This document shows, piece by piece, positions 1 to 64,000 of a stretch of DNA of 64,000 nucleotides. The position numbers and the translations under genes were made by a program. The notes beneath the pieces were generated by a model. The model searched no databases and was not told where the DNA came from. It saw only the letters and a program-made list of their open reading frames with translations. Position 1 is the first letter of the stretch, and every line of letters starts with the position of its first letter. The DNA is taken from the NCBI GenBank assembly GCA_035340095.1, contig DAORGN010000003.1, positions 732 to 64,731 on the forward strand, in the 5' to 3' direction. Source of the stretch: Pseudomonadota bacterium. GTDB taxonomy: Bacteria; Myxococcota_A; Polyangia; Palsa-1104; JAEUJZ01.

Positions 1-145
1 TCGCCACCTGTCCTTGCTCCACCACCGTCGAGGTCGGAGGCGGCACATAGATCGCTTCGGGTTCCGGGGTGGCCGTGCAAGCCGAAAGGCAAACCGCGAG
101 CAGAACTGAAAAAATTGACTTTTTGGCGGGCTGAAGGTGGGCCAT
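1..145 (-). CDS. Lipoprotein, N-terminal fragment (gene continues past the left edge)
   Basis: Too short for the ORF track. A reverse-strand ATG at 143-145 reads MAHLQPAKKSIFSVLLAVCLSACTATPEPE..., a signal peptide plus lipobox LSAC. The frame stays open to base 1. Confidence 0.35.
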   Translation of the reverse strand, partial: MAHLQPAKKSIFSVLLAVCLSACTATPEPEAIYVPPPTSTVVEQGQVA

Positions 146-307
146 GGTGGGCAGACCTTACCTGCACTCTCTCTCGCTGAGCAACCCTCGCTGCGCCCAG
201 CCCTTTACGAACTGCGCAGTGGAGTGCTAAAAGGGCGGCACATTGGTTGTGCCTACATGTAGTCGTTTGGGTGACGCGGGCCGAAGCGTTGCGTGTTTGG
301 GTGGTGA

Positions 308-1366
<1,059 letters not shown>

Positions 1367-1375
1367 GGTGCCGGT

Positions 1376-2269
1376 TTGTCGCTTTTCCGACGAGCCAAAG
1401 GCCTGCTGATCGGCGCGGCGCTGCTGCTTGCGCTGTCGCTTGTGCTGCGCATGAGCGTGCGCTCGCCGGAAAAGCAGACGCTCCTCGATCGCGCCGTGGT
1501 GCGGTTGCTTGCACCTTTGCAGGGGCTGTCGGCGGGGCTGCTTGGTCGAATTTCGTCGCTGTGGACCGGCTATGTGGCGCTCGTCGGGGTGCAGCAAGAA
1601 AACCTGGCGCTCAAAAAACAAAACGCCGAGCTGCGCTCGCAGCTCACGAGCGTGTCGGCGCTGGCGATGCGGGCGCAGCGGCTGGAACGACTGCTGGATC
1701 TGCGCGCCCAAGTGCTGGCCGATACCGCGGTGGCGCAGGTCATTTCCGTCGAAACGTCGCGTCAGTTCCGGGTCGTGCGGGTGCGGATCGATCGTGGCGG
1801 CGTCGAAGTAAAGCCAGGGATGCCGGTCATCGCTGCGGAGGGCGTGGTCGGTCGCATCGCGCGCAGCGTCGGCCCGTATGCGGATGTGCAGCTTCTCACC
1901 GACGCGCGATCGGCGATTGACGTGGTGCTGCCGCGCAGCGAAAGCCGCGGCGTCATGAAAGGCACCGGCAGCGACAGCCGCTACGTTAGTCGCATCGAAT
2001 ATGTGCTGAAAAAAGAGTCGATCGAAGTCGGTGCCGACGTGCTGTCGTCCGGCCTGGGCGGCAGCTTTCCGCGCGATCTTCCCGTCGGAAAAGTCACGGC
2101 GGTGCGCAAAAGCGACGCCAGCTTGTACCAAGAAATCGAAGTCGAACCGAGCGTGTCGTTTGCCCACCTGCGCGAAGTGCTGATTGTGCTGTCGCCGCCG
2201 CCACCGCCCGATCCCGACGCTGGCAAGCGCGGTTTTGAAGCAGCACGCGGCCCCGGAGTTCCGCGGTGA
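1376..2269 (+). CDS. mreC: Rod shape-determining protein MreC
   Basis: TTG start 10 nt after the mreB stop. It has an N-terminal TM, a coiled coil (ENLALKKQNAELRSQL), a beta-rich domain (GMPVIAAEGVVGRI) and a Pro-rich tail. Position between mreB and mreD supports the call. Confidence 0.9.
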   Translation: MSLFRRAKGLLIGAALLLALSLVLRMSVRSPEKQTLLDRAVVRLLAPLQGLSAGLLGRISSLWTGYVALVGVQQENLALKKQNAELRSQLTSVSALAMRAQRLERLLDLRAQVLADTAVAQVISVETSRQFRVVRVRIDRGGVEVKPGMPVIAAEGVVGRIARSVGPYADVQLLTDARSAIDVVLPRSESRGVMKGTGSDSRYVSRIEYVLKKESIEVGADVLSSGLGGSFPRDLPVGKVTAVRKSDASLYQEIEVEPSVSFAHLREVLIVLSPPPPPDPDAGKRGFEAARGPGVPR

Positions 2270-2820
2270 ACGGCTCGCGAGCGATCGGACTGTGGCTTTT
2301 GGCGGTCCTTGGCTCGGTGCTGTCGACGGGACTTTCACCGCTGACGAGCTTTGCGCTGCCAGATTTTGCGCTGCTGGTGGCGCTTTATGCCGGTCTCACC
2401 AGCCGGCACAGCGGCGGGGTGGTGGCGGCGCAGCGTGACGCATCGGCGCTGGGGATGCTTTCTCTCGGTGCAGCGATGGGCTATGCCTCGGATCTGGTCG
2501 AAGGAACGCCGCACGGTCTGCGCGCGCTGGGAATGGCGCTGCTGCTTTTGATTTTGCACCGCGTTGCGGGTCATATGCTCGTCGGAGGCCGAGCCGCCCA
2601 AGGCGCGGTGGCAGCGCTGGCGCTTCTGCTGTTCCGCTTGCTTTTGACCTTGATCATGCTTTTTGCCGACGGGGATCGCGATCTGTTGGTGAGCGGACTG
2701 CGCAGCCTGCCGATGCAGCTCGTGCTGACCGCAGGGGTGGCGCCGCTGGCCTTATCTGTGCTAAGCCGCATCGACGCTCGGCTGCGGTCCAAAGCGACCG
2801 GGCCGGGGCTGTGGATATGA
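2266..2820 (+). CDS. mreD: Rod shape-determining membrane protein MreD
   Basis: GTGA overlap with the mreC stop. 184 aa, polytopic and hydrophobic. Called mainly from its position in the mreBCD-mrdA-rodA cluster. Confidence 0.75.
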   Translation: MNGSRAIGLWLLAVLGSVLSTGLSPLTSFALPDFALLVALYAGLTSRHSGGVVAAQRDASALGMLSLGAAMGYASDLVEGTPHGLRALGMALLLLILHRVAGHMLVGGRAAQGAVAALALLLFRLLLTLIMLFADGDRDLLVSGLRSLPMQLVLTAGVAPLALSVLSRIDARLRSKATGPGLWI

Positions 2821-4799
2821 AACTGTTCCGTCGACAAAAACTGCACTTCGACCTGCGCATTGGCATTGGGTCGTCGCTTGCACCATCGGGCGTCACCGCC
2901 GGACAGGCGCAGACGGCATCGCTGCGAGCGCCGCTGCCGGTCCGGGTCGCGGCGGTTTTGTCGGTGTTGGTCTTTGTCGGACTGGCGGGACGGCTGGTGC
3001 AGCTTCAGGCCCTGCGCGGCGACGACTATCTGCAAAAAAGCACCAGCAACTTCATTCGCGAGCGCGAGCTTCCGTCGGTGCGTGGGCAGATTCGCGATCG
3101 CCGCGGCGAGGTGCTGGCCGACAACCGACCGACGTTCGCGGTCTATGCGACGCCGCGTTACGTATCGGAAGCGACGCTTTTGCGGCTTGGACGGCTGCTG
3201 AAGCTGACGGAAGAACAGCGAGAGGCGCTTTCAAAAAAACTGACGGTGCGACGCGGTGCCGAAGCGAGCAAACAACTGCTCGTCGCCGAAGACATCACCC
3301 GCGATCAACTGGCGGCACTGGAATCGGAAAAAGATCAGCTCCCAGGCATCGACATCGAAGCGCGTACCCGACGGGTGTATCCGCAGAAACAGCTCGCGGC
3401 GCACTTGCTCGGCTATCTGAACATGGCGGGGCCCGACGACCTGAAGCACGGCTACAAACACGGCGATTACGTCGGGCGATCGGGAATTGAGCAGAAGCTG
3501 GAACAAAAGCTGCGAGGCAGCCCCGGTTTCGAGCGGATCTTCGTCGACGCGCACGGTCGCAGAAAGAGCGAACACGAGCTCGGCGAGATGGCGCAGCTTG
3601 CCCCGCAAGAAATGCGACGCGAGCCACAGCCGGGGATAAACGCAGTGCTGACGATTGATTTGCAGCTTCAGCGCATCGTCGAAGAAGCGCTGTCTAGGCA
3701 TGCGTCAGCAGCGGCGGCGGTGGTCGAAGCAGACAGCGGACGGGTCTTGGCGCTGGCGTCGTATCCAAGTCCCGATCCCAACCTGCTGAGCGGGCGGCTG
3801 AGTCGTGGCGAAGCGCAGCGAATGGAGAGCGATCCGTTTCGGCCCCTGCTCGACAAAGCGCTGCGCGAGACGTACTACCCCGGATCGACGTTTAAGATCA
3901 TCCCGGCGCTGGCGGCGCTCGAGGAAGGGCTGGTCGATCCCGATCAAAAGCAGGTCTGCCACGGACGCTATGAGCTGGGGCGACACGTCTTCCGCTGCAT
4001 GAAAACGCACGGTCCGGTGTCGCTCCACGAAGCGCTGGCGCAGTCGTGCAACGTCTATTTTTATCACCTGGCGGAAAAGGTCGGACTGGAACGGATGGCA
4101 AACTGGGCCGACCGGTTTGGTTTCGGTCAGCCGACGGGGCTTGGACTTGGTGAAGCGAGCGGTTTTGTGCCGACGCTGGAGTATTACAAACAGCACGGTG
4201 GCTTCCGCGGCGGCTATGCGCTCAACACGGCGCTTGGGCAAGGGGCGGTGCGTGCGTCGGTGCTCCAGCTCGCGATGGCGTATGCGGCGCTTGGCAATGG
4301 CGGCAAGCTGTATCAGCCGTACATCGTCGAACGGCTCGAAACCCCGTCGGGTGAACCAGTGGAACGCTTTTCGCCCCAGCTGCGCAGTCAGCTTCCGATT
4401 CTGCCGTCGTCGCTGGAACGACTGCGGCGAGCGCTGGTCGACGTGGTTGCGGACAACAAAGGCACCGCCAGCACCGCGTTTATTGATGGTCTCGATATCG
4501 CCGGAAAGTCGGGCACAGCGCAGGTCCGCAAAAACCGCCGGGGCGAATCGAGCGGCTGGGACCAGCTAAACGACCATGCGTGGTTTGTCGGTTATGCCCC
4601 GTCGCGCAATGCCAAAATCGCCGTCGCCGTGCTGGTTGAACACGGCGGACTGGGTGGACACATCGCAGCCCCGACGGCCACCAAGATTGTGCAAGGCTAC
4701 TTTGACCGCGTCGCGCCGGAGCTAAAGCCGCGCCCGGTTGCCGATGTCAGCACGCCCAAGCTGCGCACCACGTTGCCTGCCTCTGCCGGAGCCCGCTAG
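2817..4799 (+). CDS. mrdA: Penicillin-binding protein 2 (elongasome transpeptidase)
   Basis: ATG 2817 overlaps the mreD TGA (ATGA); the ORF track starts at GTG 2811. It has an N-terminal TM and the motifs STFK (SxxK), SCN (SxN) and KSGT (KTG-like). Confidence 0.93.
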   Translation: MKLFRRQKLHFDLRIGIGSSLAPSGVTAGQAQTASLRAPLPVRVAAVLSVLVFVGLAGRLVQLQALRGDDYLQKSTSNFIRERELPSVRGQIRDRRGEVLADNRPTFAVYATPRYVSEATLLRLGRLLKLTEEQREALSKKLTVRRGAEASKQLLVAEDITRDQLAALESEKDQLPGIDIEARTRRVYPQKQLAAHLLGYLNMAGPDDLKHGYKHGDYVGRSGIEQKLEQKLRGSPGFERIFVDAHGRRKSEHELGEMAQLAPQEMRREPQPGINAVLTIDLQLQRIVEEALSRHASAAAAVVEADSGRVLALASYPSPDPNLLSGRLSRGEAQRMESDPFRPLLDKALRETYYPGSTFKIIPALAALEEGLVDPDQKQVCHGRYELGRHVFRCMKTHGPVSLHEALAQSCNVYFYHLAEKVGLERMANWADRFGFGQPTGLGLGEASGFVPTLEYYKQHGGFRGGYALNTALGQGAVRASVLQLAMAYAALGNGGKLYQPYIVERLETPSGEPVERFSPQLRSQLPILPSSLERLRRALVDVVADNKGTASTAFIDGLDIAGKSGTAQVRKNRRGESSGWDQLNDHAWFVGYAPSRNAKIAVAVLVEHGGLGGHIAAPTATKIVQGYFDRVAPELKPRPVADVSTPKLRTTLPASAGAR

Positions 4800-4804
4800 C
4801 CGCG

Positions 4805-5902
4805 ATGTCGATGCTGCGTCGAACCTGGTCGCTGATTGACTGGCCACTGACCGCGGTGGTGCTGACGCTGATTGGGCTGGGGCTCTTGAATCTGTATTCG
4901 GCGACGCGCGTGGCCCCCAAAGGGATGTTTTCGTCCCAGCTTCTGTGGATTGCCGTCGGAACCCTGATTCTGATTGCAGTGGCGGCGTTCGATCCAAAGT
5001 GGCTGCGGCGGCTGGCCTGGCCTGCGTATCTGGGCGTGACCGGACTGCTTGTTGCGGTGCTGCTGGTCGGAAAAGTGGTCAATGGCTCGCGGCGCTGGTT
5101 TGGCTGGGGTTCGTATGGGATTCAGCCTTCGGAACTGGCCAAGCTGTCGCTTGTCTTGCTCGGTGCCCATCTGTTTTCGAGCGATCCGCAAGGCATGACC
5201 CACAAGCCGTGGCACTACGCGATGAAGTGGCATGCGCTGTGGGCGCTGCCGGCGCTGCTCATCCTCAAGCAACCGGACTTGGGAACGGCGCTTTTGTGCG
5301 GTCTGCTCGCGCTGTCGCTGTTTTTTTTGGTGCCGCTGCCGGCCAAGCTCAAAGGCTGGGTGCTCACCGTCGGTCTGTCCGCGACGGTGCTGGTGATGCG
5401 TTTTGGGCTGAAGGAATACCAGAAAAAGCGCCTGCTCACGTTTCTGCATCCCGAGCTGGACCCCACCGGAACCGGCTACCACGCGCGGCAAGCGCTGTTC
5501 GCCATCGGGTCAGGAAAGTTCTTTGGCAAAGGGTATCTGCGCGGCACCCAGAATCACTTGCAGTTTCTGCCCGAGCACTGGACCGACTTTCCGTTCGCGG
5601 TCTGGGCCGAAGAGTGGGGACTTTTCGGGTGTCTGGCGATGCTTTCGTGTTTCCTGTTTCTGATTCTGTGGACACTGCACATTGCCGCGTCCTGTCGCGA
5701 TCGGTTCGGTAGTTATCTGGTGCTGGGCTGCGCGGCGCTTCTGTTTTGGCACGTCAGCATCAACATCGCGATGGTCATCGGAATGGCTCCGGTCGTCGGT
5801 GTGACGCTTCCGCTTATTTCCTATGGTGGGTCGTCGGTGCTGACCGTGATGGCGGCGCTTGGGCTCATCTACAACGTCTCTGCTCGGCGCTTTTCCTACT
5901 AA
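4805..5902 (+). CDS. rodA: SEDS-family peptidoglycan polymerase RodA
   Basis: 365 aa FtsW/RodA/SpoVE-type polytopic protein. Motifs GSRRWF, QPSELAKL and the C-terminal PLISYGGSS. It lies directly after mrdA. Confidence 0.93.
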   Translation: MSMLRRTWSLIDWPLTAVVLTLIGLGLLNLYSATRVAPKGMFSSQLLWIAVGTLILIAVAAFDPKWLRRLAWPAYLGVTGLLVAVLLVGKVVNGSRRWFGWGSYGIQPSELAKLSLVLLGAHLFSSDPQGMTHKPWHYAMKWHALWALPALLILKQPDLGTALLCGLLALSLFFLVPLPAKLKGWVLTVGLSATVLVMRFGLKEYQKKRLLTFLHPELDPTGTGYHARQALFAIGSGKFFGKGYLRGTQNHLQFLPEHWTDFPFAVWAEEWGLFGCLAMLSCFLFLILWTLHIAASCRDRFGSYLVLGCAALLFWHVSINIAMVIGMAPVVGVTLPLISYGGSSVLTVMAALGLIYNVSARRFSY

Positions 5903-5934
5903 ACGGAGTCCCTTTGTCGACGCACTTTGTCCCC

Positions 5935-6570
5935 ATGACCCCCGCGCTTGAGGAGTACCTCACCAGTCATTCGACCCGGCGTGATGACGTACTTTCTGCG
6001 CTGGCCCAAGAGACCGCACAGCTTGGCGACGTCAGTGTGATGCAGATTGCCGAGCTGCAAGGATCGCTTCTGTCCCTTTTGGTACGCGCGACTTCAGCGG
6101 TGCGCGCGATCGAAGTAGGAACCTTCACGGGTTATTCCGCCATCTGTGTGGCGCGGGCGCTGCCGCCCCATGGCAAGCTGCTCTGTTGCGATGTCAGCGA
6201 CGAGTGGACCCAGATCGCACGCCGCTATTTTGCGCAGGCGAAAGTCGAAGACAAAATCGATCTTCAGATCGGTCCGGCGCTCGAAACGCTGCGAAGATTG
6301 CCGCAAGAGCCGCTGTTTGACATCGGATTTATCGACGCCGACAAAGTCAATCAGCAAAACTACTACGAAGAGGTTCTCACGCGGCTTCGCAGCGGCGGAC
6401 TCTTGCTCATCGACAATGTGCTGCGTGATGGCAGGGTGACGGACCCAACACAGTCTGATCCGTCGCTGGATTCGGTGCGGGCTTGCAACGACGCCGTGGC
6501 CCGCGATCCGCGCGTCGAAGTCGTGATGCTGCCGATTGCCGACGGACTTTCGCTGATTCGCAAGCGCTAG
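5935..6570 (+). CDS. Class I SAM-dependent O-methyltransferase (caffeoyl-CoA OMT-like)
   Basis: I trimmed the start to ATG 5935 because the upstream part of ORF 5746 overlaps rodA. Motif I is IEVGTFTGYS, and FIDADK plus LIDNVL are typical of the cation-dependent OMT family. Confidence 0.85.
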   Translation: MTPALEEYLTSHSTRRDDVLSALAQETAQLGDVSVMQIAELQGSLLSLLVRATSAVRAIEVGTFTGYSAICVARALPPHGKLLCCDVSDEWTQIARRYFAQAKVEDKIDLQIGPALETLRRLPQEPLFDIGFIDADKVNQQNYYEEVLTRLRSGGLLLIDNVLRDGRVTDPTQSDPSLDSVRACNDAVARDPRVEVVMLPIADGLSLIRKR

Positions 6571-6628
6571 CCCGCTTCGCCGCAGCCGACGCATCAGCCC
6601 GTTTTGGCAGACCGCCCGGTCTGATATC

Positions 6629-7636
6629 ATGAAGTCTCCGATGAAACGGAGTCTGGCGATCGGTTTGCTATTCGTCGCGGCTTGTCCGGAAACCAAAGTG
6701 TCCGGACTTGGGCAGGCTCCCATCGAAGCAAGCAGTGGAATCGATGCCACCGACGAGCCGATTTCTCCCCTGCCGATTTCTTTGCCGCTGTCTGCTGAAA
6801 AAATCGCGCTGGGGGAACTGCTGTTTGCTTCGCCGCTCTTGTCGGCAGATGGATCGCTGAGCTGCCTTGGCTGTCATCCACTTGATCGGGGTGGCACCGA
6901 CGGAAAAATCTATTCCCAAGGCGTCCATGGCAAGCTCGCTGCGGTCAACACCCCAACCATTTTCAACGTCGGCTTTGCCTTCCGACTCAACTGGAATGGC
7001 GCATTTTCCAGCCTGGAAGCACAGCTCAGTCGCCCGCTCGAAGTCCTGATGGGAAGCAGCATCAGCGACGTGCTCACACGAATTCGCAGCGACAAAAACC
7101 TGAGCCGCCGCTTTTCCGACATCTATCCGCAGGGCGTTACAGAGACCAACTTCCGCGATGCGATCGCGACTTATGAACGATCGCTTTTTACTCCCAATGC
7201 GCGATTTGATCGATATTTGCGCGGCGAAAAAAATGCGATCAGCGACGAAGAATTGCAGGGTTACAAGCTGTTTAAGGAATACGGCTGCGTAAGCTGTCAT
7301 CAAGGCCAAAACGTCGGCGGCAACATGTTCCAGAAGTTTGGCGTGATGGGGGATTACTTCGCCGATCGAAAGAAAGCGATTCTGGATGGCGAACAGGGAC
7401 GCTTCGAAGTGACGAAAAAGGAATCCGATCGCTATGTCTTTCGGGTTCCGAGCCTGCGCAACGTCGCGCTCTCCGCACCGTACTTTCATGATGGGTCGGC
7501 CCCGACGCTGGAAGCCGCGATTTCAGTGATGGCGCGTTATCAGCTCGGGCGCAGCATTCCGCAGCCGCATGTGATCAAACTCGCAGCATTTTTGCGCACG
7601 CTCACCGGGGAATTTCGAGGCAAGCCCTTGCAATGA
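6629..7636 (+). CDS. Di-haem cytochrome c peroxidase (CCP/MauG family), probable lipoprotein
   Basis: Signal peptide with LFVAAC. Two haem-binding motifs, CLGCH and CVSCH. Conserved FRVPSLRNV and PYFHDGS segments. Confidence 0.9.
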   Translation: MKSPMKRSLAIGLLFVAACPETKVSGLGQAPIEASSGIDATDEPISPLPISLPLSAEKIALGELLFASPLLSADGSLSCLGCHPLDRGGTDGKIYSQGVHGKLAAVNTPTIFNVGFAFRLNWNGAFSSLEAQLSRPLEVLMGSSISDVLTRIRSDKNLSRRFSDIYPQGVTETNFRDAIATYERSLFTPNARFDRYLRGEKNAISDEELQGYKLFKEYGCVSCHQGQNVGGNMFQKFGVMGDYFADRKKAILDGEQGRFEVTKKESDRYVFRVPSLRNVALSAPYFHDGSAPTLEAAISVMARYQLGRSIPQPHVIKLAAFLRTLTGEFRGKPLQ

Positions 7637-9228
7637 TCGAGCAGAACAAAGACTCCCAGAGCTTGCCCGATGCAATCTCTGTGGGATTCCCAAAAGCCTT
7701 TGGGAGTCCGGTGTCGACCGTGATTCTGCTTTTGATCGTGCTGTGTGGTCTGGTTTTGACAGCGCTGGTGGTGACGGCAAAAAAGTACACGGTGGATGCG
7801 CGGCTGCATGAAAAGTATTCCGGATCGCTGCGCAGTCTGATCGCACTCGACGCACAACTGAATGAAGCGGTGCTGAAGACCAGCAGCGGAATGTCTGTCA
7901 GCTACGATCCGCTCCAGCGTCTTTTGCGACAGCTTCACAGCCAGAGCGTCGAACTGCAAAACACCACTTGGCCGATTCCCTATTTTCCACAGGAAGGATC
8001 GGTTTCCGTCGAAAAATCGCTGACGGAATTTCTGTCTCTGCTGGCTGACAAAGAAGTCCTGATCGAAAAATTCCAGACCGAAACGTCGGTGGTTCGCAAT
8101 TCCCACAACTACTTTCCGGTCGGAGTCCGCCAGCTTGTGGACGCGCGACAAAAGGAATCGAAACACGATCCGCTGTCTTCGTCGCTGCATGAGCTTCTGC
8201 AGTGCGTGTCCCTTTATACGCTGCTACCAAATCCAGAACATTCTGTAGCGTGTCTGCACACGCTGGCATCGCTTCAGCAGAATCTCCATGTGCTTTCCGG
8301 AACCGATCAGCAAGAAGTCCGGCTGCTCTTGCTGCACGCGCAGGTGATTCTGGATCGCGAACAGAGACTGTCCGAAGCCGTGCGCAGCGTGCTTTCGCTC
8401 AAGACTCGCGATGTCGCCGACCATGCACGCAAACGCTACGACGATCAGTATCAAGTGGCGCTGCGACGCGGCGATGTCTATCGGCTGTCCGCAGCCGGTT
8501 TTTTTGCGCTGCTCATTGTCCTTCTCGCCAGTCTGCTCATCCACAAGCTGCGGCGCTCCGCGGCAGCGCTTCAGCATGAACGAGAGCTTTCGGAACAGCT
8601 GCTGCTCAACGTCCTGCCCAAGCCGATTGCCGATCGTTTGAAACAGACACCGGAAGTCATCGCCGATAGTTTTCCGACGGTGACGGTGCTGTTTGCCGAT
8701 CTGGTCGGTTTTTCCCAGCTATCCGCCAAGCTGCCAGCCATTGATCTGGTGCGACTGCTCAACCGGATTTTTTCTGCGCTTGATCTGCTGGCGCAAAAGC
8801 ACGGTCTGGAAAAAATCAAGACGATTGGCGACGCATACATGGTGGTGGCCGGACTCCCCATCGCGCGTGCAGATCATGCAGAAGCGATGGCGGAATTTGC
8901 CCTGTCTGCCATCAGCACGCTCGATTCTCTGCGCAGCGAGCTGCCGCAAGACATGTCATTCCGCATCGGCATCAACAGCGGTTCTGTCGTCGCTGGGGTG
9001 ATCGGTCTGCGCAAGTTTTCCTATGACTTGTGGGGACACACCGTAAACCTGGCAAGCCGGATGGAAATGCACGGAATTCCCGGTGCGATCCACTGCGCAG
9101 AATCGACGTATGAGCTGCTCAAGAACCGATACGAATTTGTGCCGCGCGGACCAATCCCGATCAAAGGAATCGGTCCCCAGACAACGTATCTTTTGCAAAA
9201 ACGGAAGGCTGCGGACCCAGCGGCTTAG
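7633..9228 (+). CDS. Membrane-bound class III adenylate cyclase with a periplasmic all-helical sensor domain
   Basis: ATGA overlap with the peroxidase stop. Two TMs flank a helical domain of about 270 aa, possibly DAHL-like. The C-terminal cyclase has VTVLFADLVGFS, KIKTIGDAYMVVAG and YDLWGHTVNLASRME; the Lys/Asp specificity pair indicates ATP. Confidence 0.88.
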   Translation: MIEQNKDSQSLPDAISVGFPKAFGSPVSTVILLLIVLCGLVLTALVVTAKKYTVDARLHEKYSGSLRSLIALDAQLNEAVLKTSSGMSVSYDPLQRLLRQLHSQSVELQNTTWPIPYFPQEGSVSVEKSLTEFLSLLADKEVLIEKFQTETSVVRNSHNYFPVGVRQLVDARQKESKHDPLSSSLHELLQCVSLYTLLPNPEHSVACLHTLASLQQNLHVLSGTDQQEVRLLLLHAQVILDREQRLSEAVRSVLSLKTRDVADHARKRYDDQYQVALRRGDVYRLSAAGFFALLIVLLASLLIHKLRRSAAALQHERELSEQLLLNVLPKPIADRLKQTPEVIADSFPTVTVLFADLVGFSQLSAKLPAIDLVRLLNRIFSALDLLAQKHGLEKIKTIGDAYMVVAGLPIARADHAEAMAEFALSAISTLDSLRSELPQDMSFRIGINSGSVVAGVIGLRKFSYDLWGHTVNLASRMEMHGIPGAIHCAESTYELLKNRYEFVPRGPIPIKGIGPQTTYLLQKRKAADPAA

Positions 9229-9986
9229 CGCGGCGTGATGATCTTGGTGTCAGGCGGGGGCGTAAACGAAAAGCGCGCGTCATCAACGCCGGCTTTGGGA
9301 TTCGGTTCGATTCCCGAAAACACCAGGTGGTTTTGTCCGCCTTGCTGATCGAACAGCACCGTTTCTTTGACCAGGAAAGTCTTCGGCTGCACGACGAACA
9401 GCAGGTGGCGATACTGCGCGGAAGCGACCTTGGGCAGAAGCTTCAGCACCAGATCGCCCGCTTCCCCGAGCGGCTGATCGTCGAAATAGGAAATCTCGAA
9501 CTCTTCTTGCAGCTTGCCGCGACCAAACAAAAAGCTGACCTGCGCCGGTAGCTGCGATGAGCTGAGCGACTGCTTGTACGCCTGCTCGTCGTCTGGTTCG
9601 TAGACCCACAGCGTCGTTCCGTCGGCAACGAACAGCTTTTTTTCCGGCTTTTCATAGTCCCAGCGCATCTTGCCGGGCTTTTTCAGCGCCACCGTGCCCG
9701 ATGCCTGTCGTTTGCCCATCGGCCCGGTGAGCGTCTGCGAAAACTTCGCCCGCAACGACGCAATGCTTTCGTAACTTTTTTGAAGCTGGCTGACGACTTC
9801 GGCGACGGGAGGACGGGCTGGGATCGCCGCATCGGTCGCTTTGCGCGGCGTGGTCGCTGGGGTCGCAGCGGGATTTTTCGCGGCAGTGGCTGCTGGAGTC
9901 GCCGTCGGAGCAGGCGGAGCAGGCGGAGCAGCGGCAATCGAAAGGACAAACGGCAGGACGGACAGTTTCGGCAGAAAGCGCCTCAT
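9225..9986 (-). CDS. lolA: LolA-like outer-membrane lipoprotein carrier protein
   Basis: Start trimmed to MRRFLPKLSVLPFVL (ATG at 9986). It has a signal peptide and a Pro/Ala/Thr-rich linker. The LolA-like core includes GKMRWDYEKPEKKLFVADGTTLWVYEP. Confidence 0.72.
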   Translation of the reverse strand: MRRFLPKLSVLPFVLSIAAAPPAPPAPTATPAATAAKNPAATPATTPRKATDAAIPARPPVAEVVSQLQKSYESIASLRAKFSQTLTGPMGKRQASGTVALKKPGKMRWDYEKPEKKLFVADGTTLWVYEPDDEQAYKQSLSSSQLPAQVSFLFGRGKLQEEFEISYFDDQPLGEAGDLVLKLLPKVASAQYRHLLFVVQPKTFLVKETVLFDQQGGQNHLVFSGIEPNPKAGVDDARFSFTPPPDTKIITPR

Positions 9987-10082
9987 CGGGTTCTCCACAG
10001 GTGGATATTCGCACAAAGACAGATGCGACGCTGCTCGGCTCTATTCAAATTGCCGCACGCTGTGGGGACGATGCAGCAAAAA

Positions 10083-10430
10083 CTAATGAGCGGCGGTTTT
10101 GGCTAGCGCGTCTTTGACGAACTGTTCGATCTTCGGCTTGGGCGCGGCACCGACGAGCTGGCCGATGACTTTGCCTTTGTGAAAGACGAGCAGCGTCGGA
10201 ATCGAGCGCACATCGTACTTGGTCGGGGTGCTCGGGCTGTGGTCGATGTCCATCTTGCCGACGTTTAGCTTGCCTTCAAACTGGGTGGCGAGCGACTCGA
10301 CAGCGGGGGCGATCGCCCGGCAGGGTGCGCACCAGGTGGCCCAGAAGTCGACCAGCGTCGGTTTGTCAGAGGAAAGCACCTCGGCCTGGAAGTTGGCGTC
10401 GGTGAGGATCTTGATGTGGTGCGATGACAT
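10083..10430 (-). CDS. trxA: Thioredoxin
   Basis: Start trimmed to MSSHHIKIL, with GGAG just upstream. Active site WCAPC, and IPTLLVFHKGKV is typical of TrxA. Confidence 0.92.
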   Translation of the reverse strand: MSSHHIKILTDANFQAEVLSSDKPTLVDFWATWCAPCRAIAPAVESLATQFEGKLNVGKMDIDHSPSTPTKYDVRSIPTLLVFHKGKVIGQLVGAAPKPKIEQFVKDALAKTAAH

Positions 10431-10501
10431 GGGATTCTCCTTCAGCCACAATCTAATATGACTGGCCGGCTGCGAAAGGGGCGACCGCTTTTTTTCGGCT
10501 A

Positions 10502-12817
10502 TTGTGCGGGCCGCCCATGAGCCTAGACCGAACCGAAACAGCGCAGCCACTTCTTCCGCTTCCGCAGCTTCCCAAGCTGCCGCTGCTCGACGGTCAGGTT
10601 CAGGTTGACGGCATTGTGTCGAGCCAGGTGTTCGTGTCGCCCGAAGCAGACTTTGCCGTGCTGCGGCTTGATGTCGCGGGACAGATTCGACCCGTGATTG
10701 CCGTCGGTGCGCTGGCCGGTCTGCGAATCGGTGAGACGGTGCGCATCATCGGTCGTTACGAACAGCACGACCGCTACGGTCAAAGGCTGCGGGCCGATCA
10801 AGCGCTGCCGCAGACGCCCGAGTCCCGGCTGGGTGTCGAGCGCTATTTGTCGACGCTGGCTGGTCTGGGTCCAGAGCTTGCGCGCCGCATCGTCGCCGAG
10901 CTTGGACCCCGCGCGCTCATCGCCCTGGAAGAAGAGACGTTTCGCGTTGCCCAGATCAAAGGGGTCGGAAAAAAACGGGCCCAGCGGGCGCTGATTGACG
11001 CTCGGGCTCGTCGAGAAGAACGCGAAGTGATGATCTTTTTGCAGGGGCTCGGGATTTCGGCAGCGTATGCGGCGCGGATTCGCAAGCAGTGGGGACAGAC
11101 GGCGATCACCAAAGTGCGCGAAAATCCCTACGCGCTCGCGCGGGAAGTCACCGGCATCGGTTTTCACATTGCCGATCGGATTGCCGCCGCGATGGGCGTC
11201 GAGCCGCTATCACCCTTGCGCTGTGTCGCCGGGGGAAGGCATGTGCTTCTCAGCGCCTGTGACTCGGGGCATTGCTATTTGCCGACGAAAGAGCTGCTGC
11301 AGCGAGCGGTGCAGCTGCTCACGCAAGCGCCGCCCGACGATCACGAGCCCAATCGACCACTGCCGCCACCCGACGAAAAACTGGTCGATGCGGTGGAAAA
11401 ATCGATCGAGACGATGCGCTCGCACGGGGAAACCGTGCACGAAGGTGATGCGGTCTATCTTTCGTCGCTGCACCAGCAAGAAGTTGACCTGACGCGGCAG
11501 GTGTCGCGGCTTCTGTCGACGATCCGTGCGCGAATTCCGACCATTTCGGAACACGACATCTCGCTGCGGCTGGCAGAAGGTCAGAAAGCAGCGCTTCTGC
11601 GGGTTGAAACGTCGCCGCTTAGCATCATCACGGGCGGGCCGGGAACGGGTAAGACGACGATCATTTCGGCGCTGGTGCGGGCGTATCTGCGCGCGGGGCT
11701 GCGGGTTTGCCTGACTGCACCGACGGGACGAGCGGCCAAGCGACTGTCGGATGCGACGGGCCAGACCGCCAAGACGATTCACCGCCTGCTCAACCTGATT
11801 CCCGGCGAGCGCGGGCGGGTGGCCAAAGACCTGGAAATTGATCTGCTGGTCTGTGATGAAGCGTCGATGCTCGATCTGCCGCTGGCGCTGACGCTTTTGC
11901 GAGCAGTGCCCGGTGGTGCGACAGTGGTTCTAGTCGGCGACGTCGATCAGCTCCCGTCGGTGGGACCGGGTCGTGTGCTGGCCGATTTGATTGATTCAAC
12001 CTGCATTCCGGTGACCCGGCTGCGCGAAATTTTCCGTCAAAAAGAAGGTTCGGGAATCATCGACAACGCGCAAGCGATCCTGCGCGGCGAGCTGCCTCTG
12101 TCGGCACCTTCCGACGGAAAATTGGCCGACTTTTACTGGATCGAAGTCGACGATGCGCAAAAATCGCGCGACACGGTGGTCAAGCTGGTGTCGGAACGGA
12201 TTCCGCAGCGCTTTGGTTTTGACCCGCTCACCGACGTGCAGGTATTGACGCCAATGCATCGCGGTGAAGTCGGAACCGAAGAACTAAACCGCGCACTGCA
12301 AGCCCAGCTCAATCCAGCCGCCAAACAGCCGCAGCGCCCGCAAGCGACGACGGGAGAGCCCACAGCCGACAAGCCAAGCACGCCGCAGAAAGTCTCGTTT
12401 TACGTCGGTGACAAAGTGATGCAGGTGCGGAACAACTACGAGCTCGACGTCTGGAACGGCGACATCGGCGTGATCATCGGGCGCGATGAAGAAGACGACC
12501 TTGTGCTGGTGCGGTTTGAAGACGAGCGGCAGGTCGCCTATGACGCCGAAGCGCGCGATGATCTGGAGCTGGCGTATGCCGTCAGCGTCCACAAAAGCCA
12601 AGGCAGCGAGTACAAAGCCGTCGTGGTGCCACTGCACATCCAGCACTTTCCGCTTCTGCGACGGAATTTGGTCTACACCGCAGTGACACGCGGCAAAAAA
12701 CTGGTCGTGCTGGTCGGCAGTCGTCGGGCGGTACGGCGCGCGGTGACCCAAACCGGCGATCTCCAGCGCTACACTGGTCTGCGCGAGCGGCTTCGCAGTA
12801 TGCTGCCAAGCGGATGA
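10502..12817 (+). CDS. recD2: RecD2-type SF1B ATP-dependent DNA helicase
   Basis: Walker A GGPGTGKTT, motif II VCDEASMLD, VGDVDQLPSVGPG, and the C-terminal AYAVSVHKSQGSEY...LVYTAVTRGKK. The start is uncertain (10502 or ATG 10517). Confidence 0.88.
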   Translation: MCGPPMSLDRTETAQPLLPLPQLPKLPLLDGQVQVDGIVSSQVFVSPEADFAVLRLDVAGQIRPVIAVGALAGLRIGETVRIIGRYEQHDRYGQRLRADQALPQTPESRLGVERYLSTLAGLGPELARRIVAELGPRALIALEEETFRVAQIKGVGKKRAQRALIDARARREEREVMIFLQGLGISAAYAARIRKQWGQTAITKVRENPYALAREVTGIGFHIADRIAAAMGVEPLSPLRCVAGGRHVLLSACDSGHCYLPTKELLQRAVQLLTQAPPDDHEPNRPLPPPDEKLVDAVEKSIETMRSHGETVHEGDAVYLSSLHQQEVDLTRQVSRLLSTIRARIPTISEHDISLRLAEGQKAALLRVETSPLSIITGGPGTGKTTIISALVRAYLRAGLRVCLTAPTGRAAKRLSDATGQTAKTIHRLLNLIPGERGRVAKDLEIDLLVCDEASMLDLPLALTLLRAVPGGATVVLVGDVDQLPSVGPGRVLADLIDSTCIPVTRLREIFRQKEGSGIIDNAQAILRGELPLSAPSDGKLADFYWIEVDDAQKSRDTVVKLVSERIPQRFGFDPLTDVQVLTPMHRGEVGTEELNRALQAQLNPAAKQPQRPQATTGEPTADKPSTPQKVSFYVGDKVMQVRNNYELDVWNGDIGVIIGRDEEDDLVLVRFEDERQVAYDAEARDDLELAYAVSVHKSQGSEYKAVVVPLHIQHFPLLRRNLVYTAVTRGKKLVVLVGSRRAVRRAVTQTGDLQRYTGLRERLRSMLPSG

Positions 12818-14079
12818 ACCACTTCCCCAACACCTCGTCGAGAAACTGGGCGTATGTCGCAGTGCTGCTGGCGGCGGTGGTTTCGACGTGGGCCTGTCTT
12901 GCGGCACCGCTCGACCTGGGTTTCGGTGCAAAAGGCGACGCTGCGGTGGACAGTGGGGTCTATCCCGACGACGGCCAAGGGCAAGGCGTGCTCGGGCTTT
13001 TTACCATCACCGGCTGTGGCAAGCTGACGTTCCCCGGCGACGAGCCACGCTGCGAGGGTCTTTCGCCCCTTTCGCTTCAGCTTGTACTTCTGCCCATTGG
13101 CGTGTCGAGCTATCGCTGGCAGGTGGTGCCGGCAAACGGAACCAGCGACGGTGGAGTAAGTGATGGCGGACTTGGTTCGCTGCTCGATGAAACGCAGAGC
13201 CGCAGCCGCAGTCCCAGCTTCACCCTGACGCGACCTGGCACCTATTATGTCAATCTTGCCGTCGCTGGACCCGGTGGCACCAGCAGCGCCAGCGGCCAGA
13301 TCATCGTCGGCACGGGCGATATCGGAGCCCCCTGTCGCAGCGACGATCAGTGCCAAAACGGTCTGCGCTGCCTGTGCGCGGCTGACAAGCCTGGTCGCGA
13401 TGGCGCCTGTCCGGGCTCGCTCGCAAGCGGACTTTGCACCAAAAGCTGCGACGGTGTCGCCTGTCCCACCGGCAGCGTGTGTCTGAACTTGTCGCGCAGC
13501 CAAACCGCACTTCCCGACGGTGGCAGCGGCGATGGTTTCCGTCAGCCGATCTGCGTCATGCCTTGCAGCGTCGACACCGACTGTCGCGCCGACCAAGTCT
13601 GTCGCGAGCTACCCCAGAGCAAACCCGGCGCTGCGGCATCGGCCCCGCTTCAGTTTGGCAAAGTCTGTTTTGCGTCCATCCCCGCGGGTGTCGGTGCAAG
13701 CTGCATCGGCCCTGACGAACAACCAAGCCAGAGCGACTGTGCGACCGGCATCTGCGAAGCGCTCGGTTCACACGATCTGTGCACCATTTCCTGCGGCGCG
13801 GGCTGTCCACAGTCTGCCGCGTGTGCGACGTGGAATGGCACCGTCGCCCCCGTCCCGAGCGGTCCGCGCTGCCTGGGCCGCTGCGATGCAAGCCATCCGT
13901 GTGCAGATCCACTGCTCGACTGTTTGCCCGGTGGTGGCAGCGGCGGTCTTGGCTTTACCCTGGTCGGCGAACCGATGATCACCCAAGTCTGCGCGCCGCG
14001 TCGCTGTAGCAAAGCCGCCGACTGTCCGGGCGGACGCTGCGTCACCATCGGAACGGCGTCATTCTGCCTGCGCAGTTAG
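12814..14079 (+). CDS. Secreted Cys-rich protein with a PKD-like beta domain (function unknown)
   Basis: ATGA overlap with the recD2 stop. It has a signal peptide (AVVSTWAC) and a PKD-like segment (SFTLTRPGTYYVNLAVAGPGGTS). Several C-x-D-x-x-C-type Cys-rich modules follow. Confidence 0.6.
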   Translation: MNHFPNTSSRNWAYVAVLLAAVVSTWACLAAPLDLGFGAKGDAAVDSGVYPDDGQGQGVLGLFTITGCGKLTFPGDEPRCEGLSPLSLQLVLLPIGVSSYRWQVVPANGTSDGGVSDGGLGSLLDETQSRSRSPSFTLTRPGTYYVNLAVAGPGGTSSASGQIIVGTGDIGAPCRSDDQCQNGLRCLCAADKPGRDGACPGSLASGLCTKSCDGVACPTGSVCLNLSRSQTALPDGGSGDGFRQPICVMPCSVDTDCRADQVCRELPQSKPGAAASAPLQFGKVCFASIPAGVGASCIGPDEQPSQSDCATGICEALGSHDLCTISCGAGCPQSAACATWNGTVAPVPSGPRCLGRCDASHPCADPLLDCLPGGGSGGLGFTLVGEPMITQVCAPRRCSKAADCPGGRCVTIGTASFCLRS

Positions 14080-15006
14080 GGGGCCCAAGCCCGCGCCGGC
14101 TTTCTCTTTTGGCGACAGCGCGCGAAATGCCGCAATCAGCGCGGCCATTCCCTGCGCAATGGATGTCGTCGCTGCAAAGCCAAGCAGTTCCCTGGCCCGC
14201 TGTGGCGAACCGACAAACTGCGTCACATCGTAGCTGCGCGCGGGCGCTTCGACGACGCGGCAGCGCCCACCGCCCGTTTTTTGCGCCAAGTCGGCCAGCT
14301 GCGAAAGCGTGGTGCCCTGCCCGGTCACAAGCTGAATCGGCGGCAACACCACACCACACGCCAGCCGATCGATCGTGGCCAAGATGCCGCGCACCGTGTC
14401 GGCAAGATGGGTGAAGTCAAAAACGTGCGAAGATCCATCGACGCGCAAAAGTCCGCCCCACAGCGCTGCACGCGCAAACGCCGGCACCACTCGATCGGCA
14501 TGATCGTGGGTGCTGCCGTACACATTGGAAAAGCGCAGCACCGCTGTGCCAAGTCCCAGCCCGCGCGCCGCAAAGACCCGCGCTTCCGCTTCGGCTTTGG
14601 AACGCCCATAGATATTGAGAGGCCGCAGCGCGGTGTCTTCCGTGACGGGAAGCTGGTCAACCTGGCCGTACACTTCGCGGCTGCTCGAAAACAGCAGCCA
14701 GGGACGATGGGCCTGCGCCACACACGCATCGATCACTTCTTGCGTGCCCAGCACATTGGTATCCCAGCACAGCGTTGGATCACGCTCGCCCAAGAGAACC
14801 CGCGAAACCGCCGCCAGGTGCACGACGCCATCACAGCCCGCAACCAGTCGACGGACCGAATCCCGAATCCGAACATCACCTGAACCCGCGTGACCTATCG
14901 GCAAACAGACATCGAGCCGGCGCACCGCGTCGCCGCGATCGACAAGCGCTTGCGCGAGCGCCGTCCCGATGAGTCCTTCCGATCCAGTGATGCCAATGAT
15001 CGCCAT
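14059..15006 (-). CDS. NAD-dependent epimerase/dehydratase family protein
   Basis: Rossmann motif GITGSEGLIG at the N-terminus and a YGRSK catalytic YxxxK. The 3' end overlaps the convergent gene by 21 nt. Confidence 0.85.
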   Translation of the reverse strand: MAIIGITGSEGLIGTALAQALVDRGDAVRRLDVCLPIGHAGSGDVRIRDSVRRLVAGCDGVVHLAAVSRVLLGERDPTLCWDTNVLGTQEVIDACVAQAHRPWLLFSSSREVYGQVDQLPVTEDTALRPLNIYGRSKAEAEARVFAARGLGLGTAVLRFSNVYGSTHDHADRVVPAFARAALWGGLLRVDGSSHVFDFTHLADTVRGILATIDRLACGVVLPPIQLVTGQGTTLSQLADLAQKTGGGRCRVVEAPARSYDVTQFVGSPQRARELLGFAATTSIAQGMAALIAAFRALSPKEKAGAGLGPLTAQAE

Positions 15007-15099
15007 CGCGTCTGCTTGCTGCCGCCGGGTTTGGGCCTTCCGTCAAAAGGCAAACCATCAAATCTTGCCACGAAACGGCATGCGCCAACGTGATAAGAT

Positions 15100-16038
15100 G
15101 TGAAGGTGTCTACTCTTCAGAAGCGGCTTCTTTCCCCCCGTAGAAACGCAACCTCCGCTAGGCTTCATCTTGCACTCCTTTTGTCGATTCCGATTGTCGC
15201 TAGCGCGTGCTCGCAGCCACTTGTGATTCGGTCCGAGCGCACACAAGCGATGATGCCGATTGCCAAAAGCAAGACGGTCGTCTTTGTGCACGGCATGTTT
15301 ATGACGCCGCTTGCATGGGAAAAGTGGGAAGCGCACTTCGCCGCCAAGGGCTATAAGACGCTCGCTCCGGCGTGGCCGCTGCACGATCTGCCGATTGAAG
15401 ATCAGCGCAAAAATCATCCACATCCCAAGCTCGGTGAGCTGACGCTCGACACGGTGCTTTCACATTATCGGCAGGTGTTAAAAGGTCTCGATGAAAAGCC
15501 GATCTTGGTCGGACACTCGATGGGCGGACTCATCGTCCAGATCCTGCTTGCCGAAGGCCTGGGAGCCGCAGGAATCGCGATTGATTCGGCGCCGCCCAAA
15601 GGTGTGATCTCGCTCAAATACTCGTTCCTAAAAAGCAACTGGCCGGTGATAAGTCCGAGCGCAAAAGTCAGCGAGCCGTTTTTCCCAACCCAACAGAATT
15701 TCGACTACAGCTTTTCCAACTGCATTCCTGCCGCAGAACAGAAATCCGCTTACGAACGCTTCGCCGTTCCAGAATCGCGCCGGGTGGGCAAAGCCCCAAC
15801 CGAAGATGTTGCAAAGATCAATTTCCAGACGGCACGACCACCGCTTTTGCTGATCGCTGGGAGTCTTGATCACATCATTCCGGCGAGTCTGAATCGATCG
15901 AACTACGACAAGTACGATCGCAGTCCATCGATCACCGATTTCCGCGAGTTTGAAGGACGCTGCCACTTCATCATCGGCCAAACCGGCTGGGAGGAAGTCG
16001 CGGACTATGTGCTCGACTGGATTGCCAAAAACCAGTAG
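15100..16038 (+). CDS. Alpha/beta-fold hydrolase, probable lipoprotein
   Basis: GTG start. Signal peptide with lipobox IVASAC. Nucleophile elbow GHSMGG, and VVFVHGMFMTP is typical of the fold. Confidence 0.8.
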   Translation: MKVSTLQKRLLSPRRNATSARLHLALLLSIPIVASACSQPLVIRSERTQAMMPIAKSKTVVFVHGMFMTPLAWEKWEAHFAAKGYKTLAPAWPLHDLPIEDQRKNHPHPKLGELTLDTVLSHYRQVLKGLDEKPILVGHSMGGLIVQILLAEGLGAAGIAIDSAPPKGVISLKYSFLKSNWPVISPSAKVSEPFFPTQQNFDYSFSNCIPAAEQKSAYERFAVPESRRVGKAPTEDVAKINFQTARPPLLLIAGSLDHIIPASLNRSNYDKYDRSPSITDFREFEGRCHFIIGQTGWEEVADYVLDWIAKNQ

Positions 16039-16112
16039 CAAAAAAACAGCGCACGCTTGACCGCACCGACATCCAAACACTGTCTCCTGCTCTTTCCCAA
16101 AAAGGACGTCGC

Positions 16113-17990
16113 ATGACCGCCGCCGCGTCTGCCCTTCCGCTTCTGACCAAAGAGGAGTGTCTGGCGCAGCACCCCTTTCCCAAGGAATTTGCCGCCGCAA
16201 AGCGCCTGGAGTGGTTCTGGCATTACGACGTTGATCTGTCGGCAAAAGAGTTGTGGACGCTGGTGGCGGATTCGTCCCGGATGAATCGCGCGCTGCAAGT
16301 AAGCGAGATGAAGTTCGAGGATCGCAACGGGCAGCGTATTGGCAGCTCGCGACCGGGCGGATTTTTTCATGAGTGGCAGGAAGTGCCGTGGAACTGGGTG
16401 GCGGAACGATTCATCGAGTCTGTCCGTATCTACCGCAGCGGTTTTTCCAAAGTGGTCTACGCCGTGTTCATGCTTCAGCCGCTCTCGACGGAAAAAACCC
16501 GTCTGTATGTCTATTTTGGCGCGGTTCCCAAAAACCCCCTCACCAGTCTGGCACTGCGTTTGGGATTCCCTTCGGTGGGTCGCGAATATGCAAAGCTTTT
16601 GCCACGGCTCGCTGATGAAGTGCGCGAACGTCGACCGCTGTCTTTGGTACAGCCTGGCCCCGGACTCAGCGAAGCGGCGCAGCAGCGACTTGCGACAATC
16701 CGTCAGGACTTGATCGCAAAAGGACTCGATGTCCGCGCGGTCAACCAGCTCCTCGATTGGATTGCAAACGGCGATGAACAGGAGCTGTTCCGCATCCAAG
16801 TTCGCGAGCGCGCGCGCGCCTTTCAGGTCGACGAAGATGCGCTGCTTCGGGTGTGTCTGCATGCGACGCGATTGGGACTTTTGGAACTAAGCTGGGACGT
16901 CATGTGTCCGCACTGCCGCGGTGTCAGCAAACAGAACGGCAGTCTGGGTGACATAAGTACGCAAGGGGCCTGCGAAGTCTGTCTTATCGACTTTGGTACC
17001 GACTCAAGTGATGCAGTCGAGATCACGTTTCATGTCCATCCATCGATCCGCGAGGTGCCGCTGCGGACGTTCTGTAGTGCGGAACCAGCGACGAAAGAAC
17101 ACATCCGGGTGCAGCACAGTGTCCCCCCCGATGGCAAGCAGATTCTCTTGCCGCCGCTTCCCAAAGGACGCTATCGGCTGCGCTGGCAAGGACACAAGCG
17201 CTACGGCTACCTGGATGTGGGGGTGCCAAGCGGTGCGCGTGAAATCGACTGGCGGACAAGCAGCCAGCCATGCGAGCTTTCCGTCGACAGTGACTTTGCG
17301 CTGCAGCTTCACAACGACAGCTCCGAAACCGCTCTGTTTGTGCTGGAGACCGCACAGTGGAGCGACTTGGCACTGCGACCTGGACGCATTTTTAGTCTTC
17401 AGGAATTCCGTGATCTGTTTCGGGAAGAGTATCTAAGCGCCGATGTTCAGCTTGCGATTGGACAACAGACGATTCTGTTTACGGACATGGTTGGATCGAC
17501 GGAGCTTTACGCAAAACAGGGTGATGCGGTGGCATTCCGTGAAGTCCGCCGCCATTTTGCCGATGTCTTCCGCATCATCGCGGAACATCGTGGCGCCGTG
17601 GTCAAAACAATCGGCGATGCGGTCATGGGCGCGTTTACCAGTCCGCTCGATGCCGTCCTGTCCGCCAAGGCCATTCACGACTGTTTTCACCCCGGACGGA
17701 GCGACTCACTGACCAAGCTGCGCATCTCGGTGAACGTCGGTCCGTGCATCGCGGTCAAGCTCAACACCGACATTGATTATTTTGGACACACCGTCAATGT
17801 CGCGGCCAAACTACAAAGCCTGGCCGGGGCCTGGCAAGTGGCGCTTTCCGATGAAGTGTATTTTGCCCCTGGCGTCGCTGACTGGCTGGCAAAAGAGCCT
17901 GCAAAACTAGAAGCAGTCCGTTACGAATCTCCTTCACTCCTTTCGCCGATCAGCGGCAAGCGCTGGACGGTCTACGAAGGAGGCCCGTAG
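16113..17990 (+). CDS. Cytoplasmic class III adenylate/guanylate cyclase with N-terminal sensor region and Cys4 zinc-ribbon-like motif
   Basis: C-terminal cyclase motifs TILFTDMVGSTELY, VVKTIGDAVMGAF and DYFGHTVNVAAKL. The central segment is CPHC...18 aa...CEVC. No TM segments are evident. Confidence 0.85.
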   Translation: MTAAASALPLLTKEECLAQHPFPKEFAAAKRLEWFWHYDVDLSAKELWTLVADSSRMNRALQVSEMKFEDRNGQRIGSSRPGGFFHEWQEVPWNWVAERFIESVRIYRSGFSKVVYAVFMLQPLSTEKTRLYVYFGAVPKNPLTSLALRLGFPSVGREYAKLLPRLADEVRERRPLSLVQPGPGLSEAAQQRLATIRQDLIAKGLDVRAVNQLLDWIANGDEQELFRIQVRERARAFQVDEDALLRVCLHATRLGLLELSWDVMCPHCRGVSKQNGSLGDISTQGACEVCLIDFGTDSSDAVEITFHVHPSIREVPLRTFCSAEPATKEHIRVQHSVPPDGKQILLPPLPKGRYRLRWQGHKRYGYLDVGVPSGAREIDWRTSSQPCELSVDSDFALQLHNDSSETALFVLETAQWSDLALRPGRIFSLQEFRDLFREEYLSADVQLAIGQQTILFTDMVGSTELYAKQGDAVAFREVRRHFADVFRIIAEHRGAVVKTIGDAVMGAFTSPLDAVLSAKAIHDCFHPGRSDSLTKLRISVNVGPCIAVKLNTDIDYFGHTVNVAAKLQSLAGAWQVALSDEVYFAPGVADWLAKEPAKLEAVRYESPSLLSPISGKRWTVYEGGP

Positions 17991-18037
17991 GAGCGAAGAA
18001 GTTCAGAAACGGACTGCTTAGGGGGACGACTGGGAGT

Positions 18038-18499
18038 CTATTGTCCGACGGACACGTTCACTTTTCGGGGCTGTGCGGCAGTGCGCTTGGGAATCACAAT
18101 GCTGAGCACACCCGCGTTCAGATCCGCTTTGACCTGATCCACATCGGCGCTTTCCGGTAGCGTGAACGTGCGCTGGAAAGAACCAAAGCTGCGCTCGACC
18201 ATGTAGTAGTTGTCGCCTTCTTTGCGTTCCTCTGCTTCGCGCTTTCCACCGACGGTGAGCCGGTTGCCGGTATGGGTGATTTCCAGATCCGAAAGCTTGA
18301 CTCCCGGCAGATCCGCTTTGAACAAAAAGGCGTCCTTGGTTTCTTTCACATCGAAGCTTGGCGCAAACTCCAAGCTGCGCTGAATTGCTTCCTGCGGCGG
18401 TCCGAAACGGAGCAGTCCTTCCATCACGCGGAATGGATCAAATTCCGAAAACAGCGACGGGAACTGGGTAGAAACAGGACGACGAACAACGGCGGTCAT
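18038..18499 (-). CDS. Hsp20/alpha-crystallin small heat-shock protein
   Basis: Start trimmed to MTAVVRRPV (ATG 18499) with a GGAGG 5 nt upstream. The alpha-crystallin domain is FDVKETKDAFLFKADLPGV...GVLSIVIPK. Confidence 0.92.
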   Translation of the reverse strand: MTAVVRRPVSTQFPSLFSEFDPFRVMEGLLRFGPPQEAIQRSLEFAPSFDVKETKDAFLFKADLPGVKLSDLEITHTGNRLTVGGKREAEERKEGDNYYMVERSFGSFQRTFTLPESADVDQVKADLNAGVLSIVIPKRTAAQPRKVNVSVGQ

Positions 18500-18686
18500 G
18501 GCTATCCTCCCAAAAGTATCTGTTTGTACAGAGAGTCGTTTTGCACAGCTCCCAATGCCGGACATATCTGCCGCATACGGAGCCGTACACAAGGTCTGTG
18601 TGAAACTGCAAGGGAAGCGGCGTGTCCGTCGTGGTCACGCACTCCCTAGCGGTCACTCAAACAGATAAGTTTTGGCCAAACGCGGA

Positions 18687-20102
18687 TCAAGGGGGGGTCG
18701 AAAGATTTTTTTTCAGCCGCGAAAAAAATCCCTGCTGGGTCTTTTGCAAAAGCGCTTGCGCAAGCGCTTCGGTAGACCAGTTCGACCAGACTTTCCCGTC
18801 GATGATCAGCCACATTCCGGGTCGCAGCCCAAGCCGCTGAAGCTCGGCCACGTCCGACATCACCTGATTGCGACCACGGGCGCTCGCCGCTTCCACTTTG
18901 CCAAGCTCGCCCCGTTTGCGCAGAAGCTGTACGACATCGTCGTAGCGCAAGACAAAGCGCCGCGTCATCAGATCGGCCACGTCTTCGAGCAGACGGAAAA
19001 ACAGCCGCGGATCGACGGCAGCCGTCTGGGCGATAAGCTCGCTTGTCCGTCGCGCCGCTGGCAAAAGTGGCGCATGCAGCACACACAGCCGAACTTTGTC
19101 GCGGAAGCGCGCCACCGCATCAAGCACCGCCCGCGTCTGCACGCCGGTCGGAAACGATTCATGATGGAAAAAAAGCACCAGCGTCGTCGGTGCGATCTGT
19201 GGACCTTGGCACGGCACACCATCGAGATGTACCCGCAAGGGCCGATTCGGAATGTCCCGCTGTGGATCGAAAGGCCCGCTGCCCCAGATCACGTCCAAGC
19301 GTCGCCGATCGTCATCAGGGGTCGTCTGAAGCTGTTCATACAGGCGGGTCAGCGGTGTCCCGTTTTTCAGCATGTCGTGCGCCCGCAGCCGCGCCGCGTC
19401 GATTTCATCCATCACCCGCAATTCGAGCTGCGCCCCGACCACCCGGCGGTCGTTGACCAGGACTTCGGGCATCTGCCGATTGCCGCGGGCGCTCGCCCAC
19501 ATCGCCGCAAGCTGCCGCTGGGTCCGATGCGTCCGCAACGACTCACGCAGCGACGCCGGATCAAAGCCATGCCGCGCCACCGCCCGCCACAACTCCTCGC
19601 TCAGCTCCCCCGGCACGGTCGGCGTGCTCGACACACCGAGCGCTGTCTGGGCACCGGGCGAAAGCCACTCGGGGTGTTCACACAGCTCCAACAGCAGCGG
19701 GAAGCACTGCGCGGGTTGCTCACCGCAGGCCGCGGTCCACAGCTCGGCGCCACGCTCGCCGCCACTGCGCAGCGGCAGAAACCGCACCCGGACATCACCA
19801 AGCAGAGGCTGCCGACGCACCAAGCTGCGCAGAAGTCCCGCCGGACACGTCCCGCCGAGTGTCCCGCTCACATCGACCGTCACCACGGCAAAGCGCGGGC
19901 CCAGCTGCGGCACAAGCGGCGGCGGCGCCAACCACACCTCCTGCGCGGCGTCCCCGGCAAGCGGCGTCGCCCAGCCCGCGCGCACCGACAGAACACACAA
20001 CACAGTGGCAAGCACCAGCGACAAAACAGCGCTCGTCCCGTCGCACAATGCACCCAAACGGCGCCCTGGCCGACCGATTCTCTGTTGCGCGTAGCGTGCC
20101 AC
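18687..20102 (-). CDS. Exported protein with two degenerate DsbA/thioredoxin-like domains
   Basis: Signal/TM segment AVLSLVLATVLCVL. Two regions resemble the DsbA layout and end in MPEVLVNDRRVVG and PGMWLIIDGKVW (the GTPtf-xNG position). Neither has a canonical CxxC. I preferred this strand over the co-extensive Arg/His/Pro/Gln-rich plus-strand ORF. Confidence 0.5.
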   Translation of the reverse strand: MARYAQQRIGRPGRRLGALCDGTSAVLSLVLATVLCVLSVRAGWATPLAGDAAQEVWLAPPPLVPQLGPRFAVVTVDVSGTLGGTCPAGLLRSLVRRQPLLGDVRVRFLPLRSGGERGAELWTAACGEQPAQCFPLLLELCEHPEWLSPGAQTALGVSSTPTVPGELSEELWRAVARHGFDPASLRESLRTHRTQRQLAAMWASARGNRQMPEVLVNDRRVVGAQLELRVMDEIDAARLRAHDMLKNGTPLTRLYEQLQTTPDDDRRRLDVIWGSGPFDPQRDIPNRPLRVHLDGVPCQGPQIAPTTLVLFFHHESFPTGVQTRAVLDAVARFRDKVRLCVLHAPLLPAARRTSELIAQTAAVDPRLFFRLLEDVADLMTRRFVLRYDDVVQLLRKRGELGKVEAASARGRNQVMSDVAELQRLGLRPGMWLIIDGKVWSNWSTEALAQALLQKTQQGFFSRLKKNLSTPP

Positions 20103-20177
20103 CGTGCCTTCGTCCTCGCTGCGTCCGTTACTCCATTGGTAGCCTAATCATCGGCTTTTGTGGTACACCGCAAGCCT

Positions 20178-21497
20178 ATGCAAAGACGAGTTGTGGTCAC
20201 CGGCATCGGACTGTGTACACCGCTTGGACTGGGTCGCGAGGCGAGCTGGAAAGCTTGCATAGCGGGGCAGAGCGGCATCGGACCCATCACCCACTTCGAC
20301 CATTCGCTGTTCACCACCCACTTCGGTGGTGAGGTCAAAGGGCTTGATCCGACGACGTTCATCGACAAGCGCGAAGCCAAACACCTGGATCTGTTTGTCA
20401 TTTTCGCGCTGTACGCCGCCGAAGAAGCGATGGCCCACGCGCAGCTCAAGGTCAGCCCCGAGCCCGCCGACAAGCCTGGTCTTTTTGTGCCTGGTGCGCA
20501 GCTGCCGTTTGGGGCGCGCAGCGACGGAAGCTATCCATGCGATCGCGTCGGCGTGTTCATTGGCGCCGGTCTTGGCGGTGTCAGCCACATCGAATCAACG
20601 CACTCGACGCTGACCGAGCGCGGACCGGGTCGAATTTCGCCATACTTTGTGCCGCAGATCATCATCAACATGGCACCGGGCCTCTTGTCGATCCGCAAGG
20701 GTCTAAAAGGTCCGAACATGAGCCAAGTGTCGGCCTGCGCGACGGGAGCCCACGCCATAGGCGAAGCGGCTCGCACCATTTCTGAAGGCGCTGCCGACGT
20801 GATGATTGCGGGTGGAACCGAAGCCACCGTGTCGCCGCTCGGCGTCGGTGGTTTCAATGCCATGCGAGCGCTGTCGACGCGCAACGATGCACCGGAAAAA
20901 GCGTCGCGCCCGTTTGATGTCGATCGCGACGGCTTTGTCATCGCCGAAGGCGCCGGCCTGCTCGTGCTGGAAGAACGCGAGTCGGCGCTGCGTCGTGGTG
21001 TGCCGATTTTGGCCGAGCTGGTCGGTTACGGACGTTCTGCCGACGGCTATCACATGACATCGCCGTGTGTCGACGGGGAAGGCGCGCAGCGCTGCATGCG
21101 AATGGCGCTTCGCCAAGCCCACCAGCACGGCATTTCACCGACTGACATTGGCTACATCAACGCCCACGGCACATCGACCCGGCAAGGCGACATCGCCGAA
21201 ACGGTCGCGATCAAAGCGGTATTTGGTGATCACGCCCGCAAGCTCGCGGTGTCGTCGACGAAATCCATGACCGGACACCTGCTTGGGGCCGCCGGTGGTG
21301 TCGAAGCCGCGTTTTCGATCCTGGCGCTGCAAGACGGCATCTTGCCGCCGACCATCAACCTCGATAAGCCCGACCCCGAGTGCGATCTCGACTACATCCC
21401 GCACACCGCGCGCGCGGCCCAGAGCCGGGCGGCACTGTCCAACAGCTTCGGTTTCGGCGGCACCAACGCCTCGCTGATCTTCGCCAAGCACATCTGA
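20178..21497 (+). CDS. fabF: Beta-ketoacyl-ACP synthase II
   Basis: Start trimmed to [11 protein letters not shown]. Catalytic Cys in [10 protein letters not shown], His in NAHGTST and GHLLGAAG, C-terminal [11 protein letters not shown]. Confidence 0.93.
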
Positions 21498-21509
21498 CAT
21501 AATTCCTTT

Positions 21510-21926
21510 GTGGACAACCGCGATTTTCGCCACGAGTGCGTTCGCCGTGGCGATGTGCTCATCCTGCGTGTGCGCGGCGAGTTTACGCTCGACGACGCGC
21601 GCGCCTACGTCGCGATTCGCGATCAGATTGGCGCCGAGCAGAACTATCTGCTGCTGCTGATATTTGCCAGCGAAGCAACCGGCATGCATCCCGCGGCACG
21701 CCGTTACGTCGCCGAACACGCCACGCCGCACGAAGGCAAAAACAGCGCCATTGCCGTCGTCGGAGCCGGCGCGATTCTGCGGGGACTCCTACAGCTTCTG
21801 TTTTCGGCCATCACCCTGCTTGGCCGGCGTCCGGTATTCCCAAGCTTTGTCAGCGATGAAGCCACTGCTCTGCGTTTTCTCGATGAGCAGCGCCAGCGCA
21901 TCTACAAACAGCTCGGTCGAAAGTAG
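21510..21926 (+). CDS. Small STAS/SpoIIAA-like fold protein (hypothetical)
   Basis: GTG start 12 nt after fabF. 138 aa. The pattern LILRVRGEFTLDDARAY...AIAVVGAG resembles STAS-like alpha/beta domains. This is a weak, pattern-only call. Confidence 0.45.
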   Translation: MDNRDFRHECVRRGDVLILRVRGEFTLDDARAYVAIRDQIGAEQNYLLLLIFASEATGMHPAARRYVAEHATPHEGKNSAIAVVGAGAILRGLLQLLFSAITLLGRRPVFPSFVSDEATALRFLDEQRQRIYKQLGRK

Positions 21927-22004
21927 CCCCGTTCCCCGTCGCTTACGCATCGCCGCGCCGCCGCCGTTTCATCTTGCTATGTTTCATCGAGGACTCGGTT
22001 TAGA

Positions 22005-24356
22005 TTGCCGGTTCCTATGCCTTCCCAGCCACATGAATCTGCCCCCGCATCACACGTTCCAGCTACCGCGTCTTCGCACCGCACGGCGCTTGGAATCGGC
22101 GCACTTGCCTTGGTGATGATCTATTACGGGATCTTTGTCATACGCAATTTCAGCGGCCCCATTGGTGACTATAACGAATCATTCCTGCACGAATACTTGG
22201 CCTGGTACGCATCGAAGCACATCTCGCTGTGGCCAATTCCGACCCTTCATCTGCATACCGATCAAGTCCTGTATCCGTTCGGTGCCAACGTCGCGCTACA
22301 GAGCTGGTGCGTCGAGCGTGACGTTCTGTTTGCGCTGCTCAAACCGCTCTTTCCCAACGCTCCGCTGCTCCAGCTCTACTACTTGCTTGGTGTTGGACTT
22401 AGTACAATCGGTAGCTATCTGCTCCTTCTGCCGCGCTTTGGTGCGCTTCGATCGGGCATCGCGACCGTGCTTGCGCATGCGTTCAACTTTTATTCGATGC
22501 AGAAGTACGCCTATCACTTCAACATCGCGTGCTACCACTGGACCACGTTAGGAATTGTCTGTGACTTTGTGCTAGTGAAAACTGTCGTCGCTGATCGCCT
22601 GATTCCGCTGCGACTTCTGCTGCTGCGATGTTTGCTTCTGGCGCTCGCGTTTGGTCTTGAACTGGGACACGTACTTGGCTATTCCCTGACTTCGTTTCTG
22701 TTCGCCAGTGCCTATGTGGTGTGGTTTGTCCGCAGCGAGCAGCGCCAAGGCAGAATCGCCGTGCAGCAGCTTTTCCACAGTCTGCGCGATCAGCTTGGAC
22801 GCGACCGTCTGTTTGCACTTTTGATGCTGTCTTCGACGCTGGCGGTTGCGTGGCTGTATGGCGCGATCACGTTCGGAATCGTTCGCGACTCGCTGTCGGT
22901 GGGTAAATTTCCGGGCCAAGCAGCAGCCTGGTGGGCAAGTCCCTTGCGTCTGCTGATTCCCTATACGCCGTGGCTTCATCCATCCATGCAGCCGCTGTTT
23001 AACCACGTCCTGGGCGACCTTGCGGAAGACGGAATCGGCTGCGGCAGTCCGGGGCTGTTTCTGCTCTTTCTGGCCGGACTTGGCATCTACCAAACCAAAG
23101 CGTGGCAAAGACGATCGCCGTACTTCTTTTTGTTCGCATCGTTTTGTCTGTATGTCCTCAGCGGCGCACATCTGCCGCTCCTCAAGCTCCTTCCGTGGTT
23201 CGCATTCTGTCGGGTCTATTCCCGATCCACGCTGGTCTACAGCACGCTGTTGGCGCTTTTCGCACTGGAAGTTTCCTTTTCGGTTGTGCGCACGTCGATC
23301 CGCCGCAGTCTGCTCCTGCTTGGAATCTTGGGAATCGGCGGACTCGAACTTGTGACCGTCGCCCAGATCAAGCGAGAGCTGCCAGCGTACTCATTTTCTG
23401 CGCAGCAAAAGGACTACCTTGCGACCATCAAAAAACTTCCGGGTGAAGCGCTGCTCGACTTCCCTTTCTGTCTCACCGGAGGCAACGGTGACATAGCCGG
23501 ACTCTGTCCGCTGTGGCAGCGGTTAAAAGGGGTCTACGCACTCCAGCGCTTTCACGAAAAGAAAGTGATCGGACAGTACTTGGGAAGACTGCATCCCAAC
23601 CAGACCGCGCCGTTTGTGCGACAAGGATGGGATACCCTAAACGATCCGGATACGCTGCGCATGACCATCGCGCAAAGACAGCGCCGCTGCCTGACTTCCG
23701 ACGAGTGGTTCTTCTTCGAGCAGTTCTATCTGTACAACGACTTTGCCGGGATTCAGCTTGCGATAGACAGGCTGCCTCCGGGCTGTCCGGAACAGTTTTA
23801 CAAGCGCTACGGAGCCCCGATTGCAAGCATGGAGCTGGCCGGAGCAGGACGCCTGGTGCTGATTCCCAAGCCGCTCTCGCAGCACGCGCTCGTGAACAAA
23901 GAGATGGGCAAACAAGTCACGCTGACGCGCACCGAAGCCGCGCTGTTCAAGCGGAAGCTCGTGGCTGCGGATCTTCAGGTGAGCAGTCCCACGGATGTTC
24001 ACGAGATCACAGGCAGCGAAGGACAGCCACAGTCCTATGATTTTGTCGACGGTGACGGCATCGTGTACGGACCCTATGTGGCGCTTCCCAAAGGACGCTA
24101 TGTGGCGACGTTTGAACTGGAGGTTCCGCAGCCGGGCACAGGCACACTTGCCAAGCTGGATGTCGCCGCACACAACACGTCATTTGCAGCCACCAAAGTG
24201 CAAGCCGATTCGTTGCCTTCCGGACGACAAACAGTCGCACTTCCGTTTGAACTTTCGGAACGGACTTCAGGGATAGAAACGCGCGTGTGTGCAAAGGGCA
24301 CAAGATTCATTCTGCACAGCATCACCCTCGAACAGCTTGGCACACAGAACAACTAA
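22005..24356 (+). CDS. Large polytopic membrane protein with a C-terminal soluble beta-rich domain (function unknown; possibly GT-C-like)
   Basis: 783 aa. More than 10 hydrophobic segments over about 450 aa are followed by a soluble region of about 300 aa. The start is uncertain (TTG 22005 or ATG 22017). Confidence 0.6.
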   Translation: MPVPMPSQPHESAPASHVPATASSHRTALGIGALALVMIYYGIFVIRNFSGPIGDYNESFLHEYLAWYASKHISLWPIPTLHLHTDQVLYPFGANVALQSWCVERDVLFALLKPLFPNAPLLQLYYLLGVGLSTIGSYLLLLPRFGALRSGIATVLAHAFNFYSMQKYAYHFNIACYHWTTLGIVCDFVLVKTVVADRLIPLRLLLLRCLLLALAFGLELGHVLGYSLTSFLFASAYVVWFVRSEQRQGRIAVQQLFHSLRDQLGRDRLFALLMLSSTLAVAWLYGAITFGIVRDSLSVGKFPGQAAAWWASPLRLLIPYTPWLHPSMQPLFNHVLGDLAEDGIGCGSPGLFLLFLAGLGIYQTKAWQRRSPYFFLFASFCLYVLSGAHLPLLKLLPWFAFCRVYSRSTLVYSTLLALFALEVSFSVVRTSIRRSLLLLGILGIGGLELVTVAQIKRELPAYSFSAQQKDYLATIKKLPGEALLDFPFCLTGGNGDIAGLCPLWQRLKGVYALQRFHEKKVIGQYLGRLHPNQTAPFVRQGWDTLNDPDTLRMTIAQRQRRCLTSDEWFFFEQFYLYNDFAGIQLAIDRLPPGCPEQFYKRYGAPIASMELAGAGRLVLIPKPLSQHALVNKEMGKQVTLTRTEAALFKRKLVAADLQVSSPTDVHEITGSEGQPQSYDFVDGDGIVYGPYVALPKGRYVATFELEVPQPGTGTLAKLDVAAHNTSFAATKVQADSLPSGRQTVALPFELSERTSGIETRVCAKGTRFILHSITLEQLGTQNN

Positions 24357-24375
24357 CTGGAAAAGGACGTGTCCC

Positions 24376-25248
24376 ATGCAAGCGCTGCACCGTTTCGGAA
24401 CTGCACTGTCTGTTCGGCTCTCCGCCGCATTCCTTTTTGGAAGTCTGCTTGCAGTGACCGCCTGTTCCCCCGCACGGGTCGGCGTCGAAATTGATGACAT
24501 GGGGGTGCCCCAGGATCTGACGGTGCGCCCACCCAGACCGGACCTTGCGCCGCCGCCGGTTTATGATTTCGCGCTGCCCGATGTTCATGTGGTGATCACC
24601 GCAGACAACGCCTATGCATTCGGCTTTGGCTTTGCTGATCGCGTCACCAAGCTGAACGGACGACCGAAAACTGTCGTCGCTGGCGACATTTTTAACTGTC
24701 CGATAGGGGTCGGTCCGGAAGCCTACGACATCCCTGCCGCTGAAGCCCCAGAGTCTTCCTATCTTTACATCGTGGCCTGGGCCGATGATGCCGTCACCGA
24801 AGGTGTACTCGGCCAGTTCGAGCGCAGCGGAACACCGCTTTACACCGGCGATGCAAACTGGCAAGTCTGCGCCACAGGTCAGTTTTACGATCCCGGACCA
24901 GCCGGTGGTGGACCCACGTTGGACGTTGTAAACCAAGAGCTTGCGCGCTGTAACACAGCAGCCGGTTCACCGGCGACCAGCAGCGCCGGTTGGGTATCGA
25001 CCACAGGGGCCGTCACACCGGGCGCAATCGGCAACTTGGCGGTCGGCGAAGACAACAGCTCCCCAGATGGTGACTTCCCGATCGTCTGCCAAAAAGACGC
25101 GATGGGACAGCGTGGCATTGATTCCGGAGCCCGCTGGATGTGGTACAGCCCCGACGGAAAATCGCCATTCCGTTACACAGGTGGAAAAAATCCAACCCGG
25201 ACCTTCCTGATCTTCCGTCTGCCCAGTCGCGTCGTGGTCATCGGGTAA
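24376..25248 (+). CDS. Lipoprotein, function unknown
   Basis: Start trimmed to MQALHRFGTALSV, with lipobox LLAVTAC. It lies 20 nt after the preceding membrane-protein gene. Confidence 0.6.
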   Translation: MQALHRFGTALSVRLSAAFLFGSLLAVTACSPARVGVEIDDMGVPQDLTVRPPRPDLAPPPVYDFALPDVHVVITADNAYAFGFGFADRVTKLNGRPKTVVAGDIFNCPIGVGPEAYDIPAAEAPESSYLYIVAWADDAVTEGVLGQFERSGTPLYTGDANWQVCATGQFYDPGPAGGGPTLDVVNQELARCNTAAGSPATSSAGWVSTTGAVTPGAIGNLAVGEDNSSPDGDFPIVCQKDAMGQRGIDSGARWMWYSPDGKSPFRYTGGKNPTRTFLIFRLPSRVVVIG

Positions 25249-25260
25249 GCGCGCCCGGCA

Positions 25261-26157
25261 CTACTTGCGCAGCGACACCATCGTCACACCGCACAGAACC
25301 AGCACACTGCCGATAAGCTGGCCCATCGTCACCTGTTCACCCAGCAGGAAATGGGCAAGCAGAATCGTTGACACGGGGCCAATCGTGGTCAATATCGCGG
25401 CGGGTCCGGAACCCACCAGACCGATTCCTTTGGCCAACAGCCAGGTCGGAATCACCGTCGCTACGGTCGCCAAAAGCAGCCCGTATCCATACACCGGCAG
25501 CGGCAGGCCCGAAAGCGGTCGACCGGCCACAATCCAGTGCACAAAAATCGCGACCGTGGCCGACAGAAGTGAATAGGAATTGAAGCGTGCCGCACCCACT
25601 TTGGGAATCAGCCGACCCGCGCCCAGAAGATACAGCGCATAGCCAACCGAACATCCCAGCACTAGCAGCGAGCCCTTCATCACGAGCGGACCGGACAGAT
25701 TTTGTTCGTGATGAAACACAATTCCCATGCCCGCATACGTGACCCCAAGCGATAGTACATGCAGGCGGCGCAGCGGCGTTCGGAAGAGGAGTGCCGCCAA
25801 GAGAACCACAAAGGTCGGATACAGAAACAGAACCAGTCTTTCGAGGGAGGCAGAGATATACAAAAGCCCCAGAAAATCAAGCATGCTAGATATGTAATAT
25901 CCAGTAATTCCCAGCAGCACAGTCAGCGCCATTTCACGTTTGCTAAGCCGCGCGGTCGCTTTTTTTTCCGAAAAATACGCGGTCAGCAGAAGCAGCGGCA
26001 CGGCCATGAACATCCGCAAGGACAATACCTGAAGCGCATCCGCGCCGAGTCGATAGGCCAGCTTGGCCAGGATCGCTTTGGTTGAAATGGTGATGCCGCT
26101 GAGCAGCACCAACATCGCACCTTCGATCCGCTGTTTGGTCAGGTTCCCATCTGACAT
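25261..26157 (-). CDS. EamA/DMT-family transporter
   Basis: Start trimmed to MSDGNLTKQ (ATG 26157), 23 nt downstream of the methyltransferase stop. It has about 10 TM segments and the duplicated EamA-like organisation. Confidence 0.8.
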   Translation of the reverse strand: MSDGNLTKQRIEGAMLVLLSGITISTKAILAKLAYRLGADALQVLSLRMFMAVPLLLLTAYFSEKKATARLSKREMALTVLLGITGYYISSMLDFLGLLYISASLERLVLFLYPTFVVLLAALLFRTPLRRLHVLSLGVTYAGMGIVFHHEQNLSGPLVMKGSLLVLGCSVGYALYLLGAGRLIPKVGAARFNSYSLLSATVAIFVHWIVAGRPLSGLPLPVYGYGLLLATVATVIPTWLLAKGIGLVGSGPAAILTTIGPVSTILLAHFLLGEQVTMGQLIGSVLVLCGVTMVSLRK

Positions 26158-26179
26158 GATCGCTTCCCAAGCGAACCCC

Positions 26180-26974
26180 TTATGGGGGCGAATCGCCGTC
26201 GCTGCCTTCATCACTCCGATCGCCAGAAAGATGCGCCACGACAAGTCGCAGTCCGGCATCCATTGATTCCTGATTGCGGAGCTTGCCGAACTGTTCGTCC
26301 CAGCGACCATGCTTCAGATCGGCGCGAAGTTGGGCGATTCCCTGCACCAGCTCCACCGGATTGAGAAGCTGAAACGCCGACATCGAATTTCGTACACTGG
26401 GATCAAGATACACTTCCGGTCGGCCCCAAAATGCATCAATGAAACCGTCGGTGCAGTCGTGCGGAATCAAGACAGGGATGCTCGTCACCGGTCCCAGTGC
26501 TTCTTCAAAAAAACTGCGCGCTGGCATCCGGCGACGATGCGCGGCAGCGATTCCGGGAAAGTACACATTGGTGATCCAGCGATCGGGAAACACCTCACCG
26601 TGCGGAAGATAAGTCAGGATCACGATGCGCTGGCGGGCCACACGACGCAGCTCACGAAGCCCACGCGGAACATCCAGCCAGTGATGCACGGTCATAAAGG
26701 CCGTCACGGCATCCACCGACTGATCGATGAGTGGCAACCGTTCCGCTTCGCCAACGATCGCTGGCGCCGCATCAAGTGGACGCTGCCGGATCATCATTTC
26801 AGATGGTTCCAGCGCGACCACTTTGCGATTCGGCGATTCATAGGAACCGGTTCCGGCCCCGACGTTGAGCACCGAAACACAGTCTCCCAGCGCCTCTTCG
26901 ATGAGAGCCGCGAACCGTGGGTCGGGACGCCGCTTCCGCTGATAATCTCTGCCAATCCGATCGTACCGAGCCAC
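26180..26974 (-). CDS. Class I SAM-dependent methyltransferase
   Basis: Motif I is VLNVGAGTGS. An acidic residue after beta-2 (VVALEPS) and the post-I/II motifs are consistent with the Methyltransf_11-like fold. Confidence 0.8.
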   Translation of the reverse strand: MARYDRIGRDYQRKRRPDPRFAALIEEALGDCVSVLNVGAGTGSYESPNRKVVALEPSEMMIRQRPLDAAPAIVGEAERLPLIDQSVDAVTAFMTVHHWLDVPRGLRELRRVARQRIVILTYLPHGEVFPDRWITNVYFPGIAAAHRRRMPARSFFEEALGPVTSIPVLIPHDCTDGFIDAFWGRPEVYLDPSVRNSMSAFQLLNPVELVQGIAQLRADLKHGRWDEQFGKLRNQESMDAGLRLVVAHLSGDRSDEGSDGDSPP

Positions 26975-26989
26975 TCTTTTTCGCTTCCG

Positions 26990-27757
26990 TTACAAAGGAC
27001 GAGGCGGAAGTTCGTAGCATTCTGGCAAACGATCGACTCCGCACCGCAGCGTCTCACACCAGTTCAAAAACTGTGTCACCATTTCGCGACCGCGAAACAG
27101 GGCCCCATGTTGCGGCGCAATGACTTCAATGTCCAGCGTTCGGACAAGCTTGACCCACGTTTTCAGCGCCAGGCTGGACGCCATGTAGCGCTTGTGAAAT
27201 CCGCTCATGAAAGGTACGTGGTCTTCAAAGTCCGGAACTTCACGGTATTCGCAGCCCAGCGACGCACCAACATCCCCGGTGTAGAGAATTTTGGACGTCG
27301 GATCATACAAGTGAAAGTTTCCCGCCGAGTGCAGGAAGTGAGCCGGGATCAGCGCCAATTCCGATCCATTGAGATCGAGCCACATTCCTTCATCCGGAAT
27401 CGCGCGCAGCCGATGTTCAAACTGCTCCTCGATCTCGACATGCGGAATGAAGCGTAGCCAGAGCAGCGACACGTATGCGAGCGCATCGGTTGCCCGCAGC
27501 CAATCGTTGATTCCTGACACTATGTCAGGATCTTGATGGGACAAAAACAGGTGGCGAATCTGTGCACCACCCGACATCACAGCGGTGTCCTCAAACAACC
27601 GCTGGAACACCGCGTGTCCCCCAGGATCGAGGAGAATGCACTCGCCGTTGTGAACGATCAGGTGGTGGTTCGCCTGCACCGCGAGGCCGGAAGTACCGAG
27701 GTTCTGGAGAAGAATGTTGCTATGACTCTCGCCGCGAAACAGGGTGATCTCGGACAT
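26990..27757 (-). CDS. Metallo-beta-lactamase-fold protein
   Basis: LLDPGGH and the variant metal motif LSHQDPDIVSG, with later His/Asp ligands (GDVGAS, PQHG), fit an MBL fold. Confidence 0.72.
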   Translation of the reverse strand: MSEITLFRGESHSNILLQNLGTSGLAVQANHHLIVHNGECILLDPGGHAVFQRLFEDTAVMSGGAQIRHLFLSHQDPDIVSGINDWLRATDALAYVSLLWLRFIPHVEIEEQFEHRLRAIPDEGMWLDLNGSELALIPAHFLHSAGNFHLYDPTSKILYTGDVGASLGCEYREVPDFEDHVPFMSGFHKRYMASSLALKTWVKLVRTLDIEVIAPQHGALFRGREMVTQFLNWCETLRCGVDRLPECYELPPRPL

Positions 27758-27799
27758 CGTGGTCTTGCTCCTGTCAGATTCTGCTTACCAGCGACTGCG

Positions 27800-28240
27800 T
27801 TAGGGGGCCCGGTCGTGTCGAATCGTGCCGGATGAAAACAGCCGCGAGCGCCGCGCGAGGAATCGCTCCACAGCCTGTGTCAGCAGCTTGGGATCGCGCG
27901 ATTTCGGAATGGAACCATCAGCGCCACAGCGACGGGCAAGCTCGGACAGCTCCGCCTCTGGAAGCGAGGAATGAAGCAGAATCACAACGCCTTTCCCATA
28001 GCTGGCGGCACGCACAAGCTGACAGACTTTGTCACCCGTAATGGACGGCATGTTCACGTCGACGATAACCATATCGGGCTGGTGACGAATGACCTCACGG
28101 GTGATACCAAGTGGAGAGTCGAAGCTATGGACTACATACCCCTCCGCTTGCAAGAGAAGCTGAACGTAGGTAAGAAATGTTTGACTGTCGTCGAGCACAA
28201 AGATTTTGGCTCGCTGATCATGTTGCGGAGCGCGCTCCAT
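27800..28240 (-). CDS. Single-domain (CheY-like) response regulator
   Basis: Acidic pocket VLDDS, phospho-acceptor VIVDVNMP, conserved LHSS and IPKS. No output domain. Confidence 0.88.
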   Translation of the reverse strand: MERAPQHDQRAKIFVLDDSQTFLTYVQLLLQAEGYVVHSFDSPLGITREVIRHQPDMVIVDVNMPSITGDKVCQLVRAASYGKGVVILLHSSLPEAELSELARRCGADGSIPKSRDPKLLTQAVERFLARRSRLFSSGTIRHDRAP

Positions 28241-28690
28241 GGGAATCGTCCTCTGGCGAGGTGTTCACTCGGTGTAGGCCCGCATCATAGCAGGCACCCG
28301 CTTTTACTGTCGAACGTAATATTGGATGACAGTCCCACTTTGTCAAATCACAACACATGACAAAAGTCGCAAACGACATCCACAGACATCAATATATGTA
28401 GCATTCTATAAGCTTCATATTGAGTAGTATGTTTCCGCATTTTCCGTCGGTTCGGAATCGCACGGAGACAGCATTGGCTCAGCATCCGACCATTGCGCCG
28501 CACAAGCAAAACGCATCTCCGATCGATGCATATCGACGCGATCCCCAGTCAGAAGATGTCCGGGCTTTTCCGGTGACGACAGTATTACAAAAAATAGTCC
28601 GTCTGCGTTTAGCTAATGATTTTTGTTCCGCAAGTACGGTCGGGTCCATGTAAAAATGGATCATCGATACAGCCGGGGGGCTGCTTCGCG

Positions 28691-29203
28691 ATGGGGGAAG
28701 CCAGCAAAGTGTCAGGGGTCACGCAAGAGCTGCTCATTTTCGAGCTTGGGGAACGGCTCTATGCACTCCCTTCGAGCCAAGTCAGAGAGGTGCTGCGGGC
28801 CTTCAGCGCGGTGCCGATTCCCAATGCGCCCGCGATTGTCGAAGGACTCCTGAATGTCCGGGGTGACATCATTCCGCTGCTCAGTCTGCGTCGCCGTTTG
28901 GGAATCGCGGAGCGTCCCCTGTCTTTGACCGACCACTTCATCATCGCCAAAGAGGGAAGTCGGCTGCTGGCCCTGCGTGTCGATCGTGTCGTCAATCTGC
29001 AGCGCGCCAGCTTCCAAAGGCCTTTCGATCCGGGCCGCTATGCGTCGGGAAGCGAAGTCATCTCTGGCGTCGCCACGATTCCGGATGGAATGGTTCTGAT
29101 TCACGATCTGGGACGATTCCTATCCGCTGAGCAGAGTGAACAGCTCGACCGCGCAGTCCGTGATGCAGCGGGAGCCGTCCGCGAAGAAAAGGAATCGACA
29201 TGA
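28691..29203 (+). CDS. cheW: CheW-like coupling protein 1
   Basis: Start trimmed to MGEASKV. The CheW fold pattern is LLIFELGERLYALPSSQVREV...VEGLLNVRGDIIPLLSLRRRLG. Confidence 0.85.
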   Translation: MGEASKVSGVTQELLIFELGERLYALPSSQVREVLRAFSAVPIPNAPAIVEGLLNVRGDIIPLLSLRRRLGIAERPLSLTDHFIIAKEGSRLLALRVDRVVNLQRASFQRPFDPGRYASGSEVISGVATIPDGMVLIHDLGRFLSAEQSEQLDRAVRDAAGAVREEKEST

Positions 29204-29805
29204 GCCAGGAACCAAAGAGCCACTTCCAGCAGCTCATTTCTCGGCTGGCCAAGGTCGCGGCGGCGCTGGATGAATCGTTGGCACACACCGAAGCCCGTGT
29301 CCGCGAGCAGCTTGATGCCCGCGCCAGACTGATGGCGTATGCCGTCGACCGCGTGCGCAGTGAAGACCAGGGGATGGAAGTGCTGGCCTTTTTGCTCGGC
29401 TCGCAGCGCTGCGCCATCGCGACTCGATTTGTCATCGAGATGTTTCCCGCTCCAGCCATCACCCGCTTGCCAGGAACCGACCCATACATTTTGGGAATCT
29501 GCAACGTGCGGGGACAGCTGCTCTTGGTATTCGATCTGGCTCTTCTTTTCGGTTTCCCTTCACAAAAGACAGACAGCACCATGCAGATTCTGTTGCTTGG
29601 TGCAGAACGTCCGGAATTCGGTGTTCTCTGTTGTGGCGATGGACTGACGCTGCGGCTTCCCAAGTCGAGTCTGTCACGCTCTGCCGAACTGCATGAGCCT
29701 CCGTTTTTCGGCTGTATTGATGCAGTCACCAGCGACGGACTCCTCCTATTCGATGGAAAAGAGCTGATGCGAGATCAGCGGCTCTTTGTCAACCAGACGG
29801 GATGA
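29200..29805 (+). CDS. cheW: CheW-like coupling protein 2
   Basis: ATGA overlap with cheW-1. The pattern is LAFLLGSQRCAIATRFVIEM...ILGICNVRGQLLLVFDL. Confidence 0.8.
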   Translation: MSQEPKSHFQQLISRLAKVAAALDESLAHTEARVREQLDARARLMAYAVDRVRSEDQGMEVLAFLLGSQRCAIATRFVIEMFPAPAITRLPGTDPYILGICNVRGQLLLVFDLALLFGFPSQKTDSTMQILLLGAERPEFGVLCCGDGLTLRLPKSSLSRSAELHEPPFFGCIDAVTSDGLLLFDGKELMRDQRLFVNQTG

Positions 29806-31070
29806 AAGACCCCATGAGTACTTTCCGATCTGTTCTTTCCAGTACACAGAAGCAGACCAGCTATCTGCTTCTGCTGATTGTGTTTGGTGGACCCGCGTTC
29901 ATCATCGTTCGGCTCCTGTTTCCTGATCTGGCGGGACCAAGTCCCAATCCAAATGAGCCAGCCTTTGTCCTGACCTATGGACCACCGCTTTTCGCCGCAC
30001 TTGCTGCGATGGGGACGCTCTTACAGCTCCAGCGCTACTTCAATCAGTTTCATCGATTCACGACGCTGGGTCAGCGAATGCCAAGCGCGCTCCCACAAGC
30101 GGATTCGCAAGGTCGCAGCATCGGCAGCGAAACGCGAGAGCTCATCGACACGCTGATTTCACTGCACTCCGTTTCGCAAGCGCTGCGCAGCGAAAACGAG
30201 CAGCAGCGCGGAGAACTTCAGCGGCTCAGCAGTCACTATGAATCGCTTCATCAGTCTCTGCTTTCACGCATGGAATCGCTGCTAAGCGCCCCGGTGGAAG
30301 AACTGCCAGATCGAGCCAGCGCCCGCCAAAACGCGCCGCATGCGATGGAAGGGCTGCGCCAAAATCTGGATGACGCCCTGACCCGTGCCCGATCGCAGCG
30401 TGACTTGATCGATCAGATCGTCAGACAGACGCATCACAGCCATGCAGAAACAGAGTCCGCGCACGAACGTCTTTTGTCTCTGCGGAGCAAAAGCAGCGCG
30501 CTGTCTACAGCCATGCAGGAACTGATGAATCGCACGCAGACCGTCGGACAGATTGCTGCATCGGTGAAACTTCTGGCCAGTGAAATTGATCACGTCGCAC
30601 TCAACGCAACGATTGAAGCCGCGCGCGCTGGTGATGTCGGTCGCGGCTTTTCCATTGTGGCTGCGGAAGTCCGTTCCCTGGCAGAACAGTCCAAGGGTGC
30701 GGCACAAAAAATGCGCCAGGTGCTAGAGGAAATTCAGCAAGCCAGCAAAAGCACGCTGTCGTTCGCGATGGAAAGTGAACAGAGCATCGAAGAGCTGGCC
30801 GATACCACGCGGCAGACTGCGGCGTCCTTGCTGTCGCTAGAAAACGAAGCAACGGAAGCGCAGGATTCGGTGTCGCAGCTTCTGTCCAGCATGGAATCAC
30901 AGACCGGCAGTGTGTCCGTGATCCAAGCCGCCCTGCATGGAACTGCGCAGGGAAGCGAGCAGCTCCAGCGTCTTATCCATCGCAATGAAGAGCTGCGGCA
31001 CATTCTGTATTCGGCCCAGACCGAAAAAACGATCACGGCGAGCGCGGTATCCCAAGGAGCCAGACGATGA
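29802..31070 (+). CDS. Short methyl-accepting chemotaxis protein (two TMs, no periplasmic or HAMP domain evident)
   Basis: ATGA overlap with cheW-2. The signalling hairpin tip is ALNATIEAARAGDVGRGFSIVAAEVRSLAEQS. Confidence 0.85.
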   Translation: MKDPMSTFRSVLSSTQKQTSYLLLLIVFGGPAFIIVRLLFPDLAGPSPNPNEPAFVLTYGPPLFAALAAMGTLLQLQRYFNQFHRFTTLGQRMPSALPQADSQGRSIGSETRELIDTLISLHSVSQALRSENEQQRGELQRLSSHYESLHQSLLSRMESLLSAPVEELPDRASARQNAPHAMEGLRQNLDDALTRARSQRDLIDQIVRQTHHSHAETESAHERLLSLRSKSSALSTAMQELMNRTQTVGQIAASVKLLASEIDHVALNATIEAARAGDVGRGFSIVAAEVRSLAEQSKGAAQKMRQVLEEIQQASKSTLSFAMESEQSIEELADTTRQTAASLLSLENEATEAQDSVSQLLSSMESQTGSVSVIQAALHGTAQGSEQLQRLIHRNEELRHILYSAQTEKTITASAVSQGARR

Positions 31071-32335
31071 GCAGCGATTCCTTTTTATCGCGGCGACGTT
31101 TCGGGACGTTGCTTCTGTCATCCACAGCATCGCTCCTGGCTGGCTGTCCGCAGCGCAGCGGATCGTCAGATGATGCAGTGAAAGTGGGGGTTCTGCACGC
31201 GCTCAGCGGAACGATGGCGATCATTGCCAAGCCGGTCGCAGAAATGACGATGTTTGCGATTGAGGAGATCAATGCGCAAGGCGGTCTGCTGGGAAGAAAA
31301 CTTGTCCCCCTTCTGGTCGATGGCCGATCCGATCCCGCGGTGTTTGCCCGTGAAGCAGAGCGTCTGATCGTCGACGAACATGTCAAAGTTGTGTTCGGAC
31401 TCCTGAACTCTGCGAGTCGGCGCACCACCAAGTCGGTCTTCGAAAAGTACAACCACTTGCTGTTCTATCCGATGTCCTATGAAGGGCTGGAACAGTCCCC
31501 CAACATCATTTACACCGGGGCCGCGCCGAATCAGCAGATCACACCCGCGGTGAAGTGGTGTTTTGACAACCTGGGCAAGCGTTTCTTTTTGGTAGGAACC
31601 GATCAAGTTCATTCGCGCGCCGCCAACGCCATGATCCAAGATCAGGTCTCTGCTATCGACGGTGAAGTGGTCGGTGAAGCGTATGTTTTGTGGGGCAGCA
31701 AAGACGTAAAATCGGTGATCGAACAGATCGAGACCCGCAAGCCATCGGTCATCGTAAACAGCATCACCGGGGATTCAAACCTGGCGTTTTTCCGCGAGCT
31801 GCGCAGAGCCGGAATCACCCCAACCAAAATTCCTACGCTGTCGTTTGCGCTGACAGAACATGAGCTGGCCGCGCTGAACACGCGCGAGATGGCGGGCGAC
31901 TATGTTGCGTGGAACTACCTCCAGGCGCAGTCGAACCCTGAAAACATCGAGTTTGTGAAACGAGTCAGGGCTCGCTTCGGGGCCAACTCCGTCGTCGATG
32001 ATCCGATGGAATCGGGCTACCTGAGCGTGTATTTGTGGGCGGCTGCGGTGCGCGCGGCGCGTTCCTTTTCCCCTGATCTGGTGCTGGGAACGCTTCCCAA
32101 CCAAAGCTACAACGCCCCCGAAGGTCTGGTGTACGTCGACGCCGAAAACAACCATGTCTGGCGATCGGCGCGGATTGGCAAAATCGATACCGATGGATCG
32201 TTTGATCTGGTGTGGGAATCCGGACGTGCGCTGCGTCCGGTTCCCTATCCAATCTACCGAACGAAAGCTGACTGGGAGACGCTCCTAAACGACCTGTTCA
32301 TTGGTTGGAAGCGTCAGTGGATGAACCGAGGTTAA
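31067..32335 (+). CDS. Exported UrtA/AmiC-family urea/short-chain-amide binding lipoprotein (orphan; no permease genes nearby)
   Basis: ATGA overlap with the upstream MCP, and AAGGAG lies 7 nt upstream. The N-terminus is SRRRFGTLLL...LLAGC. Family signatures are VKVGVLHALSGTMAI, AIEEINAQGGLLGRKL, LLFYPMSYEGLEQSPNIIYTGAAPNQQ and APEGLVYVDAENNH. Confidence 0.85.
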   Translation: MSSDSFLSRRRFGTLLLSSTASLLAGCPQRSGSSDDAVKVGVLHALSGTMAIIAKPVAEMTMFAIEEINAQGGLLGRKLVPLLVDGRSDPAVFAREAERLIVDEHVKVVFGLLNSASRRTTKSVFEKYNHLLFYPMSYEGLEQSPNIIYTGAAPNQQITPAVKWCFDNLGKRFFLVGTDQVHSRAANAMIQDQVSAIDGEVVGEAYVLWGSKDVKSVIEQIETRKPSVIVNSITGDSNLAFFRELRRAGITPTKIPTLSFALTEHELAALNTREMAGDYVAWNYLQAQSNPENIEFVKRVRARFGANSVVDDPMESGYLSVYLWAAAVRAARSFSPDLVLGTLPNQSYNAPEGLVYVDAENNHVWRSARIGKIDTDGSFDLVWESGRALRPVPYPIYRTKADWETLLNDLFIGWKRQWMNRG

Positions 32336-32344
32336 GAGGCTTCC

Positions 32345-34447
32345 ATGCAGATTCCTACAACACGAGAGCTGCTTCGCATTCTAAGCAAACCACGTCTGGC
32401 AACCCGACTGCTTGGCTGGTTTTTGATTCTGACCACGGGACCGCTTGCGCTCATCATGTACATCACGTATGAGCGCGGCGCCTCGGCGATCCGGCGCGAG
32501 GTGGAACAGTCGCTGGAAGCGACATCCAAAGCCCGCGCGGTGGCGATCGAAAACTACGTTGTGGAGCGCAAACGCAACGCCTCGGGTCTGTCAAGAATAC
32601 CTGACATCGTGGCAACCATGGCTGACTTTCACCAAGCGTTCACCCGCGGCGGCCTCAAGTCACCGGCGTTTGATGAAATCGATCAGCGGATGCGCCCGTT
32701 TCTTACTTCGGTAAAGGAGTCGCGCGGCTATTCCGATCTGTTCCTGATTTCACCCGATGGAGACTGTCTGTTTTCCGTCGCCAAAGCCGAAGTCTGGGGC
32801 ACAAACGTACTCTCCGGACCGTACCGTGATTCCAGCTTGGCGCGGGTGTTCGAACGCACGCGATCGATGCTCGATTCCGAAGTGTCTGACTTTGACTACT
32901 ACCAAGCGAGCAATGACTCCGCCGCGTTCATTGCCGCGCCGATCATGCGTGGCAAAACGCTGGTCGGAATCATCGAGCTTCAGCTAAACAACCAAGAAAT
33001 TTATCGCTTGCTTGCGGACTACACAGGTCTTGGCGAAACGGGTGAAACGGTCGTGGTCTCACTGCGCAACGACAAGATCATTTACATGGCACCGACGCGC
33101 CGCGATCCGGACGCCGCATTCCGCCGCCAAATCTGGAATCGTGATCTTCCCAAATACCGCGCGCTTTATGAATCGTCGCAGGGTCGCACGTCCACGTCTG
33201 CGGAAACGGTCACAGACTACGGCGGCAAGCAGGTCTTGGCGGTATGGCGATTTTTGCCATCGTTCCGCTGGGGCATGGTGACCAAAGTCGACATCGAGGA
33301 AGCGACCGCAGCCATCACCGCGATGCGCCGCGATCAGCTTGTGATCGCGCTGTTTGCGGTTCTGGTGGTGATTGGCGCGGCGCTGTACGTTGCGCGATCG
33401 ATCTCCGAACCGATTGTGAAACTCACCCAGAGCACCAATCTCATCGCCAGTGGGAATCTGGATGAACGGATCGATATCTCGTCGGAAGATGAGGTCGGAG
33501 AGCTGGCCGCGGCATTTAACAAAATGACTGCGGACCTGAAAAATACGCTGGTTTCACGCGATGCACTCAAAGATCAGATTCGCCACCGTGAGCTGCTCAC
33601 TGCGACGATTCGCAATGTCGTTTCGCAACTGGGAACCACCAGCGCGGACATTCTGAATGCAGCAGCCAAGCTGTCTCATGGCGCACGCGAGCAAGCCAGT
33701 GCGGTCAAAGATGCAGTCACCGCAGTCGATGACGTGTCACAGACTGCCGCCCAAGCCGCAAGCCGCGCTCGCAAAGTTGCCGACTCTGTTCGCCGTTCCG
33801 AAGAAGTCGGCAAGGCCGGACGCAAAGCAGTCACAGACACGGTGGAAGTGCTCGGCATCGCAAAGGAACGATCAGACAAGGTGGCAGAAAACATCGTTGC
33901 ACTTGCTGAAAAGACCCAAGCCATAGGTGAGATCATTGCCACCGTAAGTGAGATCGCAGAACAGACCAACTTGCTGTCGCTGAACGCCGCAATCGAGGCG
34001 TCGCGCGCGGGGGAACATGGACGCGGCTTCACGGTGGTTGCAAGCGAAGTCAAAGCGCTCGCAGAACAGTCCAAGAAAGCGACCGGACAAGTTCGCAACA
34101 TCCTAGAGAGCATTCAAAAAGCGATCAGTACGGCGGTGTATTCGACAGAACAAGGCATCCACAGCATGGTCACAGCAACGGAAGCGGCAGGCCAAGCCGG
34201 CGAAACGATCTCACGACTATCAGAGATCATTGCCGAGGCCGCAACGGTGTCTACGCAGATCATGAACTCGGCGACTCAACAGGCGACAGGAATGGATCAC
34301 GTCGGTTCGGCGATGGGAAGCATCAATCAGATCGCGACCCAAAACATGTCTGCCACCGCGCAGACAGAACACGCAGTTCGCGAGCTGAACGGAATCGGTC
34401 TCAAGCTCACCGAGCTGCTGAAGGATTCGGGACAAGCTGGAGCGTAA
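32345..34447 (+). CDS. Methyl-accepting chemotaxis protein with periplasmic Cache-like domain and HAMP
   Basis: TM1, then a Cache-like region ([17 protein letters not shown]...[18 protein letters not shown]), TM2, HAMP ([14 protein letters not shown]), and the signalling tip [33 protein letters not shown]. Confidence 0.9.
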
Positions 34448-34450
34448 GAC

Positions 34451-36703
34451 ATGGACAAGTCTGTCCTCATCCAGCGTCTGCTTGAGACATTTCTCGTCGA
34501 GTTCGACGAGCGCCTGCAGGCCATGAGCCGCGGTCTGCTGGCGCTTGAAGCGAGTGCGACTGGGACTCCTGAGCGGGACAAAAACCTGCAAGAACTTCTG
34601 CGCAATGCCCACAGCCTAAAAGGAGCTGCGCGCGCGGTCGAAGTATCCCTGATTGAAAAGTCCTGCCATCATCTGGAAGAGATTTTGGCGGCGGTGCGCA
34701 ACCATCCGACCCTGCTCGACCAACACCTGATTCAGCTTCTGTTTGGTGTGCTGGACGGACTGGCGGAAGCAGGAAAGCTGCTTCGGAAACAGGAACCACT
34801 AGAGGGCTCGCTGTTGTTTGGCGTAGCGCTCGAAATGGAGATGTTTATCGAGAGCACCATCCGTCCGCTTGGAAAGGAACCGGCCCAGGCTCTAGCTGCG
34901 CCGCCACCAGCACAGATCGCGAAGTCCGATCCAAACGCTGATGCCGAAAATGCGGTCTCTTCCGATCTTCCTACGGTTCGTATCCACACCGAAAAGCTCG
35001 ATGCGCTGCTCACGCGGAGTGGCGAGCTGTTGACTGCGCGACAACATCTGCGTTTGACAAGCGAGCAGCTTTCACAGGTCGCAGATTCGATCCGAAGACT
35101 GGAATCGGAGTGGCGCCACCACGGCAAGGGGAATGCCAAAATCGGCAGTCCCACCAGCAAGACAGCGACGAAAACAGGCGATTCCCTGGTGGAAGAGACG
35201 CCCGCACGGCTGACCGAACTTGTCGCCCAGATCGACAAGCTTCAGCTTGCATTGCGCCAGGACTTGCGACAGCTGGAGCACACTGGATCAGCGCTCGATC
35301 AGCAGGTGTCGCGCATTCGCATGCTGCCGTTTTCGCATGCGTGTGTGGGTTTTGATCGAATGGTCCGCGATCTGGCCCGCAACAGCGGCAAAGACATCGA
35401 GCTACGAATCGAAGGCGGCGATGTCGAGCTGGATCGCTCCGTGCTCGACGCGCTCAAAGATCCGCTCCGCCACCTGATTCGCAACTCGATCGATCACGGA
35501 ATCGAAAGACCGGAAGACCGCAAGCGCAGCAAAAAATCGCCCCGTGGAACGATCATCGCTTCAGCTACGTTGCGCGGTGGACAAGTGGCCATTGTGATTT
35601 CTGATGATGGTCAGGGGCTTGTTGCGGATTCGATTCGCAAGCGTGCACAGAAGTTGGGAATGCCGATTCCTGACACCGATCAGAAGCTGATCGATGCGAT
35701 CTTTATGCCGGGTTTTTCGACGGCAGCGGACTCTGTTTCGATGGTCTCTGGACGCGGCATTGGACTTGATGTGGTGCGCAATCAGATCAAGTCTCTGCAT
35801 GGCGAAGTAGACGTTTCGTTTGTGCCCGGAAAAGGAACCCAGTTCCAACTGACTGTGCCACTGACACTGACGCTTCTGCGGGTACTTCTCATCCGTGCGG
35901 CGGATCAGACGTTTGTGGTCAGCAACAACTACGTGCACAAGCTGCTGCGGCTCCGGCAAAATGAAGTGATCTGGATTGGCGAAAGGCCGATGATTGTCAT
36001 CGACAATCAGCCCATTCATCTGGATTCCTTTGCGCATGCGCTGTCGCTTCGGCAACCGACAGGAATCACCTGGCAGGGAAAGCGTCCGGTGGTGGTGCTG
36101 CGTTCCGAACAGCGCACCGCTGCATTTTTGGTTGATGAGCTTGTCGCCGAACAGGAAGTGACGGTCAAAAGCCTGGGAAGTCGTGTAAAGCGAATCCGCA
36201 ACGTGGCTGGCGCAGTGATCATGCCCGATGGCCAGGTGGCGCTGACGATTCACGTTGCCGATCTGTTGCACACCGAGAAGCCAGATGAATCGCTGGGCGC
36301 GCTTCGACATGGCGGAGCACAAGACTCGGGTGAGCGCAAACAGAGACGGATCTTGGTCGTCGATGACTCGGTGACAACCCGCAGTCTGGAACGAAGTCTG
36401 CTGGAATCCGCGGGCTTTTCGGTCGAGCTGGCAGCAGACGGAGTCCAAGCGTGGGATCGCATTCAGTCCGGTGAAATCGATCTGGTGCTGTCGGATGTCG
36501 ACATGCCTCTGCTCAACGGCTATCAGCTCACGCAGACAATTCGCAAGTCTGAGCTCTTCCGTAAACTTCCGGTCATCTTGATCACCAGCAACGATGATCA
36601 GCGCAGCCGCGAACGCGGAATCGAAGCCGGCGCGAGTGCCTACATGACCAAAGGCACGTTTGATCAGAGCGTCCTGCTCAGCGTCATCGAACAGCTCATC
36701 TAG
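34451..36703 (+). CDS. cheA: CheA histidine kinase fused to a C-terminal receiver domain
   Basis: Hpt site LLRNAHSLKGAARAV, HATPase (DPLRHLIRNSIDHGIE, SDDGQGL, GRGIGLDVV), a CheW-like P5 domain, then REC (ILVVDDS...LVLSDVDMPLLNG...MTKG). Confidence 0.93.
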   Translation: MDKSVLIQRLLETFLVEFDERLQAMSRGLLALEASATGTPERDKNLQELLRNAHSLKGAARAVEVSLIEKSCHHLEEILAAVRNHPTLLDQHLIQLLFGVLDGLAEAGKLLRKQEPLEGSLLFGVALEMEMFIESTIRPLGKEPAQALAAPPPAQIAKSDPNADAENAVSSDLPTVRIHTEKLDALLTRSGELLTARQHLRLTSEQLSQVADSIRRLESEWRHHGKGNAKIGSPTSKTATKTGDSLVEETPARLTELVAQIDKLQLALRQDLRQLEHTGSALDQQVSRIRMLPFSHACVGFDRMVRDLARNSGKDIELRIEGGDVELDRSVLDALKDPLRHLIRNSIDHGIERPEDRKRSKKSPRGTIIASATLRGGQVAIVISDDGQGLVADSIRKRAQKLGMPIPDTDQKLIDAIFMPGFSTAADSVSMVSGRGIGLDVVRNQIKSLHGEVDVSFVPGKGTQFQLTVPLTLTLLRVLLIRAADQTFVVSNNYVHKLLRLRQNEVIWIGERPMIVIDNQPIHLDSFAHALSLRQPTGITWQGKRPVVVLRSEQRTAAFLVDELVAEQEVTVKSLGSRVKRIRNVAGAVIMPDGQVALTIHVADLLHTEKPDESLGALRHGGAQDSGERKQRRILVVDDSVTTRSLERSLLESAGFSVELAADGVQAWDRIQSGEIDLVLSDVDMPLLNGYQLTQTIRKSELFRKLPVILITSNDDQRSRERGIEAGASAYMTKGTFDQSVLLSVIEQLI

Positions 36704-36755
36704 TCTCTTTGGGAAAAACGCCGCGTGGCGCACACCGATTACGCCCTACACGATG

Positions 36756-36775
36756 CGTTTTTCCGTCGAAAAACG
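36756..36775 (+). terminator. Possible hairpin downstream of cheA
   Basis: CGTTTTTC-CGTC-GAAAAACG, an 8-bp stem with a 4-nt loop, 53 nt after the cheA stop. There is no clear U-tract. Confidence 0.3.
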
Positions 36776-36803
36776 GGCTGATTCGCGCCTGTCAGGGGAC
36801 TGT

Positions 36804-36812
36804 TTGTATAAT
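36804..36812 (+). promoter_or_regulatory. Consensus extended -10 element (TTGTATAAT) upstream of the amidase gene
   Basis: TGTATAAT at 36805-36812, 35 nt upstream of ATG 36847. A perfect TGnTATAAT is rare in this GC-rich context. The same 9-mer recurs at 38584-38592. Confidence 0.5.
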
Positions 36813-36846
36813 GTCTAGCAAGCTGTCCCATTTGACATAAAAAGGA

Positions 36847-37668
36847 ATGTGTATGGGTGTCGTGATCGGCTCTGTCACGGAAGAAGTTCCAGGACTTGCG
36901 ATACGCAGCTTCCTCGATCCGGAAGGACTCCGTCTTTCCGAAGAAGATCGCGAGCCGCGCAGTACAGAGGCCTGGATTCACTCGATCGTACTACACACCA
37001 CCAAAGGCATTCCGGGTGGTTCCGATCAGCGAAGACAGCAAATCCTCGATGGAAGTGGGCCGCACAAAAACCACATCGCTGCGGTTGCACAGGCCTGGGC
37101 ATCGGATCACATCTGCGCCAGCGCGCACTTCCTAATCGATCAGGATGGAACCATTGCCTGCGTCGCTGACTTGCTGACCGAAACGACGTACCATGCCGGG
37201 CAGCGCGCGGTGAATCACCACTCGATCGGAATCGAAATGTACCAAGGTGAGGAAGCAGAGCTGTACGCTTTCCAACTGGAACAGACTGTCCGTTTGGTGG
37301 ATTTTTTGACCCGGCGATTCGGCATTCAGCGACAGTTTCACGCCCCCTATCGCAACCAAGCGGTGCTGCGGATAAAGGAAGGTGGTTCGTCGGTGGTTGC
37401 CGTGTATGGACACCGTGAAGCCAGCGATGATCGGGGGGTCGGCGATCCAGGCGATGCGATCTTTTCGGCGCTCCTTGCGGCGGGTTATGAATGCTTTGAC
37501 TTCGACAAGGAAGAAGATCGCGCGGTGTGGAAAGTTCGCCAAACAGACCTAAACCAAAAGCTCGGTCTGTCACTGACTGTCGACGGAGTTCCCGGTCCGG
37601 AAACGGTCGTGGCACTGCGAACGGCGGGCTACCCGCATGGGATGTGGATTCCGCGCCCAGGGGACTGA
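36847..37668 (+). CDS. N-acetylmuramoyl-L-alanine amidase (Amidase_2/PGRP type) with a C-terminal peptidoglycan-binding domain
   Basis: The catalytic region is IVLHTTKG...HFLIDQDGTI...YHAGQRAVNHHSIGIEM...YGHRE. The C-terminal segment LGLSLTVDGVPGPETVVALRTAGY resembles PG_binding_1. Confidence 0.8.
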   Translation: MCMGVVIGSVTEEVPGLAIRSFLDPEGLRLSEEDREPRSTEAWIHSIVLHTTKGIPGGSDQRRQQILDGSGPHKNHIAAVAQAWASDHICASAHFLIDQDGTIACVADLLTETTYHAGQRAVNHHSIGIEMYQGEEAELYAFQLEQTVRLVDFLTRRFGIQRQFHAPYRNQAVLRIKEGGSSVVAVYGHREASDDRGVGDPGDAIFSALLAAGYECFDFDKEEDRAVWKVRQTDLNQKLGLSLTVDGVPGPETVVALRTAGYPHGMWIPRPGD

Positions 37669-37773
37669 TTCTTCCACCCCGCACCTGATGTCTGCACCCC
37701 GCAGACTGCAAGCATCACGCGATCTTTTTCGACGGAAACACGCTGGCACAGCCGATGCAACAGCGGTCGTTTC

Positions 37774-38367
37774 ATGATGAAACAAACCGCACGCATTGTC
37801 CTTTCCGGTCTGTGGCTCCTATCGGGTTGTGGAACCGGGGAAGAAATCGAAGAGATCGACGTCGCGCCGCTGGAAGAAAAGGAAATCACGGCGACCTGTC
37901 CGCACAAAGCGCAGCTCAAGTGGGGTCTGCATCCCGACGCATCAGATCGACTGCGCTGCATCGGAATTGCCGCTGGGGACATCTCGCAGACGATTGGGAG
38001 TGCGCCCGCTTCCGCCGGATATCATGCACAAGACGGAACCGCGGGAGGCCAGCCGTACACCGCAGCGGTTGACATTCGGATCGGCGGACGCAGCGAAAGC
38101 CAGATTCGGGCGCTGCTCGCATCGCTCGGGTCGTATGGCTTCGCCGCGTGGTATCGCAAGCCCGGTCACGATGGCTGGCCAAGCGATGAAGCACCGCACA
38201 TTCACGCGGTCTACGCCGGCTGCGCGATGAAGGCGGCGCTCGACGAACAAGTCGGTGACTATCGCGCGGGTCGCAACGGCCTGTCGAGCCACACCCGCTA
38301 CACGTTCTGGACCGCGAGCCAAGCCGTCCGAGACGCCGTCTACAACCTGTGGAACAAGTACAACTAG
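37774..38367 (+). CDS. Lipoprotein, possibly a LAS/M15-like cell-wall peptidase (tentative)
   Basis: Lipobox LWLLSGC. Candidate metal ligands are GYHAQDG...AAVDIRI and EAPHIHAVY (H...D plus HxH). The enzymatic call is pattern-level only. Confidence 0.5.
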   Translation: MMKQTARIVLSGLWLLSGCGTGEEIEEIDVAPLEEKEITATCPHKAQLKWGLHPDASDRLRCIGIAAGDISQTIGSAPASAGYHAQDGTAGGQPYTAAVDIRIGGRSESQIRALLASLGSYGFAAWYRKPGHDGWPSDEAPHIHAVYAGCAMKAALDEQVGDYRAGRNGLSSHTRYTFWTASQAVRDAVYNLWNKYN

Positions 38368-38420
38368 CCCAGGTCCGCAAGAAAGCCGCAGTTTGCCGAC
38401 ATAAACTCGCCCTACCGCCG

Positions 38421-38540
38421 TTCACTGCGTACCAAATGGTACGGTCGAACACCTGCTTATTTCACAAATAATCCAAATCTTCCGATTAGGCACAATTGCC
38501 TATTCGCCACGTAAACTATTATTCACAGCGTACCGAAATG
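38421..38540. repeat. Imperfect direct repeat in the AT-rich island
   Basis: TTCACTGCGTACCAAATG (38421-38438) and TTCACAGCGTACCGAAATG (38522-38540). Each is preceded by TAAACT (38402 and 38512). The first copy contains the hairpin CGTACC-AAAT-GGTACG (38428-38443). Confidence 0.6.
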
Positions 38541-38583
38541 CACAAATTAAACAGGATCATTTTCATCAGAGCACATCATGTAA

Positions 38584-38592
38584 TTGTATAAT
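38584..38592 (+). promoter_or_regulatory. Consensus extended -10 element (TTGTATAAT) upstream of the Cys-repeat lipoprotein gene
   Basis: TGTATAAT at 38585-38592 within the AT-rich island. It implies a leader of about 165-170 nt before ATG 38766. Confidence 0.5.
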
Positions 38593-38622
38593 ATTACAGG
38601 AAATTTACTGGATCAGCCCTCA

Positions 38623-38649
38623 TGTCACACGGCTGTCACATTCGACACA
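38623..38649 (+). promoter_or_regulatory. Helically phased TGTCACA direct repeats (candidate regulator site)
   Basis: TGTCACA at 38623-38629 and 38634-38640 (11-bp phase), and the related CGACACA at 38643-38649. They lie between the putative promoter and the start codon. Confidence 0.35.
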
Positions 38650-38754
38650 TCAGGTGTTCACCCGACGGAAGAGCCCTCTATTTTCGCCCACTATCGCGAT
38701 ATACTCCTATTGGGTTTGCGTCCAACCCACTGTGCACATCGGACGTATACACTT

Positions 38755-38760
38755 AGGAGG
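38755..38760 (+). promoter_or_regulatory. Strong Shine-Dalgarno (AGGAGG)
   Basis: AGGAGG lies 5 nt upstream of ATG 38766. Confidence 0.7.
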
Positions 38761-38765
38761 TCCCA

Positions 38766-40343
38766 ATGAGTTTGCGTTGTCTTTCACCCTTGTTATTGGC
38801 TTTGTTTCTCTTCGCGGGCTGTAGCTCAGATACCACCAACGCCCAAGACATGTCACCGGCCCCAACCTGCGGTGCCGTCGGCCAGGCCTGCTGCGCGCCC
38901 GGCAACACCTGCGCATCGGGCGGAAACTGCGTCGGTGGTTACTGTCAGTCCTGTGGTGGCGCCGGCCAGGCCTGCTGCGCCGGTCGCGCTTGTGACGGAA
39001 ACGATGTCTGCACCGGCAACGGCCAAGGCATCTGTAGCCCGTGTGGCAATCCTGGCCAGCCCTGCTGCGTCGGCAACGGCTGCGGCAGCGTCGTCGCTGG
39101 CAACGTCGGCTGCTGCGTCAACAACGTCTGCTCGTCGGCGGGCTCGACCTGTCCGAACCTGACCGGTACTTGCACAAATGGAAGCTGCGGCACCTGCGGC
39201 GGCGCCGGCCAGCCTTGCTGCACCACCACCGTTGCTGGCAACACCACCAACTTCTGCACCGCCAATGGCATGACGTGTAGCGCCGGTCAGTGCGTCGCCT
39301 GTGGTGGCGCCGGTCAGCCTTGCTGCGCGGGCAGCACCTGCACAGGATCGGGCCTGGCCTGTGGTGGATCGAACATCTGTCAGCAGTGCGGTGGCGCCGG
39401 TCAGCCCTGCTGCGCTGGCAACGTCTGCACCGATTCGACGACGGCGTGTGGCAATGGTCTGTGTCGCGCCTGCGGTGGTCCCGGCCAGCCTTGCTGCGCA
39501 GGTTCGACGTGCTCGGCGGGTGGCTGCTGCGATCCGGGATCGAACAGCTGCCTCGCAAGCGGATCGGTCTGTTCAACGGGCGCAACCTGCAGTGCTGGCA
39601 CTTGCCCAGTCTGCGGCGCCCCCGGCCAAGCCTGCTGCCCCGGCAACACCTGCGGCGGCGGCGGCTGCTGCGTCGCGGGCCAGTGCGTTGCTTCGGGACA
39701 GAACATTCCCAACATGACCGGTTCGGTCTGCGCAAACGCGGCGACGGTCGCATGCGGCGGCAACAGCCAGCCATGCTGCGCGGGGAATACCTGCTCGACT
39801 TCGGGAGCGTGTTGCGGTAGCAGCACGACCTGCCTGGCTCCAACGGCGACTTGTGGTGGCACGCTTGGCACCTGCACCGCTGGTTCGTGTGGCACTGGCG
39901 GCAACGCCTGCGGCGGCGCGGGTCAGACCTGCTGTCAGAACGCGACCTCTGGCGCACGCTTCTGCACCACCACGGGCCTTTCGTGCAGCGGTGGCAAGTG
40001 CGCCGCGTGCGGCGGCCCAGGCCAGCCGTGCTGCGATGGCAACAGCTGCGCAAACGGTGGCTGCTGCGACAACAACAACCGCACCTGCATCGCCAGCGGT
40101 GCGACCTGCCCCGGTACGCTCGGCATGTGCACAAACAGCGGCTGCCAGTCGGGCACTTGCGGCAAGATCGGCCAGGCCTGCTGCGGCAGCGGCGTCGAGT
40201 GCACCGCGGCGTTTAGCACCTGCAACAACAACCAGTGCGTCGCATGCGGTGGCCAGGGCCAGCGCTGCTGCACGTCCAGCAGCGGAACCGACTACTGCGG
40301 CGCTCCGTTTGCGTGCAACAAGAACACGAACCGCTGCGGCTAA
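38766..40343 (+). CDS. Lipoprotein composed of 13 tandem Cys/Gly-rich units (CG-x-x-GQ-x-CC motif); family unknown
   Basis: Lipobox LFLFAGC (Cys19). There are 13 occurrences of C-G-x-x-[GS]-Q-x-C-C. A strong RBS and a long unbroken frame in a repeat-rich region support it. The opposite-strand ORFs are Arg-rich shadows. Confidence 0.8.
   Translation: MSLRCLSPLLLALFLFAGCSSDTTNAQDMSPAPTCGAVGQACCAPGNTCASGGNCVGGYCQSCGGAGQACCAGRACDGNDVCTGNGQGICSPCGNPGQPCCVGNGCGSVVAGNVGCCVNNVCSSAGSTCPNLTGTCTNGSCGTCGGAGQPCCTTTVAGNTTNFCTANGMTCSAGQCVACGGAGQPCCAGSTCTGSGLACGGSNICQQCGGAGQPCCAGNVCTDSTTACGNGLCRACGGPGQPCCAGSTCSAGGCCDPGSNSCLASGSVCSTGATCSAGTCPVCGAPGQACCPGNTCGGGGCCVAGQCVASGQNIPNMTGSVCANAATVACGGNSQPCCAGNTCSTSGACCGSSTTCLAPTATCGGTLGTCTAGSCGTGGNACGGAGQTCCQNATSGARFCTTTGLSCSGGKCAACGGPGQPCCDGNSCANGGCCDNNNRTCIASGATCPGTLGMCTNSGCQSGTCGKIGQACCGSGVECTAAFSTCNNNQCVACGGQGQRCCTSSSGTDYCGAPFACNKNTNRCG
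38868..40340 (+). repeat. Intragenic tandem repeat array (13 units, variable length)
   Basis: The units start at the codons for CGAVGQACC (38868) through CGGQGQRCC (40245). DNA-level identity is visible, e.g. GGTGGCGCCGGTCAGCC at 39303-39319 and 39390-39406. Confidence 0.85.
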
Positions 40344-40400
40344 GCCCGAATCTGGCTGACAGACTCGCCATGTTGTCGGCCTGACCCCACCCTGTGCAAA

Positions 40401-40419
40401 GCCCGTCCATCCGACGGGC
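40401..40419. terminator. GC-rich hairpin between convergent genes (possible bidirectional terminator)
   Basis: GCCCGTC-CATCC-GACGGGC, a 7-bp stem, 58 nt after the Cys-repeat gene stop and 11 nt from the acetyltransferase stop. No U-tract. Confidence 0.4.
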
Positions 40420-40429
40420 CATCCAGTCC

Positions 40430-40960
40430 CTAATACACCCGCAGCGCTTTGGCAGGATTGCCAGCGACGATGGTGCGCGGCGGAACTGACTGGGTGACGA
40501 CGGCTCCAGCGCCGACCTGCGCGTTTTTTCCGATCGTAATGCCCGGCAAGAGGATCGCGCCGACGCCGATGTCGCAGCCGTCTTCGAGGGTGACTTTGGC
40601 AAACGCAAGCGGGCGGTGCAAAATCGGCGCAGTCGAGCCGTCGGGCGTCGCGGGAAGCTCGTGGGCGCTCGTCAGAATCATGACGCGCGGGCCGATGCCG
40701 ACGTCGCAGCCAATCTCGATGCCGCCGGCGGAATGAAAGAATACGTCTTGGCCAATCCAGGTGCCGCAGCCGACGCGCAGCTCGTTTTTGTAATAGCCCT
40801 TCAAGATGGCGCGGTGGCCGACGTAGACGCACTCACCCAGCGAGACGTTTTCCGGATGAAAAATGAGCACGCCTGGCTCAATCACCACCGATTCGGGGCA
40901 AGCGGCAAGCTGGCTGCGCGAAAATTCCCCGCTGCCGTGGCTGCGCGGCGCAGGTCGCAT
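40430..40960 (-). CDS. Hexapeptide-repeat (left-handed beta-helix) acyl/acetyltransferase
   Basis: Repeated [LIV]-G-x-x-x-x hexapeptides (IGCDVGIGPRV, GCDIGVGAILLPGITIGKNAQVGAGAVV) and the C-terminal VAGNPAKALR. TAATG overlap with the upstream OM protein gene. Confidence 0.85.
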   Translation of the reverse strand: MRPAPRSHGSGEFSRSQLAACPESVVIEPGVLIFHPENVSLGECVYVGHRAILKGYYKNELRVGCGTWIGQDVFFHSAGGIEIGCDVGIGPRVMILTSAHELPATPDGSTAPILHRPLAFAKVTLEDGCDIGVGAILLPGITIGKNAQVGAGAVVTQSVPPRTIVAGNPAKALRVY

Positions 40961-43830
40961 TAGTACTGGAAGCGCACGCCAAACTGGGCGCGGAACGGGG
41001 TCTGCCGACTGAGCACGGTGCCGAACGTCGTCGCGATGTCACGGTTTTCAAAGCCGGCATGGTTGCTGCCACCAATCGGCGTCGAGGTATCGAGCACGTT
41101 GAACAAGTCGACGATCAGCGACAGGTGCTGGCGGACGAGTTCGTACATGTCAAACTGCATGCGCACGTTGATTTCGACGAGGTCCGGGTTGCGCAGCTCG
41201 GTCCACTTGCGCACGTCGTTCGGGTCCGCCGCCGGATCGAGTCCCCGCCAGCCATAGCGGTTTAGGTAGCCCGCGCTCGTCGGTTTGCTGCCGCGATAAA
41301 TGCGCGACGCCGGTGCGCCGGACAGATAGGTCAGGTTGACGCCGCCGGTGAGCCCGTGGAACGTGTAGCTGGACTGAAGCTTGACCTGGTGGCGGTGGTC
41401 GTCGGACAGATAGCCATAGAACCGCAGGTCGCGCGGAATGTCGTTGCGCAGCTGCGACATCTGATCGTCGACCGTTCCGTCGAGAAACGACAGCGTATAC
41501 GAAGCAAACACCATCCAGTTGGGACTGGGGTTGCCCGATACCACGAAGTCGACGCCGTTATAGCGACGGTATGCCTCGGCGGTGGGACGATAGCCATAGA
41601 CGTTGCCGCGGCGAGGATCGGCAAACTGGACAAACTTGCTACCGTCGAGCGCGCTGACCGCGTTTAGCTCGATGTTTTCCCACAGGTACGACGTCATCCG
41701 GTACGAGTAGGTGATGCCGCCGATGATGTTCTGGAACAGCTCGCGCTCAAACGATACCGTCACCGAATCGGCGTGCGGCGGCGTCAAGCTGAGCTTGGCG
41801 TTGCCACACTCGGTGGTGAAGCTGCCATCGGCACAGCGTCCGCGCAGATCGTAGCCATCGCCGCCACCCGACGACGTGACCCAGCGGTCAAAGCGACCCG
41901 TCGCGCGGTTGAAGTTCCAGGTGTTCGACTGATACGTCGCGTCCGCCGAAAACGTCGGCAGAAGGCTCACGACTTCGTTGGCCCGGCCATACGCCGCCTT
42001 CAGCAGCGTTTTGCCGTCGCGGGTCAGGTCGATGTTGACACCGAGCCGCGGCCCAAAGCCAAGCAGGTTCTGCACCGTTTCCGCGCGTGAGTTCTGCGTC
42101 GTTCCATAGTCGACGCGCAAGCCCGGCACCACCGTCAGCCACGACGTTGGCTTCCAGGTATCTTGCACGAAAAAGCCGACGCCAAGGCCATAGCGAACCT
42201 GCGCGAGCGCGGGATCAAACGAGTTGAACTGGTAGCACGGCGTCGCCGCAGAACCGGCTCGGACCTGCGGCTGCGCCTGCACACAGCCCGCCGATCGGTC
42301 CGTCGACGTCGGATCACGCGCCAGCACCGATCCATCTGCTGACGTGTCGTCGACGTACACCGAGTTGGCCGGCGTCCCGGTATACAGGTAATGGCGAATG
42401 AACTGGCCTTGGATACCGGCCTTGAAGGTGTGCTGACCGATCCAGCCTTTTTTCACCCAAGTGATGTTCGGATCGAACTGCACGCGCCAGCGCTTGTCGT
42501 CGGTAAATCGCGCTTCGCCAGCGTTGTTCCAGGTGATGCCGTTGGCGCCGTCGATGTGCTGCGGCGACACCTTGTCGGCGCTCATCGGGTCGACGGAAAT
42601 GTTGCTGTAGATGACGCCGGTTTGCAGGTTGAAAATGACGTTGTCGCTGACGAAGTAATCGTAATTCAGCGACGTGAACGCCCCACCCTGGCGCTGGATC
42701 GTCTCGGCTTCGTTGGCGTAGGCGTTCGACTGGATCGTGTTGTAGATCCACGCCGGATCGGCATTGAACGACAGCTCGACGCGATGACGCTGCGCGGGGG
42801 CCCAAGTCAGCTTCAGCCGCGGATACGCGCCATAAAATTCGCGCGTCGCGTGCTGCAAGTTCAGCGGCGTACCCGGCACCAGCGCCGACGCGGTATAGCG
42901 CAGCTCCGTCGACAGGTAGTACCACAGCTTCTGCTTTACGATCGGACCGCTTAGGTTCAGGTTGAGCTGATACTGCGCATTGGGCGGACGCGGATCGCTC
43001 TGGTCGAGGAGCCGGCCTTCATAAAGCTGCGTTCCCGCGCGCGATCCCGACGACAGCTTCTGGTGGTTTAGATAAAAGCTCGTGTCGACGGAAAACTTGT
43101 CCGAACCACGCTTGGTGACCAGGTTTATGACACCGCCGAGCGAGTTGTACTGCGCGTCGATCGCCAGAAGCTGGGTATCAACCTGACCAATCGCGTCGAA
43201 GTTAAAGTTTGCCGAAAAGGTATTCGACACCGGATCGGTGATGTCGAGTCCGTCGACGAGATAGCGGTTGTGACGCAGCGAGCCACCGGCCATCACTGGG
43301 TTTGAACCACCGACGACGCCAGGAAGCTGCTGCACGATGTTCTGGTAGCTGCGTCCGGTTGCGATCTTGGCCTGCTGGTCGGACGTGAGCACGCGGCCCG
43401 TCGAGACTTTTTCGGAATCGATGCGAGCGCGCTCCTCGAAAATCTTGGTCGTCTCGCCTTCGGCCATCTCGGCGGCAAAGTCGATCTTCAGCGTGCGCGT
43501 CTCACCCAGCGCGAGCTTGACCCGGCGCTTTATCGGCTGCAGACCTTCATACTCGACGGTGATGTCGTAGCTGCCGTGCGGAATTGACAAAAAGTCAAAA
43601 CGCCCGTCATCGTCGGTGGTCGCGGACTTGCTGCCACCAATCATCGCATCCGACCGCACCGTCACTTTGGCGCCCGGCATCGGCACGCCTGTGCCCGCCT
43701 CTAACACCACGCCTTGCAGACGAGCATTTTGCTCGCCGACGGCCAGTGCCGCACGCTCGGCCAACGTCGGAACGACCACAAGCGAAGTCAGCCAAATGAG
43801 ACGCTGCGCGAAAAAAAAGCGACGCCGCAT
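40960..43830 (-). CDS. TonB-dependent-receptor-like outer-membrane protein with N-terminal carboxypeptidase-regulatory-like domain (Oar family-like)
   Basis: Signal peptide, then the CarbopepD_reg-like segment LQGVVLEAGTGVPMPGAKVTV...DDDGRFDFLSIPHGSYDITV. A long beta-barrel region follows, ending in the terminal aromatic FGVRFQY. Confidence 0.82.
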   Translation of the reverse strand: MRRRFFFAQRLIWLTSLVVVPTLAERAALAVGEQNARLQGVVLEAGTGVPMPGAKVTVRSDAMIGGSKSATTDDDGRFDFLSIPHGSYDITVEYEGLQPIKRRVKLALGETRTLKIDFAAEMAEGETTKIFEERARIDSEKVSTGRVLTSDQQAKIATGRSYQNIVQQLPGVVGGSNPVMAGGSLRHNRYLVDGLDITDPVSNTFSANFNFDAIGQVDTQLLAIDAQYNSLGGVINLVTKRGSDKFSVDTSFYLNHQKLSSGSRAGTQLYEGRLLDQSDPRPPNAQYQLNLNLSGPIVKQKLWYYLSTELRYTASALVPGTPLNLQHATREFYGAYPRLKLTWAPAQRHRVELSFNADPAWIYNTIQSNAYANEAETIQRQGGAFTSLNYDYFVSDNVIFNLQTGVIYSNISVDPMSADKVSPQHIDGANGITWNNAGEARFTDDKRWRVQFDPNITWVKKGWIGQHTFKAGIQGQFIRHYLYTGTPANSVYVDDTSADGSVLARDPTSTDRSAGCVQAQPQVRAGSAATPCYQFNSFDPALAQVRYGLGVGFFVQDTWKPTSWLTVVPGLRVDYGTTQNSRAETVQNLLGFGPRLGVNIDLTRDGKTLLKAAYGRANEVVSLLPTFSADATYQSNTWNFNRATGRFDRWVTSSGGGDGYDLRGRCADGSFTTECGNAKLSLTPPHADSVTVSFERELFQNIIGGITYSYRMTSYLWENIELNAVSALDGSKFVQFADPRRGNVYGYRPTAEAYRRYNGVDFVVSGNPSPNWMVFASYTLSFLDGTVDDQMSQLRNDIPRDLRFYGYLSDDHRHQVKLQSSYTFHGLTGGVNLTYLSGAPASRIYRGSKPTSAGYLNRYGWRGLDPAADPNDVRKWTELRNPDLVEINVRMQFDMYELVRQHLSLIVDLFNVLDTSTPIGGSNHAGFENRDIATTFGTVLSRQTPFRAQFGVRFQY

Positions 43831-44982
43831 TTACTTCCCCGCTACCTGGCTCTGCGAAAAGGGGCAGTTGACTTCGACGGGCACGTTGCTTCCATCGACG
43901 GTCAGCGTCTGACACGGCAGACAGCTCGCCAGGGCACCACTCGCGGTCGCGGCTTTGTACGCCGGGTCGTTTGCATCGGGTGGCGGCGGGCTCGTCTGAC
44001 CCTTCAAGACAAACTCTTTGCAGATTGGTGAATAGGTTCCCGCTGGCACTTCCGACGGAAGGCCCGGAATGACCACTTGCAAAGGCGTCGTCGTTGCCGT
44101 CGGTGCGGTTTCTTTGTAGACCTTGTAGAGCGGCATCGTCACAAACGACTTGCCGTCGGTCGAAACCGGCACCGGCCCCATGTCGATGTAGGGCACGACA
44201 AGCTGGTTGTAAAAACCAAGCTGCACCGGCAGTCGCGCTGGCGGCGCATTCGACGGTGTAAGCGCCGGATCGACAATTTGCAAAAGCCGATATTCGCGCG
44301 ACACGACGGCCAGATCCTTGTCGATTCGCCCGGTCGCGGTGTCAAAGCGCTTGATCGACTGACACGGCAGCGAGCTTGGTGCTGACAAGTGAATCACTTC
44401 GACGACGGCGCTGTAGTTTAGTTTACGCCCCGGTTTGCCGCTGCTCGTCGACAGCACTTCGGGGATGTCCGCAAACACCGGATACTGACGGTCCCAGCGG
44501 ATCAGGTCGAGTCGCTCGTCGAAGGCTTCGTCGCGGGTCGCTTGGCACGATCCGTCGAAGACATACACCTGACCGGCATTTGTCACCGCCAGCGGATCGC
44601 GCTTGCCATCGGTCCAAAACGGCGTGGTTGCCGACACCGTCTTGCCATCCGATCCCGTCGACGACACTTTTGCAGTGGTATCCGCCGATCGCGTGGTCGC
44701 AAACACCGTATACGGAATCTGCGGCCAGTCGCCACGGCCTTTGCCGACGGCACGCAGCCGGTCGATGGTCTTTACGCCAGTGAGAAAGTTTTGCGCGTAC
44801 ACCACGCCGGCGAGGAATTCTCCGTCGTCGGGATAGGGACTACACGCCGCGGCAAAAGACAAGAGCGCAGCGACGGAAAACAGTCGTGCAGAGGCAGGGA
44901 AGCGATAACGTTCTGTCGAGACGACGGCCCTTGTGGGAAGCATAGCGGCGCGCATATTCCTGCGAGCCCCGTCCGCTTTCAA
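43831..44982 (-). CDS. Lipoprotein, function unknown, first gene of the OM protein operon
   Basis: Lipobox SFAAAC. Its stop abuts the OM protein start with no gap. No domain recognised. The start is uncertain (three in-frame Met). Confidence 0.6.
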   Translation of the reverse strand: MKADGARRNMRAAMLPTRAVVSTERYRFPASARLFSVAALLSFAAACSPYPDDGEFLAGVVYAQNFLTGVKTIDRLRAVGKGRGDWPQIPYTVFATTRSADTTAKVSSTGSDGKTVSATTPFWTDGKRDPLAVTNAGQVYVFDGSCQATRDEAFDERLDLIRWDRQYPVFADIPEVLSTSSGKPGRKLNYSAVVEVIHLSAPSSLPCQSIKRFDTATGRIDKDLAVVSREYRLLQIVDPALTPSNAPPARLPVQLGFYNQLVVPYIDMGPVPVSTDGKSFVTMPLYKVYKETAPTATTTPLQVVIPGLPSEVPAGTYSPICKEFVLKGQTSPPPPDANDPAYKAATASGALASCLPCQTLTVDGSNVPVEVNCPFSQSQVAGK

Positions 44983-45024
44983 GCTTTTCCAGCACGCAGC
45001 GACGAAAAGCCGGCCCGTCCGCGC

Positions 45025-45516
45025 TCAGCGCAGCTCCAGCCGAATCGACACCGCCGTAAGCTGGGCGACGTAGATTCCGCTTTTGCCGTAACCGCCCGGC
45101 TCGCCCACGCGCTGCTTGTGCAGGCTGCGCACGTCGCGATCCGCAAACAGAATGCCCGTCACCCGCGCTCGTGTTCCGCTCGGCAGCGGTGCCGAAAGCC
45201 GTCGCCCAAGCAGTTCCAAGCTGCGATCGATCCACACCCGCCCAAGCGACATCGGCCCAAGCGGTCCCCCTTGCCAGCCAATCGCCCCGATGGTGGTGAT
45301 GAAGTGGCGATGCCAGCGTTCGGGGTCCAGCTCGACGTCGACCAAGCTGACCGCTTGTGGCCCGCCGACCGCCCGACGCAAATCGCGCTCTGGATCTGAC
45401 AAGCAGGGCAGGCACGATGCACAGTCACCCCACCCCATCTTCACCAATCGATTGCGTCCTTCGAGGGGAACTGCCTCTAGAACGCGCCGTAGCTCTGGCT
45501 GCGCCGCCGTCAACAT
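45025..45516 (-). CDS. Hypothetical protein
   Basis: 163-aa ORF with more plausible composition than the overlapping Arg-rich plus-strand ORF. No motif recognised. Confidence 0.4.
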   Translation of the reverse strand: MLTAAQPELRRVLEAVPLEGRNRLVKMGWGDCASCLPCLSDPERDLRRAVGGPQAVSLVDVELDPERWHRHFITTIGAIGWQGGPLGPMSLGRVWIDRSLELLGRRLSAPLPSGTRARVTGILFADRDVRSLHKQRVGEPGGYGKSGIYVAQLTAVSIRLELR

Positions 45517-45616
45517 ACAGAAAATAGATTTAGGCTACCGAATCTTAGACTGACTTTGACATGGCGGGCGACGAGTTGCGGGCTTTTTCGCCAAAGCCGT
45601 GTAGTTTAGAAGGCGC

Positions 45617-46429
45617 ATGCAGACCCCTACCGTACTTATCACCGGCGCATCGAGCGGCATCGGCGCGTCGCTGGCCAAAGAATTTGCACGGCGCGGCGCC
45701 CGGCTCGTCCTCGTGGCCCGGCGCACGGATCGATTGGAAACACTCGCGGCTGATCTGCGCACAGGTGGCACCGAAGTCCTGACCGTCACCGGCGATGTCA
45801 CCCGCGATGGCGACATGGAACGCGCGACCGAGGCCGCGGAAAAGCGCTTCGGTGGTGTGGACATTGTCGTCGCCAACGCCGGCTTTGGAGTGCAGGGCCG
45901 GCTCACCAAGCTGTCTATCGACGATGTGCGGCGGCAGTTTGAAACCAACGTGTTCGGTGTGCTGCGGACGTTTTATGCGACGCACCAGGCGCTCAAAGCG
46001 AGCCGCGGTCGGCTGGCGCTTATCGGCAGCGTCTCGGGCTTTCTTTCTGCGCCGGGAACAATTCCGTATGCGATGAGCAAGTTTGCCGTGCGGGCGCTCG
46101 CGGAAGGGCTCGATCAAGAGCTGGCCAAAGACGGCATTTCGGTGACACACATCGCCCCCGGTTTCGTCGAATCAGAGATTTCGCTCGTCGACAACCAGGG
46201 CGTACTGCACGACACGCCGCCGCGACCCAAGGCCCCCGCGTTTTTGTTTATGAAAACTGCCGATGCTGCCCGCCAAATTGTCGACGCCATCATGGCCCGC
46301 GAGCCACTGCGCGTCGTCACAGGTCACGGCAAAGTCCTCGTCGCCGCGAGCCGACACACTCCCGGTCTGCTCAAAGGCGCCATGGCGCTTATGGCCGGTC
46401 GCGTCGCCAAGCTGACGATCGACGACTAG
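45617..46429 (+). CDS. Short-chain dehydrogenase/reductase (SDR)
   Basis: TGASSGIG cofactor motif, NAG, and catalytic YAMSK (YxxxK). Confidence 0.9.
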   Translation: MQTPTVLITGASSGIGASLAKEFARRGARLVLVARRTDRLETLAADLRTGGTEVLTVTGDVTRDGDMERATEAAEKRFGGVDIVVANAGFGVQGRLTKLSIDDVRRQFETNVFGVLRTFYATHQALKASRGRLALIGSVSGFLSAPGTIPYAMSKFAVRALAEGLDQELAKDGISVTHIAPGFVESEISLVDNQGVLHDTPPRPKAPAFLFMKTADAARQIVDAIMAREPLRVVTGHGKVLVAASRHTPGLLKGAMALMAGRVAKLTIDD

Positions 46430-46446
46430 TCTACGGTGCAATCGCC

Positions 46447-47994
46447 ATGACAGCCCCCCGCATTGTCAGTGCCCGCGACGGCGAGCTACCGCCTAAGCTA
46501 TCGCAAGCCACTTTTGACCTGATCGTCGTCGGCAGCGGCGCAGGCGGATCGATGTGCGCGCAGCAGGCGGCGCAGGCCGGTCTTTCGGTGCTGGTGCTGG
46601 AAGCGGGTGGCCATCATCTGCCAAGCCAGATGAACCAGCGGGAAGGCGACATGCTGCCGCGGCTGTTTTACGACGCGGGTGGGCGATCGACACAAGACGG
46701 CGCGGTGATGATTCTGCATGGCCGTGGCATTGGCGGATCGACCGTCCACAACACCAACCTGTGCAAGCGCGCCCCCGCTGAAGTGCTGCAGCAGTGGGCC
46801 ACTTCGCACGACTGTCCCTCGTGGAGTCCAGAGCGTGTCGCCCCGGATTATGAAGCCGTCGAAACCGAACTTTCCGTCACACCGCTCACCGAGGAAGACG
46901 TAAACCGCAACAACGCGATCATGCGCCGCGGGGTCGAAAAGCTCGGCTGGCGCGGCGGACTCCTACAACACAACCGCCGCGGCTGTCAGCGATCCGGTTT
47001 CTGCGAGCTGGGCTGCGCCTACGATGCCAAGGAAAACGCCGCCAAAGTCGTCATCCCCAAGGCACTCCTTTTCGGGGCCAGCGTCATCTGCGATCTGCGC
47101 GTCGTCCGAATTCTGCATGACGGAAAACGAGTCCGCGGCGTCTCTGCTTCTGTGGTGCGTAGCGACGGCAGCGACGGCGAAACCCTGAATATTTCGGCGC
47201 GTGCAGTCTGCGTCTCTGCTAGCGCGGTTCTGTCTCCGGCTCTGCTTTTGCACAGCGATGTACCCGATCCGCACAAGCTTGTGGGAAAGTCGCTCCGGCT
47301 GCATCCTGGCGTCGCGGTGGGCGGCTGCTTTGCCGAACCAGTGGAAGCGTGGAAAGGCATTCCGCAAGCCTATGAGTGCAGCGAAAAACTGTCGTTTTCT
47401 GACGGTGCGCAAGATCGCTGCTGGCTGATTCCGGCGTTTGCCCATCCGGGTGGTTTTGCTGGACTGCAGCCTGGTTTTGGCAAACAGCATGCGGCGGCCA
47501 TGCGCGATTATGCCAAGACAGCTGTCGTCGCTGCGATGCTTCATGATGAAACAAAAGGTGTCGTGTCTGTCGATGGGAACGGACGTGCCAAAGTCGATTA
47601 CGCGCTGACCGCTTCCGATGCCAAAGCACTGCTGCGCGGAATCGGTGCAGCGGCGGACATTCTGCTCGCGGCAGGTGCGCAGGAAGTGATGATTCCGTTT
47701 GCGCGTCCGCTGCTGGTTCGCAGTCCCAAAGAGCTGTCCGTTCTTGATTCCCACCGCTATCGTCCGCTCGATCCGATACTCACTTCGGTACACCCGATGG
47801 GGAGTCTTCCGATGGGACTCAATCCAACACGAGCCGTCGTCGATGAACAAGGCCGGCACCATCAACTGCACGGTCTGTACGTAGCCGATGGGAGTCTGTT
47901 TCCGACCTCGCTAGGAGGGCCGCCGCAGCTTACGATTTACGCGACAGGTCGCCGGGTCGGAAACGCAATTGCCGCCGATCTGCGTCATGGGTAA
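46447..47994 (+). CDS. GMC-family FAD-dependent oxidoreductase
   Basis: FAD motif DLIVVGSGAGGS, GGSTVHN, and the C-terminal HPMGSLPMG and LYVADGSLFPTS. Confidence 0.88.
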   Translation: MTAPRIVSARDGELPPKLSQATFDLIVVGSGAGGSMCAQQAAQAGLSVLVLEAGGHHLPSQMNQREGDMLPRLFYDAGGRSTQDGAVMILHGRGIGGSTVHNTNLCKRAPAEVLQQWATSHDCPSWSPERVAPDYEAVETELSVTPLTEEDVNRNNAIMRRGVEKLGWRGGLLQHNRRGCQRSGFCELGCAYDAKENAAKVVIPKALLFGASVICDLRVVRILHDGKRVRGVSASVVRSDGSDGETLNISARAVCVSASAVLSPALLLHSDVPDPHKLVGKSLRLHPGVAVGGCFAEPVEAWKGIPQAYECSEKLSFSDGAQDRCWLIPAFAHPGGFAGLQPGFGKQHAAAMRDYAKTAVVAAMLHDETKGVVSVDGNGRAKVDYALTASDAKALLRGIGAAADILLAAGAQEVMIPFARPLLVRSPKELSVLDSHRYRPLDPILTSVHPMGSLPMGLNPTRAVVDEQGRHHQLHGLYVADGSLFPTSLGGPPQLTIYATGRRVGNAIAADLRHG

Positions 47995-48007
47995 GCTCGC
48001 GCCCGCG

Positions 48008-48568
48008 ATGCGCAGAATGCGGTCCGGCTCCGTTTTTTTTGCTGCCCTGTGTACGCTGCCGTTTTTCGGCTGTGCAGCGTGGCATGACCTGTTTCAGCGC
48101 GACAGGCCGACGGCGCAGATTTATGCCGAAGCGCTCGCGCTGCCACGGCCCAAGACCACCGATGTCGCGATTGTGCTCGGCTGCCCGGCAAATCCCGATG
48201 GAACCCCGTCTTTGTGTCTGCGCTGTCGAATTCACGCAACGCTTTCGGCGTATCGGCGCGGCGAGTTTCGGGCAGCGATCTTTGCCGGTGGCGCAGCCCA
48301 CAATCGCTTCATTGAAGCAGCGGTAATGGCCCGCGAAGCCGAGCGTCTAGGGATGCCACGCCAAGCGATTTTGCAAGAAGGGGAATCGCTGACGACGTGG
48401 CAGAATCTGCGTTTTTCCCGTCGGATCATGGCCGAGCACGGCTTCCAGACCGCGCTGCTTGTTTCGACCCGCGATCACCTGCCACGCGCGCGCAGGTTCG
48501 CCGATTACTATCAGATTCCGACCGCACTGCTCGGCTGTGAAGATGAAGTAAGTCCAAACTTGAAGTAA
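48008..48568 (+). CDS. YdcF/ElyC (DUF218) family protein, probable lipoprotein
   Basis: Start trimmed to MRRMRSGSVFF, with lipobox PFFGC. The core is DVAIVLGCPANPDG...AIFAGGA...QEGESLTTWQNL. Confidence 0.75.
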   Translation: MRRMRSGSVFFAALCTLPFFGCAAWHDLFQRDRPTAQIYAEALALPRPKTTDVAIVLGCPANPDGTPSLCLRCRIHATLSAYRRGEFRAAIFAGGAAHNRFIEAAVMAREAERLGMPRQAILQEGESLTTWQNLRFSRRIMAEHGFQTALLVSTRDHLPRARRFADYYQIPTALLGCEDEVSPNLK

Positions 48569-48611
48569 GTCCAAACATGGACTCAGTCCAAATATGAAGC
48601 ATTTTTAAGGA
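48544..48611. repeat. 17-nt tandem repeat spanning two convergent gene ends
   Basis: TGAAGTAAGTCCAAAC occurs at 48544-48559 and 48561-48576 (16/17 identity over the 17-nt period). Two degenerate units follow (13/17 and 10/17 by hand count). The region contains the ydcF-like stop (48566-48568) and the GT-C-like stop (48605-48607). Confidence 0.8.
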
Positions 48612-50215
48612 CTAATATCAGAAGCCGGTGGCAGCGGTCCGAGCGAGCGATCCATGCGCTTGAGAAACGAATACCATGGCTCGCTGAGCCCAGGAATCTG
48701 CACGCTGACATAGTGGAAACCACGCGCCCGCCACTCGGCAGCTTCTTGCGGCGACGGACGGTACGGCTCACGCGAGATTCGATAGACGTTGTAGGTCAAG
48801 ATCGTCGGCTTGCGCGACAGCACATAATCGAGCGGCGCAAACTTTTGGTGACCCGGACGATTTGAAACCGCCGGCACGTTGTGGGCGACGTACTCATCGG
48901 ACAGACCAAAGCTATCGAGCGCGCGAATTCCGGCGTAATACACCTGGGCTCCAGCACCGCCGACCACTTGGTAATCGTCGGGTTTCACATGCTGCGCCAG
49001 CCATTTTCCAATCGCTGCGCGATCCGCTGTGTAGTAACGCAGATAGCCAGGGGTATCGATGCCGCGATCCGCTCCAATGAAGTGCAGCGCGCGGTCATCG
49101 ACGACATAGGAATTGGCCGCATGCAGGCCGAAAAATCCCAGCAACACCGACGACAAAAGCACCCGATTCTGCCGATGCAGCAGCCGATAGAGTCCGATCG
49201 CTCCGCACAGCACCGTGAAGGGAATCACCGGCATCATGAAGCGATACAGCCCCATAAAATCGCCGCCCACTTTTGCGACATACAGACAGAACGGAATCAC
49301 CCAGATGAAAAACAGACCGCCCAGCGCCACGTAGCCTTTTTGCAGACGGACAGACACCGAATCGGGCCACGGACGCAAAAAACCGAGCAGATAAAAAAGC
49401 GGCAAGATCACAAGCTTCAGATCGCGCGCAACCGCCCACAGATAGTAGCCCCCTTGCTGCCAGGTTCCCTTGCCACCGGATGACTTGATGTAGAACGTAT
49501 TGGGAACAAAGTAGCCGTAGTACCACCGTCGCCAGGTCATGTGCGGCACGGTGAAGAGCAGGAACATCAGAAGCAGCTGACATTCCTCTTTTGTCGGAAT
49601 CAGATCCCGTTTTTTGATCTTCAGGATGATCCGATGCAGCGCCAGAAGTGCAAACAGAAGATAGCCTTCGGGCCGGGTCAGCGCCGCCAGTCCCAGCGTG
49701 ATTCCGATTTGCCACAGAGGCGCTCTGTTTCCGTTTTCTTCGTCGAGAATCGCCTGCAAATACTGACCGAGCGACAGCGTGCAAAACAGCGCAAAGAGCT
49801 GCGTTTCCAAGCCACCGGAAGACCAGCAGGCGTAGCCCGGAATCCCGGCCAAAATCCACGCTGAAACAGAATCCCACAGCGATTCCTTGTCTGCGCGTAG
49901 CTTCCGCAGCACCGTCGCCAAATAAAACATCGTGAGGATTCCGCACAGCGTTCCGAGCACGCGCGAAGACAGCTCTGCCGGAATCTTTAGCGCAAGTCCC
50001 GCCGCAACGATCAGCGTCCACAGAAAGTTGGTGTAACCCTCGACTCGCTCGCCGATGTTAAAGACCAGCGCACCGTGCTCTACCAAGTTTTTTGCATAGA
50101 CAAACGAGATAAACGCATCGTCGGTGACGAAGTTAAATCGAAGGCTGTGGACGACCAGCAAAAGTGCCGCACAGACCAGCGCGGAAAGGACGATTAGGCG
50201 GGAAGGAGCAGACAC
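48605..50215 (-). CDS. Polytopic membrane protein, putative GT-C-fold glycosyltransferase
   Basis: 536 aa with many TMs. The first loop carries DDAFISFVYAKNL...GERVEGYTNFLW, the acidic DD motif position typical of GT-C enzymes. This is a pattern-level call. Confidence 0.6.
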   Translation of the reverse strand: MSAPSRLIVLSALVCAALLLVVHSLRFNFVTDDAFISFVYAKNLVEHGALVFNIGERVEGYTNFLWTLIVAAGLALKIPAELSSRVLGTLCGILTMFYLATVLRKLRADKESLWDSVSAWILAGIPGYACWSSGGLETQLFALFCTLSLGQYLQAILDEENGNRAPLWQIGITLGLAALTRPEGYLLFALLALHRIILKIKKRDLIPTKEECQLLLMFLLFTVPHMTWRRWYYGYFVPNTFYIKSSGGKGTWQQGGYYLWAVARDLKLVILPLFYLLGFLRPWPDSVSVRLQKGYVALGGLFFIWVIPFCLYVAKVGGDFMGLYRFMMPVIPFTVLCGAIGLYRLLHRQNRVLLSSVLLGFFGLHAANSYVVDDRALHFIGADRGIDTPGYLRYYTADRAAIGKWLAQHVKPDDYQVVGGAGAQVYYAGIRALDSFGLSDEYVAHNVPAVSNRPGHQKFAPLDYVLSRKPTILTYNVYRISREPYRPSPQEAAEWRARGFHYVSVQIPGLSEPWYSFLKRMDRSLGPLPPASDISP

Positions 50216-50901
50216 TTTCGGACCACCTCAAACAGCGCGCCACAGGCGATGATCACGAGCAGGTGAAATATCTCATGATAGCCAAACACGCGCGGAAACG
50301 GATTCGGAGTCTTTTTCGCATAGGTCAGCGCCCCAAGCGTGTACAGAATGCCGCCACCGACGTGAAGAGCGACCACTTGCGGCCCCAGATGACGCCACTC
50401 TCCGGGCAGTCCCAGACCCCCGATCCAGCCGAGTACAACGTAAATTCCGACATGCAGAACCCGCGGCGCACTGGGCCAAAAGACGGTCTGCAAAACGCCC
50501 GCTGCGGCCCCTATCCAAAGCACCGAACAGAGCAGTTTTCCAAACGAACCACCGACGCCCAAAATCGTGATCGGCGTGTAGTTTCCGGCGATAAACAAAA
50601 AGATGTTGGAGTGATCGAGTCGCTTCAGGAATGCGCGCGGACCGGGCTGCCAGTGCTTGCGATGATACAGCGCGCTGACGCCAAACAGCGCGATGAGCGC
50701 GATGCCGTACACCAAGGCGCACGTCCGCGCTTCGTCTGTTTGCGCAAGTGAAACGAGCCAGTACGCAAGCGGAAACGCCGCAAAAAACGCAGCCTGATGG
50801 GACACGCCCCGCAGCAGCGGTTTTTCGAGCGGAATCGCGGCGGCGAGGTGCTCGATGGTTGCTTCGATTGCGGACGTCTTTTGCGGCCTTGGTCGCGACA
50901 T
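50194..50901 (-). CDS. Hemolysin III / PAQR family membrane protein
   Basis: 7-TM protein with LRGVSHQ, SALYH, DHSNIFLFIAGNYTP and FGYHEIFHLLV motifs. Confidence 0.85.
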   Translation of the reverse strand: MSRPRPQKTSAIEATIEHLAAAIPLEKPLLRGVSHQAAFFAAFPLAYWLVSLAQTDEARTCALVYGIALIALFGVSALYHRKHWQPGPRAFLKRLDHSNIFLFIAGNYTPITILGVGGSFGKLLCSVLWIGAAAGVLQTVFWPSAPRVLHVGIYVVLGWIGGLGLPGEWRHLGPQVVALHVGGGILYTLGALTYAKKTPNPFPRVFGYHEIFHLLVIIACGALFEVVRKCLLLPA

Positions 50902-50916
50902 GCAAAAACGCGATTC

Positions 50917-51537
50917 CTAAGCGCTCTTGACCAGTGTCACGATGTTGCGGTTTGGCGGTGCGTGCTCGATGACTTGCTGCTGAAGTCCAAGCCGACCTAG
51001 CACAAACTCGACGGCACGAACGCGCTCTTGCATCGACGAAGTATCGATCGGCAGATAGGGAATCCGGAACTGTTCGAGCAGGAGCTTGACCATTCCGTCA
51101 ATCCGCACCACCGATTCCCAATCCACGCCAGCGCGGACTCCGTCTTCACGCAGGAGCGAGCGATGGGGCCGCACGAAAAAGACCACGCCTTGCGCGACCC
51201 ATTTCATGTACTCGCGGACTTCTTCGCCGCTTTCACCCGACATGATGTCGCCGAGCACCAGGGCGTGATCGGCAGCATAGGCAAGGTTGTCGAACGCGCG
51301 ATCAGAGACAAATCCTTTTTCTTGCAGTCGCTCGATCGCAATCTGCCGCTCGAACACGCGACGCTGGTAGTCACTGACCCGATCCATGTCGGTGCGCAGC
51401 GAGTCGAGATCGATTTCAAGTTCGGCGAGCACCGACCGGGCCACTTCGGTGATCATCGGCAGGCCGTAGCGACGACTGACCCAGCGAGTCATCGTGGTCT
51501 TGCCGGTAGCGTGGGAACCAACAAAGTAGATGCGCAT
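50917..51537 (-). CDS. P-loop ATPase/kinase (NadR C-terminal/AAA_28-like)
   Basis: Walker A GSHATGKTT at the N-terminus. Size and layout resemble small nucleoside/nucleotide kinases. Confidence 0.65.
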   Translation of the reverse strand: MRIYFVGSHATGKTTMTRWVSRRYGLPMITEVARSVLAELEIDLDSLRTDMDRVSDYQRRVFERQIAIERLQEKGFVSDRAFDNLAYAADHALVLGDIMSGESGEEVREYMKWVAQGVVFFVRPHRSLLREDGVRAGVDWESVVRIDGMVKLLLEQFRIPYLPIDTSSMQERVRAVEFVLGRLGLQQQVIEHAPPNRNIVTLVKSA

Positions 51538-51622
51538 GGCGGGCCACGGCCTACCAAGCTGAGCTGCAAACTGTCAAGCGATCCCGCGGTTTGTCGTCGC
51601 CCGCGGGGTGCGGTGGCTGCGA

Positions 51623-53713
51623 CTAGGCGCCTTCCGACGCTGCTTTGGCTTCCAGAACCCGACGCCAGCGGCCCGAAATTCCCATCCGAACGATGCCAGC
51701 GCGCAGCGAAAGAAGCAGCACCGCGAGCGCAAAAAATGCCGTGCCCACAAGCTGCACCGCCGGTTTCCACACCATCACCGCTTGCACCGCGCGGCCTTCG
51801 CTTAGCAAGCGCTCGCGATGCAGATAGCTGCGGTGTTCGCCCCAAGGAATCGTCTCACGCGGGGGGAGCCCCTGATAGACCGGCGGCTTGGGCTTTTCGG
51901 GCTGCGCCGCTTCGCCACCCGCATCTGAGGCCAGTTTGCGGCTGTACGACACCTCGCTCGCGACCGGCGCCATCGCAGGCCGATCCGCCGAACGCCCGCC
52001 AAGCAAAAGACCGCCGAGCAACAGCGCCCACAGTCCGCCCAGACACAAGCCGCCGACCACCAGCCAAAACAGCCGCTTTTGACCGAACAGCCACGGCAAA
52101 ACAAACAGCCCGCCGACCAACAGTTCGGCCAGGACAAACAGCACCAAAAACGACGACACCGCCGCGGCAGACGCGCAAAACAGAAGCGCAATGCTGACCC
52201 GCAACCCCGTCGACAGACCCAGTGCGAAAAGCAGACGCTCGGCCCCGAGCAAAAGCAGCAGAAGCACGATCAGTTCGCCGACCGACACTGCCGGAAAGCG
52301 GACTTCGGGCGACAGCTCTTCGTAAAGCGGCAGCCAGTCGCGGTCGTAGCGCAGCTCGATGCTGGCCGTCGCGGCGGGCGATGGCAGCTCGGGCAGCCAC
52401 AGGGTCGAAACCCCAATGCCGACGCTGCGCGAAAACGACTGCCGATGCTGAAGCTGCACGCGCTGCGCGCCTTGCGACAGCGGCAGAAGCAGCGCCCCGG
52501 CTTCGTTTTTGGTCAGCAGCATCGGCTCGCCCTGAAGGCTGGCGTAGGTTGGATCGGCGCGCATCGGGACTTGCAGCTCGGCGGCGCCTTGGTTGTCTAG
52601 TTCCAAGGTCGTTTCGCCCAAGACATGTCCGTCGCTGCCCAAAAAGAATGTCGTCGCTGCCGAGCTTACCGCGTAGCTCTGCGTCCGCATCGCTTCCAGC
52701 CGCACCACCCGCCACGAAATCGTCTGTTTGTCGTCGAGCAAAAAGCCCTGGGCACCGCGGTACTGCGGATTCATTCCGGTTTCACTGACGCTGATGCGCT
52801 GCACCGCCGATTCCACTGCCGGACGCAGCAGCGGATGCCCATCGAGCAGCAGATAATGCACAGACGCCTGCAGCGGAGGCTTAAACGTCGTCGCTGGCAA
52901 GCTTCCGCGCAGCGTCAGCGTGTGTTCCCCCGGCGGCACATGGCAGCCGTATTCCCCCGACTGCTGTTCACACGAAATCGCCGCGTCAAGCCGCTGCACC
53001 CGCTCGCCGTTGTGGGGCGCAATCGCAAACCGCTGATGCGATCGATTGGGGTTGCGCAAAAGCAGCTGATAGACAAAGCCCACACCCTCGGGAGAAAGCG
53101 TCACATGGTAGCGACCAATCGCCGACACCGGCAGCGCTTTTTCCGCCTGATCTTTGGCAATGTGAACGACCGAAAGCCGCTGCTTGCCGCCTTCTTCTTC
53201 GTCGCGAATCAGCTCGCCGTCTTTGACTTGAGAATCAATCCACAACACCTGCGGCGTCGTCACAAGCTGGAGCCGGTCGCCGCTGGTCAGCGCCACCTGA
53301 CAGCGCAGCGAAAACCGCGGCAAAAGCGGCGTCAGTTCGTACTTGTCCGATCCACCGCGCGACAAAATCGCATCGCCTTCGCAGCCCCAAAGCCGAGTCC
53401 CGCCCGTCGTCGACAGCACCTCGACCGTCGGTCCGGTGCCCGCCGTCCGTCCCGTGAGCACAAGCGATAGGTTGCGCGATTCAAAGCTCCCGTCGATGCG
53501 CAGCGTCTCTATCACCGTCACCGCCGGACGCCCCAGCATCTGCTGGTATTCCGCTAGCGGCAGAGTCACCTGCGACGGCACGGTGTTCGCAGCGACAGGG
53601 TCCGGTTTCTTGGCCGGTGGCGGTGGATTTGGCGGTGCGGCAAGAGCAAACCGCGCAGACAGCAGGGCGCACAAAACCAGCAGCACCGAAAGCTTGCGTC
53701 GCGTCGTCAGCAT
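51623..53713 (-). CDS. Exported beta-rich protein with a C-terminal multi-TM anchor (function unknown)
   Basis: Signal peptide (LLVLCALLSARFALA), a Pro-rich linker, a soluble region of about 430 aa, then several Leu/Gly-rich TMs. It is the last gene of the kinase operon. Confidence 0.6.
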   Translation of the reverse strand: MLTTRRKLSVLLVLCALLSARFALAAPPNPPPPAKKPDPVAANTVPSQVTLPLAEYQQMLGRPAVTVIETLRIDGSFESRNLSLVLTGRTAGTGPTVEVLSTTGGTRLWGCEGDAILSRGGSDKYELTPLLPRFSLRCQVALTSGDRLQLVTTPQVLWIDSQVKDGELIRDEEEGGKQRLSVVHIAKDQAEKALPVSAIGRYHVTLSPEGVGFVYQLLLRNPNRSHQRFAIAPHNGERVQRLDAAISCEQQSGEYGCHVPPGEHTLTLRGSLPATTFKPPLQASVHYLLLDGHPLLRPAVESAVQRISVSETGMNPQYRGAQGFLLDDKQTISWRVVRLEAMRTQSYAVSSAATTFFLGSDGHVLGETTLELDNQGAAELQVPMRADPTYASLQGEPMLLTKNEAGALLLPLSQGAQRVQLQHRQSFSRSVGIGVSTLWLPELPSPAATASIELRYDRDWLPLYEELSPEVRFPAVSVGELIVLLLLLLGAERLLFALGLSTGLRVSIALLFCASAAAVSSFLVLFVLAELLVGGLFVLPWLFGQKRLFWLVVGGLCLGGLWALLLGGLLLGGRSADRPAMAPVASEVSYSRKLASDAGGEAAQPEKPKPPVYQGLPPRETIPWGEHRSYLHRERLLSEGRAVQAVMVWKPAVQLVGTAFFALAVLLLSLRAGIVRMGISGRWRRVLEAKAASEGA

Positions 53714-53737
53714 GACATCACCCTACTTCATCTTCCG

Positions 53738-55342
53738 TCAGTACGCTGCCCGCAGCGAAAGACCCAGCAAGCCCGGCGCGAGCAGCGAGGAGACCTGCAC
53801 TTGTCGTTTCGGCCCCGGCAAAACAATCGCCACGATGCCGCCTGCGACCGACGCTGCGCCAATCCCTAGCAAAAGCGATCCGATGCCCTGGGTGGCATAG
53901 ATGGTCTGGCAGGTTCCGCCCGGGCAAGTGGACTTCCCGTCGACCGACAGCGCCGAAACGCCAAAGCCCGCGACCACCAAACCGGCGCCAATCAAGCTGC
54001 CACCGAGCAAAAGACGCCACTTGGGGCGCGGCCCGACTTCGGTGCGATACACCGGGGCTTTCGGTGGCGGCGGCACAAACGGGGCAGGTTCCGCGGCGTC
54101 ATCCGGCTTGGCCAGCGTCGCTTCGACTTGCGCCGTCTGACCCGGCTGCACGCTCAGCGTCTTTTGGAACGGCGGCTGTCCGAGAAGGCGCAGCTCGACT
54201 TCGACATCACCGACGAAACGGCTGCCTTTGTAGGGGGTCACGCCGACTTTTTCACCGCCGATCAGCACGTCGGCACCAGGCGGTTTCGACGTGATTTCGA
54301 CGCTGCCACGGGCCCGCGCGCTCGATTGCTGGATCACAGTGCCGACGCTGGTTGCCGCTGCGGCAAACGCTTGCTCACTGGCGCAGTCGCTACAGCTTGC
54401 CGTGCTGCGTCCCGCATAGTCACCCACCGACGGATCGAACGCATCAATCGCAAAATCCCAGTTGGCTTTGCCGTCGGGCGTCGCCGCCTGGTTTTTTTTC
54501 GCTTTGACCCGCAAGACGTACAGCGCTTCGTTGGCCAGGCCCAGCTCGGCAAGACAGCTCGCCGACGAAAGACAGCTCGCCAGCGCCGGTTTCAGCTTGA
54601 TCGCTTTGTCGCCGGGTACCACCACTTGGCGGTCGCGCAGCACCTGCTTGCCCACCGCGGCGTGCAGCGCTTTTTGTTGTTCTGCCGTCAAGTCTCCGTC
54701 GACGATCAGCACCAAAGCCGGCGGCACCGACACCACCACCGTGCCGGTCTTTTGGTTGAAGCGCATTTCGACCGTCTGACCCGGCAGCGACTTGACCTGC
54801 TCTTCGATGCGCTGATCCGAAAACTCGACGACGATTCGATGGTTTCCTGCTTCGAGCAAGAGCGGCATTTGCAGCGGCAGTGCGCCAATCAGGTGATCGT
54901 CGACCGTCACCCACGCGCCCCGCGCACCAATCACGCTGACTTCACCACTTGGCGCCGCTTCAAGCTGGCCGATCCGCTGCGCATCTTTTTGATCGGGTCC
55001 GTCGTTTTCGCCGCCGGTTTCTTGCAAAAAGCGCCGCATCACATCTTGCGCAGCGACGATCCGACCTTCTGCTTCGGCGAGCTTGCCGATCCGGAACAGC
55101 ACCTCTGGCGCCGGATTTTTTCGGAACGCTTCTTCAAACGCAGTCTTCGCCGCCGAAAGGTTGTTCGCCGCCAGCGCCGTATTGCCGCTGCTCACCAGCG
55201 TCTGCGCTTGCTGCTGATCTTGCACGCTCGCTTTCGGTCGTTTTTCGTGCCGCCCGAGCGCATCCGACGGTGAAAAAAGCCCCAGGCCAACCAAAACGCC
55301 GACGCCGAGCCATGCGCCAATCCCGAAACGAAACTCTCTCAT
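53738..55342 (-). CDS. TPR-like/PEGA-domain envelope protein with a C-terminal membrane anchor
   Basis: Start trimmed to MREFRFGIGAWLG (ATG 55342), in an ATGA overlap with the kinase stop. The PEGA-type segment is GSVEITSKPPGADVLIGGEKVGVTPYK. Two C-terminal TMs. Confidence 0.7.
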   Translation of the reverse strand: MREFRFGIGAWLGVGVLVGLGLFSPSDALGRHEKRPKASVQDQQQAQTLVSSGNTALAANNLSAAKTAFEEAFRKNPAPEVLFRIGKLAEAEGRIVAAQDVMRRFLQETGGENDGPDQKDAQRIGQLEAAPSGEVSVIGARGAWVTVDDHLIGALPLQMPLLLEAGNHRIVVEFSDQRIEEQVKSLPGQTVEMRFNQKTGTVVVSVPPALVLIVDGDLTAEQQKALHAAVGKQVLRDRQVVVPGDKAIKLKPALASCLSSASCLAELGLANEALYVLRVKAKKNQAATPDGKANWDFAIDAFDPSVGDYAGRSTASCSDCASEQAFAAAATSVGTVIQQSSARARGSVEITSKPPGADVLIGGEKVGVTPYKGSRFVGDVEVELRLLGQPPFQKTLSVQPGQTAQVEATLAKPDDAAEPAPFVPPPPKAPVYRTEVGPRPKWRLLLGGSLIGAGLVVAGFGVSALSVDGKSTCPGGTCQTIYATQGIGSLLLGIGAASVAGGIVAIVLPGPKRQVQVSSLLAPGLLGLSLRAAY

Positions 55343-58300
55343 GGACAGCCCTTGACCTCGACGGTCTCTTGCGGACGAACCTGCACCGTCTGACCGCCGC
55401 CGACGTTTACGCGGTGACGACCGGGCGGCATCCAGATGTCTTCGGTCTGACAGCGGCCTTTGACGACCTTGCTGACCCGCAGCCGTCCGACGCGCGGAGC
55501 GACCCGCTTCATCGCTTCCGCAACCGCTTTGTGCCCGTCGGATTTGACCTTGCCGAAAAAGCCCGGCTGCTGGATTTTGTCGTACTCGGTCATCGCCTGC
55601 GCCCAAGCCTCCTGCGCCTCGAGGACTTGCCCCAGGTGGAACGACAGCTCATAGCCCAGGCTCTGACAGACCGCTTTGTCTTCTTTTTTGCGACTGCACA
55701 GCGTGCTGGCTTTTTCGAGCAGCTTGCGCGCTTTTTTGTAGTCCTTGCGCTGGAACGCTTCGACGCCCGCTTTGACCAAATCGCCAAGCTGAGACGGCGC
55801 GATCTTGACCGTCACGGTTGCCCCCGCCGTCACTGTGACATCTTGCTGGCCGCCGGGATAGACGATGTGGTGTTCACCGACGCTGACTTCGACGGGTTTG
55901 CTCGCGATGGTGTGCGGTGGCTGCTTGTCGATTTGCACCTGCGTGCCAGACGGTCCCTCAAAACGCAAAAAGCCTTTTTCCACCGCGGCTGGCTGCGTCG
56001 GCACAGGCTCTGGCCCAGCGCCGCCATCTACATGTTTGTCTTCTTTGCCCGGTTCGCTGGTTTTTTCGCCTGGCGTCGGCTTGGCTTCGGTCGCTTTGGC
56101 TTCGCTCGGTTTGCTCGCCGCCGTCGCCCGACTGACGCCCGATTTTTCCAGCTTGGCCAACGCCAAGAGCGCCCGCTCGCGCAGTGCCGGATCACGATCG
56201 CGCGAAAGCACCCGCAACACCGGAAGCCCCGGCGCCGGTTCGCGATCTGTCCCCGCAAGCTGCATCGCACTGTCGAGCGCCTGTGACCGCACAAGCTCGC
56301 TCGGGTCGCGCGTCGCATCCAGAAGCTTGGGCACCGCCTGTTTCGCTGGCCAGCCCGAAAGAGCCTCCACCGACGAACGTCGCACCTCGGGATCGCTCGA
56401 TTTGAGCGCCGCCTGCACTTCTTTTGGCGACAGCTCCACCGTGCCCGCTTCCCCCAGCTTGGTCAGCGCCGACTGCGCCCAGATGGCTTCGGCCCCGCCC
56501 CGTCGCAGCGCTTCTTGCAAAATGCCAAGCCCGGCTTTGCTACCCGCCCGCGCCAGCGACACCGCCGCTTTCAGCCGCGTCACAAACGGCGCTTTTTCGT
56601 CCGCAACGATCGTCCCCAGCCACGCCTGCTTGCTTTCGGGCACTTCGTCGCTCATTTCGACCGCCATCGCCTGCGCTTCGGCGTCGCCCGAGCCGACCAT
56701 TTTTTCGACCTCTTTGGCCTGCGCTTTGTCACCCAGCGCCACCATCGCCGCCGCGCGCGCCACTTGCTCACTTGCGCTGCCTTGCCCGGCGTCTTGCTTC
56801 AGCTTGGCCATCACACTGCCTTGCGTCGCCGCGTCGCCGCCCATCGTCTGTCCGGCTTTGGCGATTGCGCGCAGCATTTGGGTTCGCACCTGCGCACTTT
56901 GATCGGTCAGGCCTTCGGTCAGCGCCGCGATCGCATCTTTGCCACCGATCCGTGCCAGCGAGTCCGCCGCCGCCCGCCGCACCTCGACGCGGTTGTCGTG
57001 CATCGCCTTGCGCAAAAGGGGCAGCGCTTTTTGCTGGTTCACGTCGGCAAGTGCCGCCACCGCCTGGGCCCGGACATTCCAGTCGTCGTCGCCCAGCGCC
57101 TGCTCGGCCCAGCTTACACTCCGTTCCGCCAGAACCAGTGGATCACCGTCGCACAGCTTCAGCAGCGCACCTGCTTCTGCTTGTCGCAAAATGCCGCTGC
57201 GTTCGCCCAGTCGCAGACCTTGCGACAGCTTGGCTGCGTCCTGTTTGTCGCCGCAGTGTCCGATGCCTTGCGCCGCCAAGAGCCGCTGCGGCATGCCCGC
57301 GCCCGTCTGCCACAGCGTCGTTCGCAGCACCGGTTGACCACTTGGATCTTCGATGAGACACAGCGCATGCGCCGCCGCCACTTGCAGGTTTCCCGGCTGC
57401 ACCGCCACGTCGGACAGCAGGTTGCGCGCGCGGTCATCGCCAAGCGACGCCAATATCTGCGCCACCCGGAGCTGGCGCGGCTGGCTCGGTGGCCCCTCTG
57501 GCAAAATTTGGATCAGCTGCGTCTTGGCTTCGTCGTCCCCGAGCAGCGCTTTGTGCGACAGAATGTCCACCCGCGTTTCGTCGGTCGGTTTGGCCTGACC
57601 AAGCCGCGTCACAAGCAGCGTCTTTGCCTGGTCTTCCCCCAGATCCAAAAGTGCCAGTGCCGCCTGAAGCTGCACCTGCGGATAGCGATCCTGCTCAAGA
57701 GAACGCAACAGCAAGCTCTTGCCCGCTGGCGCCCCCAGCTTGGCCAGGGATTCTCCGACGGAAACCAGGACCGTTGGATCGCCGCCCTCATCGGCCCGAT
57801 GCAAGAGCGCCGCCGTCGCCCCCCGGTTGCCAATCACCCCCAGCGCCCGCGCCGCCTGCGCTTGCACCTGCGGATCGGCGTCACGCAGCCGACCTTCCAG
57901 CAAGCTCCGATGTCGACTGTCGCGGCTGTCTTCGAGCGCCCCAACGGCTTGCCCACGCACCTGCGGATCGCCGTCGCCCAGACCTTCTTGCAGGATCTTG
58001 AGCGCGAGCGAGCGCAGCGCCACCATGTCGATCTCTTCGCCCTTGCTGCGGCTGCGCAGCTTGTCGATGAAAAAGTAGCCACCGACGGCCAAAAGACAGA
58101 CTGCTACAGGCAAAAGCAGAAGCGCCACCAGGTTCCGCCGACGCACCCTTTCGACTTTGGGCATCGCAGACAGCGTCAGCCGCGAATTGAGCCCCGCCGT
58201 CGTCTGCTCACCGCGCTGGAGCCTATCGAGATCGGCCAGCACATCGCCTAGGTTTTCGTAACGCTCCTCGGGCGCCTTGGCCAAAAGCTTGGCCAAAATG

Positions 58301-59073
58301 GGGCCGATTTCCGCCGGAATCCCCCACTGCACCGAATCGGCAGGCAGCGGTGGCACCGGTTTTTGCAGATGCCCGACCAGCACTTCCCCGAGCGTATCGC
58401 CGCCAAACGGAAGCTGCCCACTGCACATTTGGTACAGAATCACCCCGAGCGCATACAGATCGGTTCGGACGTCGACTTTGCCGCCGTTTATCTGCTCGGG
58501 CGCCATGTAATACGGCGTGCCGACCAGCGTCCCGGTGCGCGTCAGCTTCATCGATTCACCCTCGACGCCGACGGTCTTGGCGATGCCAAAATCAACCAAC
58601 TTCACAAGCGGCGGCTCCCCCTCCCGCTCCACAAGAAACAGGTTGTCTGGCTTCAGGTCACGATGCACGATTCCGGCTTTGTGGGCGGCGGACAGGCCGG
58701 CGCAGAGCTGCCGCATGATCTGCATCACTTCGCGAAACGACAGCCGCTTCTTTTCCAGCAAGCTCGACAGCGACTGCCCCGACAGATACTCCATTACGTA
58801 ATAGAGCCGCCCGTCGGAAAGTTCGCCGATGTCGAAGATGTCGATCAGGTTCTGGTGCCGCACCCGCGCGATAAGGCGCGCCTCTTGACGGAAGCGCTCG
58901 ACGGCTTCCTTGTTGTTCATGATCTCGCGACGCAGGACTTTGACCGCCGAGCGATGTCCGAGCTGTAGGTGTTGGGCGGCGTAGACTTCGCCCATTCCGC
59001 CCTCGCCGAGCAGCTTGACGACCTTGTAGTCGCCGACCGTCTGCCCGATCGGGCTGTTAGTCTCCTCGGACAT
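55339..59073 (-). CDS. Membrane Ser/Thr protein kinase with a long HEAT-repeat region and C-terminal PEGA-like domains
   Basis: Kinase motifs GEGGMGEVY, AVKVL, HRDLKPDNLFL, DFGIAK and APE. A TM follows the kinase domain, then many DPxVRxxAxxAL HEAT/PBS-lyase-type repeats. Confidence 0.92.
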   Translation of the reverse strand: MSEETNSPIGQTVGDYKVVKLLGEGGMGEVYAAQHLQLGHRSAVKVLRREIMNNKEAVERFRQEARLIARVRHQNLIDIFDIGELSDGRLYYVMEYLSGQSLSSLLEKKRLSFREVMQIMRQLCAGLSAAHKAGIVHRDLKPDNLFLVEREGEPPLVKLVDFGIAKTVGVEGESMKLTRTGTLVGTPYYMAPEQINGGKVDVRTDLYALGVILYQMCSGQLPFGGDTLGEVLVGHLQKPVPPLPADSVQWGIPAEIGPILAKLLAKAPEERYENLGDVLADLDRLQRGEQTTAGLNSRLTLSAMPKVERVRRRNLVALLLLPVAVCLLAVGGYFFIDKLRSRSKGEEIDMVALRSLALKILQEGLGDGDPQVRGQAVGALEDSRDSRHRSLLEGRLRDADPQVQAQAARALGVIGNRGATAALLHRADEGGDPTVLVSVGESLAKLGAPAGKSLLLRSLEQDRYPQVQLQAALALLDLGEDQAKTLLVTRLGQAKPTDETRVDILSHKALLGDDEAKTQLIQILPEGPPSQPRQLRVAQILASLGDDRARNLLSDVAVQPGNLQVAAAHALCLIEDPSGQPVLRTTLWQTGAGMPQRLLAAQGIGHCGDKQDAAKLSQGLRLGERSGILRQAEAGALLKLCDGDPLVLAERSVSWAEQALGDDDWNVRAQAVAALADVNQQKALPLLRKAMHDNRVEVRRAAADSLARIGGKDAIAALTEGLTDQSAQVRTQMLRAIAKAGQTMGGDAATQGSVMAKLKQDAGQGSASEQVARAAAMVALGDKAQAKEVEKMVGSGDAEAQAMAVEMSDEVPESKQAWLGTIVADEKAPFVTRLKAAVSLARAGSKAGLGILQEALRRGGAEAIWAQSALTKLGEAGTVELSPKEVQAALKSSDPEVRRSSVEALSGWPAKQAVPKLLDATRDPSELVRSQALDSAMQLAGTDREPAPGLPVLRVLSRDRDPALRERALLALAKLEKSGVSRATAASKPSEAKATEAKPTPGEKTSEPGKEDKHVDGGAGPEPVPTQPAAVEKGFLRFEGPSGTQVQIDKQPPHTIASKPVEVSVGEHHIVYPGGQQDVTVTAGATVTVKIAPSQLGDLVKAGVEAFQRKDYKKARKLLEKASTLCSRKKEDKAVCQSLGYELSFHLGQVLEAQEAWAQAMTEYDKIQQPGFFGKVKSDGHKAVAEAMKRVAPRVGRLRVSKVVKGRCQTEDIWMPPGRHRVNVGGGQTVQVRPQETVEVKGCP

Positions 59074-61090
59074 GGCTTTCCTTTTCTGCGAGCGCTAAGA
59101 GCGACGCCGCCGCGGTCTTTTGCAGCACTGCATCGCTAGACGACAAAAGGGGCAAAAGAGGTTCCGTAAGTGACTGCGCCTTGGGACCCAAACTGCCAGC
59201 CGCAGCGACGGCCCGCAGGCGATAAGTATCTTGGCTTAGCAGGGGCTTTAGCTCGTCGACCATGCCGACATCGCGAGCGCGCGCCAGGGCCAACACCACA
59301 AGCGGACGCTGCGGAAGCGGCGGTTTTTTGGCCAGCAGCTCGTGCAGATCCTTCTGCGCATCGGTCTTGCCCGCCAGCGCCAAAAGTTCCAGCGCATCGA
59401 GCGCGGTTTCCGACAGTGGACTCGCTGCCGCTTGTTCGCGAAGCTGTTTTTCCGTCGTTTCGTCGCCTTTTTGGACAAGTTCCAGCAGAAGCTGCTGACG
59501 CAACATCCGCGGCACCGAAAGCGAGGGTCGCCACAGCTTTTCCTTGAGCTTTTGCAGCGCCACCTTCGGCGCCTTGCCCGCTTGGGTCAGCGCAAGACCG
59601 GCCCACAGCCGCGCATCGGGTGGAAGCGTCTCGCTGGCTGCCGCCGAGTCGAGCACCGCCACCGCATCTGCCGCCCCAAGCCGCAGCCGCACCGCCTGGG
59701 CTTCGACTGCCTGCGCCCCGACTGCCGACTGCGTCCGCTTGCTCACCGCCGCCAGCAAGTCCACATCCCCGGCCTGCCCGATGACATACGCCGTCGCCAA
59801 AAGCGGTCGCAGCGGCACCGTTTCGTCCGCCACAAGCTCCGTCAGTATCGGCAGCAGAGACCGCTTCGGCACCGCATCGATCGCTTGCAAAAGCGCTCGC
59901 TTGTCCGGCGGACTGCCGCGCTCCGCGGCTTGCAGCACGTCCAGCGCGCGCGCCGGGGGCGAACCGGCTTTGTACGGTGACACATGCCGGTGGTGCCGCG
60001 TCTGCATCACGATCCCGACCGCCAGCCCCGCAAGCAGCACAAGCGGAACCAGCCACGCCCACAGACCTCGCCGCGACGCCCGCAGCCGCACCGGACGGGT
60101 TGTCACCGCTTGCCCGACGCTTGCTTCTTTCCACAGCCCACGACCGCCCCACACCACGTCCAGGTCGTCGCGCAGGCTCTGGCAATCGGCGTAGCGTTCT
60201 TCGGGCAGCTTGGCCAGCGTCCGCAAGATCACCCGATCGAGCCGCGCCATATCGACAAAGCGCTTGCCCAGCTTGAGCCGCTTGGCGATCTGCGACGGCT
60301 TTTCCGCACTTTCGAGCAGATGCGCGCCCAAAAGCGACGCCAGCGAGTCACCGATAAACGGACGCTGCCCGGTCACGGCCTCGAACAGCATCACTCCAAC
60401 GGCATAAATGTCGGCCCGCCCGTCGATGTTTGGACTGGCTTTGATCTGCTCGGGCGACATATAGGCTGGCGTGCCCATCATCGCGCCAACCGCCGTCGCC
60501 AGCGTGCTCAGTTTTTGCGCATCAATGCCGTCGGTATTTTCGGGCCGGTCATCACTCCGGATCTTCGCGACGCCGAAGTCGAGCAGCTTGACCTGAGGAA
60601 TCGGGCTTTCCCCGTCGCCCCGCGGCACCAACATCACGTTTTCTGGTTTGAGGTCTCGGTGAACCACCCCGGCTGAGTGGGCGGCACCGACGGCGGACAG
60701 CAGCGGCGCAAACAGTGACACCACTTCATCGTCGGAAAGCGGCCCGCGCTCTAGTCGCTTGCGCAGCGTCTCGCCGGTCACGACTTCCATCACGAAATAC
60801 GGCGCGCCACTTGGACTTAATCCAAAGTCATACACCGCGACAATGTTCGGGTGCCCCAGCCGAGTGACCAGCTCGGCTTCGCGCTGAAACCGCGCCATCG
60901 CTTCTTGGTGCTGACCCAGCTCGGCATTGAGCACTTTGATCGCGACCTCGCGACCGAGCTTTTCGTGGACGGCGGCGTAGACCGTGCCCATGGCCCCAGA
61001 GCCCAGGACACGGTCGAGTCGATACTTCCCGCCCAGGATGGAACCCGGCCCCACGCTGGCAGCAGCGACGGCTGGTTCTGGCATATCCAA
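59057..61090 (-). CDS. Membrane Ser/Thr protein kinase with HEAT-like repeats
   Basis: GSGAMGTVY, AIKVL, HRDLKPENVML, DFGVAK and SPE. A TM (LWAWLVPLVLLAGLAVGIVM) is followed by a helical repeat region. Its 3' end overlaps the next kinase gene by 17 nt. Confidence 0.92.
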   Translation of the reverse strand: MDMPEPAVAAASVGPGSILGGKYRLDRVLGSGAMGTVYAAVHEKLGREVAIKVLNAELGQHQEAMARFQREAELVTRLGHPNIVAVYDFGLSPSGAPYFVMEVVTGETLRKRLERGPLSDDEVVSLFAPLLSAVGAAHSAGVVHRDLKPENVMLVPRGDGESPIPQVKLLDFGVAKIRSDDRPENTDGIDAQKLSTLATAVGAMMGTPAYMSPEQIKASPNIDGRADIYAVGVMLFEAVTGQRPFIGDSLASLLGAHLLESAEKPSQIAKRLKLGKRFVDMARLDRVILRTLAKLPEERYADCQSLRDDLDVVWGGRGLWKEASVGQAVTTRPVRLRASRRGLWAWLVPLVLLAGLAVGIVMQTRHHRHVSPYKAGSPPARALDVLQAAERGSPPDKRALLQAIDAVPKRSLLPILTELVADETVPLRPLLATAYVIGQAGDVDLLAAVSKRTQSAVGAQAVEAQAVRLRLGAADAVAVLDSAAASETLPPDARLWAGLALTQAGKAPKVALQKLKEKLWRPSLSVPRMLRQQLLLELVQKGDETTEKQLREQAAASPLSETALDALELLALAGKTDAQKDLHELLAKKPPLPQRPLVVLALARARDVGMVDELKPLLSQDTYRLRAVAAAGSLGPKAQSLTEPLLPLLSSSDAVLQKTAAASLLALAEKESHVRGD

Positions 61091-61208
61091 AACATTTTAT
61101 GTGAATAACGTAAGCCACACAACGCATTCTCGGGAAAACAGGCAGAAAAGCGCACCCAACCAAGTCCTCGACAGCGGGGCCGGGCCTGATCTAGCCTGCG
61201 CGGCTCGC

Positions 61209-62024
61209 ATGAGCAAAACGCCACAGAATCCGACCTCGCCCCCTGAAAGCCACTATCCTCGCGACCCGGCGGCGCGCGAGCGAGACCCCAACTTTTGGAC
61301 TGCGTCCCATGGCCGAGCCGTCGATCCGGACGTGCTTCCGCGCGTGCTTTCGCGGGCGGCGGCGCTGCGGGAACAGGCGGTGCTGGTGTTTGATCTCGAT
61401 TCGACGCTGCTCGACAACAAGCCGCGGCAGGCACGCATTGTGCGCGAGGCTGGTCAGGCGCTCGGTGAGCCGCGACTTTTGGGCTGCCAGCCGGAACACT
61501 TCACCGATTGGTCCGTCGACAAGCCGCTGCGTCGGCTCGGGCTGCGCGACGAAGAAATTCCCGACCTGGTGCCCAAAGTGCGACGTTTTTGGAAACAGCG
61601 CTTTTTCACCAGCGAATACTGCGTCGACGACATTGCGATTGCCGGGGCGGTGGCGTTTGTGCGCGATGTCCTCGCGGCGGGCAGCAAGGTTGCCTACTGC
61701 ACCGGACGGCACGAAGGCATGCGACAAGGCACCGTGGCCTGTTTTGCACGCGAAGGTTTCCCGGTGCCCGACGGCGATCGCGTCCATCTGCTGATGAAGC
61801 CGGACTTGGAAACGCACGACGACGACTTCAAAGTCCGGGCGCGGCAGCCGCTGGCGGCGCTGGGGACGGTGATTGCGGCGTTTGACAACGAGCCGATCCA
61901 CATCAACAGCTACTTTGTCCACTTCACCGACGCGCAGTGCGTTCACATGCTGACCGACGATTCGGCACGCGGCATCGCGCCCCACCAAAGCATCCCGTCG
62001 ATCCGCGACTTCCGCCGCGGCTAG
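61209..62024 (+). CDS. HAD-superfamily hydrolase-like protein
   Basis: Start trimmed to MSKTPQNP (ATG 61209). Motif I is VFDLDSTLL (DxDxT), with a later CTGR and FDNEP. Confidence 0.6.
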   Translation: MSKTPQNPTSPPESHYPRDPAARERDPNFWTASHGRAVDPDVLPRVLSRAAALREQAVLVFDLDSTLLDNKPRQARIVREAGQALGEPRLLGCQPEHFTDWSVDKPLRRLGLRDEEIPDLVPKVRRFWKQRFFTSEYCVDDIAIAGAVAFVRDVLAAGSKVAYCTGRHEGMRQGTVACFAREGFPVPDGDRVHLLMKPDLETHDDDFKVRARQPLAALGTVIAAFDNEPIHINSYFVHFTDAQCVHMLTDDSARGIAPHQSIPSIRDFRRG

Positions 62025-64000
62025 CTACTGAACCGTTACGTCGGGAACCGCGAGCCCACAGACGTGGGACAGGCTTTCGATGTGGCGGATCATGACCAGA
62101 CCGGGCGCGTGACCTTTGTACGCACCTTCGAGGAGCAGTCGCAGCTTGGCTTTGCCACGGAACGGGACGGTCAAAAGCTGCATCTGGGTTCCGCCTTGGC
62201 CCTGCTGTCCGTAGATGAGCTGGCCGCGATAGTCCGACAAGATGTCCTCGGTCTGCTTGACCGAAGTCGTCGTCGGCACCGCAATCAGCGCGTAGTATTC
62301 GAGCGGATCGCGATCAGGCGCCAGCTCGACTTCCAGCGTAAGCTCCTCACCGACGTGGGCTTGGGTCTTGCTCAGGCCAACTTTGGCAAATGGCTGGGTC
62401 GTCGCTTGCAGCCGCATGATCTGAGGCCGATCGATGCGAGCAATCGCCGCCGCGGGCACGACAATTTGGGCCGGACCTTTGACCGTCTGCTCGAACGAAA
62501 GCGCGCTGCCGTCCGCTTTGCGGAGACCTTGCGCCGTCGCTTCTTGTGCGCCGATGAGAAGCTGGAGTTCGATAAAGCGCACCAGCGCCATCGGCGTCGA
62601 ATACACCCCGCCGAGCAGCGCCGGACCCTGAATCAGCCCCGGTTCTTGCGACAGGATCATGTTGCGGCTGACCTGCCGATACAGCTTGGCAAACGTCGCC
62701 TTGTCGCCTTTTTGATAAAACGCCATCGCCAGCTCGGTCAGATACTGGGTCGCACCGACGCGCTCGAACGCCCGCAGAAAACGGAACGTGTCATACGCTT
62801 TGGCAAACGCCACATCCGCATCCTTGCCGTCGAGATCGAGCTTGGGCAGCAGCTTGTCGCTCGCCCAGCGGATGACCGCGTCGTCGGTAATGACCCGATA
62901 GACGACCTGCCCGTTTATTTCGACCGGCACCACGTCTTGGCCGCTCGCGTCGAACCCGGCAAGCTGTTCGGTTTTCTGACCTTTGGCTGCCAGCGACTGC
63001 CGAATCCGTTCCGCCATCGCCACTGCCGTCTGTTGTGCCTGCACAACCCGCGGATCGGTCGACGCAGCGACTTGCAGCGACCGCACCGCCGCAAGCAGGT
63101 TGCGCGCCACCCAGCCGCTCCACTGTGGACTCGCCTGCATCCCTGGATAGGGACGGCACAGCCCTTCGCCTTTGTCACAGAACGCTTCGTCGAGATCGCG
63201 AACATCTTTGTCGACCGAAGTGCGCAGCGTGTGGGCCAGCCCATCGTCGCTGAGAAGCCCGCGCTTGACCGCCGCCAAAAGCGCCGACCGCACCGCCACC
63301 CGCGCGCTCAGTGCTTCGGCGTGCCCAAACCAGGACTCGCTCGTCGTGTAGACGTTCATCGCCATGCCACGCAGAAGCGGTCCCGCCCCGGCGTACACCC
63401 GCGCCGTTTCATCTGCACCGATGGAAATCTGCCCGCCATCGCCGAACTGAAGCCGCGAAAACGTCACCGGCTGTTCGGATATCGTCTGCATCGACACTTC
63501 ACGCCGATCGTAGACTTTGCCGTCGGGGCCTTTCATCTGTAACGCCAAAACGCCGGGTTTTGACAACTTCACCGTCAGCTCATGCGTCGACGCACCGGGG
63601 GGCACTGCATACTCGCTGGCAATCCCCGGCCCCGTCACCGAAAGCTGTAGCGTCGACTGTGTTGCGTTGGTCGCATCGATCGGAATCCGCAGCTCGGCGC
63701 CCGGCACAAACGTCTTGGGCAGACGCGCTTCGGCCCCGGCGACCCGCTTGACGTCCAGCTCACGCTGCGACTGTGAAAACTCGAGCGCTTGCACCGCGAC
63801 GACCCGCATCACCACCCGACCGGTCTGCGGCGGCAGCACGACATCGACTTGGGCCCGACCGCTCGCGTCGGTGACAATTTTTTGGCAGAACACCACTTTT
63901 TTGTCGCCCTCGCGCACTTCTTCTTTCGGCGCCTCGTCTTCGTCCCCGCCACCGTCTGCCTCACCGCCGCCACCGCCCCCACCACCGTTTTTCGACTTTT
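62025..64000 (-). CDS. Alpha-2-macroglobulin-like large extracellular protein, C-terminal about 650 aa (N-terminus beyond the right edge)
   Basis: The frame is open to base 64000, upstream of the Met used by the ORF track. It shows MG-like beta domains, a helical TED-like region and a C-terminal receptor-binding-like beta domain. No CxEQ thioester motif in the visible part. Confidence 0.5.
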   Translation of the reverse strand, partial: KSKNGGGGGGGGEADGGGDEDEAPKEEVREGDKKVVFCQKIVTDASGRAQVDVVLPPQTGRVVMRVVAVQALEFSQSQRELDVKRVAGAEARLPKTFVPGAELRIPIDATNATQSTLQLSVTGPGIASEYAVPPGASTHELTVKLSKPGVLALQMKGPDGKVYDRREVSMQTISEQPVTFSRLQFGDGGQISIGADETARVYAGAGPLLRGMAMNVYTTSESWFGHAEALSARVAVRSALLAAVKRGLLSDDGLAHTLRTSVDKDVRDLDEAFCDKGEGLCRPYPGMQASPQWSGWVARNLLAAVRSLQVAASTDPRVVQAQQTAVAMAERIRQSLAAKGQKTEQLAGFDASGQDVVPVEINGQVVYRVITDDAVIRWASDKLLPKLDLDGKDADVAFAKAYDTFRFLRAFERVGATQYLTELAMAFYQKGDKATFAKLYRQVSRNMILSQEPGLIQGPALLGGVYSTPMALVRFIELQLLIGAQEATAQGLRKADGSALSFEQTVKGPAQIVVPAAAIARIDRPQIMRLQATTQPFAKVGLSKTQAHVGEELTLEVELAPDRDPLEYYALIAVPTTTSVKQTEDILSDYRGQLIYGQQGQGGTQMQLLTVPFRGKAKLRLLLEGAYKGHAPGLVMIRHIESLSHVCGLAVPDVTVQ

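Follow-up and report, generated by a model that had tools for sequence, protein, structure and literature searches.

The reading we favour, with moderate confidence, for the chemosensory operon in the 64-kb stretch of DNA analysed here (the window) is a Che6/Wsp-like (ACF-type) myxobacterial pathway, in which a dCache-HAMP receptor would have its own dedicated binding protein, periplasmic and tethered to the membrane, retuned from a signalling-only branch of the UrtA family. To judge from its gene neighbourhoods, this branch appears to be a two-gene input module, binding protein plus dCache-HAMP sensor, connected to many outputs in many phyla. No earlier published description of such a system was found in the literature.

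Architecture of the chemosensory cluster

Six plus-strand genes make up the operon. The first encodes CheW1 (28691..29203, 170 aa; Pfam CheW, E 2.6e-27); a second open ATG lies upstream at 28616, and the start at 28691 is favoured because the ortholog in the related locus L001 also has 170 aa. CheW2 (29200..29805, 201 aa) carries its Pfam CheW domain at residues 60-161 behind an N-terminal extension of ~55 aa, and resembles in size and layout M. xanthus CheW6b, which has 200 aa and its domain at 57-189 (PMC3945109). There follow a short MCP (sMCP; 29802..31070), a UrtA-like binding lipoprotein (31067..32335; Peripla_BP_5, PF13433, E 1.6e-134), a dCache MCP (32345..34447; Pfam dCache_1, HAMP and MCPsignal) and a CheA-REC hybrid histidine kinase (34451..36703), whose Pfam architecture, Hpt-HATPase_c-CheW (P5-like)-REC, is identical to that of M. 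xanthus CheA6 (PMC3945109). This order and these coordinates, as given in the original prediction, agree with the ORFs and Pfam domains, and the ATGA overlaps at 29200, 29802 and 31067 and the gaps of 9 nt and 3 nt can be read straight from the sequence. The six genes of the proposed system are therefore real; a seventh conserved gene, for a divergently encoded single-domain response regulator at 27800-28240, had been overlooked. The Frz/ACF-like layout that had been recognised is borne out as Che6/Wsp (ACF)-like by the CheA-REC hybrid and the two CheWs (PMC3945109), with CheR(TPR) and CheB not encoded in the cluster.

Synteny of the seven genes is kept in relatives at 61-87% identity, and the association of che genes with the binding-protein gene, for which a check in related genomes had been suggested, is preserved down to 61-70% identity. 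Across all cluster genes dN/dS lies at 0.04-0.22: CheW1 0.22 (vs L001), sMCP 0.18, CheA-REC 0.098, the binding protein 0.093, the response regulator 0.08 and the dCache MCP, the most constrained gene of the cluster, 0.036. The binding-protein gene is under strong purifying selection.

The two receptors differ in layout. In the sMCP, Pfam finds MCPsignal only (residues 234-379), with sensor domain and HAMP absent, and its gene occupies the same position in all che-embedded relatives. It had been described as a two-TM protein; in the hydropathy profile, a strong segment at 18-44 is followed by a weaker one at ~55-76 (Kyte-Doolittle mean ~1.53 vs 2.53 for the first, by hand calculation), so that the first segment stands and a hairpin is plausible but uncertain. 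The dCache MCP has TM1 at ~22-41 and TM2 at ~330-352 by hydropathy, a periplasmic dCache domain at ~43-323 and a hairpin tip at E557; the C-terminal arm runs for 143 residues from the tip, or ~20 heptads, a length compatible with class 40H. This MCP is presumed to be the receptor for the UrtA-like binding protein.

A signalling-type subfamily of UrtA-like proteins

The binding protein had been called an orphan. That label does not hold: it belongs to a signalling-dedicated subfamily and is therefore no stranded transporter part. A UrtA-like gene directly followed by a gene for a homologous dCache-HAMP sensor was found at 71 of 83 informative loci from many phyla, a count that covers the query's own subfamily and not the whole UrtA family, because the loci were fetched as best matches to the query. 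The homologous dCache domains score 56-731 bits by phmmer, and the other 12 loci are mostly signalling contexts too. The sensors end in MCP, histidine kinase or hybrid histidine kinase, SpoIIE/PP2C and adenylate or guanylate cyclase outputs, and fusions of a Ser/Thr kinase to the binding protein (Pkinase::Peripla_BP_5) also occur. In the window the two genes adjoin with a 9-nt gap. The proposed role of the lipoprotein as dedicated partner to the neighbouring Cache MCP is thus supported by the pairing in 71/83 loci, by the interchangeable outputs and by the lack of adjoining urtB or urtC.

A distinctive feature of the subfamily, a grouping defined in the present analysis, is a Trp-rich C-terminal extension (residues ~396-422 in the window protein) with the consensus YR[ST]KxEWxxFLxxLYxGWxxxWANPG. 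Its three near-invariant Trp residues (W403, W414 and W418) are found in 215-219 of 226 aligned sequences, and the extension is absent from AmiC and from the three UrtAs of transport type taken for comparison, those of D. radiodurans, Novosphingobium and Rhizobium. Transport UrtAs encoded in urtABCDE-urease clusters show only ~43% identity; a neighbour-joining tree splits the subfamily from them in only 46/100 bootstraps, leaving that clade unresolved. All nine urea contacts are conserved in most members, which are on that account predicted to be urea sensors.

UrtA homologs are classically the binding proteins of ABC transporters. The window protein might accordingly feed mainly an importer encoded elsewhere and signal secondarily, as MBP does with Tar, and dual-use binding proteins are known (PMC8050422). 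We regard this as very improbable. UrtB and UrtC homologs were found neither beside any signalling-type locus nor in the 64-kb window. For the window, the claimed absence of urtBCDE was confirmed twice over: Pfam detected no ABC-transporter domain in any substantial ORF, and UrtB/C/D/E seeds matched nothing, while the transport controls (L104, L105 and L107) were positive at 215-800 bits. The gene is moreover translationally coupled within the che operon, its C-terminal extension is missing from the three transport UrtAs, and the same type of protein is fused directly to Ser/Thr kinases.

A remodelled ligand pocket

The N-terminus of the binding protein carries a Tat-like SRRRF motif and an LLAGC lipobox, which, like the other peptide strings quoted in the original prediction, are all present. 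A cytoplasmic amide sensor of the AmiC type was rejected on these export signals and on the absence of an ANTAR domain from every scanned ORF of the window (Pfam). Pfam, an AF2 model (mean pLDDT 89.6) and Foldseek agree on the type I periplasmic binding protein fold of the Peripla_BP_5 family; the best Foldseek match is the urea-binding protein 8tg1 (TM 0.84/0.96). The string YPMSYEG, taken earlier as a UrtA signature, does occur, but the family form is YP[IV]QYEG and the difference falls on the urea-contacting Gln.

In P. marinus UrtA, urea is contacted by W120, S122, Y141, Q144, E146, Y190, (F192), N246 and S274, and mutation of W120, Q144, Y190 or N246 weakens or abolishes binding (PMC10392092). 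The corresponding residues in the window protein are L113, S115, Y134, S137, E139, Q180, H182, T234 and A261. Six of the nine contacts are replaced, among them four of the five mutation-sensitive residues (W120, Q144, Y190 and N246). Those kept, S115, Y134 and E139 (UrtA S122, Y141 and E146), are common to AmiC too. Written as strings, the pocket reads LSYSEQHTA in the window, YSYPEYYVT in AmiC and WSYQEYFNS in its canonical form, which is present in 108/120 top homologs and in every CheR/CheB- or HK-linked relative. Substitution of family-invariant sites is concentrated in the pocket (6/9 vs 10/92; Fisher p = 4e-4). The remodelling marks a Myxococcales clade of 18 sequences, which departs from the canonical pocket usual in the subfamily, is monophyletic in 100/100 neighbour-joining bootstraps and is nested among canonical-pocket, che-embedded relatives.

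The ligand assignment first put forward was urea or a short-chain amide, bound by the lipoprotein and handed to the Cache MCP in a dedicated urea or amide pathway. The family fold, the ~45% identity to crystallised urea-binding proteins, the retained S115, Y134 and E139, and the complete urea pocket of the nearest canonical che-cluster relatives (L005, L007 and L101) are all consistent with it, and urea binding by the rebuilt pocket is possible. We nevertheless consider this assignment unlikely and do not uphold it, since the replaced W120, Q144, Y190 and N246 are each mutation-sensitive in P. marinus UrtA (PMC10392092), the AmiC pattern is unmatched as well, and against TIGR03407, the NCBIfam model for the substrate-binding protein of the urea ABC transporter, the protein scores 415 bits, under the curated cut-off of 492.75. 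With six of nine contacts lost and the rebuilt pocket held by selection in the Myxococcales clade, a small molecule other than urea is the probable ligand; it may still carry an amide- or carbonyl-like group, because the Ser, Tyr and Glu shared by UrtA and AmiC are kept.

Within the clade the pocket is not uniform: position 190 is Q, L or D, position 192 H, Y or L and position 246 T or N (P. marinus UrtA numbering), giving at least seven pocket signatures among the 18 sequences. Such variation could reflect relaxed constraint instead of new specificity. The protein would then be a ligand-independent co-receptor left after decay of its site and serving the dCache MCP in a structural or regulatory capacity, with the signal entering through dCache itself or through the sMCP and a nearby ODP gene. 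Compatible with this are the varied signatures, the higher identity to L001 of the periplasmic dCache domain (96.8%) than of the binding protein (87%), and the position of the ODP gene near a sensor-less MCP. The substitutions, however, follow a pattern and are not random: every clade sequence has an aliphatic residue at position 120 and S or T at position 144, and T114N, P183S and L209W are fixed in 18/18 clade sequences. The whole-protein dN/dS of 0.09 and the retained Ser/Tyr/Glu amide-binding core likewise make a decayed site doubtful, and a retuned binding protein remains the reading we prefer.

Divergent operon and adaptation genes

The seventh gene encodes a CheY-like single-domain REC (27800..28240, minus strand; Pfam Response_reg) with its acidic pocket DD, acceptor D, S and K all intact. 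It adjoins the cluster in L001, L002, L010, L011, L102 and L103, and in L005/L006 it is co-directional as the first gene of the cluster. The divergent REC counts as a conserved component of the pathway, likely a phosphorylation target or output. The divergent control region between REC and CheW1 (28241..28690) contains sigma-70-like matches, which are consensus matches only, on the minus strand upstream of REC at 28346-28318 and 28313-28284; no such match was found there for the plus-strand operon.

Downstream of REC in the same operon lies an ODP-family di-iron protein (26990..27757, minus strand; Pfam ODP, E 4.6e-65), then a class I SAM methyltransferase of the Methyltransf_11 family, not a CheR (26180..26974, minus strand; Pfam), and an EamA gene (25261-26310; Pfam). 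The last two recur as neighbours in L001, L102 and L103. An ODP gene adjoins REC in the window, L001, L010 and L011 but not in L002, L102 and L103. The ODP of T. denticola senses O2 and is coupled genetically to an MCP that lacks a sensor (PMC7666581). A second, O2 or Fe input through the sensor-less sMCP is a speculative possibility.

The claim that cheR and cheB are missing was substantiated for both the operon and the 64-kb window: Pfam found no CheR or CheB domain in any substantial ORF, and a six-frame phmmer search with CheR/CheB seeds returned receiver-domain matches only. The closest canonical-pocket relatives retain cheR, and also cheB where the locus reaches past cheA; both are present in L005/L006 and L007, which have the canonical pocket, and L101, sister of the window clade, combines a canonical pocket with CheR and a QQ site. 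That receptor QQ methylation site of CheR/CheB-containing orthologs is KL here (~441-442), and two candidate EQ/QQ sites are retained. As the operon lacks cheR and cheB and one receptor QQ site is lost, the window clade would adapt less or not at all, or would do so through enzymes supplied in trans. In L103 a stand-alone CheB methylesterase is encoded 1.4 kb downstream, and orphan CheR and CheB genes exist in M. xanthus (PMC3945109). The CheR and CheB of the window pathway may likewise be encoded elsewhere in the genome.

Proposed signal flow

Ligand would close the binding protein, and the loaded form would dock on the periplasmic dCache domain, by analogy with LuxP on LuxQ; at a guess, the Trp-rich C-terminal helix may help in docking. 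Together with the sMCP and the two CheWs in mixed arrays, the HAMP and signalling domains would then modulate CheA. CheA in turn would phosphorylate both its own receiver and the divergent CheY-like REC, which would act on a non-flagellar target.

Comparison with known systems

The cluster resembles the ACF-class systems M. xanthus Che6/Che4 and P. aeruginosa Wsp in its CheA-REC hybrid, its two CheWs (of which the second has ~200 aa and is extended at the N-terminus) and its non-flagellar host. Canonical-pocket relatives have the order of Che6, CheW-CheR(TPR)-CheW-MCP...CheA-REC-CheB (PMC3945109). Unlike the window cluster, Che6 and Wsp include CheR and CheB, have a single MCP and lack a gene for a binding protein; the output of Wsp is REC-GGDEF, whereas the window shows a single-domain REC only. 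The T. denticola ODP-TDE2496 pair is similar in placing an ODP di-iron gene near an MCP without a sensing module (PMC7666581), but a membrane hairpin is plausible for the sMCP of the window, and ODP sits in the divergent REC operon and is missing in L002, L102 and L103.

The fold is that of UrtA (P. marinus 8HIC, Synechococcus 7S6E/F and C. saccharolyticus 8TG1; Foldseek TM 0.82-0.84, rmsd 1.4-1.7 A, 40-45% identity), with a common Ser/Tyr/Glu pocket core. The window protein differs from UrtA in its lack of permease and ATPase genes, six replaced contacts of nine, a score below the TIGR03407 cut-off, the W-rich C-terminal segment, its nature as a lipoprotein with a Tat-like signal and the location of its gene inside a che operon. 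With AmiC (~29% identity, TM 0.82) it shares the use of Peripla_BP_5 for signalling only and not for transport. In P. aeruginosa, AmiC is a cytoplasmic product of the amidase operon that sequesters AmiR, an ANTAR protein, whereas the window protein is exported and lipid-anchored, has no ANTAR gene and reads LSYSEQHTA against YSYPEYYVT in the pocket.

Binding-protein and receptor genes are adjacent for BasB/BasT, CosB/CosT and LuxP/LuxQ, which contradicts the notion that such genes are never linked. In the BasB/CosB type of Halobacterium salinarum, the binding protein is lipid-anchored and its gene adjoins the MCP gene. All three pairs are tabulated in a review of binding proteins and their receptors (PMC8050422). 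As proposed here, the binding proteins of H. salinarum serve a dCache-like MCP, and BasB belongs to Peripla_BP_6, the sister Pfam family (PMC8050422). Those systems are archaeal, act in flagellar (archaellar) taxis towards amino acids or compatible solutes, and lie outside any cheA/cheW operon, unlike the window genes. LuxP-LuxQ, TorT-TorS and HptA-HptS likewise join a type I periplasmic binding protein, dedicated to signalling, to a membrane sensor with a dCache-like periplasmic domain (PMC8050422). LuxP is a Peripla_BP_4 protein with AI-2 as ligand, and the window protein a Peripla_BP_5 member (UrtA/AmiC family) with a distinctive C-terminal extension. In contrast to the LuxP-LuxQ type, the partnership here is a predicted one, its output is MCP/CheA, and at least five types of output accompany the module.

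Organisation and conservation of the chemosensory operon

The chemosensory operon comprises six packed plus-strand genes (28691–36703), an arrangement that had been proposed in the original prediction and is borne out by open reading frames and Pfam matches. Two CheW proteins (Pfam CheW, E 2.6e-27 for the first and 1e-16 for the second) are followed by a short sensor-less MCP (sMCP; 29802–31070, 422 aa), which matches the MCP signalling domain only, and by a UrtA-like binding protein (31067–32335, 422 aa; Peripla_BP_5, E 1.6e-134). A dCache_1-HAMP-MCP receptor (dCache MCP; 32345–34447, 700 aa) and a hybrid CheA (750 aa; Hpt-HATPase_c-CheW-REC) complete the set. Read off the sequence, the gaps of 9 nt and 3 nt and the ATGA overlaps of stop and start codons (29200, 29802 and 31067) match the predicted ones exactly. 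The binding protein begins with MSSDSFLSRRRFGTLLLSSTASLLAGC, which carries a Tat-like motif and a lipobox. In the sMCP, hydropathy revealed a strong hydrophobic segment (18–44) and a weaker one (~55–76), and thus a membrane hairpin is plausible. Scanning for promoters and terminators yielded no informative match for the plus-strand operon.

Pfam searches of all substantial open reading frames in the 64-kb window detected neither CheR, CheB nor CheC/D/Z, as predicted, and no ABC transporter. Six-frame phmmer searches of the window with CheR and CheB seeds returned receiver-domain matches only, and UrtB/C/D/E seeds returned zero matches. An oversight of cheR or cheB by gene calling was ruled out, given that the six-frame search found no remnants. 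The genes around the operon are typical of Myxococcota, with mreBC, PBP2/rodA, HEAT- and PEGA-containing Ser/Thr kinases and several cyclases as neighbours, and the binding protein has its closest genomic relatives in Myxococcales MAGs (68–70% identity). Elsewhere in the window are two class III nucleotidyl cyclases whose sensor modules are uncommon (DAHL-cyclase and DUF5939-cyclase; 7633–9228 and 16113–17990) and two large Ser/Thr kinases (55339–61090). After the che operon lie genes for an Amidase_2 protein (N-acetylmuramoyl-L-alanine amidase) and a 197-aa lipoprotein without Pfam matches (36847–38367); these are kept in the related locus L001 and not in L002, and are therefore probably unrelated neighbours.

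A seventh gene, encoding a single-domain receiver (REC; 27800–28240, minus strand), is divergent from the operon. The predicted coupling of che and binding-protein genes proved to be conserved, with the order REC, then CheW-CheW-sMCP-UrtA-like-dCacheMCP-CheA~REC, repeated in metagenomic contigs and MAGs (binding-protein identity to the window in brackets): L001 (87%), L010 (70%), L011 (68%), L103 (68%) and L002/3 (67%). A further locus, L102 (65%), has the same genes as far as the binding protein, followed by a transposase gene; this DDE_Tnp_1 gene (L102 11397–12767) lies directly 3' of the UrtA-like gene in the usual place of the dCache MCP, which suggests a cluster copy disrupted by an insertion sequence. 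All seven genes are under purifying selection, with dN/dS between the window and L001 of 0.036 for the dCache MCP, 0.08 for REC, 0.093 for the binding protein, 0.098 for CheA, 0.12 for the second CheW, 0.18 for the sMCP and 0.22 for the first CheW. Within the cluster, no segment is better conserved than the periplasmic part of the dCache MCP (96.8% identity to L001). A divergent REC-ODP-Methyltransf_11-EamA operon (25261–28240, minus strand) is conserved beside the che cluster, also in L001, L010, L011, L102 and L103, and its SAM methyltransferase, a conserved neighbour of the cluster, is not a CheR.

The binding protein and dCache sensor as a portable pair

Comparative genomics lends strong support to the core idea of the original prediction, in which the Cache MCP is fed by a dedicated binding protein. 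Relatives at 61–62% identity reside in fuller che clusters, namely porin-REC-CheW-CheR-CheW-sMCP-UrtA-dCacheMCP-CheA~REC-CheB (L005/L006) and CheW-CheR(TPR)-CheW-sMCP-dCacheMCP-CheA~REC-CheB-porin-UrtA (L007). Relatives at 48–59% identity occur in Planctomycetota, Gemmatimonadota, Victivallales, Omnitrophota, Bacteroidota, Clostridia, Brocadiaceae and Cyanobacteria, and there a dCache-HAMP protein, its sensor part homologous to that of the window, is encoded immediately 3' of the UrtA-like gene. After a metagenome scan had added 80 loci, a homologous dCache-HAMP sensor was found directly 3' in 71 of the 83 loci with enough downstream DNA, a count that describes the subfamily of the query, since loci were taken as best matches to it. 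Signalling contexts also make up most of the other 12, among them three fusions of a Ser/Thr kinase to Peripla_BP_5, a CHASE3-MCP accompanied by CheA and CheB, and dCache-PAS kinases in divergent orientation. The sensor is joined to various outputs, among them classical or hybrid histidine kinases, kinases of the HWE/HisKA_2 type, MCPs, adenylate/guanylate cyclases and one SpoIIE/PP2C phosphatase; in the cultured cyanobacterium Anabaena sp. UHCC 0451 the pair has a histidine kinase output. Seed searches found no UrtB or UrtC homologs in any signalling-type locus or in the window, and the same search scored 215–800 bits in three transport controls (urtABCDE of D. radiodurans and Novosphingobium, both beside urease genes, and of Rhizobium), whose UrtA proteins are 38–43% identical to the query.

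The signalling-associated proteins share a C-terminal extension of ~27 residues (YR[ST]KxEWxxFLxxLYxGWxxxWANPG), each of whose three Trp residues is present in 215–219 of 226 aligned sequences. In the alignment, this extension is absent from the three transport UrtAs and AmiC, and the AF2 model places a confident helix within it (400–413). The binding protein scores 415 bits against TIGR03407, below the curated cut-off of 492.75. Neighbour-joining (NJ) gave a clade of sensor-type proteins apart from transport UrtAs only 46/100 bootstraps; the subfamily is therefore argued from gene context and the C-terminal extension. The model (pLDDT 89.6) superposes on the C. saccharolyticus urea-binding protein 8TG1 (TM 0.84/0.96, rmsd 1.7 Å), as well as on cyanobacterial UrtAs and AmiC, which indicates that the fold is intact.

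Several loci show further variations in architecture. Single open reading frames with an N-terminal Ser/Thr kinase and a C-terminal UrtA-like part were found in L084 (2–2224), L087 (1892–4372; confirmed by Pfam, with Pkinase 104–360 and Peripla_BP_5 440–802) and L094 (4199–6634), so that the binding protein is wired straight to a eukaryotic-like kinase. In four low-GC contigs (L075, L079, L080 and L082), a membrane anchor at the N-terminus replaces the lipobox of the UrtA-like protein, and the next gene 3' encodes a dCache-HAMP-PAS-HisKA kinase of 768 aa that has diverged too far to match the phmmer seed. Porin_O_P-like outer-membrane porin genes accompany canonical-pocket modules of several lineages (L005 775–2142, L007 8780–9931, L008 8426–9643) and are absent from the window clade; such a porin may be the entry channel for the ligand. 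A TorF-family porin occupies the same position in the Novosphingobium transport cluster (L105). On pTS1 of Treponema saccharophilum (L106 3899–11193), a UrtA-like protein (41% identity, without the W-rich extension) comes after an adenylate/guanylate cyclase of 1008 aa and before a lone 241-aa "putative ABC transporter permease" and an MCP; this, too, seems to be a signalling association of a UrtA homolog, of a different kind. On pT136c of Rhizobium sp. T136 (L107 1415–5705), a bona fide urtABCDE operon has two divergently transcribed neighbours, a response regulator and a 1128-aa "ATP-binding protein" that is probably a sensor kinase.

Remodelling of the ligand pocket

Nine residues surround urea in P. 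marinus UrtA, as defined by its crystal structure and by mutagenesis: W120, S122, Y141, Q144, E146, Y190, F192, N246 and S274 (PMC10392092). Mutation of S122, Q144, Y190 or N246 reduced or abolished urea binding, and W120A abolished it (PMC10392092). Pocket columns were anchored on a HMMER alignment to 8HIC, in which all nine residues were recovered by number. The canonical combination WSYQEYFNS is present in 108 of the 120 best homologs and in each examined CheR/CheB-linked or kinase-linked relative, whereas the window protein has LSYSEQHTA and so lacks four of the five residues that mutagenesis had validated. Its near relatives have LSYTEQHTS, LSYTELHTT, VSYTELY(N/T)(T/S), ISYSEDHNT and ASDSEQLNT. 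Urea or a small amide, the ligand initially envisaged, is thus probably wrong for the window copy, with six of nine urea contacts replaced, and probably right for the canonical relatives. A preprint on an L-amino-acid-amide SBP deals with another family (SBP_bac_5) and offered no clue to the ligand.

Of 101 columns with at least 97% invariance across 190 canonical sequences, 16 differ in the window protein, comprising six of nine pocket columns versus 10 of 92 others (Fisher p = 4e-4). Throughout the clade of 18 remodelled-pocket Myxococcales sequences, position 120 is aliphatic and position 144 is Ser or Thr, and T114N, P183S and L209W, which flank pocket residues, are fixed in 18/18 members. 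Decay was considered as an alternative. Positions 190, 192 and 246 vary, and constraint there may be relaxed; pseudogenisation was rejected on a dN/dS of 0.09 and a reading frame intact across the clade. The non-random substitutions, together with this dN/dS, argue for a pocket that was rebuilt rather than decayed. Concrete residues for testing are L113, S137, Q180, H182, T234 and A261, plus N114, S183 and W209.

Loss of adaptation components

The remodelled-pocket sequences form one clade (100/100 NJ bootstraps) nested among che-embedded relatives with canonical pockets (90/100). Their sister, P0010 (locus L101), has a canonical pocket and keeps CheR upstream of the second CheW. In the window, the 4-nt overlap of the two cheW genes leaves no room for cheR between them, and cheA is followed, after 143 nt, by the unrelated Amidase_2 gene. 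The dCache MCPs of CheR-encoding relatives (L005, L007 and L101) have a consensus methylation site, AAxxQQSxGA, at whose QQ position (~441–442 in the window) the CheR/CheB-less clade has KL, RL or KQ; two other EQ/QQ pairs are retained (449–450 and 645–646). The clade therefore differs from its closest canonical-pocket relatives in three respects: the rebuilt pocket, an operon without cheR and cheB, and one missing methylation site.

A system without adaptation had been predicted, and this stands for the operon and the window but may not hold for the whole organism. M. xanthus has orphan CheR and CheB copies (PMC3945109), and the clade member L103 encodes a stand-alone 203-aa CheB_methylest protein without a receiver domain (13004–13615, minus strand), 1.4 kb downstream of cheA-REC. 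CheR and CheB could thus act in trans.

Proposed mechanism and output

The lipid-anchored binding protein would take up a periplasmic ligand and then dock on the dCache domain of the adjacent MCP. The signal would pass via HAMP to mixed arrays with the sMCP and two CheWs controlling CheA-REC, and phosphate would be transferred to the fused receiver of CheA and to the CheY-like REC. The catalytic residues of this REC are intact. Myxobacteria are not known to have flagella; given this and the Che6 gene order of canonical relatives, the output is likely to be motility reversal, development or another "alternative cellular function".

Of the seven clade loci that could be checked, four have the di-iron protein gene ODP (26990–27757, minus strand, in the window) after REC; it is missing in L002, L102 and L103. 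In L002, a gene for hemerythrin, another di-iron O2-binding protein, lies just downstream of cheA. In Treponema denticola, ODP senses O2 and is coupled genetically to an MCP without a sensor (PMC7666581). By analogy, the sMCP could carry a second input with ODP, which is speculative.

Significance and relation to known systems

The principle of SBP-fed receptors is already known. No description of the UrtA-like/dCache sensor pair was found in the open-access full-text literature, an absence that is not proof of novelty; a 2021 review of SBP signalling nowhere mentions urea, UrtA or AmiC (PMC8050422), and a paper on urea genomics in cyanobacteria notes a second urtA copy and no sensor. The UrtA-type/dCache module, its breadth of phyla and outputs, and the retuned CheR/CheB-less myxobacterial offshoot appear to be new.

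Taken jointly, a tentative reading, possible rather than probable, is that the sensor-type UrtA-like and dCache-HAMP pair is an unrecognised, phylum-spanning input module for extracellular urea, serving histidine kinases, chemoreceptors, PP2C phosphatases, cyclases and Ser/Thr-kinase fusions and mis-annotated as "urea ABC transporter substrate-binding protein", and that the window holds a myxobacterial offshoot neofunctionalised to a new ligand, without methylation-based adaptation and perhaps with a second O2/Fe input through ODP and the sMCP. Binding-protein-mediated sensing has so far come from a handful of systems, and here a whole UrtA subfamily seems dedicated to signalling and portable between outputs. 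If true, many metagenomic "urea transporter" genes would need re-annotation, and many bacteria might sense external urea via two-component and chemosensory pathways, which bears on nitrogen-cycle ecology. The window clade is a natural experiment linking specificity change to adaptation rewiring: one lineage (100/100) has a rebuilt pocket and lacks the cheR and cheB genes and the receptor methylation site kept by its nearest canonical-pocket relatives. For the canonical form, Anabaena sp. UHCC 0451 offers a culturable entry point.

The closest functional analogues of the pair are the SBP-receptor systems LuxP-LuxQ and Halobacterium BasB-BasT and CosB-CosT (PMC8050422). The window protein is related to UrtA by descent, yet fails three of four defining UrtA features, and is unlike AmiC in location and partner. 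The kinase module resembles Che6 and Wsp, but without CheR and CheB, and the gene order of M. xanthus Che6 is shared with the canonical-pocket relatives (PMC3945109).

Follow-up and report, generated by a model that had tools for sequence, protein, structure and literature searches.

The gene at positions 38766–40343 of the 64-kb stretch of DNA analysed here (the window) encodes a lipoprotein precursor in which a signal peptide and a short tether are followed by 13 small cysteine-rich units placed head to tail. We read the product as a lipid-anchored rod of the cell envelope or surface, held by ∼48 disulfides and serving as a coat or an adhesive module, and we give this overall reading a probability of roughly 0.55. 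The unit belongs to no curated family and has its closest analogue in a cone-snail venom peptide. The reading frame is a genuine gene, conserved among relatives, and comes from an uncultured bacterium of the Polyangia (Myxococcota).

The gene and its product

The predicted protein (Table 1) has 98 Cys and 13 units of the form C-G-x-x-[GS]-Q-x-C-C. Its other abundant residues are Gly (107), Ala (59), Thr (54), Ser (46) and Asn (39); Phe (6), Tyr (2), Asp (9), Glu (1), Lys (3) and Arg (7) are scarce, and there is no His or Trp. These counts agree with the preliminary description of this DNA, made from the sequence alone, which had noted a chain almost exclusively of Cys, Gly, Ala, Thr, Ser and Asn with few aromatic or charged residues. 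Cys accounts for 19.6% of the mature region, and the F+Y+W+H content is 1.2%. Both the T+S+N content (26.5%) and the very low charge are extreme within the family of this protein, where charged residues have a median of 10.7% and most members are normally charged.

The lipoprotein signal reported earlier for the 525-aa ORF was also borne out. The sequence MSLRCLSPLLLALFLFAG-C19 satisfies the PS51257-type lipobox rule, and C19 is invariant in 5/5 orthologues. The Ser at +2 presumably means that the lipoprotein is not retained in the inner membrane.

Table 1. Features of the gene, its upstream region and the encoded units (nt positions in the window)
Feature	Position	Strand	Basis or remark
Inverted repeat GTACCAAATGGTAC	38429–38442	.	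Conserved 5′ of orthologues; candidate regulator binding site
TATAAT, extended −10 of the preliminary description	38587–38592	+	Present; not conserved in orthologues L007 or L008
TATACT, −10-like hexamer within GATATACT	38700–38705	+	Conserved in window, L007 and L008; candidate promoter element
Short inverted repeat GCGTCC ... GGACGT	38718–38746	+	Between the −10-like box and the Shine-Dalgarno sequence
Shine-Dalgarno AGGAGG	38755–38760	+	5 nt 5′ of ATG; block CTTAGGAGGT invariant in L007 and L008
Coding sequence, Cys-rich repeat lipoprotein precursor	38766–40343	+	525 aa + stop, ATG start; ORF list
Signal peptide with lipobox (M1...LFAG-C19)	38766–38822	+	PROSITE PS51257-type rule; Cys19 is the predicted lipidation site
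Short tether, aa 20–34 (SSDTTNAQDMSPAPT)	38823–38867	+	Sequence; pLDDT <50 in full-length model
Array of 13 units	38868–40340	+	Sequence, motif scan, direct-repeat search, models
Unit starts	38868, 38952, 39042, 39195, 39300, 39387, 39471, 39612, 39753, 39909, 40008, 40158, 40245	+	
Six-Cys 'A' units			Units 1, 2, 4, 5, 6, 10, 12, 13
Ten-Cys 'B' units			Units 3, 7, 9, 11
Unit 8			Eight-Cys variant
Unit 13, aa 494–525	40245–40340	+	Cys spacing 6-0-8-5-6

Upstream region

The strong expression signals claimed in the preliminary description stood in part. The AGGAGG lies 5 nt from the ATG as stated, and the AT-rich island is evident (GC of 0.40–0.43 at 38400–38700 compared to 0.60 window-wide). 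The extended −10, on the other hand, did not hold: TG directly abuts the TATAAT (TGTATAAT) instead of forming TGnTATAAT, the hexamer is not conserved in the two orthologues compared, and the promoter/terminator scan called neither a sigma-70 promoter nor a + strand terminator. From its sequence conservation we infer that the TATACT further downstream is a promoter element; the sigma-70 scan did not call it because it has no −35. In three species the short inverted repeat that follows has conserved arms (GCGTCC/GGACGT) and a variable loop, and a hairpin in the 5′-UTR is possible at this position; Rfam gave no matches at 38200–40600. The inverted repeat GTACCAAATGGTAC occurs as a single perfect copy in the window, with a degenerate second copy at 38530–38543.

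Architecture of the units

The opening motif starts at aa 35, 63, 93, 144, 179, 208, 236, 283, 330, 382, 415, 465 and 494, and a six-frame translation of the window contains it nowhere else. Cys numbers in units 1 to 13 are 6, 6, 10, 6, 6, 6, 10, 8, 10, 6, 10, 6 and 6, every count being even. The preliminary description had seen 13 variable-length units opening with this motif, CGGAGQPCC three times verbatim and further Cys pairs in each unit. All of this was reproduced, with exactly 13 units of 28–52 aa, the verbatim copies at aa 144, 179 and 208, and 6–10 Cys in a unit. The six-Cys unit has the form C-x6-CC-x4-C-x5/6-C-x4/5-C, and the resulting C-CC-C-C-C framework is present in 8 of the 13 window units and in 562 of ∼900 family units. 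Abutting units are joined by C-x-x-C, with two residues between the Cys; the exceptions are units 8, 9 and 11, in which 5–6 residues follow the last Cys.

At the DNA level, all 13 motif regions were recovered as one direct-repeat family (60–78% identity), and the 17-mer GGTGGCGCCGGTCAGCC is found at both 39303 and 39390, as had been reported. TRF detected no DNA-level tandem array in the gene, and the paralogous units are ∼38% identical to one another in amino acid sequence.

Conservation and family

The exact protein is present on 10 metagenome contigs from several samples, with synonymous differences only, a count that is biased as the look-up returns identical proteins alone. Orthologues at 83, 71, 55 and 54% identity come from Polyangia/Myxococcales MAGs, and the related MAGs are from bioreactor or activated-sludge type samples. 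Across five orthologues 94 of the 98 Cys are invariant, compared to 151 of 427 (35%) other positions, a bias well outside what chance would give, and dN/dS is ∼0.14 for the window gene against L007 and L008. The preliminary description had held that a Cys pattern not conserved among orthologues would suggest a low-complexity artefact; the survey for which it called found the pattern conserved. Because of the dN/dS, the Cys conservation and the confidence of the structural models described below, a low-complexity or wrong-frame artefact is ruled out.

The array contains 13 units in every copy at 71–100% identity and 14 at 54%. Orthologous units match by position (13/13 best matches), and the variable loops differ between the units of the window protein. 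The earlier suggestion that unit number could vary by recombination is not supported, given this fixed number, the positional orthology, the low identity between paralogous units and the TRF result.

The repeat family is large, with 1112 representatives at E≤1e−3 (∼1,100 clusters at 50% identity), and was absent from the preliminary description. Among the cluster members listed for ten family proteins there was no better name than 'hypothetical protein', and literature on the C-G-x-x-[GS]-Q-x-C-C repeat yielded nothing relevant beyond papers on TraA and conotoxins. A lipobox is present in 122 of 223 family members. The array is normally the C-terminal part of lipoproteins (median of 33 aa from the start of the last unit to the C-terminus) and in some relatives is attached to a subtilase, an FG-GAP propeller or a VWA domain; in relatives that also carry Peptidase_S8 (+I9) or FG-GAP it is C-terminal. 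Synteny of the window gene is kept with the 83% orthologue only, and eight other family contexts are heterogeneous. With conserved neighbours in the closest relative alone, the context offers no functional lead. A viral feature was considered and rejected: viral contigs gave five isolated motif hits, and two contigs with short three-motif members.

Structural models and searches

Pfam and NCBIfam gave no matches to the whole protein at E≤10. With single and double units, the sole Pfam line was DUF5885 (E 1.8, insignificant) and NCBIfam again returned nothing at E≤10. Neither the whole protein nor a two-unit piece had a significant match among PDB sequences, the best being Aca toxin 1 (E 1.6). 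The preliminary description, which could name no family, was right in this respect.

The full-length AlphaFold model (mean pLDDT 79.4, pTM 0.52) is a string of small β-hairpin units by DSSP, and unit 4 modelled alone, with no metal included, has four strands at a pLDDT of 95.9. Foldseek with the full model gave no match in the PDB at E<0.1; lines to Pfs25, wheat germ agglutinin and fibrillin had TM <0.2. Cys-rich/EGF-like arrays of Pithovirus in BFVD (TM ∼0.1) were judged generic and rejected. The single-unit model (unit 4) had no Foldseek matches and did not recover 2mw7, the structure discussed at the end of this text. The profile and structure searches that had been proposed earlier thus found no curated family; they did name a structural analogue, Mo3964, that the preliminary description had missed.

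The models also bear on its suggestion of a flat β-solenoid that binds ice or crystals. The T+S+N content and the very low charge, both extreme for the family, would suit such a protein, but the predicted hairpins are discrete, unit length varies, Foldseek found no antifreeze or solenoid match, the family at large carries normal charge, and the related MAGs come from the bioreactor or sludge type samples mentioned above. We regard this reading as barely credible.

Disulfide pairing

Among ∼900 units in 125 family proteins, Cys number is 6, 8, 10 or a multiple, with ∼13 odd-count units. In 1564 unit instances the sole double-Cys loss is that of C2 together with C5, which occurs in three unrelated proteins; unit 12 of the orthologues L009 and L010 has lost both. 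A C2–C5 disulfide is supported because these two are the only pair lost together, and the C1–C3 and C4–C6 disulfides would follow by analogy. The dense disulfide knotting proposed earlier is in keeping with a predicted exported lipoprotein made almost wholly of Cys-rich units of the disulfide type.

Thiolate binding of metal, either by an exported metallothionein-like buffer or by a mineral nucleator, would also account for so high a Cys content, and BFVD contains a line to a 'prokaryotic metallothionein' (E 8.5, not significant). Against it are the even Cys counts, the joint loss of C2 and C5, export to an oxidising compartment, the confident prediction of hairpins without metal and the lack of His, and we consider metal binding highly improbable. 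Metallothionein itself was rejected, as it had been in the preliminary description: the protein is a 525-aa exported lipoprotein with even Cys counts and paired loss, and matches no such family in Pfam or NCBIfam.

Proposed role

In the reading that we prefer, the protein would be exported, anchored by an N-terminal lipid and located at the outer membrane or the surface. A 15-residue tether would lead into an unbroken array of 13 disulfide-locked units with ∼48 disulfides. Each six-Cys unit, C1-G-x-x-G-Q-x-C2C3 ... C4 ... C5 ... C6, is predicted to form two short β-hairpins with the framework XXXII Cys pattern, and the ten-Cys form would be the same unit with a further sub-domain. The C-x-x-C junctions may turn the array into a semi-rigid, protease-resistant rod, not beads on a string. 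As the array is normally C-terminal and sometimes appended to subtilase, FG-GAP or VWA domains, we read it as a module that works by itself in the envelope or outside the cell, probably membrane-distal. Such a module would act by its surface, which is expected to carry hardly any charge and to expose many Thr, Ser, Asn and Gly residues, either as a coat or as an adhesive or binding element with multiple low-affinity sites; it would not be an enzyme, a toxin or a metal store.

The same C-terminal position, distal to subtilase and FG-GAP domains, is also usual for binding modules, and the units could form a specific ligand-binding array (CBM-like or adhesin) that recognizes a periodic polymer, for instance exopolysaccharide of the cell itself, peptidoglycan or the wall of a prey cell, and brings the lipoprotein or enzyme carrying the array to this polymer. 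Glycan-related enzymes (GT2/GT4, PMT/mannosyltransferase) are encoded near some members, a WcaF-like acetyltransferase adjoins the window gene, and Foldseek gave a weak line to wheat germ agglutinin (E 2.0). However, the aromatic content of 1.2% and the lack of Trp argue against classical carbohydrate binding, no CBM or hevein model matched, the neighbourhoods are heterogeneous and the agglutinin line (TM 0.18) is not significant. We consider specific ligand binding doubtful. A hevein/chitin-binding (CBM18) module in particular was rejected for the missing Pfam match, the composition and the poor agglutinin line, in agreement with the preliminary description.

Small disulfide-rich domains in tandem also recall protease inhibitors such as Kazal, antistasin and Bowman-Birk, and an inhibitor array might shield the envelope of a predator that secretes proteases. 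The repeat and Peptidase_S8 do occur in the same polypeptides, and the producer belongs to the Polyangia. This is nevertheless improbable: there is no similarity to an inhibitor family, no conserved reactive-site-like loop was seen, and the variable loops differ between units.

A further alternative is a polyprotein precursor from which 13 separate conotoxin-like peptides would be released to act as toxins or antimicrobials. The similarity of the unit to a venom peptide framework favours this, and eukaryotes do have multi-domain precursors of disulfide-rich peptides. But abutting units have only the two residues of C-x-x-C between them, none of the junctions has a conserved cleavage motif, the protein has a predicted lipid anchor, each unit is conserved by position, and the arrays of relatives are fused to enzymes, all of which makes release of free peptides very unlikely.

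For a bacterial chain, ∼48 disulfides within a mature length of 506 residues would be extreme and imply a heavy reliance on periplasmic oxidative folding. A repeat that lies outside every curated family, yet comprises ∼1,100 clusters at 50% identity, is a straightforward case for a new Pfam/NCBIfam family. The tiny unit, predicted very confidently and similar to a rare cone-snail toxin framework, could serve peptide engineering as a stable scaffold, and is also a test case for convergence versus deep homology of disulfide-rich mini-folds. The function of the window protein could bear on the envelope, matrix or predation biology of myxobacteria.

Comparison with known systems

Cys-rich tandem repeats are already known from myxobacterial surfaces, the architecture of TraA being an example (PMC3325183). 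TIGR04201, which covers the stalk region of TraA, and TIGR02232 describe tandem Cys-rich extracellular repeats of Myxococcota cell-surface proteins, as in the window protein. TraA, however, carries a PA14 head as well as a MYXO-CTERM tag, whereas in the window protein there are only a lipobox and the repeats. Neither the whole protein nor single units matched TIGR02232 or TIGR04201 (NCBIfam at E≤10) or Pfam DUF4215, in line with the earlier view that this is not the myxobacterial disulfide repeat.

The Plasmodium proteins Pfs25/Pvs25, with four EGF domains, head the Foldseek list of the full model (E 0.34–5, TM <0.2, not significant). They have a lipid membrane anchor, consist of tandem mini-domains only and are proposed to form a surface sheet. 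The window units match no Pfam EGF model, and the likeness is one of design only. Disintegrins, with an N-terminal CG-x-PGNPCC-x4-C, have the local pattern CGxPGxPCC-x4-C in common with window units. The ten-Cys unit profile retrieved from the PDB only disintegrin (E 0.04) and LDL-receptor lines, and the six-Cys profile retrieved disintegrins at E 1.7–8; with per-domain E of ∼9 and high compositional bias, these lines are not significant. The downstream Cys pattern also differs, and the window units have no RGD loop.

The closest likeness is to conotoxin framework XXXII (Mo3964, PDB 2MW7; also Lv32.1, Qc32.1 and others), which has the motif CGxxG[QE]xCC and disulfides 1-3/2-5/4-6 (PMC9741281). 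Of 177,635 PDB sequences, the six-Cys unit profile ranked 2mw7 first (E = 0.0053), in an alignment that pairs all six Cys. Foldseek with the full model gave a local match to 2mw7 (31 columns, 32% identity, rmsd 1.3 Å, TMt 0.70, prob 0.85, E 0.98), consistent with unit 13, in which the Cys spacing is identical to that of Mo3964 (6-0-8-5-6) and 10 of 31 residues are identical without gaps. With a local HMM, framework-XXXII peptides scored 17.5–23 bits and Cys-fixed shuffles 5–7 bits on average (sd 3), a difference of ∼4–5 sd. In reverse, a conotoxin HMM run against the window ORFs failed with the null2 composition correction of HMMER, and without composition correction it mostly matched the 10-residue motif. 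Homology to Mo3964 is unproven, as neither the reverse nor the single-unit searches confirmed it.

The two systems have in common the C-CC-C-C-C framework and the opening C-G-x-x-G-[QE]-x-C-C (CGYLGQPCC in Qc32.1, CGGAGQPCC in the window). In window units 4, 10 and 13, as in framework XXXII, C4 follows an aromatic residue, and the C2–C5 bond proposed here agrees with the disulfide map of Mo3964. On the other hand, the C3–C4 loop has 4 residues in most window units and 7–8 in framework XXXII, and the extra four-Cys sub-domain of four window units has no counterpart there. Conotoxins are single secreted venom peptides of ∼32–37 aa, made by cone snails from M-superfamily precursors, whereas in the window 13 units are strung together within one bacterial lipoprotein. 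Since this gene, from Polyangia MAGs, codes for 13 fused units of a lipoprotein, with neither an M-superfamily precursor nor venom biology, a conotoxin identity was rejected, the protein is not filed as one and the likeness carries no implication of toxicity. The unit resembles framework XXXII in motif, Cys spacing and one probable disulfide, and from sequence and model together the link is borderline. It is unlikely, but conceivable, that the likeness reflects true homology between the six-Cys unit and this rare venom-peptide fold, which would then have a large, hitherto unseen bacterial reservoir in Myxococcota, whether through horizontal transfer or through a common origin long ago; in that case the arrays would be a new class of bacterial disulfide-locked surface fibrils with ∼50 disulfides per chain.

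The array-bearing lipoprotein gene is real and its unit number is fixed

The preliminary description had reported a lipoprotein signal with Cys19, 13 units opening with C-G-x-x-[GS]-Q-x-C-C in a 525-aa ORF, and a chain lacking His and Trp and poor in aromatic and charged residues. We confirmed the lipobox in the precursor, and the motif occurs exactly 13 times in the translation and nowhere else in a six-frame translation of the 64-kb window. His and Trp are absent, Phe+Tyr number 8 and charged residues 20. The units (28–52 aa) contain, from 1 to 13, 6, 6, 10, 6, 6, 6, 10, 8, 10, 6, 10, 6 and 6 Cys, all even counts; with Cys5 of the signal peptide and Cys19 of the lipobox these make up the 98 Cys of the precursor. 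The lipobox is followed by a 15-residue tether and then solely by Cys-locked units up to the final residue. Where units abut, 2 residues separate the last Cys from the first Cys of the next unit; units 8, 9 and 11 have 5–6 residues beyond the last Cys in place of this junction. We hold this architecture with high confidence.

The identical protein is encoded by 10 metagenome contigs from several samples. Six compared gene copies differ by 0–9 nt, every difference being synonymous, in a sample biased towards this outcome as the look-up retrieves identical proteins only. In a single scan, 185,579 species genomes yielded four orthologues (83, 71, 54 and 55% identity), all from Myxococcota MAGs (Polyangia, 'Myxococcales' or 'Deltaproteobacteria'). 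The Cys pattern, whose conservation had been proposed as a check, is kept: 94 of 98 Cys are invariant in the five-way alignment, compared to 151 of 427 other positions. The dN/dS against the two closer orthologues is 0.14. The ORF is a real gene under selection.

It had also been suggested that unit number could vary by recombination. The DNA-level repeat identity noticed earlier is present (a 17-mer at 39303 and 39390), and DNA around the motif is 60–78% alike between units; TRF detected no tandem array at the DNA level. Every copy at 71–100% identity has 13 units, and the 54–55% orthologues have 14, with one extra at the C-terminal end. The best cross-species match of a unit was its positional counterpart in 13/13, 13/13 and 11/13 cases, and paralogous units inside one protein share only ∼38% identity. 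Positional orthology, constant unit number, low unit identity and the lack of a TRF array together indicate that the array is old and fixed rather than a recombining, length-variable repeat.

The units define a large undescribed repeat family

Searches of Pfam and NCBIfam with the whole protein gave no match at E<=10, isolated units gave a sole insignificant line (DUF5885 of Pfam, E 1.8), and a search of PDB sequences with the protein returned nothing significant, consistent with the earlier view that no family could be named. A word-indexed search recovered at least 300 relatives; among the matches listed, all were unnamed or 'hypothetical protein'. A profile of 147 six-Cys units, run against 1.84 billion clusters at 50% identity, retrieved 1112 representatives at E<=1e-3; single proteins carried as many as 19 units. 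The repeat family is undescribed, unmodelled and large.

A count over 125 family proteins gave 1025 units. Of the ∼900 whose Cys were tallied, 562 are six-Cys, 225 ten-Cys and 30 eight-Cys units; odd counts are limited to ∼13, and larger even counts reflect a missed unit start. Two forms dominate, C-x6-CC-x4-C-x5/6-C-x4/5-C (form A) and C-x6-CC-x4-C-x4-CC-x4-C-x6-C-x6-C-x4-C (form B). A metal thiolate protein is a very unlikely reading of the window protein. About 55% of the members have a lipobox and the array usually extends to the C-terminus; a minority add Peptidase_S8 (with I9 propeptide), FG-GAP repeats or a VWA domain, the Peptidase_S8 or FG-GAP domain lying N-terminal of the array. Within the family the window protein lies at an extreme, with 3.5% charged residues compared to a family median of 10.7% and T+S+N of 26.5% (94th percentile), which suggests an inert or hydrogen-bonding surface. 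Two IMG/VR contigs classed as viral (L014 and L016) carry short members of three motifs each; three further viral matches are isolated single motifs.

The six-Cys unit resembles framework-XXXII conotoxins

AlphaFold2 modelling of the full chain with the family alignment (mean pLDDT 79.4, pTM 0.52) produced units as sets of short hairpins, and unit 4 alone, with a unit alignment, gave four strands (pLDDT 95.9); an ice-binding solenoid is the least credible of the alternatives, at the very edge of plausibility. Foldseek found no significant PDB match for the full model. A local line to 2MW7, the Conus peptide Mo3964, covered 31 columns at 32% identity (E 0.98, rmsd 1.3 A, TMt 0.70), the aligned segment probably being unit 13; the unit-4 model gave no line to 2MW7. 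Independently of this line, the six-Cys unit profile ranked 2MW7 first among 177,635 distinct PDB sequences (E = 0.0053) in an alignment that pairs all six Cys.

Framework-XXXII conotoxins (C-CC-C-C-C) open with C-G-Y-L-G-[QE]-P-C-C, and the disulfides of Mo3964 are 1-3, 2-5 and 4-6 (PMC9741281). Unit 13 shares the 6-0-8-5-6 loop lengths of Mo3964 and, aligned without gaps, is identical to it at 10/31 positions. These conotoxins scored 17.5–23 bits against a local HMM built from 534 bacterial units, compared to averages of 5–7 (sd ∼3) for Cys-fixed shuffles. The reverse profile of ten conotoxins did not retrieve the window ORF with the HMMER composition correction on; with it off, the alignment was mostly the 10-residue opening motif.

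Two Cys were lost together in only one combination among 1564 unit instances, the second and fifth (C2 + C5), in three unrelated proteins; the same pair is lost in unit 12 of the further orthologues L009/L010. These units share the context G-C-T-A-P-[FY] (L009/L010 unit 12 and family proteins P0202, P0023 and P0074) and appear to be a natural 'two-disulfide' variant that arose by repeated loss. The co-loss agrees with the 2-5 bond of Mo3964, but disagrees with the 2-6 bond that synthetic Lv32.1 is reported to have.

We concluded that the six-Cys unit probably works like the framework-XXXII fold, by resemblance rather than demonstrated common descent. It is unlikely that the units are truly homologous to these toxins and also form bacterial disulfide-locked fibrils of a new class. 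The window protein as a conotoxin was rejected; a polyprotein precursor releasing free peptides is quite improbable. The ten-Cys unit had no significant relative, giving only biased disintegrin and LDL-receptor lines.

Gene neighbourhood and expression signals

Gene neighbourhoods of family members are not conserved. A predicted 197-aa lipoprotein (37774-38367) had no match in Pfam, NCBIfam or PDB sequences, and its pairing with the Amidase_2 gene is retained in L007 only. A chemotaxis cluster (34451-36703 and further upstream; seen in L001) lies immediately upstream, with CheW, MCPs, a periplasmic-binding-protein-type receptor and a CheA-CheY hybrid, and the two minus-strand genes converge on the Cys-rich lipoprotein gene. 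Elsewhere, L020 3226-6878 appears to hold adjacent paralogues, an unannotated 604-aa gene (putatively P0094, 604 aa, same 386-kb contig) being directly upstream of P0034. Some members neighbour glycan enzymes: P0005 adjoins GT2/GT4 and Asn synthase genes, and P0033 adjoins PMT-type and mannosyltransferase genes. P0019 has a thioredoxin-like gene nearby.

Features of the Cys-rich lipoprotein locus (window coordinates)
Feature	Position	Strand	Remarks
Amidase_2 (peptidoglycan amidase-like) gene	36847-37668		
Predicted lipoprotein, 197 aa	37774-38367	+	follows the Amidase_2 gene directly
Inverted repeat GTACCAAATGGTAC	38429-38442		conserved upstream of L007 and L008 orthologues; degenerate copy 38530-38543
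GATATACT containing -10-like TATACT	TATACT at 38700-38705		conserved block; together with the inverted repeat below, 38698-38746
Short inverted repeat GCGTCC...GGACGT	38718-38746		conserved; between GATATACT and Shine-Dalgarno
Shine-Dalgarno block AGGAGG	5 nt before ATG		conserved
Cys-rich repeat lipoprotein CDS	38766-40343	+	525 codons, ATG start
Hexapeptide acetyltransferase	40430-40960	-	best NCBIfam matches WcaF/WbbJ-type polysaccharide acetyltransferases, sub-threshold
CarboxypepD_reg + OMP beta-barrel protein	40960-43830	-	

The AGGAGG and the AT-rich island (GC 0.40–0.43 vs 0.60) described earlier are present. The supposed extended -10 held in part: TATAAT is found at 38587-38592, but no nucleotide separates it from the TG. 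A promoter at this element was not borne out, as the scan made no sigma-70 call and the element is not conserved at orthologous loci. Alignment of the upstream 400 bp with the two closest orthologous loci, L007 and L008, gave four conserved blocks, which make more plausible candidate control elements than does the non-conserved TATAAT at 38587; GATATACT and the inverted repeat following it are likelier to be the promoter and 5'-UTR. Since GTACCAAATGGTAC is conserved and has its sole perfect copy within the 64-kb window here, it is a candidate regulator binding site. Rfam found nothing.

Proposed working and known systems

The lipoprotein would be exported and then oxidised in the periplasm to form ∼48 intra-unit disulfides. 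The 2-residue junctions between abutting units and the moderate pTM suggest that the array may be a semi-rigid rod. Its distal position in lipoproteins and secreted enzymes among the relatives points to an autonomous extracellular module, which would act through its own surface. As a whole, we favour a disulfide-locked surface rod, coat or adhesive/binding module (probability roughly 0.55); its role as a protease-resistant coat or multivalent adhesive/binding element is tentative. A module binding a specific glycan or polymer is doubtful, and an array of protease inhibitors improbable.

These data describe a large undescribed repeat family whose unit fits an animal toxin framework that is itself rare. 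Cys-rich tandem-repeat surface proteins of myxobacteria are a known kind, exemplified by TraA with its TIGR04201 repeat (PMC3325183). TraA and the window protein are both Cys-rich tandem-repeat proteins of myxobacteria, the latter presumably also being located at the surface.
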